Shown: positions 1 through 64,000 of the stretch, in pieces | Numbering within the stretch: the first letter of the stretch is position 1 | How the letters are laid out: each line of letters starts with the position of its first letter | Notes under the pieces: generated by a model | Told to the model about the DNA's origin: nothing | Databases searched by the model: none | The model's input: only the letters and a program-made list of their open reading frames with translations | Program-made: the position numbers and the translations under genes | NCBI GenBank assembly: GCA_049320885.1 | Contig: JBMORA010000001.1 | Span: forward strand, 402,622 to 466,621 | DNA: 64,000 nt | Direction: 5' to 3' | Origin: Thermodesulfobacteriota bacterium | GTDB lineage: Bacteria; Desulfobacterota; Desulfobacteria; Desulfobacterales; SURF-7

Positions 1-32
1 AAGTGGATGAAACCGGGAATTCCCCGGCCGTG

Positions 33-656
33 ATGCTTCCGGAAGCTGTCCCCGGCTTGTATATCCGTGAGGCCATGGCGGAGACGAAACTGGCGGCCCC
101 CGTTTACCTGAAAATCGTCAACGGATTTTTCAACAACAACCGCGCCACGGCGGACAACATCCAGCAGGCTTTCCAAACCGGCGACAACGAACGCCTGTAT
201 TCATTGGCCCATACCCTGACAGGCAGCGCCGCGGGCATCGGTGCCCGCGATCTCGCTGCCGCAGCCAGGCAACTGGAGCACGCCGCCCGATCCGGACAAG
301 ACCCGGCTTCCATGAGCGAATTGATCGCAGCGGTTCGCGGGGAGCTGGAAACCGTCCTTGCCGCCATTCCGGCCATCCGGGAATATCCTACCGCCCCCGC
401 CGGAGGACCGACCCTTCCGCGGCCCGGCATTGCTTCTTCCCGGATGACGGCGCTGCTGTCCCAACTCTCAACCGCGCTGGGGCGCTCCGATCCCCAGGAA
501 ATCAACCGGTTGATGGCGGAGCTGTCATCTTGTCCGGAGAGCGGGAAGGTCGGCGCCTTGGAGCGCCTGGTCCAAAACTATGATTACGAGGAGGCAGTCC
601 GGCTTGTCGATGAATGGCTGCACGCCGTGAATCCGACCGCAACACCGGACGAATAA
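33..656 (+). CDS. HPt (histidine phosphotransfer) domain protein
   Basis: LAHTLTGSAAGIGA matches the HPt AHxLKGSA motif. ATG at 33 overlaps a frame-1 TGA (31-33); the frame is also open to the window edge, so the start is uncertain. Confidence 0.8.
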   Translation: MLPEAVPGLYIREAMAETKLAAPVYLKIVNGFFNNNRATADNIQQAFQTGDNERLYSLAHTLTGSAAGIGARDLAAAARQLEHAARSGQDPASMSELIAAVRGELETVLAAIPAIREYPTAPAGGPTLPRPGIASSRMTALLSQLSTALGRSDPQEINRLMAELSSCPESGKVGALERLVQNYDYEEAVRLVDEWLHAVNPTATPDE

Positions 657-666
657 GGAGTTAGCG

Positions 667-1728
667 TTGGCAAATCAGAAACCGCTGGTGCTTATCGTCG
701 ATGACAATCCCACCAACCTGGATCTGCTGGTCAACACCCTGAACCGGGATTACCGTCTGGGAGTGGCCAAAAACGGCGTCAAGGCCCTGGATTACGCCCG
801 AAGGGAAAAACCGGATATCATCCTGTTGGATATCATGATGCCGGAAATGAACGGATTCGAAGTCTGCGCCCGGTTGAAAGCCGATGCCGGCACCAGCCAT
901 ATCCCGGTGATCTTCATCACGGCCCTGGATGACGCGACCCGCAAATCCAAAGGGTTCGAAATCGGCGCGGTGGATTATATCACCAAGCCTTTCCTGACGG
1001 AGGAAGTCCAGGCCCGGGTCCGGACCCACCTGGCCTTGAAGGCCATGCACGAGGAACTGGCCGCTCAAAATATCGACCTGGAAAAAAAGGTGGCGGACAA
1101 AACCGCCGAAATCCAGGCCATGCTCGCCGCCACCATAACCGTGATCTCGCTGATGGCGGAAACCAGGGATCCCTACACCGCCGGCCACCAGCAGCGGGTC
1201 GCCGTCCTGGCGACCGCCATCGCGAAACGCATGGGCCTTTCCGCCGAAATCGTCCGCACCACCGAGCTGGCGGGTATCCTCCATGATATCGGCAAAATCC
1301 GCATCCCCACGGCCCTGATCAACCGGCCCGGCGAGTTGCTGAAAACCGAACGCGAACTCATCAAAATCCATCCCCGGGTGGGTTACGATCTGCTAAAGAC
1401 CATTCCGTTCCAACTCCCGGTGGCCGACGTGGTCCTCCAGCATCATGAGCACCTGGACGGCTCCGGCTATCCCGCCGGTCTCGCGGGAGATCAAATCCGG
1501 TTGGAATCCCGGATCATCACCGTGGCCGATGTCACCGAAGCCCAGAGTTCCTACCGGCCATACCGCCCGGCCCTCGGGCTGGAAGTGGCATTGGCCGAAC
1601 TCTCCGAGAACAGCGGGAAGTATTATGATCCCGAGGTTGTCAGGGCCTGCCTGGCCCTTTTCCGGGAAGACGGGTTCCGCTTGCTGGATTTGGAAAAAGC
1701 GGTCTCCGCCCCGGCCCGTTTTCCGTGA
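667..1728 (+). CDS. Response regulator with HD-GYP c-di-GMP phosphodiesterase domain (RpfG-like)
   Basis: REC motifs LIVDD, LLDIMMP, YITKP; HD-GYP motifs HDIGK and HHEHLDGSGYP; AAGGAG RBS before the TTG start. Confidence 0.93.
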   Translation: MANQKPLVLIVDDNPTNLDLLVNTLNRDYRLGVAKNGVKALDYARREKPDIILLDIMMPEMNGFEVCARLKADAGTSHIPVIFITALDDATRKSKGFEIGAVDYITKPFLTEEVQARVRTHLALKAMHEELAAQNIDLEKKVADKTAEIQAMLAATITVISLMAETRDPYTAGHQQRVAVLATAIAKRMGLSAEIVRTTELAGILHDIGKIRIPTALINRPGELLKTERELIKIHPRVGYDLLKTIPFQLPVADVVLQHHEHLDGSGYPAGLAGDQIRLESRIITVADVTEAQSSYRPYRPALGLEVALAELSENSGKYYDPEVVRACLALFREDGFRLLDLEKAVSAPARFP

Positions 1729-3283
1729 TGCCGGAAGGTGTTTCTTTGTCGGAAACAGCCGCAATGAAAAATGGATTCTGCCTGGCCAACCGGACAGCGC
1801 AAGCCGGCTCCTGGAAAACCGCATCCCCGGAACGCGGATCGAAAAGCAGGGGCAGCAATCTGCCCCGGGGTTGATCGGTCCGGATCAACAGGTCGCCGGT
1901 TTTCAACTCAATGGCGGTTGTTTCTTCCGTTGTGTCGATCGTCAACCGGAGCCTGGATTTGCCGGCCGGCGGCGGGAACATGTTGATCCGCGTCACCGCC
2001 ATCCGGGTTCCGGGCCGGCTTTCCGGCTGCACGATGACATCATAGCGGATGCCGTGGAGGTCCAACAAACCGCCGATCCAGTCATGTTCGGCCGTGACGG
2101 CATAGGCAGCCGGCAGGAAGATCGGTTTTTCCGTGACAACGGCGCCGTGATAGGGAAACGTCACTGTCTCCAGTTCATTGGTATCCCTTCTGCGCAATGG
2201 GATGTCGATGCCGGGGATGGTGGGATGGGCGGCGTAATGGGAATTCAGATACAATTTCCGCTCCGGCACGGTATCCGGGGCATCCGCCCCGTGGCGGGCG
2301 GTGAAACCGGCGATTTTCTCCCGGTGGAGCCGGATCCGGTCCAGGAAACTCGCAACGCACAGGTATTGTTTCTCCACCCGCCCCTTGATGTTGCGCGGTG
2401 TCGGGTAAGCGCCGGGGGGATCGAGGCGGTTTTCCAGCAGCCAGGAGAAAATCCCCCGGAATCCGGCATAATTCCGCAGATTGCGCAGGGACAGGCCGCC
2501 GTGCTGGATGGGCTGGTGAATATCCGTGATTTCGCCGATGTAGCGGTTGGCGGCCAGCCCTTTCCCCTGGATATCCGCTATCAGTTCCGGCAGAAAGACA
2601 TCCACACTGTAACCGCGCATATCGCCGTCGATCATGGCGTGATTGGCGCATTCGAACTGGGCCTCGAAATCCGTCAGATATCCCTGGCGGCCGAGGGATT
2701 TTTTCTTGAGAATCGCCGATTCGTGAATATCCAGCAGGATATCCGGCTGGAAGCGGTTGAGGAGTCCGACCACGGCCCTGGTCTCGGGCTGGGAGATCAG
2801 GGCAAAATCCGTGCTGAGATTGATTCCATTGGCATTGACGCGCATCTTCCGGTCAAACCCGTCGGGATTGGACACCGGCACGAGGATGAAGTTGAACTGT
2901 TCCAGATGGCGGGTCAGCTCGCCCTGCACCAGCTCCCGGGCGACGATCTGCAGGACTTCGGCTCCGGACGGTTCCGATCCGTGCTGGGAACCGAGGAGCA
3001 TGACGGTGAGCCTGGTGTTCGCATCCCGCGTTTTTCCGGAACGGGGGGGCGTCTTCCCCGCCCAGAGGCCGACAATCGGGCGCTGGCCGGCCGAGCGGCC
3101 GGCCCAGACGAGTTCAGCCTTGTCGGAACTGCCGGCCAATCGGGTCAGAAAATCGATAATCGCCTCGTTTTTCGAAAGTTCCTGATACTGGCCGGCCTCC
3201 AGGGCGGTCTGCAGCGGTTCGGCGGCCCGGGCCGCGGGAATAAACGACAGAAGAAACCCGATGGTAAGGCAAAACAATTTCAT
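1640..3283 (-). CDS. Secreted M14-family zinc carboxypeptidase-like protein
   Basis: Signal peptide MKLFCLTIGFLLSFIPAARA; motifs QHGSEPSG, NPDG, RVNANGINL, LDIHE; AAGGAG RBS before ATG 3283. Confidence 0.85.
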   Translation of the reverse strand: MKLFCLTIGFLLSFIPAARAAEPLQTALEAGQYQELSKNEAIIDFLTRLAGSSDKAELVWAGRSAGQRPIVGLWAGKTPPRSGKTRDANTRLTVMLLGSQHGSEPSGAEVLQIVARELVQGELTRHLEQFNFILVPVSNPDGFDRKMRVNANGINLSTDFALISQPETRAVVGLLNRFQPDILLDIHESAILKKKSLGRQGYLTDFEAQFECANHAMIDGDMRGYSVDVFLPELIADIQGKGLAANRYIGEITDIHQPIQHGGLSLRNLRNYAGFRGIFSWLLENRLDPPGAYPTPRNIKGRVEKQYLCVASFLDRIRLHREKIAGFTARHGADAPDTVPERKLYLNSHYAAHPTIPGIDIPLRRRDTNELETVTFPYHGAVVTEKPIFLPAAYAVTAEHDWIGGLLDLHGIRYDVIVQPESRPGTRMAVTRINMFPPPAGKSRLRLTIDTTEETTAIELKTGDLLIRTDQPRGRLLPLLFDPRSGDAVFQEPACAVRLARQNPFFIAAVSDKETPSGITENGPGRRPLFPNPASGTRLPGKGPGRP

Positions 3284-3316
3284 GGCTGGCGCTCCTTGGT
3301 TGCTGAAAATGGCCGC

Positions 3317-3346
3317 ACTATATCCGCTGCCCGGCTTTCTTGTCAA
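3317..3346 (-). promoter_or_regulatory. Putative sigma70 promoter for the M14 peptidase
   Basis: TTGACA-N18-TATAGT on the - strand. Confidence 0.45.
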
Positions 3347-3359
3347 CACAACAGGGACC

Positions 3360-3389
3360 TTGACAGGGAAGTACAAATAACAGTATAAA
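3360..3389 (+). promoter_or_regulatory. Putative sigma70 promoter for the cytidylate kinase-like gene
   Basis: TTGACA-N18-TATAAA. Confidence 0.5.
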
Positions 3390-3438
3390 ATTATTGATAC
3401 ATCACGAAAACAGAACGCCTATTCTGCAAGGAGGCTGC

Positions 3439-4212
3439 ATGGCCGACGGAAAAAGCCGACATCGGGATACGGATTTAGACAGATATTGGAAGAGCAAGGT
3501 CCGGGTCAACAAATTGGCCGAGGAATATGCCGGCCGCTTCCATCTGGACCAGTTGCGCGAAAAAACGAAACACCTCAATCCGGATATTTTCCCGACCATT
3601 TGTTTTTCCAGAAAAATCGGGGTCGGCGCCCTGGAGCTGGCGGAAGTGACGGCGGAAAAGCTGGGATACCGGGTGGTGGACCGGCAAATCATCGAACATC
3701 TGTCCCGGGCCACGGAACTGAATCCGGCAAGCATCACCAGTTTTGATGAACGCTATCCCGGAAAACTCCGGGAACTGCTGGGACGCATTTTAGGAGACCG
3801 CGCCTTTGATCTGAATGAATACACCCGCCATCTGTTCATTACGGCCTTCTTTTTCGCCCACATGGAAAAAACCGTTTTTGTCGGCCGCGGTCTTCATTTA
3901 ATGCTGCCCCGCCAAAGGGTGTTTGCGGTCCGCTGCATCGGCTCCCTTGATCACCGCATTGCCAACCTCGCCCAAACCCTGGAGGTCAGCGAAAGAAAAG
4001 CCCGCATGACCCTCGCCCAGGCGGACATGGAACAGAAAGAGTTCTTTCAAAAGGTTCACGGCAAAACCGGCGCCCCGCCCCAGGAATTCGACCTGATTCT
4101 GAACATGGATTTTGTCCAGGACAACAAGGCCGCGGCGGACGCCATCATCCGGTTGTTCAAAAGCCGATTCGAACCAGCCCGGCCCGCCAAAAAACAATGC
4201 CGGACGAAATAA
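3439..4212 (+). CDS. Cytidylate kinase-like family protein
   Basis: TICFSRKIGVGA...LAEVTAEKLGYRVVD, VFVGRG and FDLILN fit this family; GGAGG RBS before ATG 3439. Confidence 0.8.
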   Translation: MADGKSRHRDTDLDRYWKSKVRVNKLAEEYAGRFHLDQLREKTKHLNPDIFPTICFSRKIGVGALELAEVTAEKLGYRVVDRQIIEHLSRATELNPASITSFDERYPGKLRELLGRILGDRAFDLNEYTRHLFITAFFFAHMEKTVFVGRGLHLMLPRQRVFAVRCIGSLDHRIANLAQTLEVSERKARMTLAQADMEQKEFFQKVHGKTGAPPQEFDLILNMDFVQDNKAAADAIIRLFKSRFEPARPAKKQCRTK

Positions 4213-4292
4213 GCCCGCCAACGCAGCAGGGACAATTCTCGAATATGACTGCACCGCCGGGGAACACCTTCCGGGGGGCGACCCCGGATCGG

Positions 4293-6776
4293 TCATTTCG
4301 GAACATGCGCCGTCTCCCGGAAAATAGCGGCCGCTCCGGATAGGGCTTTTGCATCGATACTCCGCAGATGCAGGTCTCGCTGGGGAAAGGGGATTTCGAT
4401 CCCCGCTTCCCGGAAGCGGCGCTCGATATCCAGGTTCAAGGCGCTGATCACCTTCGGGCCTTTATCCACATCGTCGATCCAGATCCGCAGCTGGAAATCC
4501 AGGGAGCTTTCCCCGAAGGCCATGAACAGCACCTGGGTTTCCGGCTCCTTCAGGACATCGGCGTTTTCGGCCGCACAGGTATGTAATATCTCCATGACCC
4601 GCGGGACATCGGAACCGTAGGCGACACCGATGGATATGCTGATCCGCCGGGTGCGGTCCGCCAAAGTCCAGTTGGTGACCTTGTTCGAGATCAGATCGCT
4701 GTTGGGCACCACGATTTCCGCGCGGTCATAGGTCTCCACGATGGTGGCCCGCAGGCCCACCTTTTTGATCCTGGCGGCCTGGTCATCGATCTGGATCATG
4801 TCCCCCACCTTGATGGGGCGCTCGAACAGCAGAATCAAGCCGGACACGAAATTGTTGACGATGGCCTGGAGGCCGAAACCGATACCGATACTGAGGGCGC
4901 CGCCGATGATGGTGACATTCTGCAGGCTGAACCCGAGGGCCTTCAGGGTCATCAGGAAGCCCGCGGATACGAATGCATAATGGACCAGACGGGCGATGGA
5001 TATCCGCACCCCGTATTCCACCTGGCGCCGGGGAAAGAATTCTTCCTTCAATATCGTCTGGACCATCCTGGATGCCAGAATGGATCCATAGAAAATAATC
5101 GCCGCGCCGACCGCCACGCCGACGGTCAGGCGCCATTCGCCGATGGTAAACCCCAGATCGAGAAAATCCTCCAGAATGTCTTCCGGATGCAATGCCGGTT
5201 TCCAGGTAACCAGCATGAGGGAAAGAAAGAGAACACCGAACAGCAGGTTGACCGCCGCCGCCATTTTGGAGATGACGACATGGGTACGGACACGGATCAT
5301 GTGGATGCGCTGCAGGTGAGCGCTTCGAACGGCAAAGGAGAGCAGGCCACAGGCAACCCGGGAAAACATCCATGCGGCCAGCGCCAGAAAGACGGTTTTC
5401 AAGGCCGCATCCATGATATGCTGGGAAAGGCGCCCGTATCCCAACACCTCGGTGATCAAAACGGCCGCGAAAACCACCGCACCCAGGCGTAACACGACGG
5501 TAAAACCCGCCGGCTTGCCCTGTCGGGAGCGCGCGATGGACCGCCATACGCACAACACCAATCCGATGCCGGACATGCCGAAAAGAAACAGTCCCAGCAG
5601 CGGAACCGGCAAGTTGAAAATCCGAAACATCTGCAAGACGGAAAGGAGTACCGCCATACCATAGAGCAGCCATTTTCTCCATAAACTGTCCAGAAACGGC
5701 CGGGCGGTTCTGGCGGCGGCGATCGATCCCATGATCCAGATAACCGCCCACCACTCCTGGGGAGCCATTTTATACCAGTGGGACAGAGCGAACAGGCTGA
5801 TGAAAATGCCGGAAGCCATGGGACGATTGGCCAAAAACCGCAATTCATCCCAAGCCGTGAGGTCTTGCCGATAGCGGTAGATGGCGACGGGGATGACAAT
5901 GGCGATCAGCAGCTGCAGCAGCAGCAGCCAGGCGTTGCCCGCCAGGAACGACCGGGGAGGCGATTTGACGGCGGCGATTCCCCCGGCCAGGCTTTTTGCC
6001 AGATCAACATCAAACTGTTTGAGAAAGGCCAGGGTATACATGGGCGGACCGGACGACGCCAGGATATCCCGCCGGTGCCGGTCCAGCAGGAGATTGATCT
6101 CTTCCGTCAACGGGAGAATCTTGCCCTGAATTTCCGAGGCCTTTTCCTCGACCTCAACGAGGTTTTTCAGCTTTGCGGAAATGAGCGCCAGGGACTTTTT
6201 CACCGTCTGCTGTCCGCGCTTCAGAACCGATTTGACGTCCTGCAGGGAGGCGTCCTTGTTCAACAAGGACTTCCAATCCTCCAGCCGTTTCATTTCCTCA
6301 CGCCAGGATTTTTCAAGGACTTCCAGGTTCGTGAGGGCTTCGCCTACGCCTCCCGTGATTTTTTTCAGTTCGGTCCTGCTTTTGCGGAGTTCGGTCTTGA
6401 TTTCATTGATCTGATCCATATTGAACCCGCCGGTGGTGCTATACTGCTTGAATCGCAGGCCGATTTCCCTTACGGAGCCGCCCAGTTCCTCCAGCTGCCT
6501 TTTCGTCATCGCCTCATCGAACAGTGCCGCCAGCTTCGGCTCCAGATCATTGGCGCGTTCGGCCAGATCCGCTGTTTTGGAAACCAGATCGCTGATTCCG
6601 GTCAGGGCGGGCTGCTGCTCCGCCTCTTTCGAGGGCGCCGGAGCCTCCCCTTCCGCAGACTGGGCCCAAACGGCGCCGGGTGGCAGACTGGAAATGCACC
6701 ACAGGCACATCAGGTAAACAACCACATGAATTCCGGCTGAAATCACTGCAACCGGTTTTGAAAGGGACCTGTTCAT
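4293..6776 (-). CDS. Large MscS-family mechanosensitive channel (MscK-like, with N-terminal periplasmic coiled coil)
   Basis: GIGFGLQAIVNNFVSGLILLFERPIKVGD, VPNS, NWT, GVAYGSD, IEIPFPQRDLH; many TM segments. Confidence 0.93.
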   Translation of the reverse strand: MNRSLSKPVAVISAGIHVVVYLMCLWCISSLPPGAVWAQSAEGEAPAPSKEAEQQPALTGISDLVSKTADLAERANDLEPKLAALFDEAMTKRQLEELGGSVREIGLRFKQYSTTGGFNMDQINEIKTELRKSRTELKKITGGVGEALTNLEVLEKSWREEMKRLEDWKSLLNKDASLQDVKSVLKRGQQTVKKSLALISAKLKNLVEVEEKASEIQGKILPLTEEINLLLDRHRRDILASSGPPMYTLAFLKQFDVDLAKSLAGGIAAVKSPPRSFLAGNAWLLLLQLLIAIVIPVAIYRYRQDLTAWDELRFLANRPMASGIFISLFALSHWYKMAPQEWWAVIWIMGSIAAARTARPFLDSLWRKWLLYGMAVLLSVLQMFRIFNLPVPLLGLFLFGMSGIGLVLCVWRSIARSRQGKPAGFTVVLRLGAVVFAAVLITEVLGYGRLSQHIMDAALKTVFLALAAWMFSRVACGLLSFAVRSAHLQRIHMIRVRTHVVISKMAAAVNLLFGVLFLSLMLVTWKPALHPEDILEDFLDLGFTIGEWRLTVGVAVGAAIIFYGSILASRMVQTILKEEFFPRRQVEYGVRISIARLVHYAFVSAGFLMTLKALGFSLQNVTIIGGALSIGIGFGLQAIVNNFVSGLILLFERPIKVGDMIQIDDQAARIKKVGLRATIVETYDRAEIVVPNSDLISNKVTNWTLADRTRRISISIGVAYGSDVPRVMEILHTCAAENADVLKEPETQVLFMAFGESSLDFQLRIWIDDVDKGPKVISALNLDIERRFREAGIEIPFPQRDLHLRSIDAKALSGAAAIFRETAHVPK

Positions 6777-7210
6777 CGGAGGTAATCCGAATACATGTTA
6801 TGGTGACTCAAGGCCGCGGCAAATTCTTCCGCCCGGATAGTGCAGAAACGGCATTCCACCTCGCCGCTGCAGCCGTTGTCGAAATCCGCGCCCTCGAATG
6901 TCAGGGACAGCACGTCTTTATTGCTATGGCCGACACGAATCCGGCCGAGTCGCTCGTCGTCCAGGGGCAGATGGATAAAGGCCCTGGATTTGGCAAAAGC
7001 CATAAATCGCTTGCCGGTCAGAATCAACGACCCCGTGAACCAGTCGACCTTGTGGTAGTACCTTCGCCCACAAGCCTTGAATGTCTTGAATTTGATCGAA
7101 CTATGGATGCCTTCGTCGATCAGTGCGATGCCCTCCTGCATCAGGGGGCGCTTTTTATCGACGGGGATTTTCCCGATTCGGAAGAAACGATAGAGAATGC
7201 TTTTCGCCAT
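6773..7210 (-). CDS. Hypothetical protein
   Basis: 145-aa ORF with GGAG RBS; its stop overlaps the mscS-like start by 4 nt. Confidence 0.65.
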   Translation of the reverse strand: MAKSILYRFFRIGKIPVDKKRPLMQEGIALIDEGIHSSIKFKTFKACGRRYYHKVDWFTGSLILTGKRFMAFAKSRAFIHLPLDDERLGRIRVGHSNKDVLSLTFEGADFDNGCSGEVECRFCTIRAEEFAAALSHHNMYSDYLR

Positions 7211-7366
7211 GAAACTGTTTGTCTCCGTTGATGTTTCCCTCTTTTTGGATACACGGCTCCGTAAAATTCGATCAATAGTTTATGGCAGTTGGCTTGTCAA
7301 GAACGAAAGCCCGAAACTGGTTTCCATCATTTTCCGCTTGCAGATTCTTATCGATCATATAAGTTA

Positions 7367-7422
7367 TGATGTCGTCGTAAAAAAGTCCTCCTTCCGGTTC
7401 TCCCTCGGAAGCCGGAGTCCAG
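7367..7422. repeat. Degenerate half of a palindromic REP/MITE-like element
   Basis: TGATGTCGTCGTAAAAAAGTC...CCGGAGTCCAG resembles the reverse complement of 45821-45884. Confidence 0.4.
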
Positions 7423-7452
7423 AACCATTACAATCAACCGGATAAGGTAACA

Positions 7453-9621
7453 ATGCAAAAAATATGGCGATTCGATTTTCAAAACCGCTGGTGCGCCGGG
7501 CTGCTCATGGTGATTCTGATCGTCGCGCTGGGATTCAGGTTTGCCGAACCCATTACGGACGGTGATCTGTTCTGGCAGATCGAATACGGACGCCAGTTGG
7601 TTGAAAACCGCACCCTGGTGCCCGACCATACATTGTATTCCTGGACCCCTTCCAGCAACGAAACCATTTATTGCGCCTGGATCTCGCAATTGTTTTTATA
7701 CTTCCTGGATCTCGCGGGAGGGCTGAAGTTGTTTTTCGTCCTGCGGTATCTATGCGTTCTGGCTTTTGTTCTGGCGGTGTGGTGGTTCGGCCATCGCCTG
7801 GGCATAGGGAAACACCCCCTTACGTTTGCCGTGATGCTGGCTGGAATATTGGCCGCCTATCTGGGCACCTATATCAAACCGGAACTATTTTCCCTGATTT
7901 TTTTCCTGGCGGCGGCCCTGGTCTATTTCGGCGTGAAAGCCTCCCTGTGGCCCGGAATCGGCTCCCGCCTGTTCTATGTCTATCCGATTCTGTTTCTTCT
8001 ATGGGTCAACAGCCACGGTGTGTTCATCTTCGGTCTCGCCCTTCTGGCCGTCCTGGTCCTGGCGGAAGGGGTGAATCGGAAACTGTCCCCAAAAATCGCC
8101 ATGGCCCGGAGGGATTACCATCGTTTCGCCGGTGCCGCGATTCTGAGCGCTGGCACCATTCTGCTGACGCCATATGGGTTCAGAATGCCCGGCCAGTTGC
8201 TGCCGATTCTGCTGTCCGGGGAGCAGGGAGATCAGAACCTGATGACGGTGGGGGCCCATCTTTCGACTTTTGCGGGCTCGTCCAGACTTCATACCTTTGA
8301 ATTCTTCATCCTGTTCGTCGCTCTGCTGGGCGGGATGTACTTGTATCACGGATTCCGACGGAAACAATGGGATTGGGGGATTTTGATTCCCAACCTTTTT
8401 CTGGCATACCTCTACACCCGGTTTCTGCGGACGACCTATTACTGGGCGCCCTTCTGGTGCTTCAGCATTCTGTACCTGCGACATCGTCTTTCAGCCGACG
8501 GAACGGCACACCGAACCCCCATGACGTTCATCATCCGGTTCCTGGCGGTTCTGTATGTCATTTTTCTTGCGGCGCGGGCGGTATACGATGTGCGCTACGA
8601 CAATTTCCCCACGCGCTGGGCCGGATTCGGCATTTCCTACTATAACCCCGTGGACGCCAGTGACTTTCTGAAACAATATCATCCCGGAGAAAGGCTTTAC
8701 AACAGTTATACGGCGGGAGGATATCTGCTCTACGATCTCTACCCGCTTTACAAGGTATTCTGCGATCCAAGATACTTTCCTTATAAGGACTGGTATCCGG
8801 AATACTATCGCTTCAACAACGGCCCCACCCCCATTGAGGAATTTCAAAAAAAATATCCATTCGATGTGGCGCTCATCGATTATCATACATCCACTGCGCT
8901 GATTTTGAAATTCCTGCAATCCAGGGCTTGGAAACCGATTTTTTACGGGCCTTTCGCCATGGTGTTCGCCCAGAAGGCTCTTCCCTTTCCGTCGGATTTG
9001 ACACAATTGGATCCGGCCCGGTTCGATGACCAGCTCCATAGCCTGACCCAGGCCCATCTGGTGTTCGCCGTGGCGGTTGAACTGGGTGATCTGGAAACCT
9101 CCGGTCGTGTTCTAAACGTCATCCGGAGAGAATTCAGGGGATATCCACGCTATGAACGGACACTGAGAGAATGCTCCCTGGCGCAGCAAGGGCTTACCGC
9201 CTTTAAAAACAAAGAGTATGAAAAAGCCTTCGCCGCGTTATACGATCTGGGATACCGGGATAACGCGCCCAGAACCAATTTCGCGCTGTTGTATCTCACC
9301 AATTACAAGGTCAAACAGCTAGTCGGAAAGAACGACCTCGAAGCAGCCCTCAAATTGATGGAGGCCATGCTGCGCCATCAGCCCGATTATGAGGACTTTT
9401 TGTTTAACGCAGGCGTTATCGGTTATCTGGTGGAAAAACACGCTCCCGCCAATCCGAATGCAGGCCTCATGCCCCAGATGGAACTGCTTTCCAGCAAGAC
9501 CGATTGGCAGCGACATTTCATGCGGCTGCTGAAACTGAACCCGAACCACCGGTATGCGGATCTGATCCGGCGGGTGCTGAACGGAGAAGATCTCCCGAAA
9601 CAGACCCCGTTGATCCTGTAA
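7453..9621 (+). CDS. Polytopic membrane protein, putative GT-C-fold glycosyltransferase with C-terminal helical/TPR-like region
   Basis: Many TM helices; acidic loop after TM1 (DGDLFWQIEYG); LWVNSHG; periplasmic YNSYTAGGYL...VFCDPR; first gene of a sugar operon. Confidence 0.6.
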   Translation: MQKIWRFDFQNRWCAGLLMVILIVALGFRFAEPITDGDLFWQIEYGRQLVENRTLVPDHTLYSWTPSSNETIYCAWISQLFLYFLDLAGGLKLFFVLRYLCVLAFVLAVWWFGHRLGIGKHPLTFAVMLAGILAAYLGTYIKPELFSLIFFLAAALVYFGVKASLWPGIGSRLFYVYPILFLLWVNSHGVFIFGLALLAVLVLAEGVNRKLSPKIAMARRDYHRFAGAAILSAGTILLTPYGFRMPGQLLPILLSGEQGDQNLMTVGAHLSTFAGSSRLHTFEFFILFVALLGGMYLYHGFRRKQWDWGILIPNLFLAYLYTRFLRTTYYWAPFWCFSILYLRHRLSADGTAHRTPMTFIIRFLAVLYVIFLAARAVYDVRYDNFPTRWAGFGISYYNPVDASDFLKQYHPGERLYNSYTAGGYLLYDLYPLYKVFCDPRYFPYKDWYPEYYRFNNGPTPIEEFQKKYPFDVALIDYHTSTALILKFLQSRAWKPIFYGPFAMVFAQKALPFPSDLTQLDPARFDDQLHSLTQAHLVFAVAVELGDLETSGRVLNVIRREFRGYPRYERTLRECSLAQQGLTAFKNKEYEKAFAALYDLGYRDNAPRTNFALLYLTNYKVKQLVGKNDLEAALKLMEAMLRHQPDYEDFLFNAGVIGYLVEKHAPANPNAGLMPQMELLSSKTDWQRHFMRLLKLNPNHRYADLIRRVLNGEDLPKQTPLIL

Positions 9622-9644
9622 GCCGTCTCCGGGAGAAAGCATGA

Positions 9645-10469
9645 TTGACAGATAAAGGAAAAATTGGAATACCGGAACTCATGAAATCCAACGCCTATGA
9701 AAAAAACTGGGGGCATTACGGGAAGGCCATCGCGGAAAAGAGGGCGACTCCGGAATGGGGAATCGTCCGGAAAGCGAGGGAAACCCACTGGGACGAATTT
9801 TTTTCCGTCAATGGAACCCATGCGGTTCTGGATGCCGGTTGCGGACTCGGAGATTATACGGTCTATGCATTGCGTAGTGGCGCCCGGGTCTGGGCCTTTG
9901 ATTACACTCCGGAAATGGTCATCGCCACCCGTGACAGGATATCGGAAAACGGATTGAAGGCCGAGGGGCTGTATGTGGGTTCCGTCACCGACATCCCCCA
10001 CGAAGACCGATCTTTTGATATTGTTTTCTGCCTCGCCGTGCTGGATCATCTGCCATTGCGGGAACGCCTGCAAGCCCGCAGCGAATTATACCGCGTCCTG
10101 AAACCGGGAGGATTCCTGTATCTGGACGTGCCGAACCGGCTGGCCTGGCATTGGCGTCTCGTCTTTTACGGCATGCGTTTTCTGAACCTGTATCCCGGGG
10201 GGAAAATCCATTTTTTCCTGCCCTGGGAACTGCAAGCCTTCATCCGCGGAGGGGGCTTTCAACCCTCGGGCAGTTTGGGGATGACTTTCTGTCCGCCCTT
10301 CAGCGGCATCTATACCACCGATATCCGGCGGCTCACGATTCTGCCGGACCATCTGATCCAACCCCTGGACGAGTTCTATCTCCGGATCGAGCAAACCTTT
10401 CGGCGCAAGCGTCTTTTCAAGCCGTTCTGCTGGCATTATTTTCTGAAGGCAAAAAAACCGAATGAATGA
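9645..10469 (+). CDS. Class I SAM-dependent methyltransferase
   Basis: VLDAGCGLG, SFDIV, RVLKPGG. Alternative start at ATG 9681. Confidence 0.9.
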   Translation: MTDKGKIGIPELMKSNAYEKNWGHYGKAIAEKRATPEWGIVRKARETHWDEFFSVNGTHAVLDAGCGLGDYTVYALRSGARVWAFDYTPEMVIATRDRISENGLKAEGLYVGSVTDIPHEDRSFDIVFCLAVLDHLPLRERLQARSELYRVLKPGGFLYLDVPNRLAWHWRLVFYGMRFLNLYPGGKIHFFLPWELQAFIRGGGFQPSGSLGMTFCPPFSGIYTTDIRRLTILPDHLIQPLDEFYLRIEQTFRRKRLFKPFCWHYFLKAKKPNE

Positions 10470-10514
10470 TTCATGATATGAGACCCCCCTCGACAACACC
10501 CGGAGCTTCTTTCC

Positions 10515-11252
10515 ATGGCCCTTGACCGCCGCCGATTTTCCATCCCCGCCAGGGAACTGTTGCGGGCGGTCCCGGCCTGGGAATGCCATCTGCATACGGA
10601 TATGACGGATGGGAGCGCCACCATCGAGGCCTGCGCCCGCAAGGCCTGCGATCTGGGATTGACCCGCATCATTTTTACCGAACACACCGAGGGTTGGAAA
10701 TCGTCCAGGCGGAACTGGTTTGACGCCTACCTGGTGGCGGTGCGAAAAACCGCAGAGGCCTATGCGGGCCGGATGGAAATTGTCGCCGGAATCGAGGCCC
10801 CGGCCCTGGATTTCAACCACACGCTGGATCTCGGCGGAGCCGTTCAGGCGGACATCCCGTTTATCCTCGGCGCGGCCCATCGCTATCCGGGCCTGAACGG
10901 CCGACGGGTGAAAGAACTGTCTCCGGCCGAATGCATTGAATTGGAGTACAAAACCCTGCTCTCCCTGGCCCGCAACCCCATGATTTCGTCCATCGCCCAC
11001 CTGGGAGGAACCTGTCGCCGGTATTGCAGCGAATTCCCCGACGACCTGACCGCCAAGGTGATTCGCACGGCCAGGGACAACGGAATCGCCATCGAGCTGA
11101 ATTCCAGATACCACGTTCCCTTATCTCCGATTCTGAGCATCTGTCTTCAGGAGAACGCCCATGTCACCATCGGCAGCGACGCGCATTCCCTCAACGAAAT
11201 CGGGACCGGATGTGCGGCAGTGGCAACCGCCCTGGAGGAGCTGAACGGATGA
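10515..11252 (+). CDS. PHP-domain phosphoesterase (histidinol-phosphatase-like)
   Basis: HLHT..TDG, FTEH, GIE, IAH, IELN, GSDAH. Confidence 0.88.
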   Translation: MALDRRRFSIPARELLRAVPAWECHLHTDMTDGSATIEACARKACDLGLTRIIFTEHTEGWKSSRRNWFDAYLVAVRKTAEAYAGRMEIVAGIEAPALDFNHTLDLGGAVQADIPFILGAAHRYPGLNGRRVKELSPAECIELEYKTLLSLARNPMISSIAHLGGTCRRYCSEFPDDLTAKVIRTARDNGIAIELNSRYHVPLSPILSICLQENAHVTIGSDAHSLNEIGTGCAAVATALEELNG

Positions 11253-12229
11253 GCGAACGTCCCATCCATTTGCTGATCACGGCCGTCGGTTCCGAGCTGG
11301 CTCTTTCGGTCATCAAGGCCGCGCGCCTGGTACGTTTCCCGTTGACTCTGTTCGGCTGCGATATCCATGCCCAGGTGGTCGGCCGGTATTGGTGTAACGG
11401 TTTTCGGACGGTGCCGCCGGCGCGGGAAGAGGATCGGTACATCGCCGCCGTCCGGAACCTGGTCCGGGAATTCCACATAGACGCCCTTGTGCCCACGGCC
11501 GATGCCGAGTTCGAAATTCTCGCCCGGCACCGGGATGGGTTCCGTTCCGATCCCGGTTGCCGCATCCTGGTGAACCCGCTGGATGAAATCAGACGCTTCA
11601 CCGACAAATGGGCAACCCATCAATGGTTTCAAAAAAAAAATATTCCGTCCCCCGCAACCCATCCAGCTGAAACCGAAGCGGATATCCAGGAGGCGGTGTC
11701 CGCACTCGGATTCCCGATGATGCTCAAACCAAGAACCGGCGGAGGTTCGCGACACATATGGAAGCTGCGATCCATGGATGATCTCCGCAAGTATCTGCCG
11801 TCGGTCCCCCGCCCTGTCCTGCAGGAATATGTGTTTCCCGATGACGAAGAATACACCGCCGGCACCTACAGAAGCCGGAGCGGGGAAATTTACGCGATTG
11901 TATTGAAACGCGCACTCAAATTCGGTATGACCAACTCCGCCCGAAGCCTTGCCCACAGACCCGAACTGGAAGCCTTCTGCGCTGAAACCATCCGTAAAAC
12001 CAACCTGGAGGGTTCGAACAACATTCAGTTCCGAATCGACTCGAAGGGCCCCAGGGTGATGGAGATCAACCCCCGTTTTTCCGGCACCACCGGCATCCGC
12101 GCGAACTGCGGCTTCAACGACCTGGAAATGTGGCTGACGGAAGCCCTCGACCTTGGAACAATCCGTCCCCCCACGATCCGCGAGCGGCTGGTGATGAGAT
12201 ATATGGAAGAGCTGTATGTCGATATTTAG
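11249..12229 (+). CDS. ATP-grasp domain protein (carbamoyl-phosphate-synthase-like ligase)
   Basis: DKW, FPMMLKPRTGGGS, LQEY, EINPRFSG; ATGA overlap with the PHP gene. Confidence 0.88.
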   Translation: MSERPIHLLITAVGSELALSVIKAARLVRFPLTLFGCDIHAQVVGRYWCNGFRTVPPAREEDRYIAAVRNLVREFHIDALVPTADAEFEILARHRDGFRSDPGCRILVNPLDEIRRFTDKWATHQWFQKKNIPSPATHPAETEADIQEAVSALGFPMMLKPRTGGGSRHIWKLRSMDDLRKYLPSVPRPVLQEYVFPDDEEYTAGTYRSRSGEIYAIVLKRALKFGMTNSARSLAHRPELEAFCAETIRKTNLEGSNNIQFRIDSKGPRVMEINPRFSGTTGIRANCGFNDLEMWLTEALDLGTIRPPTIRERLVMRYMEELYVDI

Positions 12230-12241
12230 GAGCAAAACAAC

Positions 12242-13168
12242 ATGCATGTATCCATGGTGAGCCCGGTCTACAACGAAGAAAAAACCATTGTCGAATTTAT
12301 CGAGCGATCCCTCGCCGCGCTGAGGACGATGACGCCGGATTTCGAGATGATCCTGGTCAATGACGGCAGCACGGACAACACCCTGCGACTTTTGCAGGCT
12401 TTAAAAGCAGCGCATCCGCAGATACGGATTGTCAATCTGTCGAGAAACATGGGCCAGCAGGCCGCGACACTCATCGGAATGCAGCAGGCAAGCGGCGAGA
12501 TGGTTTTTCTGCTCGACTCCGATCTGCAGATATATCCGGAAGATATGCTCAAACTGTATCGACACGCCGGCGGCCTCGAAACCTGGGAAGTGATCAGCGG
12601 CGCCAGGTCGCACAGGTCCCATGGATTCCTGCGATCCATCGGCTCCCGTACGGTGACCCGCCTGGTCAACTTCATGGCCCGCACCAACCTGACGGATCCG
12701 GCCTCCACCTTTCTGCTGATCAAAAAGGATGTCCTGCAAAAAGTCATCAAATACGACATCCTGGCCCAAAATTTTTCCCTGCTCATCTGCTATCTGGGCT
12801 TCTCGATTTCCCAGGTTCCGATCGAGTATCATCCCAATACCAGACGCAACAGCAGTTACAGCCTGTTCACCCTGATGGAAGTGCTGTTTCTGGCCGTTCT
12901 CAACTATTCAACGGGAAAAAAAACCATCTTCTACCTCATGCTCACGGGGTTTGCATCCCTGGGAACCGGCGCTTTTTTCACCGTCGTGCTCATCATGGCC
13001 GGGATCATCCAGCAGACGAAACTGGCCACCAATCTGCTGCTGTTTTTTTTATCCATCGCCATTATCGGTATCCAGTTCATTTTCCTGGGCATCATCGCCT
13101 ATAAAATCGAATCCACCAACCGGAACCTCGGGTTCCGCCAGACCATCACCTGTATCCGCGATGAATAA
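12242..13168 (+). CDS. GT2 polyprenyl-phosphate glycosyltransferase (ArnC/GtrB-like)
   Basis: PVYNEE, VNDGSTD, LSRNMGQQAA, LDSDLQ; two C-terminal TM helices. Confidence 0.9.
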   Translation: MHVSMVSPVYNEEKTIVEFIERSLAALRTMTPDFEMILVNDGSTDNTLRLLQALKAAHPQIRIVNLSRNMGQQAATLIGMQQASGEMVFLLDSDLQIYPEDMLKLYRHAGGLETWEVISGARSHRSHGFLRSIGSRTVTRLVNFMARTNLTDPASTFLLIKKDVLQKVIKYDILAQNFSLLICYLGFSISQVPIEYHPNTRRNSSYSLFTLMEVLFLAVLNYSTGKKTIFYLMLTGFASLGTGAFFTVVLIMAGIIQQTKLATNLLLFFLSIAIIGIQFIFLGIIAYKIESTNRNLGFRQTITCIRDE

Positions 13169-14219
13169 ATCAAAAACACCGCTTCCGGAAAACGCCGTCT
13201 ATACCGGCAGAGGCACAACGGCCCTCTGGGCGATCCTCAACGCGCTGGATCGCAGGGGCGCCGATGTGATGCTGCCCGTCAATATCTGCGAGATCGTCAT
13301 CCCGGTGCTGCTGAATGCCGGCCTGCGACCGGCCTTCTACGATGTCGATCCGAACAGCGGCAACACGACCATCGAGATTCTCCGGGCTTCCAGAACGGCC
13401 CGCGCCGCCGCCTGCATCGTCGTTCACAATTTCGGGACACCTCTGGAAATCGGCCCCATGGCGGAATGGGCCGCCCGGGAGGGTCTTTTCCTGATCGAGG
13501 ATGCCTGCAATGCCCTGGGCGCCGCCTGGCGGGGAAGGCCGGTCGGAACCTTCGGGGATGCTTCCATATTCAGTTTCGGTCATGCCAAGATCGTCGCTGT
13601 CGGCGCCGGCGGTGCGCTCCATGTCCGGGACCGGGAAATGGGGGAAAAAGCCAAGCAGCTCCTGAGGTCCCTGCCGACGGCCTCCCGCGTCCATAAGGAA
13701 GCGGATGTCCATTTCCAATCTGTTTTGCGCTCCCTGCGCCTGAATCCGATCGCCCAGAAACCGTCGATCTACAGAAGTCTGTATGGAGAATATTTTCCGT
13801 ACCTCCTGTTCCAGCCGGACGAAGCCATGAAAAAAGACATGGACCAAGGCCTGACGGGGCTGGAGGCGAACCTCGCATCCAGGCGCAAAAAAGCGGCGCT
13901 ATGGCGGGAATGCCTGACCTTGGCGACCCTGGAACATCGTGAACTCGTCGAGGGGGACGCCGTCTGGCGGTATACCTTCCTTGCCCCGGAAAAAAGACGG
14001 AACGGGATTCTGGAAGCATTGTCTGCCGCTTCCATACCGGCAAGCAAGTGGTATCCTCCCGTCCATACCCTTTTCGACGAGTTTTCCGGGTTTGGCGCCT
14101 TTCCCGGCGCGGAAAGTTTCGCCAGCCGCTGCATCAATGTCTTCGTGGACGAATCCGTCTCCGTCCGCCGGATACGCAAGGCGGCCGAACTTATTCAACA
14201 GACGCTGGAAGAATCATGA
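13161..14219 (+). CDS. DegT/DnrJ/EryC1/StrS-family PLP-dependent aminotransferase (divergent)
   Basis: GTTAL, VHNFG, IEDACNALGA, GTFGDASIFSFGHAK. Confidence 0.85.
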   Translation: MNKSKTPLPENAVYTGRGTTALWAILNALDRRGADVMLPVNICEIVIPVLLNAGLRPAFYDVDPNSGNTTIEILRASRTARAAACIVVHNFGTPLEIGPMAEWAAREGLFLIEDACNALGAAWRGRPVGTFGDASIFSFGHAKIVAVGAGGALHVRDREMGEKAKQLLRSLPTASRVHKEADVHFQSVLRSLRLNPIAQKPSIYRSLYGEYFPYLLFQPDEAMKKDMDQGLTGLEANLASRRKKAALWRECLTLATLEHRELVEGDAVWRYTFLAPEKRRNGILEALSAASIPASKWYPPVHTLFDEFSGFGAFPGAESFASRCINVFVDESVSVRRIRKAAELIQQTLEES

Positions 14220-14935
14220 GGCGCATTTCCATCATCCAACCAAGCTTCCTGCCCTGGCTGGGATATTTCGAACAGATGGGCCGCGCCGACGTGTTCGTTC
14301 ATTTCGACGATGTCCAATACACCCGCAAGGACTGGAGGAATCGCAACCGCCTGAAGAGCCCGGACGGGGTGCAGATGGTCACCGTTCCGGTGCAGCAACA
14401 CCACTATGCGCAAACACCCATTAACCAGATCCGGATATCGTATGATTCCCCCTGGAATGAAAAAATGCTCCACCGGATTTCCTTCTGGTATAAAAGCGCC
14501 CCATATTTCGAACCCGTCTTTTCCGAAATCAAGGCCGTTCTCATGATGAGGTTCGATTATCTCACGGATCTGAACTACGCCCTGCTTGAAATTCTGAGGA
14601 AACGGCTGGAAATTGCGACTCCCCAATATAAATCCTCCGATCTTCCCGGAAAACCGGAGGACAAGAACGCAAAAATCATCGACATCTGCAGACGCCACAA
14701 TGCGGATCTGCTCTATGACGGCAATGCGGCCAAAAGCTTCATCAACCGGGACCTGTTCGCGGCAAACGGGATATCCGTCATCTTCCAGGAATACCATCAC
14801 ACCCCTTACCCGCAATTGTGGGGCGATTTCACCTCCCATCTTTCGGTGCTGGACCTGCTGATGAATTGCGGACCGGAATCGAGAAAAATTCTGCTGTCGA
14901 GTCCCGTTCCGGAATTGTTGGAGAAGCCATCATGA
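14216..14935 (+). CDS. WbqC-like family protein
   Basis: IIQPSFLPWLGYF, DDVQY..WRNRNR, YPQLWGDF..HLSVLDLLMNCG. Confidence 0.92.
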   Translation: MRRISIIQPSFLPWLGYFEQMGRADVFVHFDDVQYTRKDWRNRNRLKSPDGVQMVTVPVQQHHYAQTPINQIRISYDSPWNEKMLHRISFWYKSAPYFEPVFSEIKAVLMMRFDYLTDLNYALLEILRKRLEIATPQYKSSDLPGKPEDKNAKIIDICRRHNADLLYDGNAAKSFINRDLFAANGISVIFQEYHHTPYPQLWGDFTSHLSVLDLLMNCGPESRKILLSSPVPELLEKPS

Positions 14936-16107
14936 CCTGCACCCGCAATTGCCCTGTCTGCGGCTCCGAAAACTGGGAGCCGTTTCTTGGTTTCCGCACG
15001 GGCAGGGCGCTCACCAGCGACCAGGCCATTATCTGCGCCGATCTGGACAAATCCGTCTGCCGCGGGTGCGGGATAGTGGCGAACACCCGGAGGGCGACGG
15101 AAGCAGAGCTGCGACGCTATTATTCCACGGATTACACCCTCGGCCTGTCGGAAACCGAGCATCTGTTCTTCGGCAGCCATGGACCGCTGCCCCGCTCCCA
15201 GGTATATTTCGACTGGATAAGCCCCCACCTGCCGGAACATTTTTCTAGTCTGCTGGAAATCGGCTGCGGTCAGGGGCATTTGCTGAAAAGGCTTTCCGAC
15301 CGGTATCCCGGAAAGCGCCTGCGGGGTATCGACGGCAGCCGGGAGGCCTGCGGAATCGCCAGGAAAAAAGGCCTTGCGGTTGATCCGGGAATGCTGTCGC
15401 CGGACGATGGCGCCCCTCCCCGTCCCAAGGTGGATGTCATCCTCGCCGTCGGTGTTCTGGAACATGTGGAGACACCCGCCTTCTTTGTCCATTCCATCAG
15501 CCAGATGCTTTCCGAAAACGGAACCGCCATCTTATGCGCTCCTGTTCAGGATTATCCCGGATGCGATCTGTTTTTCTGCGAACACATCTGGCATTTCACC
15601 GCCTTCCAATGCGCCGGCATGCTGGAGAACAACGGCCTGGAAGTGGTGCATCTGGATTTCCATCATCCCGTCAACACCGGTTTCGGCCTTTTTGTCTGCC
15701 GAAGCGCCATGGGGAAAAAACATCCGGTGAACCCCGCGCCGCAAAGCCGCGCCGCCATAACGAACAGGGATGTCTGGCTACGGATTTTCGACGCCGTGAA
15801 CGCCTGGCTCGCCGCCAGGACCGGAATCCGGCTGGCGGTGTTCGGCTGCAGTGAGATCTTCAGTCTGTTGATGGCCTATACGGCGCTTGGCGACCATAAC
15901 ATCCTTGCCTGCCTCGACGAAAACCGCGCCCTCTGGGGCACCGGAAAGCACGGAATCGAGGTGGTTTCACCGGAATGGCTGGCCGCCGGGCGGGCGGATG
16001 CGGTTTTACTGGCCATCAGTCCAAAATATCACAATCTTGTATTGGAAAAAATCCGGCCTTACGGTATAGAGGTTTTTTCATTCATCCAAAAGGAGATCGG
16101 TGCTTGA
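14932..16107 (+). CDS. SAM-dependent methyltransferase with N-terminal Zn finger (sugar C-methyltransferase-like architecture)
   Basis: CPVC...CRGC, LLEIGCGQG, VLEHV, EHIWHF; C-terminal Rossmann-like segment LAVFGCS...LDEN. Confidence 0.85.
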   Translation: MTCTRNCPVCGSENWEPFLGFRTGRALTSDQAIICADLDKSVCRGCGIVANTRRATEAELRRYYSTDYTLGLSETEHLFFGSHGPLPRSQVYFDWISPHLPEHFSSLLEIGCGQGHLLKRLSDRYPGKRLRGIDGSREACGIARKKGLAVDPGMLSPDDGAPPRPKVDVILAVGVLEHVETPAFFVHSISQMLSENGTAILCAPVQDYPGCDLFFCEHIWHFTAFQCAGMLENNGLEVVHLDFHHPVNTGFGLFVCRSAMGKKHPVNPAPQSRAAITNRDVWLRIFDAVNAWLAARTGIRLAVFGCSEIFSLLMAYTALGDHNILACLDENRALWGTGKHGIEVVSPEWLAAGRADAVLLAISPKYHNLVLEKIRPYGIEVFSFIQKEIGA

Positions 16108-17135
16108 GAACCATATTAATCACCGGAGGCGCTGGTTTCATCGGCTCCAACCTGGTGCGCTACTGGTATGACAACCATCCGGAGGACCGGATCATCGTCC
16201 TCGACACCCTGACCTATGCCGGCCGACTGTTGAACATACCGGTACGGATTCACAAGGACAAAGACCGTTTCGATTTCTACCTGGGAAGCGTCACGTCCAT
16301 CGAGATGGTCAATTCGGTTGTCCAGAAATCGGATATTGTCGTTCATTTCGCGGCCGAAACCCATGTCACCCGGTCCATCCTCGAAAGCCGGCGCTTCTTT
16401 GAAACCGATGTTCTGGGTACCCATACCATCGCCAATGCCGTGCTGAAATTTCAGGACCAGGTGGAACGGTTCATCCACATATCCACTTCGGAGGTTTACG
16501 GCACGGCCCTATACGATCCCATGGATGAGGAGCACCCCCTCAACCCCTGCAGCCCTTATGCCTCCGCCAAATGCGGCGCCGACCGCCTCGTGCTCTCGTA
16601 TTTCCTGACCTATGGAATACCGGCGGTCATCCTGCGGCCTTTCAACCAGTATGGTCCCTATCAGCATCTGGAAAAAGTGATCCCGCGGTTCATCACCTCG
16701 GCCATTCATGACGAGCCCCTGACCATCCACGGGGACGGAACCGCCAAAAGGGATTGGTTGTATGTGGAGGACACCTGCCGCCGCATCGAAGCGGCCATCG
16801 AGGCCCCGCTGGAAACGGTCCGCGGCCAGGCCATCAATATCGGCTCCGGGGAGGATATCAGCATCATCGACATCGCGCACATGATCCTGCAGGAAACCGG
16901 AAAGCCCATGGAACTGCTCGTTCATGTGGGGGACCGTCTCGGCCAGGTTTCCCGACACATATCCTCAACGGAAAAAGCCGCAAACCTGCTGGGTGTTGGT
17001 GCCGGCCGGCCGTTCCGGGAAGGGTTGCGGCAGACCATCGACTGGTATGTCCGCAATGAACCCTGGTGGCGGGAAATCGAATGGATGAAACACGTAAAGG
17101 TATTGACCGATGCCGGAAAAGAGGAAGCCCATTGA
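16104..17135 (+). CDS. rfbB: dTDP-glucose 4,6-dehydratase-like NAD-dependent epimerase/dehydratase
   Basis: ITGGAGFIGSN, LDTLTYAG, HFAAETHVTRS, ISTSEVYG, PYASAK, RDWLYVED; TTG start overlaps the upstream TGA; AGGAG RBS. Confidence 0.85.
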   Translation: MRTILITGGAGFIGSNLVRYWYDNHPEDRIIVLDTLTYAGRLLNIPVRIHKDKDRFDFYLGSVTSIEMVNSVVQKSDIVVHFAAETHVTRSILESRRFFETDVLGTHTIANAVLKFQDQVERFIHISTSEVYGTALYDPMDEEHPLNPCSPYASAKCGADRLVLSYFLTYGIPAVILRPFNQYGPYQHLEKVIPRFITSAIHDEPLTIHGDGTAKRDWLYVEDTCRRIEAAIEAPLETVRGQAINIGSGEDISIIDIAHMILQETGKPMELLVHVGDRLGQVSRHISSTEKAANLLGVGAGRPFREGLRQTIDWYVRNEPWWREIEWMKHVKVLTDAGKEEAH

Positions 17136-17181
17136 TGCCATTTGTCAGGATTGAATAACCGATGAAACCATCGCCGCGGCC

Positions 17182-18225
17182 GTGCTTATGACCTTCAATC
17201 TATTGAAACTCAAACAACACCTGCGCATCATCGGCCACAACCCCTGGTTGTTGGGGCTGCATCCGAATATTCTCAACTATTTGAAATACAAAATAGAAAA
17301 AAAAAGAACGACGGTCGATATCCACAAAAGGGGCGTGGTCTATACGACCCTGTATCTGACCCGCAGGTGCAATCTGAACTGCCGCTTCTGCATTGTGGCC
17401 CGGACGACGAACACCAGGGATCACCGCGAATTTGAAATGAGTCCTGGACAATGTCGGCGGATCATGGAGCATCCGGCTTTCAACCGCAGCCTGTATGTCA
17501 TGCTCTCCGGAGGCGAACCGCTGCTGAACGACCATATCGGCGACATCGTCCGCCTGCTCAAAGGCCAGAAACGCATCGTCTCCGTCACCACCAACGGCCT
17601 TCTGTTGCCCCGGAAATTGGATCGGCTGCTGGAAGCCGGGCTTGATTCCATCAATATTTCCGTTTATGACGAGACCATCGAAAAATTGCGGGAAATCGTC
17701 CCCGTGGCGGCCGCCGCTTCCTTTGTCAAGCTCTGCAAACTGGTGACCAGGGACATGCTTCATGATCCCGGAAAGGTGGAGGAGGCAGCGGAGCTTGCCG
17801 CCGCATCCAATTGCGGGGGGTTGTATCTGGCGAATGTCCTGCCCGGACCGGGGACGTCCCACGACATCAGCGCCGGGGTCGTTTTCGAGAACGATCCGGC
17901 CTTTGAACCATTTCAAAGACGATTGAAACGGAAGTTTCCCGGGTTGCCGATTCATTTTTTCGCTCCTCTGCAACGGACGCCCCGGAAAAGAGTCTGCCAG
18001 ATCCCCTGGTACCTGGGAATTGTGGATAACCAGGGGAACTATGGTTTTTGCTGTTATGATCACCTGTGCAACAAGGGCAATATTTATGATGAAGCCCTTT
18101 CCCGTTTCCACAACGGCGACCCCTGGCCCCGGGTGCGCGGGGAAATTCTGGATCCGTCGGCTCCGATGACCGTTTTTTGCAGAAACTGCTACCTGTTGAA
18201 CGACAGATGGGCCGCGAAGGTATAG
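17182..18225 (+). CDS. Radical SAM protein with SPASM/twitch domain
   Basis: CNLNCRFC, SGGEPLL, TTNG; C-terminal CQIPW..CC..CRNC. Confidence 0.9.
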   Translation: MLMTFNLLKLKQHLRIIGHNPWLLGLHPNILNYLKYKIEKKRTTVDIHKRGVVYTTLYLTRRCNLNCRFCIVARTTNTRDHREFEMSPGQCRRIMEHPAFNRSLYVMLSGGEPLLNDHIGDIVRLLKGQKRIVSVTTNGLLLPRKLDRLLEAGLDSINISVYDETIEKLREIVPVAAAASFVKLCKLVTRDMLHDPGKVEEAAELAAASNCGGLYLANVLPGPGTSHDISAGVVFENDPAFEPFQRRLKRKFPGLPIHFFAPLQRTPRKRVCQIPWYLGIVDNQGNYGFCCYDHLCNKGNIYDEALSRFHNGDPWPRVRGEILDPSAPMTVFCRNCYLLNDRWAAKV

Positions 18226-18238
18226 GAAAGGGAAACAA

Positions 18239-18649
18239 GTGAATGAAACCGGCATCCGTTCATCCGATGGAGGCGGCCAAGTGACGGGATATCTCTATCT
18301 TGGCGCGGCGCTGATACTGGCGGCCTATATCAATCTGGTTCTCAAATATTATCTGAACTCGGTGGGGGACATCCCTTCGGGAACCGATTTTCTCTTGTTC
18401 TGCCTGAAGTTTCTGTTTTTAAGCTTCTGGGGCCTGAGCTGCATTGCCAGTGTCGTCTCATGCGCCCTGCTGTGGTTCGCGATCATCTCCCGGTTTGAGC
18501 TGAGCTACATTTTCCCTTTTATGAGCCTGAATTTCGTTCTGGTTACGGTTCTGTCCATGCTCATTCTGGGAGAGCCGTTTTCATGGAACAAAATCATCGG
18601 CGTGGCGTTGATCGTCCTCGGGGTTGTGGTGGTGGGGCGGGGTATCTGA
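18239..18649 (+). CDS. Small DMT/EamA membrane protein (ArnE/ArnF-like flippase subunit)
   Basis: About 4 TM helices; ELSYIFPFMSL, LGEPFSWNKIIG. Alternative GTG start at 18281 with GGAGG RBS. Confidence 0.8.
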   Translation: MNETGIRSSDGGGQVTGYLYLGAALILAAYINLVLKYYLNSVGDIPSGTDFLLFCLKFLFLSFWGLSCIASVVSCALLWFAIISRFELSYIFPFMSLNFVLVTVLSMLILGEPFSWNKIIGVALIVLGVVVVGRGI

Positions 18650-18651
18650 AA

Positions 18652-19392
18652 ATGACCGGATACTCCGCGAAAAGGATATCCAGCCTGCATACGGGACGGA
18701 ATCATTTCTGGTTCCGGCATCGCAACCGTGTCATCGCGGGAAAACTTTACAAGGCCCTGGCCGGGATTTCGCACCCCAGGATCCTGGAACTGGGTTGCGG
18801 CAGCGGCATCATCGCCAACTATCTCAAAGCCTTGGGCTACGAAATGACGGCTTCGGATCTGAATCCGGGCTTTCAATCCTTTCTGACCGACGGAATCGAC
18901 GCCTTTGAATATTCCCTGGGGGATGATCCGCCCCCCGAACGGGCGCAGGCATACGACGCCCTTCTCCTGGGCGATGTCATCGAACACATCCGCAATCCCG
19001 TCGCCGCCCTGCAAAAAGCCCGGGGCTTTATCAGGCCGGGAGGCATCCTTCTCGTCACGGTGCCGGCCATGCGGGAGTTGTGGTCCGAATTGGATGACTT
19101 CAGCCTTCATGTAAAACGCTATGGCCCGGGCGATCTGCGCCGGGAGATGCAGGCCGCGGGGTATGCGGTGGAGTCGCTGGAATATTTCATGTTCATTCCC
19201 GCGGTAATTTTGTATATCCAGCGCGGAATGATTCTGGGGAAAGGCTCGCGGAGACTGAATCACGACAGCCTTGCGATCCCGGGATACGTAAACGCCATCC
19301 TGGAAATGTGTATGCGCATGGAATATCATGTCCTGAAACAGATTGCGGCGCCTTTCGGCAGCTCGCTGATAACCATCGGAAGAAAATCATGA
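18652..19392 (+). CDS. Class I SAM-dependent methyltransferase
   Basis: HFWF..R, ILELGCGSG, DVIEHI, VTVPA..LWS..D...HVKRY. Confidence 0.88.
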   Translation: MTGYSAKRISSLHTGRNHFWFRHRNRVIAGKLYKALAGISHPRILELGCGSGIIANYLKALGYEMTASDLNPGFQSFLTDGIDAFEYSLGDDPPPERAQAYDALLLGDVIEHIRNPVAALQKARGFIRPGGILLVTVPAMRELWSELDDFSLHVKRYGPGDLRREMQAAGYAVESLEYFMFIPAVILYIQRGMILGKGSRRLNHDSLAIPGYVNAILEMCMRMEYHVLKQIAAPFGSSLITIGRKS

Positions 19393-20519
19393 AGGTTGAA
19401 TTCTACAGACACGCGCTGGGGGATGAGGAGCGGGAAAGCGTTCAAACCTGCCTCAGGGGACTGTTTCTCACCACCGGCGAATATGTCGACCGTTTTGAAA
19501 AACAATTGGCCGGTTATCTCCATCTGCCCTGGGCCGTGGGCCTCACCTCCTGCACCGCCGCGCTCCATCTCTCCCTGCTGGCGCTCGATATCGGGCCGGG
19601 CGACGAGGTCATCACCACCCCCATGACCTTCATCGCCACCGTCACCGCCATCATGCACACCGGGGCGACGCCCGTGTTCGTGGATGTGGAAGCGGCTACG
19701 GGCCTGCTGGATCCGGAGCGGATCGAAAAGGCGCTCACCCCCGCCACCAAAGCGATCCTGCCGGTGCACCTGTACGGCAACATGTGCGATATGCGGCGGC
19801 TGCGGGAAATCGCCGACCGATATGGCCTGCGCCTGGTGGAAGACAGCGCCCACTGCATCGAGGGCGAACGGGACGGGGTCCGGCCGGGCGGTCTCTCCGA
19901 GGCCGTCTGTTTCAGCTTTTACGCCACCAAGAACATCACCTCCGGCGAGGGGGGGGCGGCGGCCACGCGAAGAGCGGAAATCGCCGAGCGCATCCGCCTG
20001 CTGCGCCAGCACGGGATGTCCAGGGAGGCCGCGGACCGCTATCACGGCGAATACCGGCACTGGGACATGCTCGCCTGCGGCTGGAAATACAACATGGACA
20101 ACATCCACGCCTCCCTGCTGCTGCCCCAGATGCGGAAAATCGACCGTCTCTGGGAAAAACGGCGCGAGCTTTACCAGCGATATGCGGCGGCCCTGGCCGG
20201 CATCCCCGGCGTCCGGCTGCCCGGAATACCGGACGGCTGCAAAAGCGCCCATCACCTGTTGACGATTCTCGTTTCAGCGGACCTTCGCGACCAGGTGCTG
20301 TCGTCTCTGTACCGCCAGGGCATCGGCGTGGCCGTCAACTACCGGGCCATTCATCTGCTGAGCTATCTGCGGGAGGCCCTCGGATACAAGGAAGGTGATT
20401 TCCCCCATGCCGAAACCATCGGCCGCAGCACCATCAGCCTGCCGTTCTGGATCGGCATGGGCGCTGCGGAAGTGGAAACCGTAGCCGACAGCCTCCGCCA
20501 AGCCATGCATGAAAAATAA
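19389..20519 (+). CDS. DegT/DnrJ-family sugar aminotransferase (ArnB-like)
   Basis: SCTAALHL, GPGDEVIT, PVHLYG, EDSAH, SFYATKNITSGEGG, GWKYNM. Confidence 0.93.
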   Translation: MKVEFYRHALGDEERESVQTCLRGLFLTTGEYVDRFEKQLAGYLHLPWAVGLTSCTAALHLSLLALDIGPGDEVITTPMTFIATVTAIMHTGATPVFVDVEAATGLLDPERIEKALTPATKAILPVHLYGNMCDMRRLREIADRYGLRLVEDSAHCIEGERDGVRPGGLSEAVCFSFYATKNITSGEGGAAATRRAEIAERIRLLRQHGMSREAADRYHGEYRHWDMLACGWKYNMDNIHASLLLPQMRKIDRLWEKRRELYQRYAAALAGIPGVRLPGIPDGCKSAHHLLTILVSADLRDQVLSSLYRQGIGVAVNYRAIHLLSYLREALGYKEGDFPHAETIGRSTISLPFWIGMGAAEVETVADSLRQAMHEK

Positions 20520-20570
20520 TGAAAATCAAGGTGGTATGCGGTATTATCGACGGGTTTGTCAAAAAAACAT

Positions 20571-21812
20571 TCAAACACGTTTCATGTACTCCTCGATCCG
20601 CTCGATCATCCGCGTGAAGGTGAATTCCCGGCTCACTGTCCGGGCGGTTGCGGAGATGCGCCTGCGAAGCTCCCCGCTGCGCGCCAGCTGGACCACCATC
20701 TTCGCCAGGGAAGCGGCATCTCCCTTTGAAAACAGCATGCCGGTTCTGCCGTGGAATATGATCTCCGGATTCCCGCCGGCGCTGGAGGACACCGTCGGAA
20801 TACCGGCTTCCAGGGCATGGATGAGGGTGAGGGAAAACGGCTCATAGAGAGAAGGAAACAGGTACAGGTCATACTGCTGAAAAAGGTCGAAAAGCGAACT
20901 TTCCGGCACCGGCGGCAGGAATCGGATCCGATCCTGAATGTTCAGGGAAGCCGCCGTTTTTTGCAGGCGTTCCAGGTACTGCCGATCCTGGGCGTCGCCC
21001 AGGATGTCGAGCCTGACGTCATGACCGGACAGGGTTCGCAAGATTTCCGGCATTGCCTCGAGGATGGTGTGAACCCCTTTCATTTCAACCACTCTGCCGG
21101 CAAACAGGAGGTGGAGGCATCCGGGGCGGCGCAGCTCGCCCCGGTCGCAATAGGCGCTGTCGCCATGCGCCGCCAGATTGACGCCATGGTGGATGACGGC
21201 GGCATCCTGGAAACCGATCCCTCCCCGGGCGTACAGGTCCCGCATGAACCGGCTTGGGAAAACCGCCCGCCCGCGGATATGGAAACGCTTCCGCCCTCTT
21301 CCGGCCAGCAGTCTTGCCGCGACCGACTTCAACTCGTGTTTCCATGAAAAAGACGCCAGCACGTTTTCCGTGAAATAGGTCTGCCAGAAATCCGGCCGCA
21401 GAAAACACAGCAACCAGTTGTCGGTGAGCAGGAAAGCGAGTCTCCGGCCGGTCTCCTGCAGGGCGTCGAAAAAGGAGCGGTCCAGAAAAAACAGGTTCCA
21501 GGCGAAAATGATATCGGGCTTCCGTTCCGCGACCAGCCGTTGCATCCGGTCAACATTGTGCCGGTTGATGCGTTCCCGCTCGGACGCCTGGGCGTCGAAG
21601 GGCCGGTAGATGTCCGTATGATCCGCCAGTAATTGCAGGGAACGATCCACGGTGATTCCCGGATAATCGGCCTTTTTGCTGCCATAGCCGCTGGTCAACA
21701 CAAAAACTTCATGGCCCCTGGCGGACAGGGCCAGGGCGTTTTCATGGCACAGCCGCTCGTACCCGCCGACGGCATTGGGGGGATAGAGATTGCTGATGAA
21801 AAAAAAATTCAA
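20571..21812 (-). CDS. GT4 family glycosyltransferase
   Basis: SNLYPP..GGYE, FAGRVVEMKG, PSLYEPFSLTLIHALEAG; TTG start overlaps the upstream TGA. Confidence 0.9.
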   Translation of the reverse strand: MNFFFISNLYPPNAVGGYERLCHENALALSARGHEVFVLTSGYGSKKADYPGITVDRSLQLLADHTDIYRPFDAQASERERINRHNVDRMQRLVAERKPDIIFAWNLFFLDRSFFDALQETGRRLAFLLTDNWLLCFLRPDFWQTYFTENVLASFSWKHELKSVAARLLAGRGRKRFHIRGRAVFPSRFMRDLYARGGIGFQDAAVIHHGVNLAAHGDSAYCDRGELRRPGCLHLLFAGRVVEMKGVHTILEAMPEILRTLSGHDVRLDILGDAQDRQYLERLQKTAASLNIQDRIRFLPPVPESSLFDLFQQYDLYLFPSLYEPFSLTLIHALEAGIPTVSSSAGGNPEIIFHGRTGMLFSKGDAASLAKMVVQLARSGELRRRISATARTVSREFTFTRMIERIEEYMKRV

Positions 21813-22729
21813 CCGGCCATTCGAAGCATGCATGTGTAAAATTCCTGGTCCTCCTGGTAGCGCACCGGGTCCAACCCGCGTGCTGCGCAGGCATTCATGT
21901 AGCTGATAAACAAAGCGACCATGCTTGTCAACTGATGGGTTTCCGTGACGGCTGCGAATCTCTCCCAATACTGCCATCCCCCGCGCCTCAAATTCGGGTG
22001 AAGGGCGGTCGCCTGCAGAAATGCGGCGCAGCAATAGGCCCACTCCACCCGAACCCTGGCATGTTCTTCCCGGATGGTGTTCCCCTGGTGGATCCGGTAG
22101 GACAGGAGCGCCTCGTCATGCAGAAGGATCTCCTTTCCCCGGGTCAGCAGGCGCAGCATGAATTCCAGGTCATGGGCGTACCGCAGCGATTGAAAATAGC
22201 CGACTTCCTCGAAAACACTCTTTCTGAGAACCAGGTTGGAAGTGGTCATGATGAAGTTGCCGTTCAGAAGCGCCAGGGCCATATCGCCATCCTGATCATA
22301 AAACGCCCGCGCCTGCCGATACCATGCATTTTCGACGGACCGGCCGCTTTCGTTCATGAACGAAAGCCCGGTGGCGACGGCGGCCGCCTCCGGATGCTTT
22401 TTCAGCAGGGCCAGGCATATTTCCATGCGCCGCGGATGATAGGCGTCATCCGAATTCAGGATGGCGACGAATTCCGACGTGGCCCGATGCAAGCCGGAAT
22501 TGATGGCCTGATGGGCTCCCTGATTGCGCTGGGACCAGCAGACGACGACTTCGGGATGCCGCCTTGCGACCCCGGCCGCCACGGAAGCCGAGCCGTCCAA
22601 AGAGCCGTCATCGACCACGATGATTTCCGCCGGCCGGACACTTTGCCGCAATACGCTTTCCATGGCCGCCTCTATATACTTTTCGTGGTTGTAGAGGGGG
22701 ATTACCACCGAGAAACCACCGCTGCTCAT
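21809..22729 (-). CDS. GT2 family glycosyltransferase
   Basis: SVVIPLYNHE, VDDGS, LNSDD, AHDLEF; AAGGAGG RBS. Confidence 0.92.
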   Translation of the reverse strand: MSSGGFSVVIPLYNHEKYIEAAMESVLRQSVRPAEIIVVDDGSLDGSASVAAGVARRHPEVVVCWSQRNQGAHQAINSGLHRATSEFVAILNSDDAYHPRRMEICLALLKKHPEAAAVATGLSFMNESGRSVENAWYRQARAFYDQDGDMALALLNGNFIMTTSNLVLRKSVFEEVGYFQSLRYAHDLEFMLRLLTRGKEILLHDEALLSYRIHQGNTIREEHARVRVEWAYCCAAFLQATALHPNLRRGGWQYWERFAAVTETHQLTSMVALFISYMNACAARGLDPVRYQEDQEFYTCMLRMAG

Positions 22730-22792
22730 AGGCTGACAGCCTCCTTTGGCATGGTCACAGGACGCGGATATTCCGATATGCGGATTGCCGGA

Positions 22793-25700
22793 TCATTCAT
22801 TGCGCGCGGCCGCCCCATCCGGAAAACCCATCAAGCCGAGATCCGCCAGCATCCGGCGAATGGCGTCTTTCCCGGCCTCCAGTGAATACCGTCTTTGAAT
22901 ATACGCTCTTCCGTTCACGGAAAGATGATTCCAGAGCTCCTGCTGCTCATGCAGATTGACCACGGCCCGGGCGAAAGCAGCCGGATCGTCGGCTATCAGG
23001 ATTTCCTCGCCATCCCGCAAACCGGTTCCCTCCACGGCCATGGTAGTCGCGACACAAGGCACACCGTATCCCAGGCTGGTGACCACCTTGCCTTTCAGCC
23101 CGGCCCCGTAGCGGATCGGAGCCACCGCGATGCGACAGGCTGAAAAGCGGGGTGCGATGTCCGGTACATGTCCGAGAATGGATATGCCGCCGCCGGAGAG
23201 ATCCAGCACCGCCTGGGGGGCGTTTTTACCGATAACGAAACATTCCACCTGCGGGAGTTTTTTTCGGATCAAAGGCCATATTTCCGTCCCGAACCAGATA
23301 ACCGCATCCACATTCGGCCGGTGCTGGAACCCGCCGATGAATACTACTCCCCGGCGTTCCTCAAATCCGGCATCCGCACCGGGAAAATCCCCCCGGATCA
23401 GGGGGATGACGAACAGGCTTTCCGGCGTCACGCCCGCTTCCCGAAGCAGGAGTTCCTTTTCCACCGGACTGAGCAGAATCGTGGCGTCGACACGACGGAT
23501 CACGGACAATTCCAGTTCCTTGGTTCTGGCCGCCTGTTCGGCAAGCGCAGCGGAATTCTCCACGGCCGCCTGGCGCTCCTCGCGCAGATAATGCAAATCC
23601 ACCGTGTTGTAAACGATTTTGGCGCGGGGGCAGAAACGCCGCACCAGATGAACATGGGCCGCGGCGCAATGCGGACGGTAGATCATGACCAGCTCGAAGC
23701 GCTGGCCGTGTGCCTCCAGATAAGCCCCGATATCCCTGACAAACGGGGCATGGAGGCATTGCACCCCGATCCGTTGCAGATCCCGGGTGTATGGCTCCAC
23801 GCATCTGAGATCCGCGGCTGGAATGAAGGTAATGCTGAATCCCAGGGATCGCAGAATCAGGAAATAGGAAACCAGATCCTGGGAACCCGAATCCTGGTCA
23901 GGGGTGGGCGTCCATTCATCGATGATCAGCAAATTGCCGCGCGGGAGGGCAGCCTTCACAAACGCCCCCGCAAAATCCCTGCCCAAACGGAAACCCGATG
24001 ATCTTTTTTTCTCCGTCATACCTTCCGTATCACCGATTCCGCGACAAACAACGGAATGCGGATTCAACACCACCCGGGACAATGGCTGGTGATACGCTTT
24101 CCTGCCCGCGGCCCTGACGGCCATGGCCAGATACATCCCTTCTTCTTCCGGGCTGCAATCCGAAGGCATTTCAGCGGCGCCGCCGAAAAACAGGTCCCGG
24201 GGAATCATGATGGCGAACGCCGGACAGAAGTCTACTTCCCGCAAATAATGGAAGGCCGGATGGGCCGGGTCTTCGCCGCTTCCCATGCGCAGCAGTCCGC
24301 CTTCTTCATCCGCCTGTCCGCCCGCCGCCCAGATGCATCCGTCCGCGCGGACGACCGTTGCCCCGGCAAGACCCGCGTCAACCGTGTGCCGGAAAACCCA
24401 GGCCAATTCCCGCAGCCATCCTGGTGATGCGTGAACATCCCCCCGCAGGAATACAAGTCGCGCGCCTTTTGCGGCTTTTGCACCCGCCAGCCAGACGCTC
24501 ATGCCGCTTCCTTCAGCCGGGACCATTCTTGCGCCGGCAATCCGCGAAAAAATCCGCTCGCGGTCTTCTTCGTCAAGCCGATCCGTAACCAGAATCACCT
24601 CACACTCCTCGTCCGGCAGGGTGTCCAGCAGGGATTTCAGGTTGCGCAAACTGCTTTCCGGATGGTCATGCAGGGGAACGATGATCGAAATCTCCGGCAC
24701 CGCCGGCTCCGGAAAGGCCAGGACCTCCTCCGGGGATAAATGCGGCGCGTGGAGACTGACAGACGTCTGTTCCGCATCGGGGCAGGCGCGTTCGTGGGCC
24801 ATCCAGGCCTGATAGGAAGGGGAATGGCGGAACAGTCCCCCGGAATGACGAAACACGAAGGATCGCATCCGATAGCGGGTTTCGTAGGATAAGGGCAGCC
24901 CATGATACAGCAGGCGCAGCGGACGCCACAGACAGGGACCTGCCAGGGCCCGCAGAAAGCCCATGGTCCACCGCATCGGGGCGGTGATCCGCCAGCTGGT
25001 CGACGCCTGCAGGTCCGCGGCCGTTCCCTGAAGCGCCCGGATCTGACGCTGCAATTCAGCGGTTTCCTCTTGAAAGGCTTCCACCTGTCTGTCCCGGTCG
25101 GCGGAGAGACGGTTCATGCGGCGCTCCCGGTCGTCCACCGCCCGTATCAGGATGTCGATTCTTTCGGCCCGGTCCGCGATGATCCCGTCGAGGGCCTCTA
25201 TTTTTTTTCCCAGCTCCGCCAGCCGCCGATCCTTTTCAGCCGCTTCCTGAATCAGGTCGGCTATTCGGCCATCGCGCTCCAGCAAGCTGCGGCCGAGAGC
25301 GCCCGCCTTGCTCTCCAAGTCGGCGGTGCGCCATTCGAATTCGATCCCCCGTCCCACAGCCCCGAAAAACCGTCGGAGCAGATGTCCCTCCGCCCGGCGC
25401 GACCATTCTTCCGTCAGCCGCCGCAGACTCTCCGGTTGCTCGGCGCCGACCAGGAGCACGCCGAGGCCGTGACTGTGATGGAAACCCAGGTGCGGATGGA
25501 CAGCGACCAGTTCCTCCCACAACCGCCATACGCCGAAATCCCGCTCCCGCACATCCGTGTCATGCAAGACGACGACAGCCTTTTCGGACAGTTTCGGCCG
25601 CCAGGTATCGAAATCGTGCTTCACCGCATCGTAGGTATGCAGGCCGTCGATGTGCAGGAAATCGATGCTGCCGTCGCTGAAATAGGCGACCGCTTCATCG

Positions 25701-26035
25701 AAGGTCATGCGCAGCAGGTTGGAAAAGCCGCTGTAATACCGCTGGTTGTGTTCTCGGACGGACTGGTAGACCTCTTCGCCGTAAAGACCGCTCTGTTCAT
25801 CGCCCTGCCAGGTGTCCACCGCATGGCAACGCGTCGAAAGACCGTTCTCCAGCACCGACTGGCAGAAGGAAAAATAGGAATTGCCGGTATGGGTGCCCAG
25901 TTCGACCAGCAGGCGGGGTTCCGTCTGTTCCACCAGCCAGGCGCCGAAGGGAATATGCCCGACCCAGGAATGGGGCGGCATCACCCGGTGGGGCCGCATC
26001 AATGCGGACTTGGTGATCATCAGGGAAGCATTCAT
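22793..26035 (-). CDS. Multidomain methyltransferase / coiled-coil / GT2-like / GT4 protein
   Basis: N-terminal VELGTHTGNS, VDTWQGD, LHIDGLHTY; coiled coil ending STSWRITAPMR; GT2-like ISIIVP; C-terminal PDQDSGS, FIGGFQHRPN, GAGLKGKV. Confidence 0.88.
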   Translation of the reverse strand: MNASLMITKSALMRPHRVMPPHSWVGHIPFGAWLVEQTEPRLLVELGTHTGNSYFSFCQSVLENGLSTRCHAVDTWQGDEQSGLYGEEVYQSVREHNQRYYSGFSNLLRMTFDEAVAYFSDGSIDFLHIDGLHTYDAVKHDFDTWRPKLSEKAVVVLHDTDVRERDFGVWRLWEELVAVHPHLGFHHSHGLGVLLVGAEQPESLRRLTEEWSRRAEGHLLRRFFGAVGRGIEFEWRTADLESKAGALGRSLLERDGRIADLIQEAAEKDRRLAELGKKIEALDGIIADRAERIDILIRAVDDRERRMNRLSADRDRQVEAFQEETAELQRQIRALQGTAADLQASTSWRITAPMRWTMGFLRALAGPCLWRPLRLLYHGLPLSYETRYRMRSFVFRHSGGLFRHSPSYQAWMAHERACPDAEQTSVSLHAPHLSPEEVLAFPEPAVPEISIIVPLHDHPESSLRNLKSLLDTLPDEECEVILVTDRLDEEDRERIFSRIAGARMVPAEGSGMSVWLAGAKAAKGARLVFLRGDVHASPGWLRELAWVFRHTVDAGLAGATVVRADGCIWAAGGQADEEGGLLRMGSGEDPAHPAFHYLREVDFCPAFAIMIPRDLFFGGAAEMPSDCSPEEEGMYLAMAVRAAGRKAYHQPLSRVVLNPHSVVCRGIGDTEGMTEKKRSSGFRLGRDFAGAFVKAALPRGNLLIIDEWTPTPDQDSGSQDLVSYFLILRSLGFSITFIPAADLRCVEPYTRDLQRIGVQCLHAPFVRDIGAYLEAHGQRFELVMIYRPHCAAAHVHLVRRFCPRAKIVYNTVDLHYLREERQAAVENSAALAEQAARTKELELSVIRRVDATILLSPVEKELLLREAGVTPESLFVIPLIRGDFPGADAGFEERRGVVFIGGFQHRPNVDAVIWFGTEIWPLIRKKLPQVECFVIGKNAPQAVLDLSGGGISILGHVPDIAPRFSACRIAVAPIRYGAGLKGKVVTSLGYGVPCVATTMAVEGTGLRDGEEILIADDPAAFARAVVNLHEQQELWNHLSVNGRAYIQRRYSLEAGKDAIRRMLADLGLMGFPDGAAARNE

Positions 26036-26047
26036 CTGGTTTCCTGT

Positions 26048-28420
26048 TCATTCTTTCCGGTAAAACCCGTTCAGCAGCAAGGCAATCGATCCATCGGTCC
26101 CGCCGGCGATTTCATATTTCCGGCTCAAATCCGCGGAAACGAAAGCGATATAGGGTTGCCGCACTTTCAGACCGCCGACCTTTTCCAACCCGAGCCCCGC
26201 GAACAAACCGGAAAATTCAGCCGGTTCACACTGCATGGAATCGTGCACCACAATGGCGAAGGCGTGATAATCCTCCCGGGATCGCTCCACGACGGCCCGG
26301 AAGGGTTCGGCCGTCACAGGTTGATTCTGATCGGAGCAGGCGTCCACATTCGAAAGGATCGCCACCGTGGACGGGCCGGCGATGCCCACCAGCGAGACTC
26401 CCCGGGCAAGGACTTGTCGGGTATTTCCCGCCCGCAGATAGGAGTCGCCCTTATCGTAATGGCCCTGGGAGCGGATCCGGATCCTGCCGAGGGCATCCTT
26501 TCCCGGCAAAAAAACCAGCCGTTTGTGCTGATAGATTTTCAGGCGTCGGATGAGATGTTTCCGTCTTTCGTCTGCCAGGGCCGATGAAACCGCATGGCTC
26601 AACACTTCCGCCAGCTGTTCCCGCCCGATATACAGCTCGTCTTCAACGCCCGCGACCAGGGCGTTCGGATCGCCCGGTTTCCCCAGGAAAACACAATACG
26701 TCGTTTTTCCGCAACCAGGTTGAAACGCGTCGACCTCCTCCCCGGCATCCACCCATAGGACGGGCTCTTCCGGACTCCGTTCCAGAACACGGTGCGCCAG
26801 TTTCCGTTCACCGGAAAAGTCGAAGAGGACTTCCTTTATCCCCCCCTCCTCCGTCAGGATCAGCAGCACCGGCAGTTTCAACACCCGGTCCTCCAGGCGC
26901 AGATGTCCCCGCAGGGCATCGACCAGGCAGCCGGAGCTGATTTCCGGGTATTCCCAGAACGTTTCGATCTCCTCGGCCCATCCTTTCAGGGTCTCATCCG
27001 GGTCCAGCGCCTTTTCCACCAATGTCGGTTCGTTTCCCAGCAGATTGCGGCCGAGACCCAGAGCCGGCGTATCATACCCGAGCAGGCTCAGGATCGTGGG
27101 CGCGATATCCAGCAGCGATCCGGGCTTGGCGATCGACACCGGTTGAGGACGGTCGGGATCGATGACGATGAACAGGTTTTTCCTGTCTCCTTGAGACAAT
27201 TTATCCATGGCGCTGTTGTTCATGGCCAGGTGATCCGACCCGATGACGATCAGGGTGTCTTGCGCATACGGGGAGGCGAGGATCCGGTCCACCAGCTCGG
27301 TGATCAAAAAATCGGAGCAGCGCACGGCGTTGAGCATGGGGTTGCTTCCATCCCCATAGTCCAAGCCCCCGCACCGCCCGGATGGATGCCCGACAGGATG
27401 GTGGGTGTCGACGCTCAGGGTGACAAGTCCGAATTTCTCGCCGGACTCCGACAATTCCTCGAAACGCCGATAGACCCTTTCAAACAGGGAGTCGTCGAAG
27501 AGCCCCCAGTCGTTCACATAAGCCTCGTCCTCCAGGGTCGGAATCAATTCCCTGCTGCCGAAGGTCGCGTCGAAACCATGGGTGGCGTAAAATTTGCCTT
27601 TGCCGGCGAATTCCAAATCCGCGCCGGCCATGTAGGTCAGAAAATAACCGTGTTCCTTCAGGAGATCCCCGAGGCAGACCGCGCCGGAAAGGAACCGGTC
27701 CATGCCCGCCATGGAATTGCCGTCCGAGGGCGTGACCAGCGGGATTCCGCATTGGCCGGCAACCATGCCGGCGATGGTCCACCCCCCCCCGAAAACCGGA
27801 TCCAGATGCGTGAAAGACAAGCCCCGCTGTTCCAGACGCCGGAGACCGACGATGAGTCCCGGGAAAAGCGTTTCGTCAAAATAGGTGCGCTCCAGCGACT
27901 CTGCGTAAATATACACCAGGTTTTTGGTCCGGGACGGTTCCGCCCCGCTCCCCGGCTTTGCGTACATTGCGGAAAAAGGGACGTCGCTGGCCCTCACCGC
28001 AAGAGTCGAGATCAACTCGCTGCGGACGACGGGATGCGACACAAGGGCCAGCAGGAGAAATGCATACCCCAGCCGCCCGGCCGGGGTCCGCCGAACCTCC
28101 CGGGCCGGTGGAATTACCCGGAACACGACGCAGCATGCCGCCAGCGCCAGCAGAATCGAGGCCGACGCCACCACCAATGCGCCGCGGTATTCCCCGAAAC
28201 CGGCGCCTGCCAATCCATAGCGGAGATGGTACCAAACGGATTCATCGATGCCGTTTCCGGTGAAATAATCGGAAACGATATACAAACCGGAGGACAGCAC
28301 CAACAAAAATCCGCTGAAGCCGAAAAAGAGCCGCAGGATGCCCGTCCCTCCGCCCCTCCGGATCCAGAAGATGGCGGCGCCATAGAAAACAAGGGCCAGA
28401 CAGATCAACAAAAAGTCCAT
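26048..28420 (-). CDS. mdoB: Phosphoglycerol transferase I / LTA-synthase-family protein with a C-terminal extension
   Basis: SDYFTGNGI, NLVYIYAESLE, WTIAGMVAGQCGIPL, DTHHP, SDHLAM; N-terminal TM helices. Confidence 0.85.
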   Translation of the reverse strand: MDFLLICLALVFYGAAIFWIRRGGGTGILRLFFGFSGFLLVLSSGLYIVSDYFTGNGIDESVWYHLRYGLAGAGFGEYRGALVVASASILLALAACCVVFRVIPPAREVRRTPAGRLGYAFLLLALVSHPVVRSELISTLAVRASDVPFSAMYAKPGSGAEPSRTKNLVYIYAESLERTYFDETLFPGLIVGLRRLEQRGLSFTHLDPVFGGGWTIAGMVAGQCGIPLVTPSDGNSMAGMDRFLSGAVCLGDLLKEHGYFLTYMAGADLEFAGKGKFYATHGFDATFGSRELIPTLEDEAYVNDWGLFDDSLFERVYRRFEELSESGEKFGLVTLSVDTHHPVGHPSGRCGGLDYGDGSNPMLNAVRCSDFLITELVDRILASPYAQDTLIVIGSDHLAMNNSAMDKLSQGDRKNLFIVIDPDRPQPVSIAKPGSLLDIAPTILSLLGYDTPALGLGRNLLGNEPTLVEKALDPDETLKGWAEEIETFWEYPEISSGCLVDALRGHLRLEDRVLKLPVLLILTEEGGIKEVLFDFSGERKLAHRVLERSPEEPVLWVDAGEEVDAFQPGCGKTTYCVFLGKPGDPNALVAGVEDELYIGREQLAEVLSHAVSSALADERRKHLIRRLKIYQHKRLVFLPGKDALGRIRIRSQGHYDKGDSYLRAGNTRQVLARGVSLVGIAGPSTVAILSNVDACSDQNQPVTAEPFRAVVERSREDYHAFAIVVHDSMQCEPAEFSGLFAGLGLEKVGGLKVRQPYIAFVSADLSRKYEIAGGTDGSIALLLNGFYRKE

Positions 28421-28436
28421 GATTCGTGTATTCCCC

Positions 28437-29432
28437 TCACTTCAACCGCGGCCGGAGGCCCTTGTCAAAACTCCGCCAGACGGCATGGGCGGAAGCCGTC
28501 CGCCGTGTCTGGACGACCTGGCGCTTGCGCCACATGGCCGGAAGTCCCCGGATCGCATCCCGTTTGGCGTGCAGGATGACCCGACCCTGTCCGCGCAGAA
28601 TGAAACGCGCAACGGCGGCGGCATTCATCAGCAAAAAGGCCGGCAGCAGCAGCCAGAACAGCAGGCCCGGCATATTCTTCACATAACACCAGACCAGATT
28701 GCGATGGCCGTGGTAGACCGCGAAATCGCTTTTCTGGCCGCCGGTGGTCACCGAGCCCACATGACCGGCCACGGCGGCCGGAATCAGCCGGCATTCCCGG
28801 CCCATCAACCGCAGGCGGAACGCCAGATCCACATCTTCGAAATAGCAAAAAAAATCCTCGTCGAAAGCCCCGGCTTCCACGAGCACATCCCGCCGATAGA
28901 GGGCGGCGGCGGCGCAGGGTCCGAACACGTCCATTTCCGTCAAAGGGAAGGTATTCCTTCTGGCGCCGTGCCCCCGGCGCCAGGCGATTCCGCTGAAATG
29001 GAAAGCATCGCCGGCTCCGTCCAGCCGGTCCGGGTCCAGGGCTTTGACCAGGCAGCCGGCGAAAACCGGAATCGTGGGATAACGGCGGGCGGCGTCCAGA
29101 AGCCTGCCGAGCCAATCCGGCTTTAAAAAAGCGTCCGGATTCACCAGGGCGATCCAGTCACAATCCGAAAGATGCGGCAAGGCGATATTGTTGGCCTTTG
29201 CGAAGCCCACATTCCGGGGCAGAGCGATCCGTTGGAAATGACGCGGCCATACACCCTCCCATGCTCCGGCGGCAGCGTCATCGCCGTTGTCGACCACCAC
29301 AACCCGGGTGAAGGCGGCTTCCTGCTCGGCCATGGCTTTCAGGCATCGGCCCAGGTATTCTCCGGAATTCCAGTTGACCACCACCGCGCCAACGGAAAAA
29401 CCCGCGGGAGGTTTGCCGTCCATTATACGCAC
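28437..29432 (-). CDS. GT2 glycosyltransferase (WbbL/rhamnosyltransferase-like)
   Basis: VVVNWN, NVGFAKANN, VNPDA, FDEDFFCYFEDVDL. Confidence 0.9.
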   Translation of the reverse strand: MRIMDGKPPAGFSVGAVVVNWNSGEYLGRCLKAMAEQEAAFTRVVVVDNGDDAAAGAWEGVWPRHFQRIALPRNVGFAKANNIALPHLSDCDWIALVNPDAFLKPDWLGRLLDAARRYPTIPVFAGCLVKALDPDRLDGAGDAFHFSGIAWRRGHGARRNTFPLTEMDVFGPCAAAALYRRDVLVEAGAFDEDFFCYFEDVDLAFRLRLMGRECRLIPAAVAGHVGSVTTGGQKSDFAVYHGHRNLVWCYVKNMPGLLFWLLLPAFLLMNAAAVARFILRGQGRVILHAKRDAIRGLPAMWRKRQVVQTRRTASAHAVWRSFDKGLRPRLK

Positions 29433-30376
29433 CCGCCTTCATCACCCGCGGTCTTTTCCATCCGCAGCCAGTTCCGCATGCGCTCCAGCCCTTCCGGAAA
29501 CGTCGTCCGCGGCTTCCAGCCCAGCTCCATGCCGGCACGTTCCACGGCCAGAACGCTGGACGGTACATCAAACGGTCTGGCTTCCTTGAACACCCGCTCC
29601 GCCGCGATACTCGTCACCTGTTCCACAGCCTCCAGCACATCCAGAAGGCGCATGCCGGTGCCGGAGCCGATATTGAATATCCGTTCGGCGCCGCCGTATT
29701 CCAACGCCAGAATCATCGCCTCGACCACGTCGCCGATATACACATAGTCCCGGACAACGGAACCGTCACCCCAAATCTCCACTGGTTCCCCCCGCAGGAT
29801 TTTTCCCATGAAAACCGCCACGGCGCCCTGCCGGGCCAGTGTGCGCTGTCTCTCGCCGAAGGGATTGGAGAGGCGCAGCACGATATACGGCATGCCGTGA
29901 AGCCGCTGATACAAGGCGAGGTATTTCTCTATGGCCAATTTGGTGATTCCGTACGAGCAAATCGGATTGGTGGGATGCGCCTCATCCAGCGGCAGATACT
30001 GCGGGATACCGTATACCGTGCCCCCGGAAGAAATGAAAATAATCTTTTTGATGCCCGTCTGGACGGCCAGGCTCAACATCCTGACGGTCCCCGTCAGGTT
30101 CGTTTCCACATCAAACGCCGGATCGGCATTGGAGGATTTCGGTATGGTCGTCGAGACCAGATGATAACAAACGTCACATCCCGCCAAAGCTTCACCCATG
30201 TCGGACACACTGGTGAAATCGCCCTCCATATATTCGACACCTTCCGTCCGGGGCTCCGGTTCGAGGGACTCCAGATGGGGCCGGTCGAATATCCGGACGT
30301 CGAATCCTTTTTTCAGCAACCCATCCACCAGATGCGAACCGATAAATCCTTTCCCGCCCAAGACCAGGCACTTCAT
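29423..30376 (-). CDS. NAD-dependent epimerase/dehydratase
   Basis: GGKGFIGSH, SSGGTVYG, YGITK, WGDGSVVRDY. Confidence 0.92.
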   Translation of the reverse strand: MKCLVLGGKGFIGSHLVDGLLKKGFDVRIFDRPHLESLEPEPRTEGVEYMEGDFTSVSDMGEALAGCDVCYHLVSTTIPKSSNADPAFDVETNLTGTVRMLSLAVQTGIKKIIFISSGGTVYGIPQYLPLDEAHPTNPICSYGITKLAIEKYLALYQRLHGMPYIVLRLSNPFGERQRTLARQGAVAVFMGKILRGEPVEIWGDGSVVRDYVYIGDVVEAMILALEYGGAERIFNIGSGTGMRLLDVLEAVEQVTSIAAERVFKEARPFDVPSSVLAVERAGMELGWKPRTTFPEGLERMRNWLRMEKTAGDEGGCV

Positions 30377-30421
30377 TCGCTTGTCCCTTTCACTCCGTAT
30401 CGCGCTTAGCTCCCGCGGGTT

Positions 30422-31030
30422 CTATCCCATGGCCAGCCGCATCATCCGGTGACGGAGCGCCGCCTTCAGCCGGCTGTTGAAGTTCGGCCAGAAACCGTCA
30501 TCCGGCTTGCGGCAGACCAGCAGGGAATCATGCCACTGATCGCTGCCGTCATCATATCCCTCGTCCTGCCACTGGGTGGATGTCTCCAGCGTCTCCAGCC
30601 GGGCGAAATCCGCCATGGCCCGCATCCCGTCCGGATAAAAGCGCCAGCAATCGTCCGGATAGCGATGCTCCGGACCGCCGGAGGGCGCCAGAACGCAGCA
30701 GAGGCCGCCGGGCTTCAGCACCCTCGCGATTTCGAGGATCGTCAGCCAGAAATAGCGGATATGCTCGAACGCTTGGCCGGAAACCACCACATCCGCGGAA
30801 TTGCCGCGGATCTCGCGGAAAGCATACGGATTCCGCAGAACAATGTCCACGTTTTTCCCGGGCGCCATATCGATTCCCGCGTAACGCCAGCAGGAGCCGC
30901 TGAATATCGGCCGATAGCTGCCGTTGATGTCCTGGCTTCCCAGGTCATAAATCACCAGGGGAGCGCTTTTCCGGTCCGCCAGATACCGGTCCCGGAACCG
31001 GATCATTTTGTCATAGGAACTCTGATGCAT
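30422..31030 (-). CDS. SAM-dependent methyltransferase
   Basis: DLGSQDINGSYR, SGQAFEH, RVLKPGG, HRYPDDCWRF. Confidence 0.88.
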   Translation of the reverse strand: MHQSSYDKMIRFRDRYLADRKSAPLVIYDLGSQDINGSYRPIFSGSCWRYAGIDMAPGKNVDIVLRNPYAFREIRGNSADVVVSGQAFEHIRYFWLTILEIARVLKPGGLCCVLAPSGGPEHRYPDDCWRFYPDGMRAMADFARLETLETSTQWQDEGYDDGSDQWHDSLLVCRKPDDGFWPNFNSRLKAALRHRMMRLAMG

Positions 31031-31043
31031 CCGTTTTGCTCTT

Positions 31044-31811
31044 TCAGCTTCTGCGCAGCAACCACCCGTCCGGACAATAGGTCAGGTTGCGAATGACGTA
31101 TTCCTCGCCGTAAAGCGCCGCCGGCCTTTGAATGATGAAATTCGGGTTCAGGGCCGCAAACTCCCGGGCGGCGGCGGCCGGGTTGTCCTCGCGCCAGTGG
31201 GCGGCCCCTTCCGGCGTATCGGACAGAATCCGCATCACGCCGTCGGCGGCGACGATATACGAGCCGACGGAGACCAGCCCGGCATAGGCATTCAACTCCC
31301 GCAGCACATGGGCCCTGGAATGGTCGCTGTCCAGGAAAACAAAGGTCCGCTCGCCCGGCCGGATCAGATCGCGCACCTTTCGGACGGTGTCCGGCGCCGC
31401 CGAATCCGCCTGGATCAAGGTGATGGCCTCCCCGTATGGGCTTTCAGCCACGGCTTTCCGGACGGATTCCGGAATATGGACATCAATGGAAATCACCCGG
31501 CCCTTGCCCAGCAGACGGCACAAGGAGGCGAAAAAAATCGCGCTCCCCCCCTGGTTCACCCCGGTTTCCACAATGACATCCGGCTGAATCCGGAACAGGC
31601 TTTCCTGCAGCCGGATCATGTCGTCGGGCAATTGCCAGATCGGGAAGCCTAGCCAGGACAAGGAGCGCCAGTTGGCCGCATTCCACTGCTGCTTGATCCA
31701 CAATCCGGTCATCTTTTCCAGGCCTTCCCTGGAAAACAGGTCGAGCGTTTCAACAACGCCGTCTTCTTCCACGACCATCGAGTTGGCCGCTGTATCAATA
31801 CGGATTTTCAT
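31044..31811 (-). CDS. CmcI (cephalosporin hydroxylase) family, putative sugar O-methyltransferase
   Basis: WLGFPIWQLPDD, PDVIVETGV..GGS, LDSDHS..HVLREL, NP; ATGA overlap with wzt. Confidence 0.88.
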   Translation of the reverse strand: MKIRIDTAANSMVVEEDGVVETLDLFSREGLEKMTGLWIKQQWNAANWRSLSWLGFPIWQLPDDMIRLQESLFRIQPDVIVETGVNQGGSAIFFASLCRLLGKGRVISIDVHIPESVRKAVAESPYGEAITLIQADSAAPDTVRKVRDLIRPGERTFVFLDSDHSRAHVLRELNAYAGLVSVGSYIVAADGVMRILSDTPEGAAHWREDNPAAAAREFAALNPNFIIQRPAALYGEEYVIRNLTYCPDGWLLRRS

Positions 31812-33169
31812 ACCAGATGAATCCTGATGTCGTTCATGGGCACGCCCATCAGCCCGAAACAGACGGAACTGGAATGTACCCGGAAAGCCAGGGCCTCGTG
31901 CAGCCAGTGGTGCTGGACATGCTCCTGCTGGGTGCCCTCGGCCGCCGAGGCGGCCACCGTGTAGTCCCCCACCGGCATAACCGGCATGCGAAAGGAGAAG
32001 CTGGCTTGAAATTTCAAGCCGGACGGCACGTGCAGCGGTGAATTCATATGGGCGAGATAGGTATTGTCGGCAAACAGGACCTGACCGAGCCTGTCCTGCA
32101 CCATGAATCCGACAATCGGGTGAAACAGGTCGCAGTTGGCCCGGCACTGAATGACCAGTGTCAGCATTTCCCCCCCCACCACCCATGCCAGCTGACGTCC
32201 CTCCCCGTCCTGGAGCCGGACGTCCGTCACGACAGCGCCGCCCTTGCCGAACTGGGCCTTGTCCGGTTTAAAGGCGAACAATTCGATGTCGTTCCGGTGG
32301 GGCGTCGCATTGATGAAGTCCTGCCGCATATCCCGGGGTGGTTCATCCGCTGGGGCAGCTTTGTTATCCCGCACCGCCGGAACAGCGGCGATGCTCTCTC
32401 CCTGGCGTGCCTCATAACACGCCGTCAGATATTTTGCCACGATATCTTTGGGTTCCCCCCGCCCCCGGACAACCCCCTTATCCAGCCAGAAAGCGGTCCG
32501 GCACAGGCCGGTCACGGCGCCGGTATCGTGGCTGACCAGGATGATGGTCCCCTGTTCCATGAAACGCCGCAGAAAACGCATGCACTTCTGGACAAAAAAC
32601 GCATCCCCGACCGCCAGGGCTTCATCGATGACCAGGATATCGGCGTCCACATGGGCCATCACGGCGAACGCCAGCCGGACATACATGCCGCTGGAGTAGG
32701 TTTTGACCGGCCGTTCGATGAATTCACCGATATCGGCAAAAGCCGCGATATCGTCGAAACGCGCGTCGATCTCCGTTTTCGTGAGCCCCAGCACGGCCGC
32801 GTTCATGTAGACATTTTCCCGGCCGGTGAATTCCGGGTTGAACCCGGAGCCGAGTTCCAGCAGGGCCGCCACTCTGCCGCGAGTCTCCACCGTTCCGGAA
32901 GTGGGCGACAAGGTCCCGCAGATGATCTGCAGCAGGGTCGATTTGCCGGAGCCGTTGCGGCCGATGATGCCCGTCGTTTCGCCGCGCCGGATTTCGAAAG
33001 AGACGTCCCGGAGGGCCCAGAAATCACGATAATACCGGCTTTGCTTCCACCCCGCCATGCGCTGGAGACGGGGTACGACGAACTGCTTGAGCCGGTCCCG
33101 GGGAGTATCGTATATCTGATATCCCTTGCTGAGATTTTCGATGCGGATGGCGATCTGTTCAGATAACAT
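31808..33169 (-). CDS. wzt: Glycan ABC exporter ATP-binding protein with C-terminal Wzt_C domain
   Basis: GRNGSGKST, YSSGMYVRLAF, IDEALAVGD; C-terminal extension. Confidence 0.95.
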   Translation of the reverse strand: MLSEQIAIRIENLSKGYQIYDTPRDRLKQFVVPRLQRMAGWKQSRYYRDFWALRDVSFEIRRGETTGIIGRNGSGKSTLLQIICGTLSPTSGTVETRGRVAALLELGSGFNPEFTGRENVYMNAAVLGLTKTEIDARFDDIAAFADIGEFIERPVKTYSSGMYVRLAFAVMAHVDADILVIDEALAVGDAFFVQKCMRFLRRFMEQGTIILVSHDTGAVTGLCRTAFWLDKGVVRGRGEPKDIVAKYLTACYEARQGESIAAVPAVRDNKAAPADEPPRDMRQDFINATPHRNDIELFAFKPDKAQFGKGGAVVTDVRLQDGEGRQLAWVVGGEMLTLVIQCRANCDLFHPIVGFMVQDRLGQVLFADNTYLAHMNSPLHVPSGLKFQASFSFRMPVMPVGDYTVAASAAEGTQQEHVQHHWLHEALAFRVHSSSVCFGLMGVPMNDIRIHLV

Positions 33170-34010
33170 CGGCAAACCCCTTGCGGGTTTTCTGAAACCA
33201 GGCGAAACCCAGCCAGGCAACCACCAGGGCCGCGGCGGAATAAACCAGAAGTCCTGGCCAATCCGGCAACCGTCCCCAGACCAGAACATCGCGGGACTGT
33301 TCGATGATGAACGCCAGGGGATTGGCCATCATCCAGGGACGATAGGCTTCCGGCAAGGCGGTTATGGGGAAAAAAACCGGGGAGACGAACAGCAGCACGG
33401 CGGTGACGATGCCGATGAACTGACCCACGTCACGGATATACACGCCGAGGGAGGCCAGGCCCCAGGAAACGCCGGCGGAAACCGCCACCAGGGGCAGCAG
33501 GATCAGGGGGAACAGGATGACGGTCCAGTGCAGAAAGCCATTGAACAGAAAAATGGCCATCAGCAGCACCGCCAGGCTGACCAGGCACTGGAAAAGCGCC
33601 GCGGCCACGGACACCACCGGCAGGATTTCCAGGGGGAAAACGACTTTCTTGACATAGTTCGCATTGGCCAGGATGACCCCCGGGGCCCGGTTGGCGGCTT
33701 CCGCCAGCAGGTTGTAAACAATCAGTCCGGCAAACAGCATCACGGCGAACTGGGTTCTGGTCTCCTGTTCACCCATTCCCCAGCGGGCCTTGAACACCAC
33801 CGAAAAGACGAAAGTATACACCGCCAGCATGAGCAGGGGATTGGAGAAGGACCAGGCCAGGCCGAGAATCGAGCCCCGATACCGGCCGATGACCTCGCGC
33901 CGGGTCATCTGAAAAATCAGGTCGCGGCTGGTCCACAGGCAGGCCAGCATGGCCTGGATGGATGCGGGATGGGCTCTGTGAGGATTCATGGATGTTGCCA
34001 CCGCCTTCAA
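33159..34010 (-). CDS. wzm: Glycan ABC exporter permease
   Basis: RYRGSILGLAWS..NPL, NANYVKKVVFPLE, RDV, FADVI. Alternative start at ATG 33989. Confidence 0.95.
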   Translation of the reverse strand: MKAVATSMNPHRAHPASIQAMLACLWTSRDLIFQMTRREVIGRYRGSILGLAWSFSNPLLMLAVYTFVFSVVFKARWGMGEQETRTQFAVMLFAGLIVYNLLAEAANRAPGVILANANYVKKVVFPLEILPVVSVAAALFQCLVSLAVLLMAIFLFNGFLHWTVILFPLILLPLVAVSAGVSWGLASLGVYIRDVGQFIGIVTAVLLFVSPVFFPITALPEAYRPWMMANPLAFIIEQSRDVLVWGRLPDWPGLLVYSAAALVVAWLGFAWFQKTRKGFADVI

Positions 34011-34972
34011 TCCCTTAAATTGATCGCCCCGCAGCCGGCGATGTCCATCTCCAGACCGAGCTCCCGGGCATGACGGCGGGCCAGGGTCAGGCAGGATTCC
34101 ATTTCGCCGGTGAGCTGCGGCTGGAAGGCATCCACGTCGAACACCACATGATGCACACCCAGCCTGCCGGAGCGTTCCAGAAACGTGACGATATCACTTG
34201 GAATCGTGTTTTCCGGGAGCAGAATATACTTGGTTACCAGGGTTTTGCCGTGTTCCGCGTAACCGGCCAGGTTTTCCCAGACAGCTTCATATCGATCGCT
34301 TTGTTTCAGGTGGCGATAGGTCTCCCGGCTGCCGGCATCCACCGAGCAGATAATCGTCAGATTCGGCTGGCTGGCTTCGGCCATGGTCCGGTTGAAGATG
34401 GTTGCGTTGGTGGTCAGGGTCACCCAGGGGCCGTATTCCAGCAACATCAGCAGCAGGTCCTCGAAACCCGGCATGAGGGTCGGCTCCCCCCCGCCCCAGA
34501 AGATCTCCGCCTGGCGGGAAAGAAAACCGCTCTCCATGAATTGGCGGAAGACCGGCCCCAGGTCCAGGGGATGGTGCCCGAACTGAATGTCACGGTCATC
34601 ATTCCACCAGGCCGCGGCAATGCGCTCCTTTTGCAGATAACAATAGGCGCAGCGCAGGTTGCAACGGGTGAAATGACTGAGATTGATTTTCCGCAGGGTG
34701 AATTCGGGGCTGGTTTCATCGGCCGGACGAATTGTCAGCAAGGGGCATTCCCGGCATTGTTCCGCCTTGCCGGCCGCAAGGGCTTCCCGCAGCGCGCGCT
34801 TCGCCTGCTGGAAGCGCCCCACATCAAACGGACCGCCGTCATACGGGAACAGGAGCGGCCACCCGCAGGTTTCATGATGCACTACGCAACAGGCGTGCGC
34901 CGACCGGGGGGCGAAGGCGAGCCCGCCCTCGATCCATTCACAGCTCAAGCGTTCATGCATATCGCCCCGCAT
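34007..34972 (-). CDS. Radical SAM protein with N-terminal Cys motifs
   Basis: CNLRCAYC, GGGEPTL, TTNA, SVDAG; N-terminal CEW..CC..CRECP. Start uncertain. Confidence 0.85.
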   Translation of the reverse strand: MRGDMHERLSCEWIEGGLAFAPRSAHACCVVHHETCGWPLLFPYDGGPFDVGRFQQAKRALREALAAGKAEQCRECPLLTIRPADETSPEFTLRKINLSHFTRCNLRCAYCYLQKERIAAAWWNDDRDIQFGHHPLDLGPVFRQFMESGFLSRQAEIFWGGGEPTLMPGFEDLLLMLLEYGPWVTLTTNATIFNRTMAEASQPNLTIICSVDAGSRETYRHLKQSDRYEAVWENLAGYAEHGKTLVTKYILLPENTIPSDIVTFLERSGRLGVHHVVFDVDAFQPQLTGEMESCLTLARRHARELGLEMDIAGCGAINLRD

Positions 34973-35100
34973 TTCCGTTCCCCATTCCCGGTCCCTTCCT
35001 GTCTTTTCAAACCCTTTTGTTTCTATCCACGGCAATTCTTGAGTCCGGCTATTACCAAAAAATGAGGAAAATGCAAGCTTTTCAAGCACCCCGCCGGCCG

Positions 35101-35862
35101 TCACTCCGCAGTCGGCGCGCCCTCTTTTTTCCGGGATTCATACCAGGACACCATTTTCTGGGCCTCGCTGTTTCCTTTAACAGCCGCCTCTTGATACAAT
35201 TCCAGGGCCTTGTCATGGTCCTGCCGAAACACTCCCACTCCCTGCTGGTACAGGGACGCCAGGTGCACCATGGCCTCCGCATCCCCCTGGGCCGCTGCCT
35301 TGGCATACCATTCCCCGGCCATGACCGGATCCCGCGCCAGGCCGCCCGCGCCGTTATAATACATCACCCCCAGCGCGTCCTGCCCCCGGGGGTTTCCCTG
35401 GGCCGCCGATTTCTGGAAATACCCGAGGGCCTTCTCCGGGTCGGCCTGGATACCCGGCCCGCCCAGCAGATGCACCACACCGGCGAAATATTGTCCCACC
35501 GCCGTCCCCAATTCAGCGGATTTTTCAAACAATTCAAGCGCTTTCTTATCATCCTTGGCCAGCCCGGCAAGCCCCTGGTAATACATCACGCCCAGCCGAT
35601 TCATGGCAAACGCATTGCCCTTCTCCGCAGCCAGCGCATACCATTTTCGAGCGGTTGTCAAATCCCTGGCCAGCCCCCGGTCGCCTTCCTCATAGCATCT
35701 TCCCAGCTCAAACGCAGCCGGAGCGATCCCCGCCGCCGCCATTTTCCTCAGTTGCGCCATATCCACCGGGGCGGAACCTTCCCCGGCCAGACCCGGGGGA
35801 ACGCCCACCGCCAAAAACCACATCAGGACGGACATCAGGCTCCAGAACATATTTTTTTTCAT
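35101..35862 (-). CDS. Secreted Sel1-repeat protein
   Basis: Signal peptide; repeated LGVMYYxG...A..W/YF.KAA.QG units. Confidence 0.9.
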   Translation of the reverse strand: MKKNMFWSLMSVLMWFLAVGVPPGLAGEGSAPVDMAQLRKMAAAGIAPAAFELGRCYEEGDRGLARDLTTARKWYALAAEKGNAFAMNRLGVMYYQGLAGLAKDDKKALELFEKSAELGTAVGQYFAGVVHLLGGPGIQADPEKALGYFQKSAAQGNPRGQDALGVMYYNGAGGLARDPVMAGEWYAKAAAQGDAEAMVHLASLYQQGVGVFRQDHDKALELYQEAAVKGNSEAQKMVSWYESRKKEGAPTAE

Positions 35863-35994
35863 ATGAATAGATATGGTTGCCGTATTCAGCCCCCCTTGCC
35901 GGCGCAAACATTTTCCTTGCATAAAACACTCCTTTATGTCAGATATTCGGTCTCTACACGGTTGATCAGCAATCCATACATTTTGGAGGAACCT

Positions 35995-37047
35995 ATGCGT
36001 TACCACTCGTATTGCATGTATATTACGCTTTTCTTTCTACTCTGCGGCCTTGCCCCGGCAAGGTCGAGCGCCGATGCGCAAACCGCAAAGGAATTGTTCG
36101 ATGAAGCCGGCCGCCTTGCGGAAAAAGGCAACATGGAGCAGGCGCAGCCGTTATTTGATAAAGCGATCCAGCTGGATCCGTCCATGGCCGGCTTGGCCAA
36201 TTTCCGGCTGGGAACAGCCTTTGCCCAGCAACAAAATTTCACGGAAGCTGTGAAGTATTACGAAAAAGCGCTGGAGTCAAAGAAAAACGAGCCCATTATT
36301 TATATGAACATGGCCAATGCCTATCTCGCTCTGCATCGACCCGACAGGGCCGTCGATTGCTATAAACGGATAACGGAGTTGGATCCCAAAGCGGTTTGGG
36401 CTTATCACAATCTGGGTTCCCTCTATCTGCAGATGAAAGCATATCCTTCGGCCGTAGAAGCATTCAACAAGGTCATCGAAATCGATGCCAACACGTTCCG
36501 CACCGTGTACGAACAAATTGGCTATGCCTATCAGATGATGAGAAACTTCGACCAGGCCATCCTCGCCTACCAGAAGGCGATCAAGGTGAACCCCAAATCG
36601 TTCGCGGCCCATTACAATCTGGGCAAGTGCTACTTCGACCTCCGGGAAGCGGACAATGCCATCAAGTCGTATACCACGGCCATCGAGCTGGATCCGAAAA
36701 GCGCCGAGGCCATCACCAACCTGGGGCATGCATATTACTATAAATATACCATCTCGTTCGCCCGCAGCGACCTCGATCTGGCGTCAGCCGCCTTCAATCG
36801 CGCCCTGATGATGAAAAAGGACCTGGGTCAGGCCCTGTTCGGTCTTTCCCTGGTAAACCGGGAACGGGGGGAATATCAGACGGCCCTGGATCTCGCGGAG
36901 CGGGCCAAGCAATCCGGTCTCAAAGTGAGTTCAAAATATATCGAGAATCTGCAGGCCCGTATCGAAAAGAAACCCTTGGCGGATGATCCGGCGGCAAAGC
37001 CGGCCATCCCGCCCGACACCAAGGAAGACACCACCGGCAAGAGCTGA
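35995..37047 (+). CDS. Secreted TPR-repeat protein
   Basis: GGAGGA RBS; signal peptide; multiple TPRs (AYHNLG, AHYNLG, KAIxLDP). Confidence 0.9.
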   Translation: MRYHSYCMYITLFFLLCGLAPARSSADAQTAKELFDEAGRLAEKGNMEQAQPLFDKAIQLDPSMAGLANFRLGTAFAQQQNFTEAVKYYEKALESKKNEPIIYMNMANAYLALHRPDRAVDCYKRITELDPKAVWAYHNLGSLYLQMKAYPSAVEAFNKVIEIDANTFRTVYEQIGYAYQMMRNFDQAILAYQKAIKVNPKSFAAHYNLGKCYFDLREADNAIKSYTTAIELDPKSAEAITNLGHAYYYKYTISFARSDLDLASAAFNRALMMKKDLGQALFGLSLVNRERGEYQTALDLAERAKQSGLKVSSKYIENLQARIEKKPLADDPAAKPAIPPDTKEDTTGKS

Positions 37048-37133
37048 GCCATCGCTTTGCCATCCCCGTTTGTTGGCCACGGATTCCGCCGGGCCGCGCT
37101 TTCCCGGGCTCGGCGCGCACAGCCATCCGGCGC

Positions 37134-37177
37134 TCCTTCATTCCGGCTGCGGCGCAGCGGAAAGCCGGAACGAAGGA
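37134..37177. terminator. Hairpin between convergent genes (likely bidirectional terminator)
   Basis: TCCTTCATTCCGGCT ... AGCCGGAACGAAGGA inverted repeat. Confidence 0.55.
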
Positions 37178-37183
37178 AATCCA

Positions 37184-37651
37184 TTAAAAGGGCGACCCGG
37201 ACTTGGGCGGCGCCAAATCCGCCACCCACCTCCCGTCTTCCTGAAGCCAATTTTCCTGAAGGATTGCCCCGGGTATCAGAAAACCCATCTGCTTGATATC
37301 GAACCGGACGCTCACCTTGGCCCTGGTTTTATCCTCTGAGAACGTAATCCCGGCGATTTCGAATTTCTCAATCCGTGAGCGGCATTTGGACCGGTTGTCC
37401 TCCAGGGTAACCTGCCGGCGGTAGAGAGCTGAAGCGTTTTCGTAAATGACGTCGCAATCCCCGTCCACTTTGGCCTGCCAGACCACCGCCACCCGTTCCC
37501 GCAAATCCTGTTCGGACACTTTCGGAAACAGATGCGCGCAACCGAGAAAAGCGAAAACCAGCGCCCACGCCGCGATGGCCATCCCCATCGCAGCAAATCG
37601 GGCGCCGATGCCACCAAGCCCGTGATCGGATCTCTTTTTTTCCATCGCCAC
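37184..37651 (-). CDS. Putative lipoprotein (NTF2-like small domain)
   Basis: Hydrophobic signal ending in lipobox FLGC; LRERV..W.AK and W...DG.W pattern. Confidence 0.7.
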   Translation of the reverse strand: MAMEKKRSDHGLGGIGARFAAMGMAIAAWALVFAFLGCAHLFPKVSEQDLRERVAVVWQAKVDGDCDVIYENASALYRRQVTLEDNRSKCRSRIEKFEIAGITFSEDKTRAKVSVRFDIKQMGFLIPGAILQENWLQEDGRWVADLAPPKSGSPF

Positions 37652-37662
37652 TTCCTTCGTCT

Positions 37663-38625
37663 TTACCGGTTCCCCGATGTCCTTCTTTTGGCCAGGTTGC
37701 GTTGTGTCTCGAATTCTTTTTCCAGGGCATCAAATTCCGGATCCGATGCCACGGACGGTGTCAATTCCTTTAAAAAGCTTTCCTGCCGCTCGATTTTCCC
37801 GTTCCGGTCCAGCCATATCCGGATGACCCCCACATGTTTCCCGCCCATGCTGGATTTCAGCAGAATCTTGCCATGGACCACCGCCGGCTCGAAATCATAA
37901 TAATACTGGTGTCCCACGATGATCACATCGATGCCGTCCACCTCATTCGCCAGTCGCACGCTTTCGTCCCAGCCGGCATGGGACAGCAGGACAACGAGGC
38001 CGGTTTCCTTTTTCAGGGCCGGCAGGACGGCCTTCAGGGATGAAACCATATCCCGCACTTCGATTCCATCCGCACCTGTCCGGGCCGGGTCCGTGAAACC
38101 GGCGGAAACGACCCCCACCACGCCGATCTTGACGCCGTTGACGGTTTTCGTATGGTAGGGTTTCCAGGCGTATTCCTTGCCCACAAAGGTATTCGAGCCG
38201 ATGAAACCCGGCTGAATCGAGTCCCGGAAACGCTGCAAGAAAGGCAGGCCATACCCCAGCTCACCGTCCGCGACATTCATGGCGTCATATCCCAACATCT
38301 TCAGGGCTCTTGCGGTAAACTCGGCCCTCAGTTCCGCCGGTTCTTCCTGGCTCCAGAAAAAATCCCCGGCATCCACCAGCAGGATGTCGCCGTATTCCTT
38401 CCGCAGCTCCGCAACATAGCCGGCCCGCCGGGCCAGCCCGCCAGGGGCGTTCGTTGCTCAGCCAAAGCATTTGATATGCCCCTGGCCGTCGCTGGTGTAG
38501 GCGATCACCACATCCGGCGGGGCGGCCTGTTTGCTTTCCGCGCCCTGGCCCGGGCCCACGGATCCGAGGCCCACCGCCAGAACCAGAACAACGCTCCATA
38601 ACCGACAGGAAAAGAAACACCTCAT
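37663..38625 (-). CDS. UshA-like (5'-nucleotidase N-domain) secreted selenoprotein, Sec56 in a CxxU motif
   Basis: ORFs 38458-38652 and 37663-38376 are in frame across a single TGA (38460-38458): YTSDGQGHIKCFG-U-ATNAPGGLARRA...LLVDAGD. GAGGAGAGG RBS; signal peptide; SECIS-like hairpin downstream. Confidence 0.88.
38411..38457 (-). promoter_or_regulatory. Candidate bacterial SECIS element
   Basis: Directly 3' of the UGA: outer GCAAC/GUUGC stem and inner GCUGGCCC-[GGC]-GGGCCGGC stem; the apical loop starts with G, 28 nt after the UGA. Confidence 0.72.
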
Positions 38626-38676
38626 GAATGACCTCTCCTCGTAACCTGACACTCAACCAATGAACCATATTCCATC

Positions 38677-38711
38677 ATTCGTAATTCGAAATTCCTAATT
38701 CGTAATTCCGA
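38677..38711. repeat. Tandem heptamer array (ATTCGTA consensus, 5 units)
   Basis: ATTCGTA ATTCGAA ATTCCTA ATTCGTA ATTCCGA. Confidence 0.85.
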
Positions 38712-38718
38712 TTTGCTT

Positions 38719-41184
38719 TTACCGGTACAGTTCCGCTCCGCTGAGCAACCCGAGGCTCCCGTCACCATAGAGGAAAAGTCCCATGATGCCGTTGCCGTCG
38801 GCGGTGATCCGCACCCAGGGCAGCTCCGGCAAGCGGGTTTCCGGGAAAACCTCGCCGAGGTTGAAAACGGCCTTGGTAAAAGGCGCAACGGTCAAAACCA
38901 CCTCCTCCCCCGGCACCATTTCACCGTTCCGGCCCATGGGAGTCAGGGTCACCGCAACACCCATCGGCCCCGGGTTGTACAGCGCGACTCCGGTCCACCA
39001 ATCGCCGTCCCGGGCGATGTGGGGAATGGCCAGTTGATTCACGCCCTGATCCAGGGCCATGAGTTCAAAAGCCGCGCTGCTGACGGCGGTCTTATAGGTG
39101 AAATAACCGGCGACGGGGGTCTGGGCGGTGATCTGCAGGGCTCCCTGGGCCAGCTCCTCCTCCGTCATCGCCGGAAACAGGTCGACGATGGACCGGGTTG
39201 TTTTTTCATAGGGCATCAACTCCAGCGGAACCGGTTCGCCGCCCTGGCCATTCACCATCCGGCATTCAACGGCATTGACGGCGCCGCCCGGATTGATCAA
39301 GGTCATTTCCGTACGCCAGACGCCGGAAACCGCCACATGGGGAATGATCATCCGGGTATCGGTCCGGGTCAGGGCAAACAGGCTGTCCGGACCGCCGGAA
39401 TCGTTTTTGAGCCAGCGGGAAAAGCCGTCCACGCCGGCAGCGGTGTCCGGGACAGAGGTCTGCACGTCGATCCAGCCGTTTTCAATGGCTTTGTAAAACG
39501 GATTGGCGCTGGGCGAGTACCGCAGGACGGAACCGGCCGGAAGATGGATGCCCGCCTGGCGCTCCGGTATTCCCTGGGCGCTGTACAGCAGGCAATTCAA
39601 CTCCACGGCCTGGGCGAAGCGGTTGACCAGCCCCCAGGTGACGACCTTGCTGGTGGAAAAAAGTCCGGAAGTATCGGGTATCATCCATCGTCCGGCGCCG
39701 GATCCGCCGGGCTGGCCGAAACCGGCCAGGCTTTGCCGGCCGATGCCGTCCAGGGAAATCATCGCCGCCGGGTCGTCGCATAACAGTTTCAGGGCCTTGA
39801 TCGAGGCTTTTTCGTGCAGACGCATGGGCAGGCTTTCCGCCAGCCAGACATCCTTTTGCCGGGGGCCGATTTCGTAAGGCCCCTTGAGGGTGGCCACAGG
39901 CCGGGAGGCGCTGTCATAGGCGACGATCTGGACATCGGTGAGCGGGAGATCGAAGGTATTGGTGATGGCGACCCCGTTCCAGGCCGATCCCTTTTGAAGA
40001 TCGGGAATCCATTGTTCGTTGGCCTTGGACTGGTCGAAAACGATGCGGTAAATTCCCCCTCCGCCGTAGTTGTCGCGGCGGACGTTCAAGCGATAGGGTG
40101 GATTTTCCGCTGCAAGGGTCAGGGTGGCCGTATCATTGAGTTCCGCCTGCCATACCATCCGGCCGGCCGCATCCAGGAGGTCAATCCGGATGCCGTCCTC
40201 CAGGGTATCGATCTTCTCGAACCCAAACGCCAGCCGGTCGCCGGAACCGGCGTTGATGGTATAGGCATCCTCGTTCAGCAATATCAGGTTGTAATTGCCC
40301 GGCGTCAACTGCACGGCTCCCGTGTTTTCCAGAAAATCATCCTTGTGCAGGGAAATGGACCGGATCAGCTCATAGTTGAGAAAGGGATTGGTGGCCTGGG
40401 GCGCCAGCGGATAAAATACCGAGCGGGGCGGGCTCCCGGCGCTGGTGCCGGTCCATTCGCCGCCGGTGATTTCATTCCGGGCGTTGAGATAGAGAAGATA
40501 GGTGTAAATCTTTGTCTTGACCACCGTACCCTGGATATCCGGATGCACGTTGTCGTCGGCGTACCAGATCTGGCAACGCACCTCCTTGCCGGCACTGGTG
40601 TTGGTGAGCTGCATGTCATACTGGAAAATGGGGTAAAACCAGGCTTCCGTGGCCGAACCGAGATTGGCCACAAAGGCCCGGCGGTGAACCTTGATATAGT
40701 TCAACAGCCAGGCGTGAAAAATCTCCGGGTTGTACCGCACCGATTCGCTGATGGTCAGGTCGCTGCCATGGCAGGCGGAGAGCAGGCCTTTTTTGTCCCC
40801 CACCCGGAAAATGATATTATTGTAGGAAGAGGGGTAAAAAACGATGTTTTCATAGGCTGCGGCCGCGGCCCAGGCATGGCATTGGCCGTTCCAGCTTTCC
40901 GCGTCCGGGTCGTAATGGTTGGCCAGTTCCCACTGGGTGGTGGCGCCCGGATAGGTTCCGGTGGTCAGCAGCTCGAACTTCTCGGTGGGCGCCGGATGGC
41001 CGAAATTGGCATAGCCGTTGGCCAGGGCGCCGCTTCTGGTGGACCACCAATAGCCGGACCAGGGCCGAAAATAGGTTTCCGCCGCATCCGTGCCGGCCAG
41101 GGCCTGGAACGGCGGAGCCAACAAAACCGCCCACAACACGGAGGTCATGACAAGGGCGGCTGCATGGAAGGTCTTGGTTTTCAT
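38719..41184 (-). CDS. Secreted protein: N-terminal GP42/elicitor-type transglutaminase-like domain plus four C-terminal beta-rich repeats
   Basis: Signal peptide; PWSGYWW, SWNGQCHAWAAAA, FRVGDKKGLL, NPEIFH, AWFYPIFQY, YTYLL..N...EITGGEW. Confidence 0.78.
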   Translation of the reverse strand: MKTKTFHAAALVMTSVLWAVLLAPPFQALAGTDAAETYFRPWSGYWWSTRSGALANGYANFGHPAPTEKFELLTTGTYPGATTQWELANHYDPDAESWNGQCHAWAAAAAYENIVFYPSSYNNIIFRVGDKKGLLSACHGSDLTISESVRYNPEIFHAWLLNYIKVHRRAFVANLGSATEAWFYPIFQYDMQLTNTSAGKEVRCQIWYADDNVHPDIQGTVVKTKIYTYLLYLNARNEITGGEWTGTSAGSPPRSVFYPLAPQATNPFLNYELIRSISLHKDDFLENTGAVQLTPGNYNLILLNEDAYTINAGSGDRLAFGFEKIDTLEDGIRIDLLDAAGRMVWQAELNDTATLTLAAENPPYRLNVRRDNYGGGGIYRIVFDQSKANEQWIPDLQKGSAWNGVAITNTFDLPLTDVQIVAYDSASRPVATLKGPYEIGPRQKDVWLAESLPMRLHEKASIKALKLLCDDPAAMISLDGIGRQSLAGFGQPGGSGAGRWMIPDTSGLFSTSKVVTWGLVNRFAQAVELNCLLYSAQGIPERQAGIHLPAGSVLRYSPSANPFYKAIENGWIDVQTSVPDTAAGVDGFSRWLKNDSGGPDSLFALTRTDTRMIIPHVAVSGVWRTEMTLINPGGAVNAVECRMVNGQGGEPVPLELMPYEKTTRSIVDLFPAMTEEELAQGALQITAQTPVAGYFTYKTAVSSAAFELMALDQGVNQLAIPHIARDGDWWTGVALYNPGPMGVAVTLTPMGRNGEMVPGEEVVLTVAPFTKAVFNLGEVFPETRLPELPWVRITADGNGIMGLFLYGDGSLGLLSGAELYR

Positions 41185-41207
41185 GGGTAAGAAAATCGTT
41201 TCGGAGA

Positions 41208-41855
41208 TCAATGGGTTTCCCGCCAGGATCGACGATCGCCGGTGTCTTCGTAGAGCCACCACCGGTCGCCCTCGGCCCATAGCTGACGGACGCGGATGGA
41301 TTTTCCATAATGAACGGAAACCAGTTTCAGGACACGGCCCGTGTGGACATGGGCCTGGTCCGGCGGAATCATTTCCCGGGCCACGGCTTCCGCCAGGGTG
41401 ATGGGGCGGGTCTCTTTGTCGAGGTGATAGGCAAACCCGGTGTCGCCGACCAGTTTGCGACTGACGGCTTGGGTCTGGCCGCTGTCTCCGGGGTTCAGAT
41501 CGTCCAGGGGAAACGGATAGCCCCAGGAAAGGGTGATGGTTTCTTCCGCCCGGGTGTCATGGGTGTAGATGCCGGACAGCCGGTCTTCGATTCTCATCAG
41601 GCGGCCGGTAGCCGCATATTGGAGCATCAGGTCGGGCTGGGCCTGATCGTTGCGGAAAACGGCGTAGGAACCGGATTCCCGGGGAACAAGGCGCCATTTG
41701 ATTTCATTGTCCCAGGCCTGGGTAACGGGATTGAGGTAGCGGCTGCGGATGACGATCCCGGCCGGCTCCGCCGGAGCCGTGGCCGCGAACAGTGCAGCGA
41801 GTGCCGATGTCACGGCGAAAACGATGCTAATGATCTTAAATGGTTTCATTTTCAC
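41208..41855 (-). CDS. Secreted hypothetical protein
   Basis: 215-aa ORF with a signal peptide, colinear within the operon. Confidence 0.7.
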   Translation of the reverse strand: MKMKPFKIISIVFAVTSALAALFAATAPAEPAGIVIRSRYLNPVTQAWDNEIKWRLVPRESGSYAVFRNDQAQPDLMLQYAATGRLMRIEDRLSGIYTHDTRAEETITLSWGYPFPLDDLNPGDSGQTQAVSRKLVGDTGFAYHLDKETRPITLAEAVAREMIPPDQAHVHTGRVLKLVSVHYGKSIRVRQLWAEGDRWWLYEDTGDRRSWRETH

Positions 41856-41879
41856 AATTCAAAACCTGCCGCCCAAAAT

Positions 41880-41916
41880 AAGATGAAGAAGGAATCAGGG
41901 ATTCCTTCTTCATCTT
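41880..41916 (-). terminator. Perfect 17-bp hairpin downstream of the S-layer-like gene
   Basis: AAGATGAAGAAGGAATC-agg-GATTCCTTCTTCATCTT, followed by ATTTT on the - strand. Confidence 0.75.
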
Positions 41917-41973
41917 TACAGCTGCTGTTTCAAGCGCCCGCGTTCAAGCCGGACGTTTCAAACAGGTTGGTGG

Positions 41974-43812
41974 TTAGTTGTTCCACTGGCTGGCGTTGGT
42001 GTAGGCCGTGTAACCGGTGCTGTCGGACCCGTTGCCGGTCATGCCGAAACCGCCGGCGCTGGCGAACTGGGTCACCACCACGATGTGGCAGGACGAGTCG
42101 CCCAAGGTGCCGGTGCCGGCAGTCTGGGTCAGGTTGGCCAGCAGCGTGGAAGCGCCGTATACCGCCAGTCCGCCCGCCGCGATGGAAGGCGTGGTGTAGG
42201 TGCCGACGTCGCCGTCAGACTCGTATACCGTCACCGCGGCGGTGCCGGCGGCTGAAGACGGGTTGCCGATGGTCATGCCATACCACCATCCTTGGGAACC
42301 ATCCAGCGCAACCGCATAGGGATAGTACAGGGTGGTGGTGGGTACGGAAGCCGCACAGGTATCGACGAATTCGGCGATGATGCGGTCGTCGGTGAAAATC
42401 AGGCCGCAGGGCAGTCTGTACAGTTCCACGGTGACGGTGACCTGGTCGCCGTTGTCGAACTGGGCCGGGTCATAGACGACCAGCGGGACATCCACGCGGA
42501 TCACGTTATCGGTGTCGATGCCGGTGAAGGCAGCAGCGGTGGTGAATTCCACCACGCGTTCGCCTGCGGGAATGGCCTGGCAGTCAGCACCGCTGGCATA
42601 GCCGGTAACCGCAACGCCGGTTTCCGTGGCCGGGGTGCCCAGGGCCACAACCGCCGTGCCGGGATCCGAGCAGGGATCTTCGCTCGGCAGGAAGGAAGCA
42701 GCGGTCGGAGCAGCGGCAAAATAAGCGCCGTCGCCGGAGATCGTCAACGTCAAACGGTATTCGTCGTTCGGGTTGAAGAAGGTGCCGCTCTGGTTTTCGA
42801 TCAGCAGGGTGTTGCCGCCGAAGGTGGTGGAGGTGCAGTAGGAAGCTGCCGTCTCATAGTTGAAGGTACAGGAAGAGCTCTGGCCGCCGGCCGGTTCCAC
42901 ATAACCGTACAGATCACCCTTGCAGGCGTCCAGAACGATGGTGGTGGCCGCGATCAGATGGGCAACCTGGGGGTTGGAGGGGTTGAAGGTCAGGAAGTTG
43001 TTGCCATCCACACCGCCGGAGTTGATGCTCACGTTGATGGTGGTGCCGCTGTACTGGGCGCTGTTCACCGTCACGCAGATGTTGTTGTCCCAGTCGGCGT
43101 TGTACTGCAGCACGTCCGCGGCAGCGCCGGGACCGGCAATGCCGTCGCCGTAGATGCCGTCGCCGTCATAGTCCTTGACCGCCAGCTGGGCGCCGTTGGT
43201 GGGCACGGTGACGCCGTCATGGGGGTTGTTGTCGAACAGTTTGATCTGGAACTCGGTGCCGGGCTCGACGGTGAGGGAAGAAGAACCGTCATAGTTGGCG
43301 GCATTGTTGATGCCCAGGGCGTTGTCTTCGTCGTAGACATCGATGCGGATCCGGCTGGAGCCGCTGGTGCCGCGCACGCGGAAAACGATTTCCTGACCGG
43401 CTACGGTGATGCCGGCGTTGGTGCCGTCACCCACGGTGCCGACATCCTTGATGGCCCACAGGTAATTGTCAACCACCGCGCCGGTGTCGCCGATATCGGT
43501 GGTGGCGAAGCCGGAGTTGCCGGCGGGCAGGGGCACGGTGTCGGCGCCCAAGGCCGCGCCCAGGACCAGGAAGTCAAAAGACTGGCAGAGGGTGACGCCC
43601 AGGGGCATGTCCATGGTGACCCAGTCGCCGTCACGCAGCACGGTGCCGCCGTCGAAAATCAGGGTGACGTTACCGGTTTTTTCACAGGCATTCGCCGCAG
43701 CGGTGATGCCTTCCGAGTTGGTTTTCACTTCGACCTGTTGCGCGGCCATCGCGGACATGGTGATTCCCATGACCAGCATCAACGCCGCCATGACTACAGT
43801 AAATTTTCTCAT
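41974..43812 (-). CDS. Probable S-layer / major surface protein
   Basis: GGAGGA RBS; Sec signal peptide; very acidic, T/G/A/V/D-rich, few K/R; strongly C-ending codons; DYDGDG Ca-binding-like loop; no C-terminal TM anchor; followed by strong hairpins. Confidence 0.65.
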   Translation of the reverse strand: MRKFTVVMAALMLVMGITMSAMAAQQVEVKTNSEGITAAANACEKTGNVTLIFDGGTVLRDGDWVTMDMPLGVTLCQSFDFLVLGAALGADTVPLPAGNSGFATTDIGDTGAVVDNYLWAIKDVGTVGDGTNAGITVAGQEIVFRVRGTSGSSRIRIDVYDEDNALGINNAANYDGSSSLTVEPGTEFQIKLFDNNPHDGVTVPTNGAQLAVKDYDGDGIYGDGIAGPGAAADVLQYNADWDNNICVTVNSAQYSGTTINVSINSGGVDGNNFLTFNPSNPQVAHLIAATTIVLDACKGDLYGYVEPAGGQSSSCTFNYETAASYCTSTTFGGNTLLIENQSGTFFNPNDEYRLTLTISGDGAYFAAAPTAASFLPSEDPCSDPGTAVVALGTPATETGVAVTGYASGADCQAIPAGERVVEFTTAAAFTGIDTDNVIRVDVPLVVYDPAQFDNGDQVTVTVELYRLPCGLIFTDDRIIAEFVDTCAASVPTTTLYYPYAVALDGSQGWWYGMTIGNPSSAAGTAAVTVYESDGDVGTYTTPSIAAGGLAVYGASTLLANLTQTAGTGTLGDSSCHIVVVTQFASAGGFGMTGNGSDSTGYTAYTNASQWNN

Positions 43813-44024
43813 TGTTCCTCCATTGATTGTGGGTTTGCTTGTTTCATTCCAAATTCCACTTTGGATCGGACTGTCTCCGGCCCGGGCCGCAGCCCGCCCG
43901 ATCCCCTGCATGCGAGATTCCGCGCCATCACCTCCTTTTCAATTTCAGAAACCGGCCGCCGGCGGTTTTTCCACGATCCACACCAAGGCATCCGCCCGGC
44001 CCATTATGGTGAAAGTTATCATGA

Positions 44025-44051
44025 AACCGCGCCTGGTGTGCCGGCGCGGTT
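44025..44051 (-). terminator. Hairpin downstream of the CAP-domain gene
   Basis: AACCGCGCC ... GGCGCGGTT inverted repeat with only a short U tail. Confidence 0.4.
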
Positions 44052-44095
44052 CCTGAACCGTATTACAGAAAAATCAGATAGTCTTATTTGTTTTA

Positions 44096-45547
44096 TCAGT
44101 TGTCCGTGGAAACCGGTAAACCGATTTTCCAGGCGTTCCAAACGCTGCCTGCTCCCCCATCCGTCCAATTCTCGTTGTTCAGCACCCCCGGCCAGATCAC
44201 CAGCCGCGTGCCTCCCGGATCCAGCGGCAGTTCCAGCCCGCCGACCGCATCCGTGGCCAGCTCCAGCTTGACATTGGGATAATCGACAAACAGCGGCAAT
44301 CCCGGGATTCCTTCGCCCGGATCGAACAGGTTGTTGCCGTTTCCATCCGCGTAGGCCACGCCCATGACCCGTGATGTCCCGGCCGCCGCCGGCGTCGCGA
44401 AGACAACCGTCACCAGATACAGATGGCGGAATTCCTCCCCCTCCCGCGGTGCCACCGGGCGCAAGCCGATGCCCATTTCCGTCAGGGCCGGATGGAACAA
44501 CTGCCGGGCCTCGCTCCCGCTTTCGCTGAAGGCCCGAAACAGCAATTGCTCGAACACCGCCTCACTCACCTCCGCCAGGGGCGTTTCCGGTTCCAGGGCG
44601 AGGATATCGATGATCTGGGCGAACTCCCGCGGTTCATACCCGGCTGCCTTCAGCCTGTCCGGAGTCGACCGGCCGTCATATCCGTTGGGATCGAAATACC
44701 GGTGAGCCGCCATTTCCTCGGTGTGGGCCTGCGCGGCCCAGCCCAAGGTTTCATCGGCGGACAATGCCTGCATGCCGCTGGTCAGCGCGGCGCGCCATTC
44801 GGGTCGGGTTGTCAGAATGGTTTCCGGATTCAAGCCCATCGCGGCAGCCACCTCTACCGGTTTGGTTCTTGCCTGGTTGATCAGATGCGCCAGAATTGTC
44901 TCCGCTTCCTGCAGGGAGCCGACCTGCGATGCACCTGAAACGCCAAAATCGCATACGGCAAGATACACATTGTAGGCAGTTTTCCCAATCGTCAATGATC
45001 CGGTCTGGACGCCGATACCGATATGGGTAAAATGGGGGTTGAGCAACTTACGCTCCACGTCGGCGCCGGTTTGCAGCTCATCTAAAAACATGTTTTTAAA
45101 CAAAATGTCAACTGCTTTTTGCGGTTCGATGAAATTTTTGAAGGCCACCAGCCCCAGGCTTTCACCGGTCATAAGCGGCATAAACCCCTGAAACCGTATT
45201 CGATCCTCATGGGTTAAGCCGTCCGGGGAAACGGTGCTGTAATAATTCCGGGCCAGCATATCCCCGGTATGTTCGCGGGCCGCCGCCGAAAGCGATTCCT
45301 GCGCCTGCAGGGGCATGAGCCCGCTGTTCAGGATATCACCGAATTCCGGCAGGGCTGCGAGCAGCGCCTTCGGGTCTTTCCCCAGGGAGGCCGCCGTCGC
45401 CAACGGATTGGAGCGGGCCGCATTGATCCGGTTCATCAGCATGGCTTCCATATTCCTGGACTGATCATATGGTTCATCCGCCCGGGCCACGCCCGCCACC
45501 GGCAAGGCAAACAGAAAAAGCAATATGAAGCGGAGGCAATATGTCAT
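44096..45547 (-). CDS. Secreted protein with two CAP (SCP) domains and a C-terminal SdrD-B-like module
   Basis: Two INxAR...L..AA..H..M....YF...DG...DR...G...GIG units; VMGVAYADGNGNNLFDPGEGIPG. Confidence 0.82.
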   Translation of the reverse strand: MTYCLRFILLFLFALPVAGVARADEPYDQSRNMEAMLMNRINAARSNPLATAASLGKDPKALLAALPEFGDILNSGLMPLQAQESLSAAAREHTGDMLARNYYSTVSPDGLTHEDRIRFQGFMPLMTGESLGLVAFKNFIEPQKAVDILFKNMFLDELQTGADVERKLLNPHFTHIGIGVQTGSLTIGKTAYNVYLAVCDFGVSGASQVGSLQEAETILAHLINQARTKPVEVAAAMGLNPETILTTRPEWRAALTSGMQALSADETLGWAAQAHTEEMAAHRYFDPNGYDGRSTPDRLKAAGYEPREFAQIIDILALEPETPLAEVSEAVFEQLLFRAFSESGSEARQLFHPALTEMGIGLRPVAPREGEEFRHLYLVTVVFATPAAAGTSRVMGVAYADGNGNNLFDPGEGIPGLPLFVDYPNVKLELATDAVGGLELPLDPGGTRLVIWPGVLNNENWTDGGAGSVWNAWKIGLPVSTDN

Positions 45548-45562
45548 GGCGCACCTGGCTTA

Positions 45563-45578
45563 TGCAACGAAAATGCCA
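45563..45578 (-). promoter_or_regulatory. sigma54 (-24/-12) promoter
   Basis: TGGCATTTTCGTTGCA, i.e. GG-N10-GC with TTGCA; AT-rich tract upstream (about 45628-45660); NtrC-type activator encoded nearby. Confidence 0.65.
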
Positions 45579-45820
45579 TCCATTCCCGACGCGGTTACCC
45601 TCCTCCGATCCGATCGTTCATTTGCTGGATAACAATCCGTTTTTATATTATATATTCGTTCAGAAAAAACTGCGCTGATGGGTCCCACCCCCCTGTTTGC
45701 CCAGCGGTGCGGTTGCTTGCCGCCGTTTCGATTGGCTAGATTTAGCCAGCCATGGCTGATTTCGACCAGCTTCCCGCCGGCGACATTCACTTTCCGTTTC
45801 GCTCTATCCGAACCGCCCAT

Positions 45821-45884
45821 CTGGATGCCGGATCAAGTCCGGCATGACGAAAACCGAGATACCCGACTTTTTACAATTCCATCA
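45821..45884. repeat. REP/MITE-like palindromic element half
   Basis: CTGGATGCCGGATCAAGTCCGGCATGACG (ATGCCGGA/TCCGGCAT stem) followed by GACTTTTTACAATTCCATCA. Confidence 0.6.
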
Positions 45885-45899
45885 ATATTGAATTATTTT

Positions 45900-48005
45900 T
45901 TACCACTTGTATCGCAACATCACCTGGACGGTCCGGGGCGGCCCCTCGATGACCCGATACTGTCCCGGCTGGGTGTATTCCCGGTCCAACAGATTCCGAA
46001 CCGACAGGGTCAACTCCATGCTCGGAATCACGAAACGGTGGACCGTGGCATTCCAGTCCAACAGCCAGGCCTCCTTGCAGGTGATGACCGCTTCCTCCCG
46101 GGGATGGATCAGGTCCCGGGCAGAGATATACCGCAATATGCCCGTGGTGCTGAACCGCTGGACGGGTCGCCAGGTACCGATCAGATTGAACAATCGGTCA
46201 GGCCCCAGATCGTAGGGATAAACCAGTTCGACATAGTGTTTTTCGACGCTGCCGTCCGGCCGGATGAAATCATAATCGTTGTACAGGTATTTCTCATCCG
46301 GCCCGCTGTTGCTCAGCACCGTGAAATTGAGTTCCACATCCAGGGTGTCATGGGGATGCAGGCGGGTTTCGAATTCAAGCCCGTTGATTGTCTGCGTGTT
46401 GGGACTGCTCAAGCCCGCGTAGGGATCCTCCATCACATGATTGGCGATACGGTTGTTGAAGCCGCAGAGCGACATATCCAAAACCATGGAGGGCTTCCAG
46501 GCGACCTGGGCGCTGAGATTGGTGATTTTCTCCGGCTCGAGTTCGTCTTCTTCCCGCAGCTGGCTCGCATAGGGCGTGCGGAAAGCCGTTCCGTGAAACA
46601 GCTTGACCACCCACTGCCGGTTCGGCGACCAGACCAGCCCCGTATTGTAGCTGACGGCGTCATCGTATTCATCGTGGGCATCGTTCCGAAGCCCGAGCAG
46701 TATATCCACCGGCCCCATTTTGTGGACGTACTGACCGAAAACAGACACCAGGCGTGTATGATAATCCACCTGATCGAGTTCGGGCAGCAGGTTTTCGTTT
46801 TCCGGCCCCAAATAGTCCGGCAGATAGCCGTCCCAGATGAGAGCGTCATCGACCCGCCGGTCCCGGTAGGAAGCCCCGGCGGTCAGCAACCCCCGTCCCG
46901 CCATCAGGGTGTGATCGAAAATCAGTTCCGTGTAGAAACTGTTTTCATTCTGCTCGATGGTGCGATCGATGATATCGTATTCCGGATTCAGCATACTGTA
47001 GCTGGCGGTGAAACGAAGCGCGGAACGAAAGTCGAGACGCTGTTTGCTTTCCAGTTTCAGAAAACCGGAAGGTACTCTTTCCGTTTCGCGCCAGGTATAG
47101 TCCCCTCCCTGTTCCGCCAGGGCATAGGGATGCCGGTAATCGGATATCCGGCCGGAAAGGGAAAAGCGTTCGCCGTGGGAAACCCGGCCGGCAGCCTCCA
47201 CATACTGGGAATCTCCGACGCTTGCCGTACCGTATCGGTTCTCGGGAGGAACCGCCTCTTCCAGATCGCCCCAGAATCGGACGACATTGACATCGCCGTC
47301 CTCCTCCTGCTGCTGATGGTGGGCGCTGACCGAAAAAAATGCATCCCAGTTTCCCGAAAGGAATCCGGCGTTGGCATAGGCGCCCACCGGATGACCGGGC
47401 TCCCCGAAATAGCCGCCCACCTCGCCGCCCTGCACATCCCGGCCGGTGAGGGGGACAATATTGACCACCCCGGCAAAAGCGTCCGGACCCCACAGGACCG
47501 AACCCGGTCCGCTGACGATTTCGATCCGCTTCACCGATTCGAGCGACATCTCCCTGTCCAGAAATTGCAGCGATTTGGATACCTCCGAACCCATCGGCAC
47601 CGTATCGTATAAACAAAGGATGGAATTGGAGACGCCGCGCATATAGGCTTGCGTGCCGCTTTCGCGGCCGGCCATGTGGAATCCAGGCACCAGCGCCAAG
47701 GCTTCACCGAGGGTGGAAACTCCGCGTTCACGGATCTGTTCCCTTGTGACCACGTGGGCCACAGCCGGCACCTGCCAGGCGCTTTCCTCCCGGCGCGTGG
47801 CAATGGACAAAACGTCCAGCGACTCTCCAACAAACATGAGCAACGTATCGCTTTCGGCCGCTCCATCCGGCTTCACTTCGCCTTCAGCCCCGGCTCCCGC
47901 TCCCGGCCGGATCAATACGACCATCAGACAGCAGCACAGGAAAAGATTGCCCACCCGATGAAACAGCCTTGCGATTCCGCGCAGGATAAAATCGTTTTTT
48001 TTCAT
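45900..48005 (-). CDS. TonB-dependent outer membrane receptor
   Basis: Plug motif RIEIVSGPGSVLWGPDAFAGVVNI; TAFRTP, LEPEK, VRNLLD; C-terminal YKW. Confidence 0.92.
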   Translation of the reverse strand: MKKNDFILRGIARLFHRVGNLFLCCCLMVVLIRPGAGAGAEGEVKPDGAAESDTLLMFVGESLDVLSIATRREESAWQVPAVAHVVTREQIRERGVSTLGEALALVPGFHMAGRESGTQAYMRGVSNSILCLYDTVPMGSEVSKSLQFLDREMSLESVKRIEIVSGPGSVLWGPDAFAGVVNIVPLTGRDVQGGEVGGYFGEPGHPVGAYANAGFLSGNWDAFFSVSAHHQQQEEDGDVNVVRFWGDLEEAVPPENRYGTASVGDSQYVEAAGRVSHGERFSLSGRISDYRHPYALAEQGGDYTWRETERVPSGFLKLESKQRLDFRSALRFTASYSMLNPEYDIIDRTIEQNENSFYTELIFDHTLMAGRGLLTAGASYRDRRVDDALIWDGYLPDYLGPENENLLPELDQVDYHTRLVSVFGQYVHKMGPVDILLGLRNDAHDEYDDAVSYNTGLVWSPNRQWVVKLFHGTAFRTPYASQLREEDELEPEKITNLSAQVAWKPSMVLDMSLCGFNNRIANHVMEDPYAGLSSPNTQTINGLEFETRLHPHDTLDVELNFTVLSNSGPDEKYLYNDYDFIRPDGSVEKHYVELVYPYDLGPDRLFNLIGTWRPVQRFSTTGILRYISARDLIHPREEAVITCKEAWLLDWNATVHRFVIPSMELTLSVRNLLDREYTQPGQYRVIEGPPRTVQVMLRYKW

Positions 48006-48072
48006 AACCGATTTGATTCCCATCCAAAACGACCCGCATCCGTCATTCGCGATTGCCGATCCGTCATATCCC

Positions 48073-49416
48073 TCATCCAAGATTTTTCAGGAACACCCGG
48101 AGCTTTGCCCGGGTCAGCCCCAGCAATTTGGCCGCCTGGGTCTGGTTGTTGCCGGTCATCCGCAGGGCCTGATGGACCATTTCCTTGTTGAAATCCTCCA
48201 GACAAATCCCCCCCGGTGGCAGCTGGAAGTTCCGGGAACCCGGGTCGGAAGCACCAGCATTGTTCAAAAAAGAAAGCGTTTCGGCCGTAATGGCTTCCCG
48301 GTCCGATCCGATGATCATGGCCCGCTCCATGGCATTGGCGAGTTCCCGGACATTACCCGGCCACCGGTAGGCCGTCAGCATGCGCCCCGCGCCGTCGGTC
48401 AATTCCATGGCCCGGCCTTCTCCGAGGAGATTGAGAAAATGCTGGCACAGGGGCAGAATATCCTCCGTCCGTTCCCGCAGGGGAGGCAGTTCAATGGGCA
48501 CCACATTGATGCGGTAAAACAAGTCCTGCCGAAAACGGCCGTTCCGGACCGATTCCATCAGGTTTTGATTGGTGGCGCATATGAAACGTGCATCCACGGG
48601 TATTTCCTCGTTTCCTCCCACGCGCCGGACGGTTTTTTCCTGGAGGGTCCGCAGCAGCTTGGCCTGGGCTTCCAGCGGCAGGTCGCCGATCTCGTCCATC
48701 AACAGAGTGCCCTGGGAGGCGAATTCAAATTTCCCCTTGGTTCTTCGTTCCGCCCCCGTGAAAGCGCCTTTTTCATATCCGAACAATTCCGATTCCACCA
48801 AGGAAGCCGGGATGGCCGCGCAGTTGATGGGCACGAAACGACCGTTTCTCCGTCCGCTCTGGCTGTGTATGTATCGGGCCAACAATTCCTTGCCGGTCCC
48901 GGACTCGCCTTGAATCATCACCACCGAGTCGCTGCGGGCCACCTTGGCCGCCAGTTCCATCACGGACTGCATCGCCTTGGAGCGATAGACGATGTCGCCG
49001 GCGCCGGCCACCAGGGAAAGCTCCCGCTTCAGTTCCTTGTTTTCCTGTATCACTCTGGAAAAGTTCAAGGTTCTTTCAATAGTGAGCTGGATGCGGTCCT
49101 CCTCGAACGGTTTGGTGATATAATCGGAGGCCCCCATGCGCATGGATTCCACCGCCGAGTCCACGGTGGCGAACGCAGTGATGAAAACGAAGGGACACGG
49201 CAGGTCTTCCGCCTTGACCTTCTGCAGCAGTTCGACGCCGCTCATGCGGGGCATCTTGATATCGCTGATCACCATGTCATAAGGTGTTTCCTTGATCTTC
49301 GCATATGCCTCCAACCCGTCCGAGGCCTGTTCCGTTGTATGACCGTTTCGCTGCAGCAACAGGGCCAGGAGATGACGCATTTTTTCTTCATCATCGACGA
49401 TCAGTATGTGAGCCAT
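48073..49416 (-). CDS. sigma54-dependent response regulator (NtrC family)
   Basis: REC domain; GESGTGKE, ESELFGYEKGAFTGA, WPGNVREL; Fis-type HTH NQTQAAKLLG. Confidence 0.96.
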   Translation of the reverse strand: MAHILIVDDEEKMRHLLALLLQRNGHTTEQASDGLEAYAKIKETPYDMVISDIKMPRMSGVELLQKVKAEDLPCPFVFITAFATVDSAVESMRMGASDYITKPFEEDRIQLTIERTLNFSRVIQENKELKRELSLVAGAGDIVYRSKAMQSVMELAAKVARSDSVVMIQGESGTGKELLARYIHSQSGRRNGRFVPINCAAIPASLVESELFGYEKGAFTGAERRTKGKFEFASQGTLLMDEIGDLPLEAQAKLLRTLQEKTVRRVGGNEEIPVDARFICATNQNLMESVRNGRFRQDLFYRINVVPIELPPLRERTEDILPLCQHFLNLLGEGRAMELTDGAGRMLTAYRWPGNVRELANAMERAMIIGSDREAITAETLSFLNNAGASDPGSRNFQLPPGGICLEDFNKEMVHQALRMTGNNQTQAAKLLGLTRAKLRVFLKNLG

Positions 49417-49512
49417 TGTCTTCACTCCTTCCAATCGGATATCTTTCCCCCCGCCTTCCCCCCTCTGCGTCGACCGTGGGCCGCAACCGGCTTCTTGCCG
49501 CATGGTGCATGA

Positions 49513-50934
49513 CTATCTTCCCTGCTGCAGGGGAATGTCCACCGTGAAAAGCGCCCCACCCGAATCGGCATCCTCCACCAGGATGAACCCTCCATGGGAT
49601 TTGAAAACCTGGGAGGCGAACGCCAGCCCCAGGCCCGTGCCTTTGGCTCGTGTTGTGAAGAACGGTTCAAAGATTTTTCCCTTGTCATCCGGACGAATGC
49701 CACCGCCGTTGTCCTCGATCTGCACCCGCCAGCGGTCGAAATCGACTTCCGCCTTGATCCGCACATATCCGTTCTCCCCCGCCGCCTGGCAGGCATTTTC
49801 GATGATGTTGCCGAAAGCCCGGACCATCAAATCACGGTCCGCATGACGGATCGCCGGCCGTTCCGGCAGATCGAGATTCAACTGCAGGGCGGACTGATGG
49901 TGCAGCATTTCAAAACGCCGGAATACATCATCCAGCATCTGATTGAGATCAACGGTCCGGAAAACCGGTTTCGTCGGTCTGGCGAACTGCAGAAAGGCCT
50001 CGATCATGCTGTTAAGGCGGCGGATTTCATCCTCGATATAACCCACCAGGGTCTGCTCGCTGCTCAGGTTGTAATCGCGCTTGATCATATCCAGGGAAGT
50101 TTTGATAATGGCCAGCGGATTTTTCACCTCATGGGCGATCATCAGGGAAAATTTTCCCATTTCCGCCAGGGATTTCTGCTTCATCATTTCCCGGTTCACC
50201 CGGGCAAGATCCTCCTGGCTTTCCTTCAAGGAATCCAGCATGGCGTTAAACGATTTCGCCAGCGCCCTGGTTTCCGGCAATTTACCGGGCCGGGCTCTCA
50301 ATTCGAAGTCCCCCCGGCCGATGTGCATGGCGGTGGCGGTCAGTTGTTTCAATTCGGAACCGATGGGCCGGGACACGAAATAAAACACCAGGCCGGCAAT
50401 CAGTGCCAGACCCAGGGACATCCAGATGAATCTGCGCGCGATATCGGCCATCAGCAGATCGATTCCATGGGTGCTGAAGTGGATGCGCACCTTGCCGATA
50501 TGGTCCACGATCGCGGTCCGCACGGGTTCGAAAGGGGTACGCGCCACGACTTTCCCGCCGGAAAATACGATATTCTCGTCGCTCGCCCGCTTGAAAACCA
50601 CCGGCGTCTCCACCAGCGACAGGGGGCCTTCGGCGGATCGGGACAAATCCACCAGCGTATTGTTGTGATTATCCAGAATCAGCACCCGCGCCACATCCTT
50701 TTCCCCCAGCAGGTTATGAGCCAGATTTTTCAGTCCCTCCTTGTCATTGATCAGGACCCCCACTTCCGAATTCAGGGCCAGGTACCGGGCCAGAAACGCT
50801 ATCCGGTCCTCGAAGCGCTCATGCATGAAACGGCTGGTGATCCGCACCCCCACGATGCCGAAAATGGCCGTGGAAGCGCCGATCAGCACAAAAGCCGCCA
50901 GCAGAAAGCGCGTATGGATACCGGGACTTTTCAC
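49513..50934 (-). CDS. HAMP-domain sensor histidine kinase
   Basis: Two TM helices, HAMP, AHEVKNPL, NIIENA, DNGGGI, FEPFFTTRAKGTGLGL. Confidence 0.95.
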   Translation of the reverse strand: MKSPGIHTRFLLAAFVLIGASTAIFGIVGVRITSRFMHERFEDRIAFLARYLALNSEVGVLINDKEGLKNLAHNLLGEKDVARVLILDNHNNTLVDLSRSAEGPLSLVETPVVFKRASDENIVFSGGKVVARTPFEPVRTAIVDHIGKVRIHFSTHGIDLLMADIARRFIWMSLGLALIAGLVFYFVSRPIGSELKQLTATAMHIGRGDFELRARPGKLPETRALAKSFNAMLDSLKESQEDLARVNREMMKQKSLAEMGKFSLMIAHEVKNPLAIIKTSLDMIKRDYNLSSEQTLVGYIEDEIRRLNSMIEAFLQFARPTKPVFRTVDLNQMLDDVFRRFEMLHHQSALQLNLDLPERPAIRHADRDLMVRAFGNIIENACQAAGENGYVRIKAEVDFDRWRVQIEDNGGGIRPDDKGKIFEPFFTTRAKGTGLGLAFASQVFKSHGGFILVEDADSGGALFTVDIPLQQGR

Positions 50935-51926
50935 GGCTTCTCCTCTTCCTTCTCGCCGCCGGCCTGCCCTTCAAAGGGAATGTGCAACGCCTCCAGCACC
51001 TGATGGTTCAGCAACACCTTGAAGGCGGGAACGGCCAGATGGCAAGGGCGCCCTTCCAGCCGGTCCAGCCCCATGGCTGCCGCCTGTTTCCCGATGGCCT
51101 GGTAATCGCACACCAGGCCCAGCGCCGCGCCGCTGTCGGTAAAAAACCGATTGTATCCCAGCACCGCCACGTTGCTGGCAATGGCTTCCTTGATCAGGAA
51201 CAGGATAATGCTCTCGGAAATCACCGTGTGGTCCGGAATCACCCACAAGGCGTTGATGTCCTTGCGGTGTTTTTTAAAAACCGCCAGGATGTCGCTGCGG
51301 GATTTCACCGTGAGGGGGACGATGTCGATACCGTGATCCCGGGCCGCCGCCGCCGCGCCGGCCGCGAAATCACTGTTGTTGGCGGGGTCATAGATCAGGC
51401 CGATCCGCCTGGTCTTGGGCAATTTCCGGCCGATCTCCCTGACCTGGATTTGGGCCGGGATGTCCAACGGGATTCCGCACCACCCCTTGGCTTCCGGCAC
51501 GATCTTTTCCGGATGCAGCACCATGGCGAAAACCTTGGGAACCGTTTCATCCGGAAAGGTTTTCCAGATCAACTCCATGGCCTCCGGACCGACGGCGATC
51601 AGCAGATGGAAACGCTCCTTTTTCAGCCGGCGGATCAAAACCGTGTGATCCGGGTCCGTCTCCGGTTCCAGAAACGACACGTCCAACGACATATGGTCTT
51701 TCTGTTCGAAAGAAGATTGGATTCCCTGGAGTGCATCCAGATACGGCCTGATTTTCTGGGAAACCACCACCGCCGCGCTGGAAGGCGGCGGATTTTCCGC
51801 AGGCAAGACCCGGCCGGCCGCCATTAGCGTCACCATCAGACTCGCCATCAGGACCGGCAACAGACCGACGCCCGTCCTTCGCGGTGCTGCAAAAACCGCT
51901 TTCTCCTTTTGGCCGCCTGGTCTCAT
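50931..51926 (-). CDS. Periplasmic ABC-type substrate-binding protein (no transporter adjacent)
   Basis: LIAVGPEA, RIGLIYDP, ALWVIPD, GA...DYQAIGKQAA; overlaps the histidine kinase start by 4 nt. Confidence 0.85.
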   Translation of the reverse strand: MRPGGQKEKAVFAAPRRTGVGLLPVLMASLMVTLMAAGRVLPAENPPPSSAAVVVSQKIRPYLDALQGIQSSFEQKDHMSLDVSFLEPETDPDHTVLIRRLKKERFHLLIAVGPEAMELIWKTFPDETVPKVFAMVLHPEKIVPEAKGWCGIPLDIPAQIQVREIGRKLPKTRRIGLIYDPANNSDFAAGAAAAARDHGIDIVPLTVKSRSDILAVFKKHRKDINALWVIPDHTVISESIILFLIKEAIASNVAVLGYNRFFTDSGAALGLVCDYQAIGKQAAAMGLDRLEGRPCHLAVPAFKVLLNHQVLEALHIPFEGQAGGEKEEEKP

Positions 51927-51937
51927 CGATTGCTGGA

Positions 51938-54292
51938 TTATCGTCCGGTTTCGATCCTGTTTCTGAAATCCCTGGTTACATCATCCACCGCGCTCAAATC
52001 GGCGATGACCCGCGGAGTGATCAGCACGATCATTTCGTTGCGACTGGTTTTATTCGTGTTTTTCCCGAACAGATAGCCGAGCACGGGGATGTCTTTCAAA
52101 TACGGCACCCCGGAATCCCCTTCCGATGTGTCATTTTTGATCAGGCCGCCGATGACGATGGTCTGGTTATGCCCCACGGTCAGATTCGTGGAAACGCTGC
52201 GCTGGAAAAAGGAAGGGTATGCGACGCCGCCCACCAGTACATCGCCGGCCACGTCGCTGACCTCCTGGTTGACGGTCAGGCTCACCAGACCGTTGTCGTT
52301 GATATGGGGCGTGACCGACAGGATGATGCCGGTGTTGCGATACTGGATATTGGTCTGGACCATGGACTCATTGCTCAGGTTGGTGGTGTTGTACACGGCG
52401 CTGGCCACCGGAACTTCCGTGGAGATATTGATTTTCGCCTCCTTGTCGTTGGAAGCCAGGACGGTGGGCGAGGAGAGCACATTGACCCTGTTTTCCTTGG
52501 CAAGGGCCGACAGGGTCGCCGACCAGCGCGCGGTCTGCCCCATCACGTAGGTGAGGCCGTCCACTCCCATGCTGGCGCTCAAGACTTCGGTGCTCGGACC
52601 GCCTTTGCCGCTGACATACCGCCACTCGACACCAAATTCCTCCGAATCGGACAGCGTGATATCGGCGATCATGACTTCGATCAACACCTGGCGCGGCAGG
52701 ACATCCAGGGATTCCAGCATGCGTTGAATAATCTGATAATCCGAAGGGATCGCTTCGATAATCAAAGCGTTGCGGGAGAGATCCGGTGTTATTTTGATCG
52801 GTGCCCGGAGGGTGCCGGAGCCGATTTCGCCGAATTCCCGCGGGGTCTGGGGTTTGGAGCCGCCGGCCGCCGGCTTGGCGATGGCAAAGGGATTGGGGGA
52901 GGTTTTGACGGTTTCCGCTTCCTGAGCGCCGCCGGCTTTCTTGGCGCCGGCCTTTTCCTGCCCGGTTTTGGTCTCGGAAGCGGTCTTGAATATTCCGTCC
53001 AGCAGGCCGGCCAATTCCCCGGCCTGGCCGTTCTTGACCTTGTAGACATACAATTGGGGGGCGACGGTCTCATTGGGGCCGTCCAGGGTCTTGAGGAGCT
53101 GGGCCACCTTTTCGATGACCCGGGGCTGCCGGCTCATCACCAGCAGCATGCCCAGCCGGTCGATGGGAATCAACCGGACATCCGTCTCGGAAGCACTGTA
53201 ATAGACCGGCAGGGCGTCCTGCAGCACCTTGATGATGTCCTCCATCGTGTTGTATTCGATCCGGAAAAACCGGTGGCCGACCCCGGCGAACATGTCCAGA
53301 TCGAAACTTTCCACCAGCTTCAAGGCCTTGGCGACATTGACCCCCTTGTCCACCAGCAGGATGGAATTGGAATTATCCGGGGCCACCATGGTTCCCTCGG
53401 AGGAGATGAACGGCGTCAGGATTTTCATCATTTCCGCGGAATGGATATTCTTCAGGGGAATGATCTGCATGAGCACCCGCTCCCCGGGAGGCAACGCCTG
53501 GCTTTCCGCCTCCTGCCGGGTCAGCATCGGCATCCGGGCCGCTTCCTTGAGGCTCGTGATGTTATATACCGCCCCTTCCTTGACGGCCGTCAATCCGTTG
53601 GTCTCGAGGATTTGAAAAAAAACCGGGAACAAATCCCGGGGGCTGATGGTGCCGGCGGTATGCAGGGTCACCCGCCCGCGCACAGCGGGGTCCACGATAT
53701 ACGAGATTTTCAGGATATCCGCCATGGTCCGGATGACTTCATACAGATCGGCGTCATCAAAATTGAGCGTCACTTTTTCCTTTTCGGATTTCGCGGCCTC
53801 GGGGGCGGCTTCCTTGCCCCTTGCCTCCGGGGATGTCATACCGGCCCCCGGCTGTTCCTGTTTCGTAGCCGGTGCTGTCCGCCGGATGTCCGCGGGCTCT
53901 TCGCTCTCTATTGCCGGTGCTTCGGGGGCCGGCTCCGCTTTCACCGGAGCGGGCGCCGGACGCCGGTCCGCACTTGTTTCCTTCCGGGCGGCAGCCGGTT
54001 TTGGGGTGGCGGCGGGCTCCTTTTCCGATTTTCCGGAAGGCGGGCCGGCTTCCGCGGGCTGCTTCATCATGCCGAAGGGCGTGCTGACGATCCGGTATGT
54101 TTTTCCGTTTTCCGTCACCAGTTTGGGAAAATCCTTCTGCAGCATCTCTCCGCCGGCCGGCCCGGAGGCGACCCCGGCGCTGCCGGATTCCGCCCGGCCA
54201 TCCCCCGGACCCAGAAAGCACATACACACAAAGGCCGCAATACCCGGCACCATCCTACAGCATCTGCCGATTGATCTTGTAATTCGCATCAT
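51938..54292 (-). CDS. gspD: Type II secretion secretin
   Basis: TLNFDDADL (N0 domain), LDVLPRQVLIEV, NVLSSP, TGIILSVTPHIN, VPYLKDIPVLGYLF. Confidence 0.95.
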   Translation of the reverse strand: MMRITRSIGRCCRMVPGIAAFVCMCFLGPGDGRAESGSAGVASGPAGGEMLQKDFPKLVTENGKTYRIVSTPFGMMKQPAEAGPPSGKSEKEPAATPKPAAARKETSADRRPAPAPVKAEPAPEAPAIESEEPADIRRTAPATKQEQPGAGMTSPEARGKEAAPEAAKSEKEKVTLNFDDADLYEVIRTMADILKISYIVDPAVRGRVTLHTAGTISPRDLFPVFFQILETNGLTAVKEGAVYNITSLKEAARMPMLTRQEAESQALPPGERVLMQIIPLKNIHSAEMMKILTPFISSEGTMVAPDNSNSILLVDKGVNVAKALKLVESFDLDMFAGVGHRFFRIEYNTMEDIIKVLQDALPVYYSASETDVRLIPIDRLGMLLVMSRQPRVIEKVAQLLKTLDGPNETVAPQLYVYKVKNGQAGELAGLLDGIFKTASETKTGQEKAGAKKAGGAQEAETVKTSPNPFAIAKPAAGGSKPQTPREFGEIGSGTLRAPIKITPDLSRNALIIEAIPSDYQIIQRMLESLDVLPRQVLIEVMIADITLSDSEEFGVEWRYVSGKGGPSTEVLSASMGVDGLTYVMGQTARWSATLSALAKENRVNVLSSPTVLASNDKEAKINISTEVPVASAVYNTTNLSNESMVQTNIQYRNTGIILSVTPHINDNGLVSLTVNQEVSDVAGDVLVGGVAYPSFFQRSVSTNLTVGHNQTIVIGGLIKNDTSEGDSGVPYLKDIPVLGYLFGKNTNKTSRNEMIVLITPRVIADLSAVDDVTRDFRNRIETGR

Positions 54293-54295
54293 AAG

Positions 54296-55018
54296 CTACT
54301 GTTTCTTCCGTTTCATCATACCGAACGGCGTACTGATCGTTTCATACTGCTCGTCCGTTCCCGAATCCTTTTTGCGCCGGCTGGCGATGCCGGCATCCTT
54401 CTTCGGTTCCGGCTTGGGTTTCTTTTCCGGCGGTGTCGCCACGACAACGGGTTTTGCCGGTTGACGGGCGGCCGCCGGTTGCCGGATCTTGCTCTGTTCG
54501 TACAGTCCCACGCGAAACTTCTTTCGGCCTTCGTCCGTGAAGACGACTCCATCCGCGAAGATCTGCTCAACCCGCAACTGTCCCACCCGATCCCCCCGCC
54601 TGACCCACAGGGAATGATCGGCGGCGGATTTCGCCTCGGGATTGTTGATCAGGGCCGCTTCGTAACCATCCAGAATCACGACGCCGAAAAGCAGGATGTC
54701 CCGTCCCTCGATCCGGGGCTTGTCTTCTTCCGGCAGGGCTTCGATCCCGGGTTCCGGGGCCTGGTATTCCTCCCGCTCCGGTGAAAACAGGTTTTTCCCC
54801 ACCACATCCTGAAAGGCGCTCTGGGGCTGCGGGCGTTCCCCGGGAAAGCCGCCGGCGGGAACGGACGGCGTCTCCCTTTCCAGGGCGCGGTTTTCCGAAG
54901 GCCGCTCCGGCTGGCGGATGGGCAAGGGATCGTGCCGCCATACCTGAACGGTCTTGTGGATAAAAAAAACACTCAGAACGGCCAGGCCGATATTGATGTA
55001 GGTGATCTTGGAAATCAT
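54296..55018 (-). CDS. gspC: Type II secretion GspC-like protein (TM + HR domain, no PDZ)
   Basis: N-terminal TM helix, KNLFSPER, LFGVV...ALI...VRRGD.V...V.QI; located before gspD. Confidence 0.65.
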   Translation of the reverse strand: MISKITYINIGLAVLSVFFIHKTVQVWRHDPLPIRQPERPSENRALERETPSVPAGGFPGERPQPQSAFQDVVGKNLFSPEREEYQAPEPGIEALPEEDKPRIEGRDILLFGVVILDGYEAALINNPEAKSAADHSLWVRRGDRVGQLRVEQIFADGVVFTDEGRKKFRVGLYEQSKIRQPAAARQPAKPVVVATPPEKKPKPEPKKDAGIASRRKKDSGTDEQYETISTPFGMMKRKKQ

Positions 55019-55039
55019 GCGCGATTTTTCATGCCCCGG

Positions 55040-55630
55040 TCACCGAATTTCCTGATTCTTCATTTTCTTTTCCGGTCTTTTCATATAACCCGAAACGGTC
55101 ATGCTGGCCGTCAGCACATCCGGTCCGGCCGCTTCCATGCGAAGCAGGCGCATATCGACAATCGCCAGCAATTTCGGAGCGGATTCAATTCTATACAAAA
55201 AAGTTCGCAATTGCGCGACATTCATCCGGGTCGTGATCTGGACAGGAATTTCAAGATAGTCCTTTTCCGGCTCTTCCCTGGTTTTCAGAACCAGTTGGGA
55301 TAGAATTTCCAAGCCGTTTGCCTGGGCGATCTCATTGATCACATTCTGAATGCTCACCGCGGCCAGAGCCGGTGTGGCCCCATCCAGCAGCGCCTGTTCG
55401 GCCTGCTCCAGACGCCGGGTCAGGATCATGTTGCGCTCCTGAATCCGGCGGCGTTCCGCCACTTTCTGCCGGTAGCGCTCCACGGTTTTCATTTTCACAT
55501 CCAGCTCCCCGCCATCGGGCAGGAGGCCGGCGACATCCGGATAGAAGCGATACACCAGGCCCAGCAGGAGCAGGAGGCCGCCCACCGCCAAAATGATTTT
55601 CCTTTCCTTGGTTATCTCGAACCCAGCCAT
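55040..55630 (-). CDS. gspM: Type II secretion GspM-like protein
   Basis: TKERK-TM, coiled coil, LRTFLYRIES...L.I..M; located after gspL. Confidence 0.8.
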   Translation of the reverse strand: MAGFEITKERKIILAVGGLLLLLGLVYRFYPDVAGLLPDGGELDVKMKTVERYRQKVAERRRIQERNMILTRRLEQAEQALLDGATPALAAVSIQNVINEIAQANGLEILSQLVLKTREEPEKDYLEIPVQITTRMNVAQLRTFLYRIESAPKLLAIVDMRLLRMEAAGPDVLTASMTVSGYMKRPEKKMKNQEIR

Positions 55631-55657
55631 GGCCGCCACTATCTCCGAATTCAATTT

Positions 55658-57058
55658 TTATTGCAAGCCCATACCGATCCGGAATCGTTCCTTGCCGTTC
55701 TTGTCCTTGGTAATGGCGGAAAGAAAAACCACCTCTTCAAAAACAGGCGAATCCTCAAGCAATTCTACAATTTCCCTTGCCGAATCGGCCAGCCCGACGA
55801 TCTGCACACCGCCTTTCTGGAGAGCAAATTCCTGAATCCAGGCAGTGGTGGGAACGCGGGTGCTGAGTTCATTCAACAGCACCAGCGTCGGAATCCGCCC
55901 GCTACGCAGTTGGGCTAGCGTCTCGATCCGGGATTCCATGGCTTCTGCCTGCCGGACCATGTTTTCGATTTCCTTCACTTCCTCCTGGAGACCGCTCAAT
56001 TCCTTGTTGAGACCGGACAAGGCCATCCGGTGCCGGACGACAAGACTTCCGGACCAGGAAACGACGGAGATCAGCGTCAGCAGGACGAGGGCCAGCATGG
56101 TGTAATAGCCGATGCGGCTCGGTTTTTTACGCAGCTTTTCCGGCAGGAGATTCACCTTTGTCGCGGCATCACGCAGTCCCTTGCAGGCCAGCCCGTAAGC
56201 CGGAGCGAAATCCGCGGAAGGCAGCCCGGAATTCCCGGTGCTCACCGGATCGATTTCCCGTGACGCCTTTTCCCGGATACGATCCAGAAGGCGCTCCGAT
56301 CCGGGCGATCCATAAAAGCTCCAGTGGAAGGGACCGCCGATTCCCTGTCTCTGGTTCTCGGCCGTTTCCAGGTTTGCCGCCAGCTCCGCTGCCAGATCGT
56401 CGCCTTCGTCCGTCGGCTGGATCAGCTTGGAATATTCCAGCCGCCCTCCCCGGTAAATGCAGATTTCACCGCTTTTGTTTCCGGCCCGGATCACGGCCTG
56501 GGAGGTCTGCTCCCCGCCCGGGCCCTGAAACTCCAGAAAACCCGCAAAGGCCGTGGCGCCGATTTCGATTCCTCCCAAATTCCGGCCGAGGTGGGTAGCC
56601 AACGGCAGGTATCCGTCCAGATCCCGTTTGCGCATCGCAAACAGCAGGATCCGCAACGTGTTTTGCGAACGGTTTTCCTCCGTGATCAGATAATCGAAGT
56701 AGATTTCGTCGGCGGGCAAGGGAACGTATTTGGGCATTTCATATCCCAGAGTGGCGCGCAGGTTTTCCTTCACGGAAAGCGGAAGACCGATTTCACGCAC
56801 AATGACATGCTCCCTGGGGATGGCGACAAATATTTCCGCTGGCCCCATGCCTTCCTGCCGGCTCATTTCATTGACGACATCGGCAATCACCTTGACCCTG
56901 TCGTTCAGATGCAGGCTGCCGTCAAAACCGACCGTGTTGCAGGCCGAAAGGCGAACTCCCTTGAAGCCGTCCTTCAGCGCCACGACGCTGAAACTTTCGG
57001 CCCGGATATCAATCCCGATGCTGTTCTGAAATAACAAAAACCGCCTCCTCCGCCGCAC
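55658..57058 (-). CDS. gspL: Type II secretion GspL (PilM-like cytoplasmic domain + PilN domain)
   Basis: IGIDI, YEMPKYVP, VNLLP-TM, LLNELS..VP...W, LEDSPVF. Confidence 0.85.
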   Translation of the reverse strand: MRRRRRFLLFQNSIGIDIRAESFSVVALKDGFKGVRLSACNTVGFDGSLHLNDRVKVIADVVNEMSRQEGMGPAEIFVAIPREHVIVREIGLPLSVKENLRATLGYEMPKYVPLPADEIYFDYLITEENRSQNTLRILLFAMRKRDLDGYLPLATHLGRNLGGIEIGATAFAGFLEFQGPGGEQTSQAVIRAGNKSGEICIYRGGRLEYSKLIQPTDEGDDLAAELAANLETAENQRQGIGGPFHWSFYGSPGSERLLDRIREKASREIDPVSTGNSGLPSADFAPAYGLACKGLRDAATKVNLLPEKLRKKPSRIGYYTMLALVLLTLISVVSWSGSLVVRHRMALSGLNKELSGLQEEVKEIENMVRQAEAMESRIETLAQLRSGRIPTLVLLNELSTRVPTTAWIQEFALQKGGVQIVGLADSAREIVELLEDSPVFEEVVFLSAITKDKNGKERFRIGMGLQ

Positions 57059-57100
57059 GGGAATTCTGCTTCCCGGTCCGTATTTCCTGGTTCACGCTCC

Positions 57101-58153
57101 TCACCTGGCAACGGGCATATGGTCAAACCATTGCACGATACGATATTTTTCCTTGGATTTCAAATCAAGATAGATCATCGCGCTGATTTCCTGACGCACC
57201 TTTCCTTCGGCGAACAGCCCCCGGGACGTAACCCGGAAATACGGCGACAGGGAGAAGGTGATATAATTCTGCGTGGCGGCGTAAGCCTCGGCGCCCACAA
57301 GTGTCAGGTAATCCCCGTTGGAAGCGATGTCCTTTTCCCGCCGATAGGTATGGACCGCTGCCACGATTTCAGGGGTGAAACCCGGCAATAAGAGCAACAG
57401 CGCCGGCGGAGCCGCATTGATGTTGAATTTGTTGTAATTAAAACCGGTTTTGGCGACGGCGGCGCCTGGAGCGGCGCCTGTTTTTGTTTCCACGGCCTTT
57501 CTCGAGGGATATACCGTGACCGTCTGCCGGAAACATTCGTGAAAAATACCCGGGGTGATTCCTTTTACCAGCAGAAGCTCTTCAACGCTGTCAAAATCAC
57601 CGTTTTTGCAGTGGTAGGGGTTCGGCAGGGACTGGTAGTAGTCCTCCTCGGCGCCGTGCATGCGATGGAGGTCGTCACTGTCGCGCCAGTCCATAATCGA
57701 ATCCACGATGGCGCTCTTTTCATCCTCGCTGATCGGAAGCCCCTTCAGGAGAAGGAGGATCAGCGCCTGGTCGGCAAGATTGATATTCACTTTGCCGCCT
57801 TCGTTGTCGATCCTCACCATGATCTGTCCTTCTCCGAAAGGAATCGCCGGGATTTCGGTATTGACGCGCCAGTCGATGTCAGCCCCCTCCTCTTTCGCCA
57901 CTTCCGAGGCGGGGCGGGGATTGAACATCGTCCGCAGCATCTGGTAAACGGTCAGATGGATGCCCCCCAAAGCCGCATAATATCCCTGGCTGGTTTCCTT
58001 GAAATTCCGGGCGATCATCAATTCCGTGCGCATGGAACGAGAGAATTCGGCGGCGATGACGGACAGGAAAGCCAGCACCCACAGCACCAGCAGCAGGGCA
58101 ATCCCTTTTTGATTGCAAGTATCCCCCCGCGGTTTCATCCTATCTGCCCTCAT
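57101..58153 (-). CDS. gspK: Type II secretion minor pseudopilin GspK
   Basis: GIALLLVLW, EGGKVNINLA, DWRDSD, GAEEDYY, VEELLLVKG, NINAA. Start 58153 or 58138. Confidence 0.92.
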   Translation of the reverse strand: MRADRMKPRGDTCNQKGIALLLVLWVLAFLSVIAAEFSRSMRTELMIARNFKETSQGYYAALGGIHLTVYQMLRTMFNPRPASEVAKEEGADIDWRVNTEIPAIPFGEGQIMVRIDNEGGKVNINLADQALILLLLKGLPISEDEKSAIVDSIMDWRDSDDLHRMHGAEEDYYQSLPNPYHCKNGDFDSVEELLLVKGITPGIFHECFRQTVTVYPSRKAVETKTGAAPGAAVAKTGFNYNKFNINAAPPALLLLLPGFTPEIVAAVHTYRREKDIASNGDYLTLVGAEAYAATQNYITFSLSPYFRVTSRGLFAEGKVRQEISAMIYLDLKSKEKYRIVQWFDHMPVAR

Positions 58154-58172
58154 GATGTTTCGCCGATGGTTC

Positions 58173-58820
58173 TCACAATCCCAAGCTGCGAACGGGGATG
58201 ACGGTAACGATGGGAAAGTCATCCGCTCGATCCTGAATGCTGATCTTCACGGCCTGGGGAAGACCTTCTTCCGCTGCCGGGTCCCATTGCGGCTGCCAAT
58301 CATAGATGTTCTGCGTATCCGGGGGCTTTAAAAACTGAAAAAGGATCGAATGCATCCCTGCCAGCAGCCTGCGTCTTCCGGTCTCTGGTGCCGTCGCATC
58401 GACATCCACAGGTGCCGCCGCCGTGGGCGCCTTTTCCTCGATCAGAAACAGTTCGGCCCCTTGGGAGGTCTCCTCGACGATATATTGACTGTAGACATCA
58501 CCGAATCGGTTCCGTGGATCCAGCGCCAGTTTTGAAATCATGGACATTCGTTGCTCATGGCCCTCGAAAGCGGCCGGTTTTTCCGAGCTTCGGAGTACTT
58601 CCAAGGGGGCCAGGGAAGCGATCTGCTTTTTCATCAATTCTAGGACGACGCGCAGGCGCTGTTGCCGTTCGATGTCCCGCTCCCCCCTTTCCCAGGCCCG
58701 CAGTCCAACCCTGAATATCCCGAAAATCAAGCCGATGATGATGGCGGTGATGGCCATGGAAAGCAGCAGTTCCAGCAGGGTAAAACCGCCGCCACCTTCC
58801 CGTTGGAGTTTATTTTTCAT
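58173..58820 (-). CDS. gspJ: Type II secretion pseudopilin GspJ
   Basis: GFTLLELL prepilin motif; W..QW...LPQAVKI. Confidence 0.85.
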   Translation of the reverse strand: MKNKLQREGGGGFTLLELLLSMAITAIIIGLIFGIFRVGLRAWERGERDIERQQRLRVVLELMKKQIASLAPLEVLRSSEKPAAFEGHEQRMSMISKLALDPRNRFGDVYSQYIVEETSQGAELFLIEEKAPTAAAPVDVDATAPETGRRRLLAGMHSILFQFLKPPDTQNIYDWQPQWDPAAEEGLPQAVKISIQDRADDFPIVTVIPVRSLGL

Positions 58821-59256
58821 CGGCCAGCCTTGCCGCCAATGCCAGGGTTTGCAGGTCGATCCGGCGTTGCCGTTCGCCGTCCGTCCAGGACACCTCCAGC
58901 TTTACATGAAACGGTTCGGGTTCGTCAGGCAGGATTTCCACTTCCTCCGGTTCCAATCGGGCGATCTCCGCTTTCCAGGAAAAACCGTCCTCCCAGCGGC
59001 CTTCGATCATGGTATCCTCCATCCGGGTCGCCAGAAGGATTTCCTCCATTTTCTCGCGGGCGTGGAAGACGGCCCGGGTATACCGATCCGCCAGGAAAAC
59101 CGCCCCCAGCCCTCCGGAGAAAAGCCGCAGCAGGATGATCAGCGCCGTGGCCAGAATCATGGTGGCGGCCAAGGTCTCGAAAAGAGTGAAACCGGCGGCG
59201 TTCGATGCGCAAACCGGAATCCGGTATGGCCAGCGGAAGACGTGTCTGCGTCGCAT
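58810..59256 (-). CDS. gspI: Type II secretion pseudopilin GspI
   Basis: GFTLFETL prepilin motif; short protein; position in operon. Confidence 0.82.
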   Translation of the reverse strand: MRRRHVFRWPYRIPVCASNAAGFTLFETLAATMILATALIILLRLFSGGLGAVFLADRYTRAVFHAREKMEEILLATRMEDTMIEGRWEDGFSWKAEIARLEPEEVEILPDEPEPFHVKLEVSWTDGERQRRIDLQTLALAARLADEK

Positions 59257-59796
59257 TCATTCTCCCAGGGACACGGCGCCGGTGATGGAATCGACCTCCA
59301 CGCGGCGGCTTCGGCCCATGGCGTCGCTCAACCGGATATCCGCGCCGGTGCAGTTGCCGATGGGGAAAAAAGTGATGATATCGATATCCGTTTCTAACGC
59401 CTCCTCCGGACCGGGCTCACAGGCGAGGGTCAGATTCACCGGCAGGTGATAGATTCGCTCGACGCCGTCATCGATTTCCTTCGACTCCGCCGCCGCATCG
59501 CCTTCCGGCGCTTTGGGAACGGCAACAAAAATCCGCCGGTCTTCGGGTTGGAACCACACCGCCATGGAACAGCTTCGGCTGACGGCCTGGCTGCGGGCGA
59601 ACCGCATGATTGCCGCAAGATCCCTGGCCGCCGTAACCAGAGGCAGTTTTTCATAGGAGCCGGATAAACGGGGAACCGCCATGGCCGCCATCAAACCGAC
59701 CAGCACCAGCACCACCATCATCTCCAGCAGCGTGAAACCCGCGGCATCTTCTTCATCACAACGCCCTCCGCGCGGCAAATCGGCTTCGGCAATCAC
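59257..59796 (-). CDS. gspH: Type II secretion pseudopilin GspH
   Basis: GFTLLEMMVVL, ARSQAV, ITFFPIG; GTG start just after the gspG stop. Confidence 0.85.
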   Translation of the reverse strand: MIAEADLPRGGRCDEEDAAGFTLLEMMVVLVLVGLMAAMAVPRLSGSYEKLPLVTAARDLAAIMRFARSQAVSRSCSMAVWFQPEDRRIFVAVPKAPEGDAAAESKEIDDGVERIYHLPVNLTLACEPGPEEALETDIDIITFFPIGNCTGADIRLSDAMGRSRRVEVDSITGAVSLGE

Positions 59797-59797
59797 G

Positions 59798-60226
59798 TCA
59801 TTCCAGATTTTTCCAGCTGACGACATCCTCGTCTTCCCCCTCTCCTCCGGGACTGCCATCCGCTCCATAGGAAAGGATATCAAAGTCGCCGTGCTCTCCC
59901 GGCGAACGGTACTCATACGGCCGCCCCCATGGATCCGTGGGGATATCCTTGGGCAGATAGGGGCCTTCCCATTTTTCCGCATCGTCCGGTTTGACGCGCA
60001 GGGCCGTCAGTCCCATTTCGGTTGTGGGATATTTCCCGACATCCAGACGATAGGTATCCAGGGCGGTTTCAAACAGGGATATCTGGGCCTTGGCCGATTT
60101 CTGCTTGGACTTGCCGACCTTGCCGAACATTCTCGGCCCCACCAGGGCGGCCAGCAACCCCAGAATCACCATGACAATCAACATTTCAATCAGCGTAAAC
60201 CCTTTTTGGTCTTTTCCGATCTTCAT
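59798..60226 (-). CDS. gspG: Type II secretion major pseudopilin
   Basis: GFTLIEMLIV, ALDTYRLDVGKYP, GPYL, DPWGRPY, SYGADG. Confidence 0.97.
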   Translation of the reverse strand: MKIGKDQKGFTLIEMLIVMVILGLLAALVGPRMFGKVGKSKQKSAKAQISLFETALDTYRLDVGKYPTTEMGLTALRVKPDDAEKWEGPYLPKDIPTDPWGRPYEYRSPGEHGDFDILSYGADGSPGGEGEDEDVVSWKNLE

Positions 60227-60237
60227 TCTCGCTTCCC

Positions 60238-61467
60238 TTAAAATGGTAGTTCATTCATGCTGAAAATGGCCATCAGCATCGAAATGACGATGAATCCGAC
60301 CACCACCGCCATAAGCAAAATCAATGCCGGCTCCAACAGGCTGATAAAGCGTTTCACCAGGTTTCGCAACGATTTTTCATAATTGTCCGCCACCCGCAGC
60401 AGCATTTCCTCCAGCCGGCCGGTCTCTTCTCCCACGGTGATCATCTGAAGCGCCAGGGAGGGGAAGACACCGGCGTGTTCGAGCGTTTTCGACAGGCGAT
60501 CCCCGGCCTTCACCCGGGTGTGGACCTGGTTCATGGACTGGGAAACGATCTGGTTGGCCAGTACATGGCGCACCAATTCAATTCCCTGCAAAATCGGAAC
60601 TCCGCTGCGGATCAGGGTGCCCAGGGTTCTGGCGAATCGGGCCACTTCCGCCTTTTTCACCAACTCCCCGATGAAGGGCAGGCGCAACTTCAGGGAGTCG
60701 ATGGACATCCGTCCCTTCTCCGTGCCCCGATAGCGGCGGAAACCGAATACCGCCAGGATCAATGCTCCCAGCAGAAGCCACCAGTAATTTCGTAACAATT
60801 CACTTCCTGCCAGCAAGAGACGGGAGGATAACGGGATGGAAGCACCCATATCCGAGAAAATGAAAGCGAATTTAGGAATCACGTACGTTATCAGGATGAT
60901 AATGGATATCCCGCTTACACACACCAGGAAGACGGGATACACCAACGCCGACTTGATAAAATCCTTCAAATCCTGGGAGCTTTCCAGGTACCCGCCGAGT
61001 CGTGAAAGCACCTCCTCCAAGACGCCGCCGGCCTCTCCGGCCCGCACCATGTTTACGTAAAAATCTGAAAAAACATCCGGGTTCTTTGCAAGGGCATCGG
61101 AAAGATAGGCCCCTCCCTGAACCGCGGCCAACATTCCGGCGATAATGGTCTTGAATTTCTTTTTTTCAGTCACCTCCACCAGGATGGCCAATGCCCGGTC
61201 GACAGGCAGGCCGGCTTCCAGCAGCGCCGAAAGATCCTGCGTGAACATCATGACATCCTTGCCGCCGATCCCCCCGAAGATCATGCCCGGCAGTTCCGCG
61301 GGATGATATTGAAACAGGCGCATCTGTTTTCCCGCCGGTGATATCCGGATCGGAATCAGGCCCATTTCCTGAATGCGCGCGGCCGCCGCCGATTCGTCCG
61401 CCGCGTCCAGCACCGCCCGGACAATTTTCCCGCTCGAATCCGATGCTTTGTAAGAAAAAATCGCCAT
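60238..61467 (-). CDS. gspF: Type II secretion inner membrane platform protein
   Basis: FTQDLSALLEAGLP, AGEAGG.L, ARTLGTL..SGVP, VGEETG.L, LLEP. Confidence 0.96.
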   Translation of the reverse strand: MAIFSYKASDSSGKIVRAVLDAADESAAAARIQEMGLIPIRISPAGKQMRLFQYHPAELPGMIFGGIGGKDVMMFTQDLSALLEAGLPVDRALAILVEVTEKKKFKTIIAGMLAAVQGGAYLSDALAKNPDVFSDFYVNMVRAGEAGGVLEEVLSRLGGYLESSQDLKDFIKSALVYPVFLVCVSGISIIILITYVIPKFAFIFSDMGASIPLSSRLLLAGSELLRNYWWLLLGALILAVFGFRRYRGTEKGRMSIDSLKLRLPFIGELVKKAEVARFARTLGTLIRSGVPILQGIELVRHVLANQIVSQSMNQVHTRVKAGDRLSKTLEHAGVFPSLALQMITVGEETGRLEEMLLRVADNYEKSLRNLVKRFISLLEPALILLMAVVVGFIVISMLMAIFSMNELPF

Positions 61468-61497
61468 AATGCTGTTTACAATCGACTCCCATCCACC

Positions 61498-61532
61498 ATT
61501 CGTAATTCCCAATTCGTAATTCGTAATTGCGT
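61498..61532. repeat. Tandem heptamer array (ATTCGTA consensus, 5 units)
   Basis: ATTCGTA ATTCCCA ATTCGTA ATTCGTA ATTGCGT. Confidence 0.85.
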
Positions 61533-63049
61533 TAATTATCGAGCGTCACCCGCAGCACTTCCTCAATGGTGGTGATGCCGGCCTTGACTTTGCGCCAGCC
61601 GTCTTCCCGCAGCGTGATGACGCCTTTTTCCTGGGCGATCTTCTTGATGCGCTCGGTGCTGGACCGGTTGGTGATCTCCCGCCGGATATCTTCATCCACC
61701 CCGATGTATTCAAAGATACCGATTCGGCCGCGATAGCCGGTAAAATGGCAGGTTTCACAACCCGCGCCGCTGAAAAAACGGATTCCAGCCAGTTCCTTCG
61801 GCTGAATGCGCATGGGGCGCAATAATTTGTCATCCGGCCGGGTCTCTTCTTTACAGTCCGCACAAATGACCCGGACGAGTCTCTGGGCCAGGATCCCGAG
61901 CAGGGTGGAACTGAGCAGAAAATGCTCGACCCCCATGTCCATCAGACGCGTGATGGCGCCGGCCGCGTCATTGGTGTGCAGGGTGCTGAACAGCAGATGC
62001 CCGGTCAGGGCGGATTGAATGGCGATCTGGGCCGTCTCCTGGTCGCGGATTTCACCCACCAGAATGATATCCGGGTCCTGCCGGACGATGGAGCGCAGTC
62101 CGTTCGCGAAATTCAGGCCGATTTTTGGATTGACCTGCAGTTGATTCACCCCCATCAATTGATATTCCACCGGATCTTCCAATGTGATGATTTTGCTTTT
62201 GGGCGAGTTGATCCGCTCCAGGGTGGCATATAAAGTCGATGTCTTTCCGCTTCCGGTGGGCCCCGTCACCAGGATCATACCGTAGGGCTGACGGATAATG
62301 TCCAGATAGCTTTCCAGAATGTCTTCGGGAAAGCCGATGGCGTGGAAATCCAGGACCAGGGAACCGCGATCCAGGATACGCATGACCAGGCTCTCACCGA
62401 ACAGAGTCGGCAGGGTCGAAACCCGGAAATCGATTTCCCGTTCGGCGATCTTGATTTTAATCCGGCCGTCCTGGGGCAGGCGCCTTTCGGCGATGTCCAG
62501 CTTGGCCATGATTTTCACGCGGGAAATGATGGCGGCCTGCAACCGCACCGGAGGAGACTCGGTCTCGTGGAGGATACCGTCGATACGATACCGCACCTTG
62601 AAGGCATTTTCGAACGGTTCGAAATGAATATCGCTGGCCCGCTGCTCGATGGCGTTCAGGATCAGGCGGTTCACCAGGCGAATGATCGGCGCTTCGGACG
62701 CCAGATCGCGCAGATGGTCGGCGTCCTCGTCCATGTAGGAAGTCAGGTCCTCCACATTTTTCCCGGCTTCCTCAATGATCATGTCCATGCTCTGGCTGCC
62801 GGCGCCGTACAAACGGTCGATGGCATCCTGGATATCCTCCGGTTTTCCAGGGCAGGTCTCAATCCGAAAGCCATAGGCGAAAGCGAGGGCTTCAACCGTA
62901 TAAAAATCGCCCGGGTCCGCCATGGCGATTCGCAGGATATCGCCATCCAGATGGATCGGCACGAAACCGGACGTCTTCATGAACTTGATCGACAGGTTGT
63001 CGATCACCACGGGCTCCTTGGGGTAGTCGGCTGAGGATAATGGGGTCAT
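61532..63049 (-). CDS. gspE: Type II secretion ATPase
   Basis: ASDIHFEP, RLPQDGR, GPTGSGKTS, LEDPVE, RQDPD..VGEIRD, TGH..STLH, CxxC..CxxC. Confidence 0.97.
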   Translation of the reverse strand: MTPLSSADYPKEPVVIDNLSIKFMKTSGFVPIHLDGDILRIAMADPGDFYTVEALAFAYGFRIETCPGKPEDIQDAIDRLYGAGSQSMDMIIEEAGKNVEDLTSYMDEDADHLRDLASEAPIIRLVNRLILNAIEQRASDIHFEPFENAFKVRYRIDGILHETESPPVRLQAAIISRVKIMAKLDIAERRLPQDGRIKIKIAEREIDFRVSTLPTLFGESLVMRILDRGSLVLDFHAIGFPEDILESYLDIIRQPYGMILVTGPTGSGKTSTLYATLERINSPKSKIITLEDPVEYQLMGVNQLQVNPKIGLNFANGLRSIVRQDPDIILVGEIRDQETAQIAIQSALTGHLLFSTLHTNDAAGAITRLMDMGVEHFLLSSTLLGILAQRLVRVICADCKEETRPDDKLLRPMRIQPKELAGIRFFSGAGCETCHFTGYRGRIGIFEYIGVDEDIRREITNRSSTERIKKIAQEKGVITLREDGWRKVKAGITTIEEVLRVTLDN

Positions 63050-63441
63050 GTCCGTCTTTACTTTCGTCCCGGTTACAGATAATAGCTCCGCTTTTCAGCC
63101 GGACGGCTTCGACGCGCAGTTCTTCCAACCTCGTGAATCCTTCTTCCGGAAGAGTGGTAATGATCTCGTCTCCAGAACAAGGCGACAGCTCCGCATCCTG
63201 CTTTCCAGGCCGTTCGTGCGTCCATCCATTGACCATGAATGCCCAGGCTTGTCAAGAAAATAGAGCCATCAACGATCCAAACCAGAACCTGCGGATTATC
63301 TTACATTTTTTTCAGGAAAAGTCCATCCCAATCAACGATCCGGAACCCCGGCCGCCCGGGAATGAAACCAACGGCCGGTCAGCCGGGCTCTGAAGGCTTC
63401 GGCCGAACCCTCAGGGCCGCTGCCAAGGAATTGCATCCGCC

Positions 63442-63470
63442 TTGACACGCCGACGCCTTTTGCATATACT
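63442..63470 (+). promoter_or_regulatory. sigma70 promoter for the FecR-domain gene
   Basis: TTGACA-N17-TATACT. Confidence 0.7.
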
Positions 63471-63522
63471 CGTCTATAATCTTTTTTTTACCAATATATA
63501 TAATAATTTACGTCGGTGAACC

Positions 63523-64000
63523 ATGAACAGACAACAACTCCCGGTCATCCTGTTATTCCTGTTCTTTTTACCCGCCCTTATTTCCGCGGCAGACAAGATC
63601 GAACGCGACGACGTTCCAAAAAGCGCCGAAATCATCTCGGTGGCGGGGGAAGGCTGGATGCGTTTTGTCACCGCCACCGACTGGCAGGCCGCCGTCCGGG
63701 ACCAGGCCCTGTCCGCCGGCGATGCCATCCGGACCGGCGACCACGGCCGGATGGGCCTCCTGTTCACCGACGGCATTCAGATCAAGGTGAATCGCAACAC
63801 CCTGCTGGCCATCCAGGATCGCCAGGGCAAGGCCCCGCAAGGGAGCTGGCCCCTGACCCTGAATCTCCGGATCGGTGAAATCTGGAGCCGGTCGAAAACC
63901 ATCCCGGACGGCATGCGGGTGGAAACCCCCTCCGCCACGGCCGCCATCCGGGGTACGGACTGGGATATCCTGGTGGATGAACAGGGACGCAGCTATCTGA
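63523..64000 (+). CDS. Secreted FecR-domain protein (partial, runs off the window; absent from the ORF track)
   Basis: Own translation: MNRQQLPVILLFLFFLPALISA...GDAIRTGDHGRMGLLFTDG...ETPSATAAIRGT. Confidence 0.88.
   Translation, partial: MNRQQLPVILLFLFFLPALISAADKIERDDVPKSAEIISVAGEGWMRFVTATDWQAAVRDQALSAGDAIRTGDHGRMGLLFTDGIQIKVNRNTLLAIQDRQGKAPQGSWPLTLNLRIGEIWSRSKTIPDGMRVETPSATAAIRGTDWDILVDEQGRSYL

Follow-up and report, generated by a model that had tools for sequence, protein, structure and literature searches.

The window, by which we mean the whole stretch of 64,000 nucleotides that was analysed, carries on its minus strand the gene for P0002, a likely S-layer protein (S gene), and, two genes 3′ of it, the gene for P0001, a secreted cysteine enzyme with the GP42 fold. 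Read 5′ to 3′ on the minus strand, the features are:

51938..63049, minus strand, T2SS operon (D, C/N-like, M, L, K, J, I, H, F, E), 5′ of the S gene
45900..51926, minus strand, TonB-dependent receptor, sigma-54 response regulator, histidine kinase and ABC-type binding protein
44096..45547, minus strand, CAP-domain secreted protein, 5′ of the S gene (neighbour in 37/43 loci)
41974..43812, minus strand, P0002, likely S-layer protein, 612 aa
42949..43743, minus strand, P0002 domain 1, aa 24-288, Ig-like with insertions
42352..42948, minus strand, P0002 domain 2, aa 289-487, pilin/adhesin-like Ig fold (Z 7.5-7.7, common range)
41977..42351, minus strand, P0002 domain 3 (S domain), about aa 488-612, single ASRAH-like unit, predicted cyclic tetramer
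41880..41916, minus strand, 17-bp stem-loop followed by a short T run, immediately 3′ of the S gene
41208..41849, minus strand, small secreted protein between the S and enzyme genes (kept in 58/60 loci)
38719..41184, minus strand, P0001, secreted GP42-fold cysteine enzyme, 821 aa
40339..41094, minus strand, P0001 catalytic domain, aa 31-282, fold of the Phytophthora GP42 transglutaminase
40879-40881, minus strand, codon of the nucleophile Cys102
40021..40338, minus strand, PPC/GOLD/collagen-binding-like beta-sandwich of P0001, aa 283-388
39691..40017, minus strand, unit T1, aa 390-498, 109 aa (WIPDLQ..AWNGVAITN)
39355..39690, minus strand, unit T2, aa 499-610, 112 aa, the most divergent unit
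39037..39354, minus strand, unit T3, aa 611-716, 106 aa
38722..39036, minus strand, unit T4, aa 717-821, 105 aa
37663..38625, minus strand, UshA-like metallophosphoesterase with an in-frame TGA (C-F-G-U) at 38458-38460 (neighbour in 40/55 loci)
37184..37651, minus strand, small protein, likely a lipoprotein (neighbour in 52/55 loci)

The P0001/P0002 gene pair is kept in 59 of 60 and in 43 of 43 loci of the neighbourhood survey, and the TonB gene is present in 25 of 36. The T2SS operon lies 5′ of the S gene on the same strand, separated from it by five genes, both here and in genome G301. T2SS genes were inside the retrieved flanks at 8/80 loci, a count that is low partly because these flanks were at most 10 kb; a Wzm homologue was inside the retrieved flank at 22/80. 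The small secreted protein was assigned to no family by the Pfam scan. The stem-loop, seen in a fold of positions 41861-41975 and not among the calls of a simple terminator scan, is likely a terminator or an mRNA-stabilising element, and the metallophosphoesterase is likely a selenoprotein.

The AlphaFold2 model of P0001 (pLDDT 90, pTM 0.84) has a catalytic domain that aligns with GP42 (3TW5) over 248 residues (Z 24.7, rmsd 2.3), and P0001 matches PF16683 with E = 2.6e-12 (46.9 bits vs a cut-off of 25), as do 41/41 homologues. The equivalent of Cys102 is kept in 78/78 aligned homologues, and in P0001 it is followed by His103 (CH motif). In a GP42-type site the His is supported by an Asn on strand 2 or by an Asp on a nearby helix (PMC10318531). 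The Asn of the WNQP motif of GP42 aligns with Phe183 of P0001, at a position that is variable in the family. What we take to be the GP42 Asp aligns with Gly140, and there, too, the family is variable. By alignment the third active-site residue of GP42 is absent, and P0001 keeps the GP42 cysteine without the full GP42 site. The first-pass annotation had described the enzyme as a layer-modifying transglutaminase, which it may be; fold and Cys resemble those of GP42, but just 14/78 homologues have the CH His. The PPC-like domain that follows matches 3JQW (Z 12.6) and 7RRM (Z 12.8) in structure and was rejected as a member of the repeat family (1.5% against the S domain in profile-profile comparison).

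The same annotation had quoted motifs for four units in the C-terminal half of P0001 and had seen a similar unit at the C-terminus of P0002. The motifs and the four units of about 107 aa are found in the sequence. When only the sequences of this genome were compared pairwise, T3-T4 (z 13.7, 0/1000 shuffles) and T4-S (z 4.3, 3/1000) stood out, T1-T4 was borderline (43/1000) and the remaining 7 of 10 pairs did not reach significance. With shallow profiles, built from 41 and 32 family sequences, the values were 82-93% for S vs T4, 53-84% for T1, 43-44% for T2 and about 1% for T3. With deeper profiles (65 S domains and 67 enzymes) the values for S vs T1, T2, T3 and T4 were 97.8, 95.3, 97.0 and 98.2% (87-90 columns, E 2e-8 to 3e-14), vs 1.5% for the PPC-like domain, 0.5% for the middle Ig domain of P0002 and 0.2-1.5% for reversed profiles; the shared unit is thus borne out by 95-98% against controls of at most 1.5%. 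A further comparison yielded 98.3% (E 1.8e-14, 92 columns), and when an HMM iterated from the upstream S-type domains alone was run against the 69 enzyme ORFs with a length of 700 aa or more, it found units in 60 of them at iE<0.01 and in 55 at iE<0.001. In the AlphaFold2 models all five units share a pattern of about eight consecutive strands. T1-T4 and the C-terminal domain of P0002 are homologous, all five.

The models of P0001 and P0002 each independently retrieve 1NC7 (TM1070) and 2II7 (ASRT) over the units. In the predicted models T3 aligns with 1NC7 over 101 residues (Z 13.8, rmsd 2.1), and the S domain has 1NC7 at rank 1 (Z 9.4, rmsd 3.4, 100 aligned) and 2II7 at rank 2 (Z 8.6); for T1, T2 and T4 the eight-stranded beta-sandwich is derived from profile homology and strand pattern. 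ASRT is also the leading PDB sequence match of the enzyme-unit HMM (E 0.017), and an Asn that ends strand 2 and aligns to the ASRT Asn is present in 110/113 enzyme units and 59/65 S domains. The first-strand Trp position of ASRAH domains, in a register inferred from the structure-alignment range, is occupied by Leu 54 times and by Trp 6 times among the 113 enzyme units, while 32 of the 65 S domains have Leu there and Trp is outside their five commonest residues; the units are therefore filed as ASRAH-like and not as strict ASRAH members. At the position of TM1070 His25 there is Trp in 42/65 S domains, 51/67 T1 and 56/67 T4; T2 and T3 differ from the others in this respect. Membership in the ASRT family proper was rejected, since the units occur on secreted multi-domain proteins, do not have the SHExxCxxN signature and miss the PF07100 cut-off (best match in the genome E 0.86).

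A ring of four S domains, arranged head to tail, is predicted with a score of 0.95 in three runs (best control 0.00), a score that lies outside the two-copy calibration of the tool and may reflect likeness to the solved TM1070/ASRT tetramers. The mark for this score is reached by 20/30 solved pairs and 1/23 single chains; contact agreement between the runs is at least 75% and pLDDT is 91-94. The predicted contacts place the last strand of one subunit on the first strand of the next (Pro498 is conserved in 62/65), and from our reading of the contact list in-chain fusion via short linkers would be possible. In a homologue the whole four-unit region can be superposed, as a single block, on a DUF5719/ASRT protein of 455 aa (429 aligned, TM 0.83 by target), and DUF5719 (PF18986) is tied to the ASRAH superfamily by Atlas co-occurrence. 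The four units of the enzyme are predicted to form a rigid block.

P0002 is likely an S-layer subunit. It is acidic (pI 4.05), has 11 Cys and shows strong codon bias (ENC rank 33 of 3276, top 1%), and its hydrophobic N-terminal helix (aa 2-23), a putative signal peptide, is followed by an all-beta body. Domain 1 is missing from short homologues (35 short vs 58 long forms). The leading Atlas clusters for P0002 (0.96) contain Slr4 in 15-20% of their members. Although a search with PF19526 (Slr4) gave no match in P0002 itself, 5/95 homologues are matched with 18-21.5 bits, below the 25-bit cut-off, and all five matches fall on domain 3 alone (HMM positions 265-357 of 370). The module was found in 4653 representative proteins at E<0.001; among the best 150, 135 carry one unit per chain, at the extreme C-terminus. 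By the titles of the records, the cultured Desulfonema magnum and Desulfatitalea alkaliphila are among the organisms that have this likely S-layer family.

Part of these data would suit another reading, namely that the unit is a generic module for binding sugars of a substrate or host glycan, that P0002 is an adhesin or fibre subunit and that ordinary domain shuffling explains the rest. In structure, domains 1-2 are as close to the Ig folds of antigen I/II and pilins (Z 7.5-8.6) as to S-layer folds, P0002 has no Slr4 match of its own, and sugar binding in a cleft at the subunit interface is predicted, but only predicted, for ASRAH domains (PMC2739507). Against this reading stand the single C-terminal copy in 135 of the best 150 representatives, the top-1% codon bias, the clustering with Slr4 and the Slr4 HMM matches on domain 3, and the passengers of the unit have no substrate in common. 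We therefore regard this reading as rather improbable.

Domain 2 of P0002 has a conserved Lys298, and Gln311 lies in a loop between Cys297 and Cys315. Gln is found in this loop in 81/86 homologues vs 24 expected and Lys near it in 63/89, counts from a test that was chosen post hoc on an alignment already inspected, with sequences related by descent. The Gln loop and the nearby Lys are a hint, drawn from sequence, at cross-linking.

The four-copy block is not confined to P0001. A related genome (G116) has 25 carrier ORFs, 10 with four copies, 10 with two, five with one and none with three, joined to mutually unrelated passenger domains (CotH kinase, Lcl, rhodanese, Transglut_core, trypsin, LVIVD, PKD, FecR). 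A second carrier in the present genome, P0075, couples two copies of P0002 domain 1 at its start to a four-copy block, and the units of the tetrads in P0076-P0078 are very near the S domain (E 1e-68 to 1e-84). From P0075-P0078, and from the enzyme gene accompanying the S gene in 59/60 loci, one could argue that the block replaces a four-chain hub in the lattice, or attaches to this lattice through protein-protein contacts, and that passengers are thus built into the layer and not tied to the underlying glycan. We consider this unlikely. Most four-copy passengers have no arm domains with which to continue a lattice, and tetrads occur on amidases in Chloroflexota and Actinomycetota. Moreover, in genome G287 (89% complete) multi-copy carriers are present while the search found neither S gene nor enzyme, which fits an anchor role and not strict dependence on a layer. 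The earlier proposal that the enzyme is built into the layer is not borne out by these findings; numerous passengers that are unrelated to one another carry the block, as a general tag.

It might also be argued that the folded tetramer is a cargo signal for the adjacent T2SS and is without role after export. T2SS exports folded oligomers, a full T2SS operon is located 5′ of the S gene, in the same orientation, both in this genome and in G301, and Slr4 genes likewise follow T2SS operons. However, four units in fixed geometry exceed the needs of a tag, and the block is joined to amidases, proteases and other secreted proteins of Actinomycetota and Chloroflexota. These phyla are mostly single-membrane and without T2SS. 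Amidase fusions are described in the literature, too (PMC2739507). A pure cargo tag is thus very improbable. For the shared domain the first-pass annotation had offered lattice assembly, anchoring or T2SS recognition; the first two are strengthened by the predicted tetramer, the link to Slr4 and the copy numbers of one, two and four, whereas T2SS recognition is unlikely as the main role because of these amidases and proteases.

The explanation that we favour, and hold to be probable though far from certain, is that a square S-layer of the Slr4 kind has in this unit both its four-fold hub and its surface anchor, and that the enzyme carries a single-chain hub for the same surface. A unit with the ASRT/TM1070 fold would join four P0002 chains into the modelled ring, the four-fold hub of the lattice, and the four tandem units of P0001 would fold as the same ring from one chain and fasten the enzyme to the same surface. 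P0002 and the passengers would be exported by the adjacent T2SS, the ring would bind a surface glycan, e.g., the LPS O-antigen, in its inter-subunit clefts, and the anchored enzyme would act on P0002 via Cys102. It may do so by forming cross-links between the conserved Gln loop and a Lys, to which we give somewhat less than an even chance; trimming of P0002, by analogy with Cwp84, is possible but doubtful. To our knowledge a bacterial S-layer cross-linked by an enzyme would be unusual. More speculatively, Slr4-type Gram-negatives in general could share anchoring by a glycan-gripping ASRAH hub, a counterpart of SLH/CWB2, with dozens of passengers carrying a single-chain copy of the hub and with a lattice-cross-linking GP42-fold transglutaminase (Gln loop plus Lys) as the passenger in Desulfobacterota; this wider proposal is tentative.

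Anchoring domains common to S-layer proteins and passengers are known in Gram-positives, and the ASRAH-like unit is a candidate for such a domain. If correct, the favoured explanation would account structurally for the existence of the ASRAH/DUF5719 tetrads. It would also mean that Slr4 ends in an ASRAH-fold domain, and it would identify a likely S-layer family of the sulfate reducers and syntrophs of sediments. The single-chain four-unit block might serve as a surface-display tag.

With GP42 of Phytophthora sojae (PF16683; 3TW5) P0001 shares the fold, the nucleophile Cys in W-x-G-x-C and the His next to it. It differs in that the His is rare among homologues, in Phe183 in place of the WNQP Asn, in the PPC-like domain and in the four ASRAH-like units. 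In the CWB2/SlpA/Cwp84 system of C. difficile and in SLH proteins a glycan-binding repeat module is common to the S-layer protein and its passengers (PMC4973711; PMC4089489). The likeness is functional, i.e., a fixed repeat number and a papain-superfamily enzyme with an anchor that acts on the S-layer protein; Pfam scans of P0001, P0002 and their homologues found none of the CWB2/SLH families, and the analogy is one of mechanism only. The S protein of Clostridioides difficile has three CWB2 repeats within the chain, whereas P0002 has one unit and a ring predicted from four chains.

The ASRAH superfamily (PF07100/2II7, 1NC7) has in common with the units the beta-sandwich, the strand-2 Asn and the tetramer (predicted for the S domain), or dyads and tetrads on secreted enzymes; the differences here are the mostly Leu first-strand position and the absence of SHExxCxxN. 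TM1070 and ASRT are tetrameric, the secreted ASRAH domains occur as dyads or tetrads, and three families are described (solo intracellular, amidase-fused and actinobacterial lipoproteins); in the text consulted none of them has a lone C-terminal unit on a likely S-layer subunit and, alongside it in a diderm, passengers with tetrads (PMC2739507).

A further system for comparison is Slr4 (PF19526; Pseudoalteromonas tunicata EAR28894), a Sec-exported protein of 578 aa that forms a p4 square-lattice S-layer and is encoded beside a T2SS operon; the Slr4 paper gives a beta-helix model and does not name an anchor domain (PMC7821379). P0002 differs from the Slr4 family in belonging to another phylum, in being Cys-rich (median 13), in having its own GP42-fold enzyme cassette and in being set off from the T2SS operon by five genes where Slr4 genes follow theirs. 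The likeness extends to a size of about 580-610 aa, beta-rich structure, a putative signal peptide, the T2SS operon upstream and, below the cut-off in the few homologues mentioned, the C-terminal ~100 HMM positions on domain 3. The predicted four-fold ring of this domain fits the p4 lattice of Slr4.

The enzyme and the S protein are encoded by two genes on the minus strand:

41184-38719, minus strand: P0001, the enzyme, 821 aa, with a signal-peptide-like start, a TGase_elicitor domain, a PPC-like sandwich and four units (T1-T4).
43812-41974, minus strand: P0002, the S protein, 612 aa, with one unit at the C-terminal end (the S domain).

P0001 matches the Pfam family TGase_elicitor with an E value of 2.6e-12, and its four units are 105-112 aa long; P0002 belongs to no family in Pfam or NCBIfam. 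When only the sequences of this genome are compared, similarity is clearly beyond chance for T3-T4 (0 of 1000 shuffles) and T4-S (3 of 1000) alone; beyond these pairs it took family profiles. Homologue searches yielded 41 enzyme proteins and 33 S-type proteins, and 80 of the 171 confirmed enzyme loci entered the data set. Deep profiles gave a match of 95-98% between the S domain and each of T1-T4, with 87-90 columns aligned (98.3% in another profile run), while the controls, two adjoining sandwich domains and four reversed profiles, reached at most 1.5%. With an HMM trained solely on upstream S-type domains, 60 of the 69 long enzyme ORFs yielded unit matches (iE < 0.01). The proposal of the first-pass annotation that the four repeats of the enzyme are akin to the unit ending the S protein is thus upheld. 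A homologue search with an alignment of 95 of the about 110 long single-copy S-type proteins found close relatives only.

In AlphaFold2 models of P0001 (pLDDT 90) and P0002 (pLDDT 85) all five units have about eight strands in the same run. Searched against 48,161 solved chains, modelled residues 607-711 of P0001 matched TM1070 (1NC7; Z 13.8, rmsd 2.1, 101 aligned) and ASRT (2II7; Z 11.2), and for modelled residues 488-602 of P0002 the same structures ranked first (1NC7, Z 9.4) and second (2II7, Z 8.6). Independently of the structure search, ASRT was the top PDB sequence match of the enzyme-unit HMM (E 0.017), and DUF5719 was matched at E up to 1 by 16 of the 41 enzymes (best 3e-9). ASRT and TM1070, and judging by co-occurrence in the Atlas DUF5719, belong to a superfamily whose domain was named ASRAH by De Souza, Iyer and Aravind; their paper describes a tetramer with clefts formed partly by the subunit interfaces, and secreted versions that are dyads or tetrads, and it predicts sugar binding for the domain (PMC2739507). 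Since the Asn of ASRAH is retained here (110 of 113 enzyme units and 59 of 65 S domains) but the first-strand Trp is mostly absent, we call the unit ASRAH-like. In the genome itself PF07100 (ASRT) and PF19526 (Slr4, the square-lattice S-layer family) have no match above cut-off, PDB sequence searches with S-protein profiles gave no convincing match, and whole-chain Foldseek gave generic Ig matches only, apart from 3TW5. A match of 6XI3 to the S profile (E 1e-4) was discarded as a short similarity between Thr-rich Ig repeats.

We regard P0002 as a likely S-layer protein. The chain is acidic (pI 4.05) and all-beta, its gene ranks 33rd of 3276 in codon bias, close to GroEL and flagellin (the enzyme gene is 470th), and a hairpin of 17 bp lies 3' of its stop. 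In the Atlas clusters closest to P0002 (0.96), 15-20% of the members carry Pfam Slr4, and an Slr4-domain model (152 aa) aligns to P0002 residues 408-607 with a TM of 0.68 by target. Slr4 is also the sole recurrent family among 95 P0002 homologues, five of which match it (E 1.5e-4 to 1.6e-3, all below cut-off), always with the C-terminal unit against the last ~100 HMM positions; P0002 itself has no Slr4 match. The resemblance of domains 1-2 to the Ig folds of adhesins and pilins (Z 7.5-8.6) speaks against an S-layer. Domain 1 is absent from 35 short forms. In a rival reading, which we regard as unlikely, P0002 would be an adhesin and the unit a sugar-binding module of a generic kind. In contigs from four of four RNA runs the S gene was mostly covered and the enzyme gene little; they are not counted as evidence because this stretch itself had served to find the runs, all shares stayed under 0.2 and genes cannot be ranked from contigs. 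A promoter scan returned consensus matches only. Some loci contain two S-type genes (L045:5100-8985, in tandem; L075:6179-7597 and 14836-16242), possibly alternative layer variants. Acidobacteriota clusters in the Atlas (610-675 aa) can be aligned with P0002 across ~400 residues (TM 0.46-0.50), which suggests that the Acidobacteriota have related surface proteins with a single copy.

Three runs of complex prediction with four copies of the S domain gave a score of 0.95, against 0.00 for the best of three controls. In the calibration 20 of the 30 solved pairs passed the mark, as did 1 of the 23 single chains; it was made with two copies, and a four-copy job falls outside it. In the tetramer model (pLDDT 91-94; contacts agreeing at least 75% between runs) the contacts are head-to-tail, copies 2-4 meeting through the same two faces as copies 4-3, and we read the predicted contact list as a four-fold ring; the score may reflect memory of solved tetramers (identity 9-15%). 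In this model the last strand of one subunit abuts the first strand of the next at the conserved Pro498, so that fusion within one chain would be possible.

In the Atlas, residues 310-822 of P0006, a homologue of P0001, behave as a single block in superposition: they match a DUF5719/ASRT protein of 455 aa (TM 0.83 by target, 429 aligned) as well as amidase, SpoIID and protease fusions of Actinomycetota, Chloroflexota and Acidobacteriota. There were 4653 representatives, and of the best 150 among them 135 carry one unit only, at most 28 aa from the C-terminus, eight have four copies and five have two; the only three-copy protein begins mid-unit and the only five-copy protein has one unit split. 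In the related genome G116, 25 carrier ORFs in 16 fetched regions, counted among the matches listed (150 of 193, some carriers possibly being missed), comprise ten four-copy, ten two-copy, five one-copy and no three-copy proteins, and their passenger domains are unrelated (CotH kinase, Lcl, rhodanese, Transglut_core, trypsin, LVIVD, PKD, FecR). The genome of the window has one further four-copy protein:

L001:10115-12919 (contig C31), plus strand: P0075, 934 aa, with two copies of S domain 1 at the start, FN3-like segments and a four-copy block.

The gene for P0075 has low codon bias and atypical composition; its product may have its place at a seam or edge of the lattice. L124:1562-2290 (minus strand) and L125:1797-2576 (plus strand) encode secreted two-copy proteins that stand alone, 243-260 aa long and without passenger, and these could close rings for two-copy passengers. 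We consider it probable, with considerable reserve, that the unit would be both the four-fold hub and a glycan-binding anchor of an Slr4-like square S-layer, to which passengers with four in-chain copies would bring their own hub. That the four-copy block would instead be a plug in the lattice appears rather unlikely to us.

The S gene and the enzyme gene are parts of a conserved cassette with the following neighbours:

41208-41849, minus strand: small secreted protein of no Pfam family, with the conserved motif QLW...WWxYEET..RRSW in its C-terminal part.
44096-45547, minus strand: two-CAP-domain protein, immediately upstream of the S gene, with a sandwich at its C-terminus.
37184-37651, minus strand: small likely lipoprotein.
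37663-38625, minus strand: UshA-like metallophosphoesterase with an in-frame TGA read through (C-F-G-U).
45900-51926, minus strand: TonB receptor, sigma-54 two-component pair and ABC-type binding protein.
9645-35104, downstream of the cassette: large surface-glycan cluster including Wzm/Wzt.

Where the DNA upstream of the enzyme gene extends for at least 1.5 kb, it contains an S-type gene in 59 of 60 loci; where it extends for at least 4.5 kb, it does so in 43 of 43. The small gene occurs in 58/60, the CAP gene in 37/43, the lipoprotein gene in 52/55 (in either orientation) and the UshA-like gene in 40/55 loci, counts which are not independent because the loci were picked by the enzyme and are related by kinship. 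The small secreted protein is possibly a chaperone or assembly factor, and the lipoprotein possibly, at a guess, a secretin pilot protein; the best NCBIfam match of the UshA-like protein, UshA_like_PCGU, is below cut-off. In many loci the TonB receptor (25/36 loci), the sigma-54 pair and the binding protein lie between the type II secretion (T2SS) genes and the S gene, which suggests regulated layer synthesis. By record titles the cassette occurs in Desulfobacterales, Syntrophales, Desulfobulbia and relatives; its occurrence is patchy, matches being confined to 12 of 301 genomes from the phylum and to 7 of 61 relatives. Genome G287 (89% complete) has 19 unit matches, and neither S gene nor enzyme was found in it. 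The glycan cluster contains, besides Wzm/Wzt, several glycosyltransferases, methyltransferases, sugar aminotransferases, WbqC, a sulfatase and a radical SAM protein, and is a candidate source of the ligand of the layer or its glycosylation system; Wzm homologues lie inside the flank in 22 of 80 loci.

Residues 31-282 of the P0001 model have the GP42 fold (Z 24.7). GP42 catalysis employs a Cys-His pair plus Asn or Asp (PMC10318531). Cys102 is invariant (78/78 homologues), His103 is retained in only 14/78, at the position of His139 there is His 55 times and Tyr 20 times, and P0001 has Phe where GP42 has the Asn. A thiol acyl-enzyme is likely, and transglutaminase activity is putative. In the S family 81 of 86 proteins, versus 24 expected, have a Gln in the variable loop that is flanked by Cys297 and Cys315, an enrichment unmatched by any other residue tested, and Lys298 is kept in 63 of 89 at a median identity of 31%. 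This conservation, tested post hoc, would speak in favour of cross-linking; the loop Gln and Lys298 could, however, be lattice contacts instead. For an action as protease there is a precedent by analogy in Cwp84, which is a cysteine protease that has three anchor repeats in common with SlpA, the protein it cleaves (PMC4089489, PMC4973711).

Slr4 is described as a Sec-exported p4 S-layer with a spacing of 9.1 nm, its gene following a T2SS operon (PMC7821379, PMC11094555, PMC12153261). Here five genes separate the S gene from a T2SS operon further upstream on the same strand, as in genome G301; 8 of 80 loci have T2SS genes inside the DNA fetched as flank. That the unit would be a T2SS tag rather than a hub and anchor we hold to be very improbable. 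SymProFold models p4 layers for two Vibrio species (PMC11410804), and a tetramer of the S domain may already exist among these models without the name ASRAH. In the literature searched, with most subscription journals outside it, no link between ASRAH and S-layers and no account of this Desulfobacterota cassette were found. The ASRAH fold, the tetrads and Slr4 are each already known; their connection and the Desulfobacterota cassette did not turn up in that literature.

Follow-up and report, generated by a model that had tools for sequence, protein, structure and literature searches.

Our analysis of a T2SS locus in a Thermodesulfobacteriota bacterium (Desulfobacterales; SURF-7) revealed a short peptide that closes a GspC-like protein, recurs in the N-terminal extension of the secretin GspD encoded beside it, and is conserved in orthologues of both proteins. 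The T2SS is an already known system; what is new is a GspC without a PDZ domain that carries a tethered hairpin, which is also found on the secretin. The hairpin is probably a small docking clip, and our preferred reading, at a probability of roughly 35 %, is that it would act as a minimal peptidoglycan or envelope anchor, with peptidoglycan as the candidate ligand. The window, meaning the whole stretch of DNA that was analysed, comprises 64,000 nt (GCA_049320885.1, JBMORA010000001.1, positions 402,622-466,621 of the forward strand); its relevant features are collected in Table 1.

Table 1. Features of the gspC-gspD region, in window coordinates (GspD residues in the 784-aa numbering)
Feature	Coordinates	Strand	Basis
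GspC-like gene, 240 aa	54296..55018	-	ORF; TM helix, linker, HR domain, linker, C-terminal hairpin; AF2 mean pLDDT 78.5
GspC N-terminal TM helix, residues 4-28	54935..55009	-	AF2 helix, pLDDT >90
GspC HR beta-sandwich, residues 102-172	54503..54715	-	AF2 pLDDT 90-96; Foldseek
GspC second linker, residues 175-222, K/P/A-rich	54353..54496	-	AF2 low confidence, pLDDT 50-68
GspC C-terminal hairpin YETISTPFGMMKRKKQ, Y225-Q240	54299..54346	-	AF2 strands 225-230 and 233-238, pLDDT 81-88
Secretin GspD, 784 aa, long N-terminal extension	51938..54292	-	TIGR02517; Pfam N0, Secretin_N, Secretin
GspD N-extension beta-meander, residues 58-79, holding the motif	54056..54121	-	AF2 block pLDDT 65-80, segments <50 on both sides
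GspD motif YRIVSTPFGMMKQ, Y66-Q78, between signal peptide and N0	54059..54097	-	ORF translation
GspD P/A/E-rich linker from hairpin to N0, residues 80-172, about 95 residues	53777..54055	-	AF2 pLDDT 35-42
GspD N0, residues 176-245, expected dock of GspC HR	53558..53767	-	PF21305, E 3.5e-18
GspD N3 insertion, residues 441-492, clade-specific, NPF element at 52886-52894	52817..52972	-	AF2 pLDDT <50

ORFs and Pfam matches gave the minus-strand gene order E, F, G, H, I, J, K, L (of the PilM-PilN type), M, C, D, with gspC directly beside gspD inside a gspE-M cluster, an adjacency also seen in related loci. Downstream of this T2SS subtype lies a fixed block consisting of a binding-protein-like gene, a histidine kinase, a sigma-54 regulator and a TonB-dependent receptor. 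In this analysis, the subtype with the hairpin was seen only in Desulfobacterales- and Syntrophales-type bacteria. The source genome also encodes a second T2SS (contig C18), whose GspC paralogue has T2SSC and PDZ domains, and, on another contig, a separate pair of GspA (AAA_22 and PG_binding_1) and GspB (T2SSB); Pfam PF16537 (T2SSB) was matched on contigs C29 (33.8 bits) and C12 (20.6 bits). The sole TPR protein in the Pfam scan of the window ORFs lies about 17 kb away, at 34732-37044.

The GspC-like protein matched no Pfam family at E≤0.01, and thus neither T2SSC (PF11356), T2SSB (PF16537) nor PDZ, and its score against NCBIfam NF041515 (GspC_delta) was 25.7 bits, below the cut-off of 150. 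The GspC family is large and wholly without annotation; its nearest clusters in the ESM Atlas are named 'hypothetical protein', with some XpsN and T2SSC clusters besides. AF2 and Foldseek indicated the layout expected of a GspC, in which one N-terminal TM helix precedes a periplasmic beta-sandwich of the HR (PilP-like) type. For this HR domain, Foldseek ranked PilP first (3jc8_Pa, E 7.2e-4; also 2ivw and 2y4y), and further matches were the GspC HR of 3oss_C (target TM-score 0.79, rmsd 2.8 over 74 columns), GspB of 4wfw (rmsd 1.5 over 67 columns) and the PulC HR of 6hcg_e. PilP is an HR protein that binds the N0 domain of its secretin; it is, however, a lipoprotein (according to PDB entry titles) of pilus systems, whereas the neighbours of the present protein are the T2SS genes GspE-GspM. 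By analogy with the complexes described in excerpts of PMC3169554, the GspC HR would bind GspD N0. Past the HR, AF2 showed a linker and a 14-residue hairpin, directly after which the gene stops (TAG, 54298-54296), and no trace of a C-terminal PDZ or coiled-coil domain was seen. The lack of a PDZ domain that had been claimed from the sequence therefore holds, and it sets this GspC apart from its PDZ-bearing paralogue in the same genome.

GspD was identified by TIGR02517 (type_II_gspD) at 429.6 bits, above the cut-off of 351.35, and its closest solved structure was 5wln (E 2.6e-51). Pfam placed the N0, Secretin_N and Secretin (596-763) domains, past which about 20 residues remain. An alternative start at the Met at 54253 gives a 771-aa form, whose numbering is converted to that of the 784-aa form by adding 13; in the shorter form the strands of the beta-meander that holds the motif are predicted by AF2 at 45-48, 51-58 and 61-66. 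Solved GspDs fail to align across the N3 insertion. Among GspD relatives (the best 120 of 331), this insertion contains [NTS]PF in 76 of the 108 that are full length and the full TPFG in 7/120, and the NPF element seen here possibly represents the motif class a third time, in degenerate form.

The GspC and GspD copies share nine identical residues, Y plus STPFGMMK, and lie where the sequence-only reading had placed them on the minus strand, in adjacent genes and 249 nt apart. Different codons encode five of the shared residues (Y, S, P, G and K), which is five of the seven for which a codon choice exists, and over 14 aligned codons only 27/42 nucleotides are identical. These differences point to conservation of the peptide, as the same reading had also held, with no sign of recent copying of the DNA. 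More generally, acidic residues of the motif lead into a [YF]-E-x-[IV]-x strand, which a T-P-F-G turn joins to an x-[IVM]-K-R-[KR]-[KI]-K strand. The charge of the motif runs from acidic to basic; it spans about 16-22 residues and is predicted to be a self-contained beta-hairpin. At every variable position of the core, the two window copies agree.

Within the genome, the motif is confined to these two proteins. A six-frame scan of the 5.61-Mb assembly found TPFGMMK twice, both times at this locus, and the looser pattern Y..[IVL].TPFG three times, the third in a frame of 59 residues. When a 17-column HMM of the motif was run against 45,327 frames (at least 60 aa), GspC was found at E 1.8e-8 and GspD at E 1.1e-5, the next match having an E-value of 2.3. 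All matches at E≤0.01 in six genomes (the source and five others) were GspC or the adjacent GspD, and the match between the two copies exceeds chance. Some Paenibacillus proteins with a look-alike C-terminus had no significant Pfam match, DUF3426 (E 0.0083) falling under its cut-off. Literature searches covering GspC, secretins, Desulfobacter and Desulfobacterota/Deltaproteobacteria turned up no mention of the TPFG motif.

The motif is also conserved well beyond this genome. A class search of 401 genomes gave, in its 30 best loci, 29 complete GspC orthologues, 28 of which have the motif as their C-terminal end, and related loci were additionally sought with a degenerate DNA pattern of the motif. 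A word-based search for GspC homologues returned 5 matches only, and an exhaustive profile search was used for the family count. Among the representatives from this search (50 % identity clusters, the best 150 examined of 298 at E≤1e-30), 132/150 carried the motif, nearly always 10-13 residues from the end, and 18/150 did not. TPFG and the Lys are invariant across hundreds of diverged clusters. In GspD, TPFG precedes N0 in 78 of the best 120 of 331 relatives and is missing from 42, although the figure of 78 is biased upwards by the presence of the motif in the query and by the restriction to these best 120. The sequence-only reading had proposed looking for the motif in orthologues and across the proteome, and both searches bear it out. 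Conservation in GspC and GspD orthologues also excludes the one-off local duplication with which that reading would have been refuted. A functionless resemblance, arising by neutral duplication or by chance, might be considered for two copies in adjacent genes only 249 nt apart; it is nonetheless extremely improbable, given that both copies are conserved in orthologues of many families, that most of the shared residues with a codon choice use different codons, and that the motif is unique in the genome.

AF2 predicts both copies as beta-hairpins (pLDDT 65-88) on low-confidence periplasmic tethers, in agreement with the hairpin first proposed from the sequence. Covariation gave a compatible picture, in that the highest mutual information among GspC copies joined the turn-flanking positions -1 and +4, and in the GspD copies the combination at positions -4 and +7 was in most cases E/R (27), R/Q (11) or K/Q (5), which fits a cross-strand register; these pairs serve as consistency checks, since mutual information is inflated by relatedness and many pairs beat all shuffles. 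A complex prediction that combined residues 190-240 of the GspC tail with GspD from the N-extension through N3 (25-580 in the 771-aa form) gave an ipSAE of 0.00 in two runs made with no controls, a result that weighs neither for nor against a contact.

The number and placement of the copies vary among relatives. Across 44 distinct loci, the copies in GspC and GspD respectively numbered 1+0 in 25, 1+1 in 12, 2+0 in 3 and 1+2 in 1, and in many lineages the hairpin is repeated once or twice between a usually lipid-anchored (predicted) GspD N-terminus and N0. Where both proteins of a genome carry it, the copies showed 60 identities at 13 variable positions compared with 51.7 in shuffles, 1.7 % of which reached 60; this signal is weak, as it comes from 13 phylogenetically non-independent pairs. 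The shifting of copies between GspC and GspD, the resemblance within genomes and the identity of the window copies despite five synonymous codon differences make it likely that both copies share one ligand. The hairpin would then be a tethered clip that docks on one conserved ligand of the cell envelope, and additional hairpins on GspC or GspD would add avidity.

These same data bear on whether that ligand lies within the secretion machine. The hairpin could work as a staple that docks on a secretin N-domain, the GspC HR ring, a neighbouring hairpin or GspL/M, making a second GspC-GspD contact beside that of HR with N0, while, before the arrival of GspC, the secretin copy would fill that site in cis. 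Such a role would agree with a motif confined to two proteins that already bind each other, with its near-invariance, which suits a conserved machine surface, with the slightly greater than expected likeness of same-genome copies, and with tether lengths that, on modelled geometry, would let both copies reach N1-N3. We nevertheless regard it as unlikely, because pairing of GspC and GspD hairpins is not general: the copy is in GspC only at more than half of the distinct loci, and with this the earlier suggestion that the copies bind each other fails as a general rule. A second GspC-GspD contact is also without precedent in the excerpts of PMC3169554 and PMC9239104.

Our preferred reading, in which the ligand is the cell wall, builds on the position of the hairpin in the two proteins. 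In the Dickeya dadantii protein OutB/GspB, according to excerpts of PMC9239104, a TM helix, a linker and an HR domain that binds N0 are followed at the C-terminus by a polyampholyte extension of 28 residues. This extension cross-links to peptidoglycan (with DTSSP), by a mechanism that the source itself calls unclear. The present GspC shares with this protein (4wfw) the single TM, the variable linker, the HR and a short, charged C-terminal extension without a domain. It differs in its place in the operon, which is that of gspC immediately upstream of gspD, in leaving T2SSB unmatched, and in its extension, a TPFG hairpin that is sharply conserved, sits on a linker of about 50 residues and recurs in the secretin; the likeness considered here is one of position. 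The same excerpts place wall-binding domains just ahead of N0 in other secretins, SPOR in LspD and AMIN in PilQ. The present GspD likewise has an extra element between its N-terminus and N0, although here it is a mini-hairpin within a low-confidence linker of about 130 residues, rather than a folded domain. A hairpin located past the HR, as is the OutB extension, and ahead of N0, as are SPOR and AMIN, together with the HR match to GspB and the acidic-then-basic charge, makes peptidoglycan a candidate. The first-choice ligand would be the peptidoglycan that surrounds the secretin in its N-terminal region; GspC would grip N0 via its HR, while its tail and the secretin tether would fasten the channel to the wall. 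The near-invariance of the motif in genomes of great diversity is easier to reconcile with a universal ligand than with varied cargo, and the positional analogy suggests that the case for a wall or envelope ligand is at least as strong as that for the substrate or chaperone of the sequence-only reading.

Several observations count against a wall anchor. We know of no wall-binding fold that consists of a 16-residue hairpin, and the separate GspA/GspB pair could already supply wall anchoring. Furthermore, the motif is missing from 18 of the 150 GspC representatives and from 42 of the 120 GspD relatives (best 120 of 331), and a loose pattern found no canonical lipobox in the window GspD, such that its N-terminus may not be anchored in the OM.

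The lipobox also bears on the idea that the hairpin is read outside the working machine, as a biogenesis signal in the targeting or assembly of the secretin by Lol, Bam or a periplasmic chaperone. A loose lipobox pattern was matched in 62/120 GspD relatives (best 120 of 331), and in these the motif lies about 45 residues past the predicted lipid-modified Cys. A lipobox Cys and a long linker before N0, in many of the relatives, and the short stretch after the Secretin domain, in the present GspD, recall HxcQ of Pseudomonas aeruginosa, a self-piloted liposecretin as described in excerpts of PMC12475490, which cites Viarre et al. (2009). In contrast to HxcQ, the linker considered here holds a conserved hairpin, and its lipidation and self-piloting are putative. 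A biogenesis signal is very unlikely, as the primary and far more constant site of the motif is the C-terminus of GspC, an inner-membrane protein that needs no OM targeting, and 42 of the 120 GspD relatives compared are without it.

The hairpin may alternatively replace the PDZ domain in cargo capture, with tethered hairpins catching a secreted protein or an adaptor and thereby setting secretion specificity. Excerpts of PMC3169554 describe two kinds of C-terminal domain in classical GspC (EpsC/PulC/OutC; 3oss, 6hcg), PDZ and coiled-coil. The HR fold is common to these proteins and the present one, whereas a 16-residue hairpin is found here where the PDZ or coiled-coil would stand, and the paralogous T2SS of the same genome has a GspC of the PDZ type. 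The fixed downstream block would also fit a dedicated, conserved task. We consider cargo capture quite unlikely, however, as no other protein in the six genomes has a matching or obviously complementary element, and the invariant TPFG and Lys favour a conserved over a variable ligand.

Returning to the envelope anchor, it is conceivable, though rather doubtful, that the TPFG hairpin represents an envelope-binding module of a new and minimal kind (about 16 residues), which behaves as a mobile short linear motif on the tethers of proteins that work side by side. Such a motif would hop among the GspC tail, the N-terminal tether of GspD and possibly the NPF/TPFG element of the N3 loop. If this were true, no smaller cell-wall or ligand anchor would be known for a trans-envelope machine, and flexible clips, up to dozens of them, would ring the secretin, all for one ligand.

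In summary, a tethered mini-hairpin would add a third C-terminal kind to the PDZ and coiled-coil domains of GspC set out in excerpts of PMC3169554. Its length of 16 residues and its place at a free C-terminus make it unusually accessible to experiment. The identity of its ligand would show how the T2SS with a PDZ-less GspC in these anaerobic relatives of sulfate reducers becomes anchored in the envelope or acquires its cargo, and would help to explain why wall-binding or specificity elements recur at these two positions of secretin systems.

A full T2SS operon lies on the minus strand of the window and encodes GspE, F, G, H, I, J, K, L and M, a 240-aa protein and GspD. Its GspL is of the PilM-PilN type and its GspM of the T2SSM_b/PilO type, and GspD passes the curated cut-off of TIGR02517 (429.6 bits against 351.35). 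The 240-aa protein matched no Pfam family and scored weakly against NCBIfam GspC_delta (25.7 bits, where the cut-off is 150). Foldseek paired its beta domain with PilP (3jc8_Pa, E 7.2e-4), the GspC HR domain 3oss_C (target TM-score 0.79), GspB (4wfw) and the PulC HR domain (6hcg_e). Given its domain architecture and these HR matches, the protein is therefore an HR protein in the GspC position that lacks a PDZ domain, and is called GspC here. The gspD start lies four bases downstream of this ORF, and the gene has two possible in-frame starts, for a protein of 784 or 771 aa. The complete relative G395 differs at the position of gspD, where ORFs of 316 and 405 aa stand in place of a single one of ~760 aa (locus L073:8322-10525).

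Features of the T2SS locus in the window
Feature	Position	Strand	Remarks
GspC C-terminal peptide YETISTPFGMMKRKKQ	in 240-aa ORF 54296-55018	minus	followed by TAG stop
GspD peptide YRIVSTPFGMMKQ	residues 66-78 of 784-aa secretin, gene 51938-54292	minus	
gspD signal peptide region	54193-54292	minus	Cys residues present, canonical lipobox absent
GspD N3 insertion	52817-52972; NPF 52886-52894	minus	~50 residues, low-confidence model; absent from solved GspDs
GspC N-L-F-S-P-x-R segment	54773-54793		between TM helix and HR domain
Downstream block	45900-51926	minus	four genes tightly packed directly downstream of gspD

The peptides of GspC and GspD share nine identical residues, five of which (Y, S, P, G and K) are encoded by different codons, while Met, with its single codon, accounts for two of the four same-codon residues; nucleotide identity between the copies is 27/42. 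This bears out the sequence-only reading of a peptide common to both proteins with synonymous codon differences. TPFGMMK occurs only twice in the six-frame translation of the 5.61-Mb genome, and a motif HMM made from 206 instances and run against 45,327 frames of at least 60 aa scored only these two ORFs (GspC, E 1.8e-8; GspD, E 1.1e-5; next match, E 2.3); the match is therefore beyond chance. The same residue stands at every variable core position of the window pair while five codons differ, which argues for a common constraint rather than recent gene conversion.

A profile from six GspC orthologues (E<=1e-5) matched 195 of 401 genomes of the class. By our count from the listing, ~65 matches were strong and full-length (E<=1e-24); weaker ones covered only the N-terminal two thirds, in ORFs of ~300 aa resembling the PDZ-type paralogue. 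At the 30 best loci, one of them interrupted by a contig end, the motif ends 28 of 29 complete orthologues (26 TPFG, 2 TPLG). An exhaustive search across 1.84 billion representatives yielded 4373 matches (E<=1e-3), of which 298 reach E<=1e-30; the motif is present in 132 of the best 150 (single in 129, double in 3), nearly always 10-13 residues before the end, and several of the 18 without it end in an NPF element and a basic tail. In GspD, TPFG lies between the signal peptide and N0 in 78 of the best 120 of 331 relatives (twice in one), a fraction inflated because the query held the motif and the best matches were used. The TPFG element is thus confirmed as real and conserved in the orthologues of both proteins, where the sequence-only reading had proposed to look for it. 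Neutral duplication of the motif is excluded.

The motif follows the consensus [YF]-E-x-[IV]-x-T-P-F-G-x-[IVM]-K-[RQ]-[KR]-[KI]-K with acidic residues ahead, and the source names of the relatives include Desulfobacteraceae, Desulfococcaceae, Desulfonema, Desulfatitalea, Desulfosudis, Syntrophaceae and Syntrophales. Pattern detection inside 1.5-kb flanks at 44 distinct loci gave GspC+GspD copy numbers of 1+0 (25 loci), 1+1 (12), 2+0 (3), 0+1 (2), 1+2 (1) and 0+0 (1). Same-genome copies appear slightly more alike than shuffled pairs, with 60 identities against 51.7 over 13 variable positions in 13 pairs, a value attained by 1.7% of shuffles; the surplus falls at positions -6, -1 and +5 relative to the TPFG turn. 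That the hairpin acts as a staple within the machine itself is unlikely, and that it is a biogenesis signal highly so. A loose lipobox pattern matched 62 of the best 120 of 331 GspD relatives; the window GspD had no match. An NPF element stands in the N3 insertion of 76 out of 108 full-length relatives. Among the best 120 of 331 relatives, 7 have a complete TPFG there, and the insertion may be a third site for this motif class.

AlphaFold2 modelled GspC (150-row alignment, mean pLDDT 78.5) with a TM helix (residues 4-28) and, at residues 102-172, a beta domain of high confidence (pLDDT 90-96); a low-confidence linker then leads to the terminal hairpin (strands 225-230 and 233-238, pLDDT 81-88). 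In the GspD model (108-row alignment, mean pLDDT 72.6), the motif sits inside a three-stranded meander (block pLDDT 65-80, both flanks <50), with N0-N3 and the secretin domain after it. Among GspC copies, mutual information is highest for the residues flanking the turn (-1 and +4), and GspD copies pair -4 with +7 as E-R (27), R-Q (11), K-Q (5) and E-Q (5), as would be expected of a cross-strand pair; since relatedness inflates all these values, the covariation is taken only as consistent with the predicted hairpin. Of the earlier proposal, a docking hairpin replacing the PDZ domain, the predicted hairpin, its conservation and its PDZ position stand, which supports the proposal in part; docking to a partner is putative. 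The most invariant stretch of the GspC family is the N-L-F-S-P-x-R segment rather than the hairpin; F78 and R82 are invariant in 29 sequences, and the segment adjoins a predicted short helix (residues 66-74).

A degenerate DNA pattern for Y-E-x-I-x-T-P-F-G-x-x-K, run on one genome per species for 185,579 species, found 37 loci, against about a dozen chance matches estimated from its information content: 24 at GspC ends and 1 within the extension of a GspD (these 25 from Desulfobacterota-type records), 7 in Paenibacillus/Cohnella and 5 scattered in unrelated frames. The Paenibacillus/Cohnella loci (L035, L037, L039, L056, L066, L068 and L070) encode a large, beta-rich, unannotated protein (>520 aa in the part retrieved) with no significant Pfam family; its Y-E-x-I-x-TPFG-x-x-K-R-L-V-K look-alike lies 8-9 residues before the C-terminus without a preceding low-complexity linker, and may reflect convergence or coincidence. 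Eight matches to the motif profile (E<=0.01) came from five further whole genomes, each of them in GspC or in the GspD beside it; the profile missed the GspD copy of a same-genus relative seen directly in sequence. Neither the degenerate-pattern scan nor the whole-genome profiles found the motif in secreted-protein candidates. [quoted passage not shown]

We tentatively favour, at a probability of about 0.35, a minimal wall or envelope anchor. According to PMC9239104, Dickeya OutB/GspB has a TM helix, a linker, an N0-binding HR domain and a 28-residue polyampholyte C-terminal extension, which cross-links to peptidoglycan and whose deletion lowers secretion. The same paper places a SPOR domain (Legionella LspD) or AMIN domains (PilQ) just ahead of N0, and reports from cryo-tomography that the wall surrounds the N-terminal part of secretins. 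The GspC hairpin has exactly the position of the OutB extension, and the GspD hairpin that of the SPOR/AMIN domains; this positional likeness is the strongest lead on mechanism. The hairpin is acidic, then basic, and its near-invariance over diverse genomes is as expected for a universal ligand, which together with these positions favours an anchor. However, we know of no short hairpin of this kind that binds peptidoglycan, and a separate GspA-like (AAA_22 + PG_binding_1, 660 aa) and GspB-like (T2SSB, 232 aa) gene pair also counts against it, on contig C29 of the same genome (30500-38500, L078), distant from both T2SS clusters. The second, classical cluster (contig C18, 68000-86000, L072) encodes GspJ, K, L, M, GspC, GspD and GspE with a TPR protein alongside; its GspC (314 aa) is T2SSC + PDZ, and its GspD (708 aa) has N0 from residue 63 and no long N-extension.

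Literature searches found no description of the TPFG element. Downstream of gspD, genes for a PF04392 ABC_sub_bind-like periplasmic protein, a HAMP histidine kinase, a sigma-54 response regulator and a TonB-dependent receptor follow in the window and in 5/5 relatives compared (L073-L077), so a link between this T2SS subtype and a dedicated module for sensing and uptake is possible.
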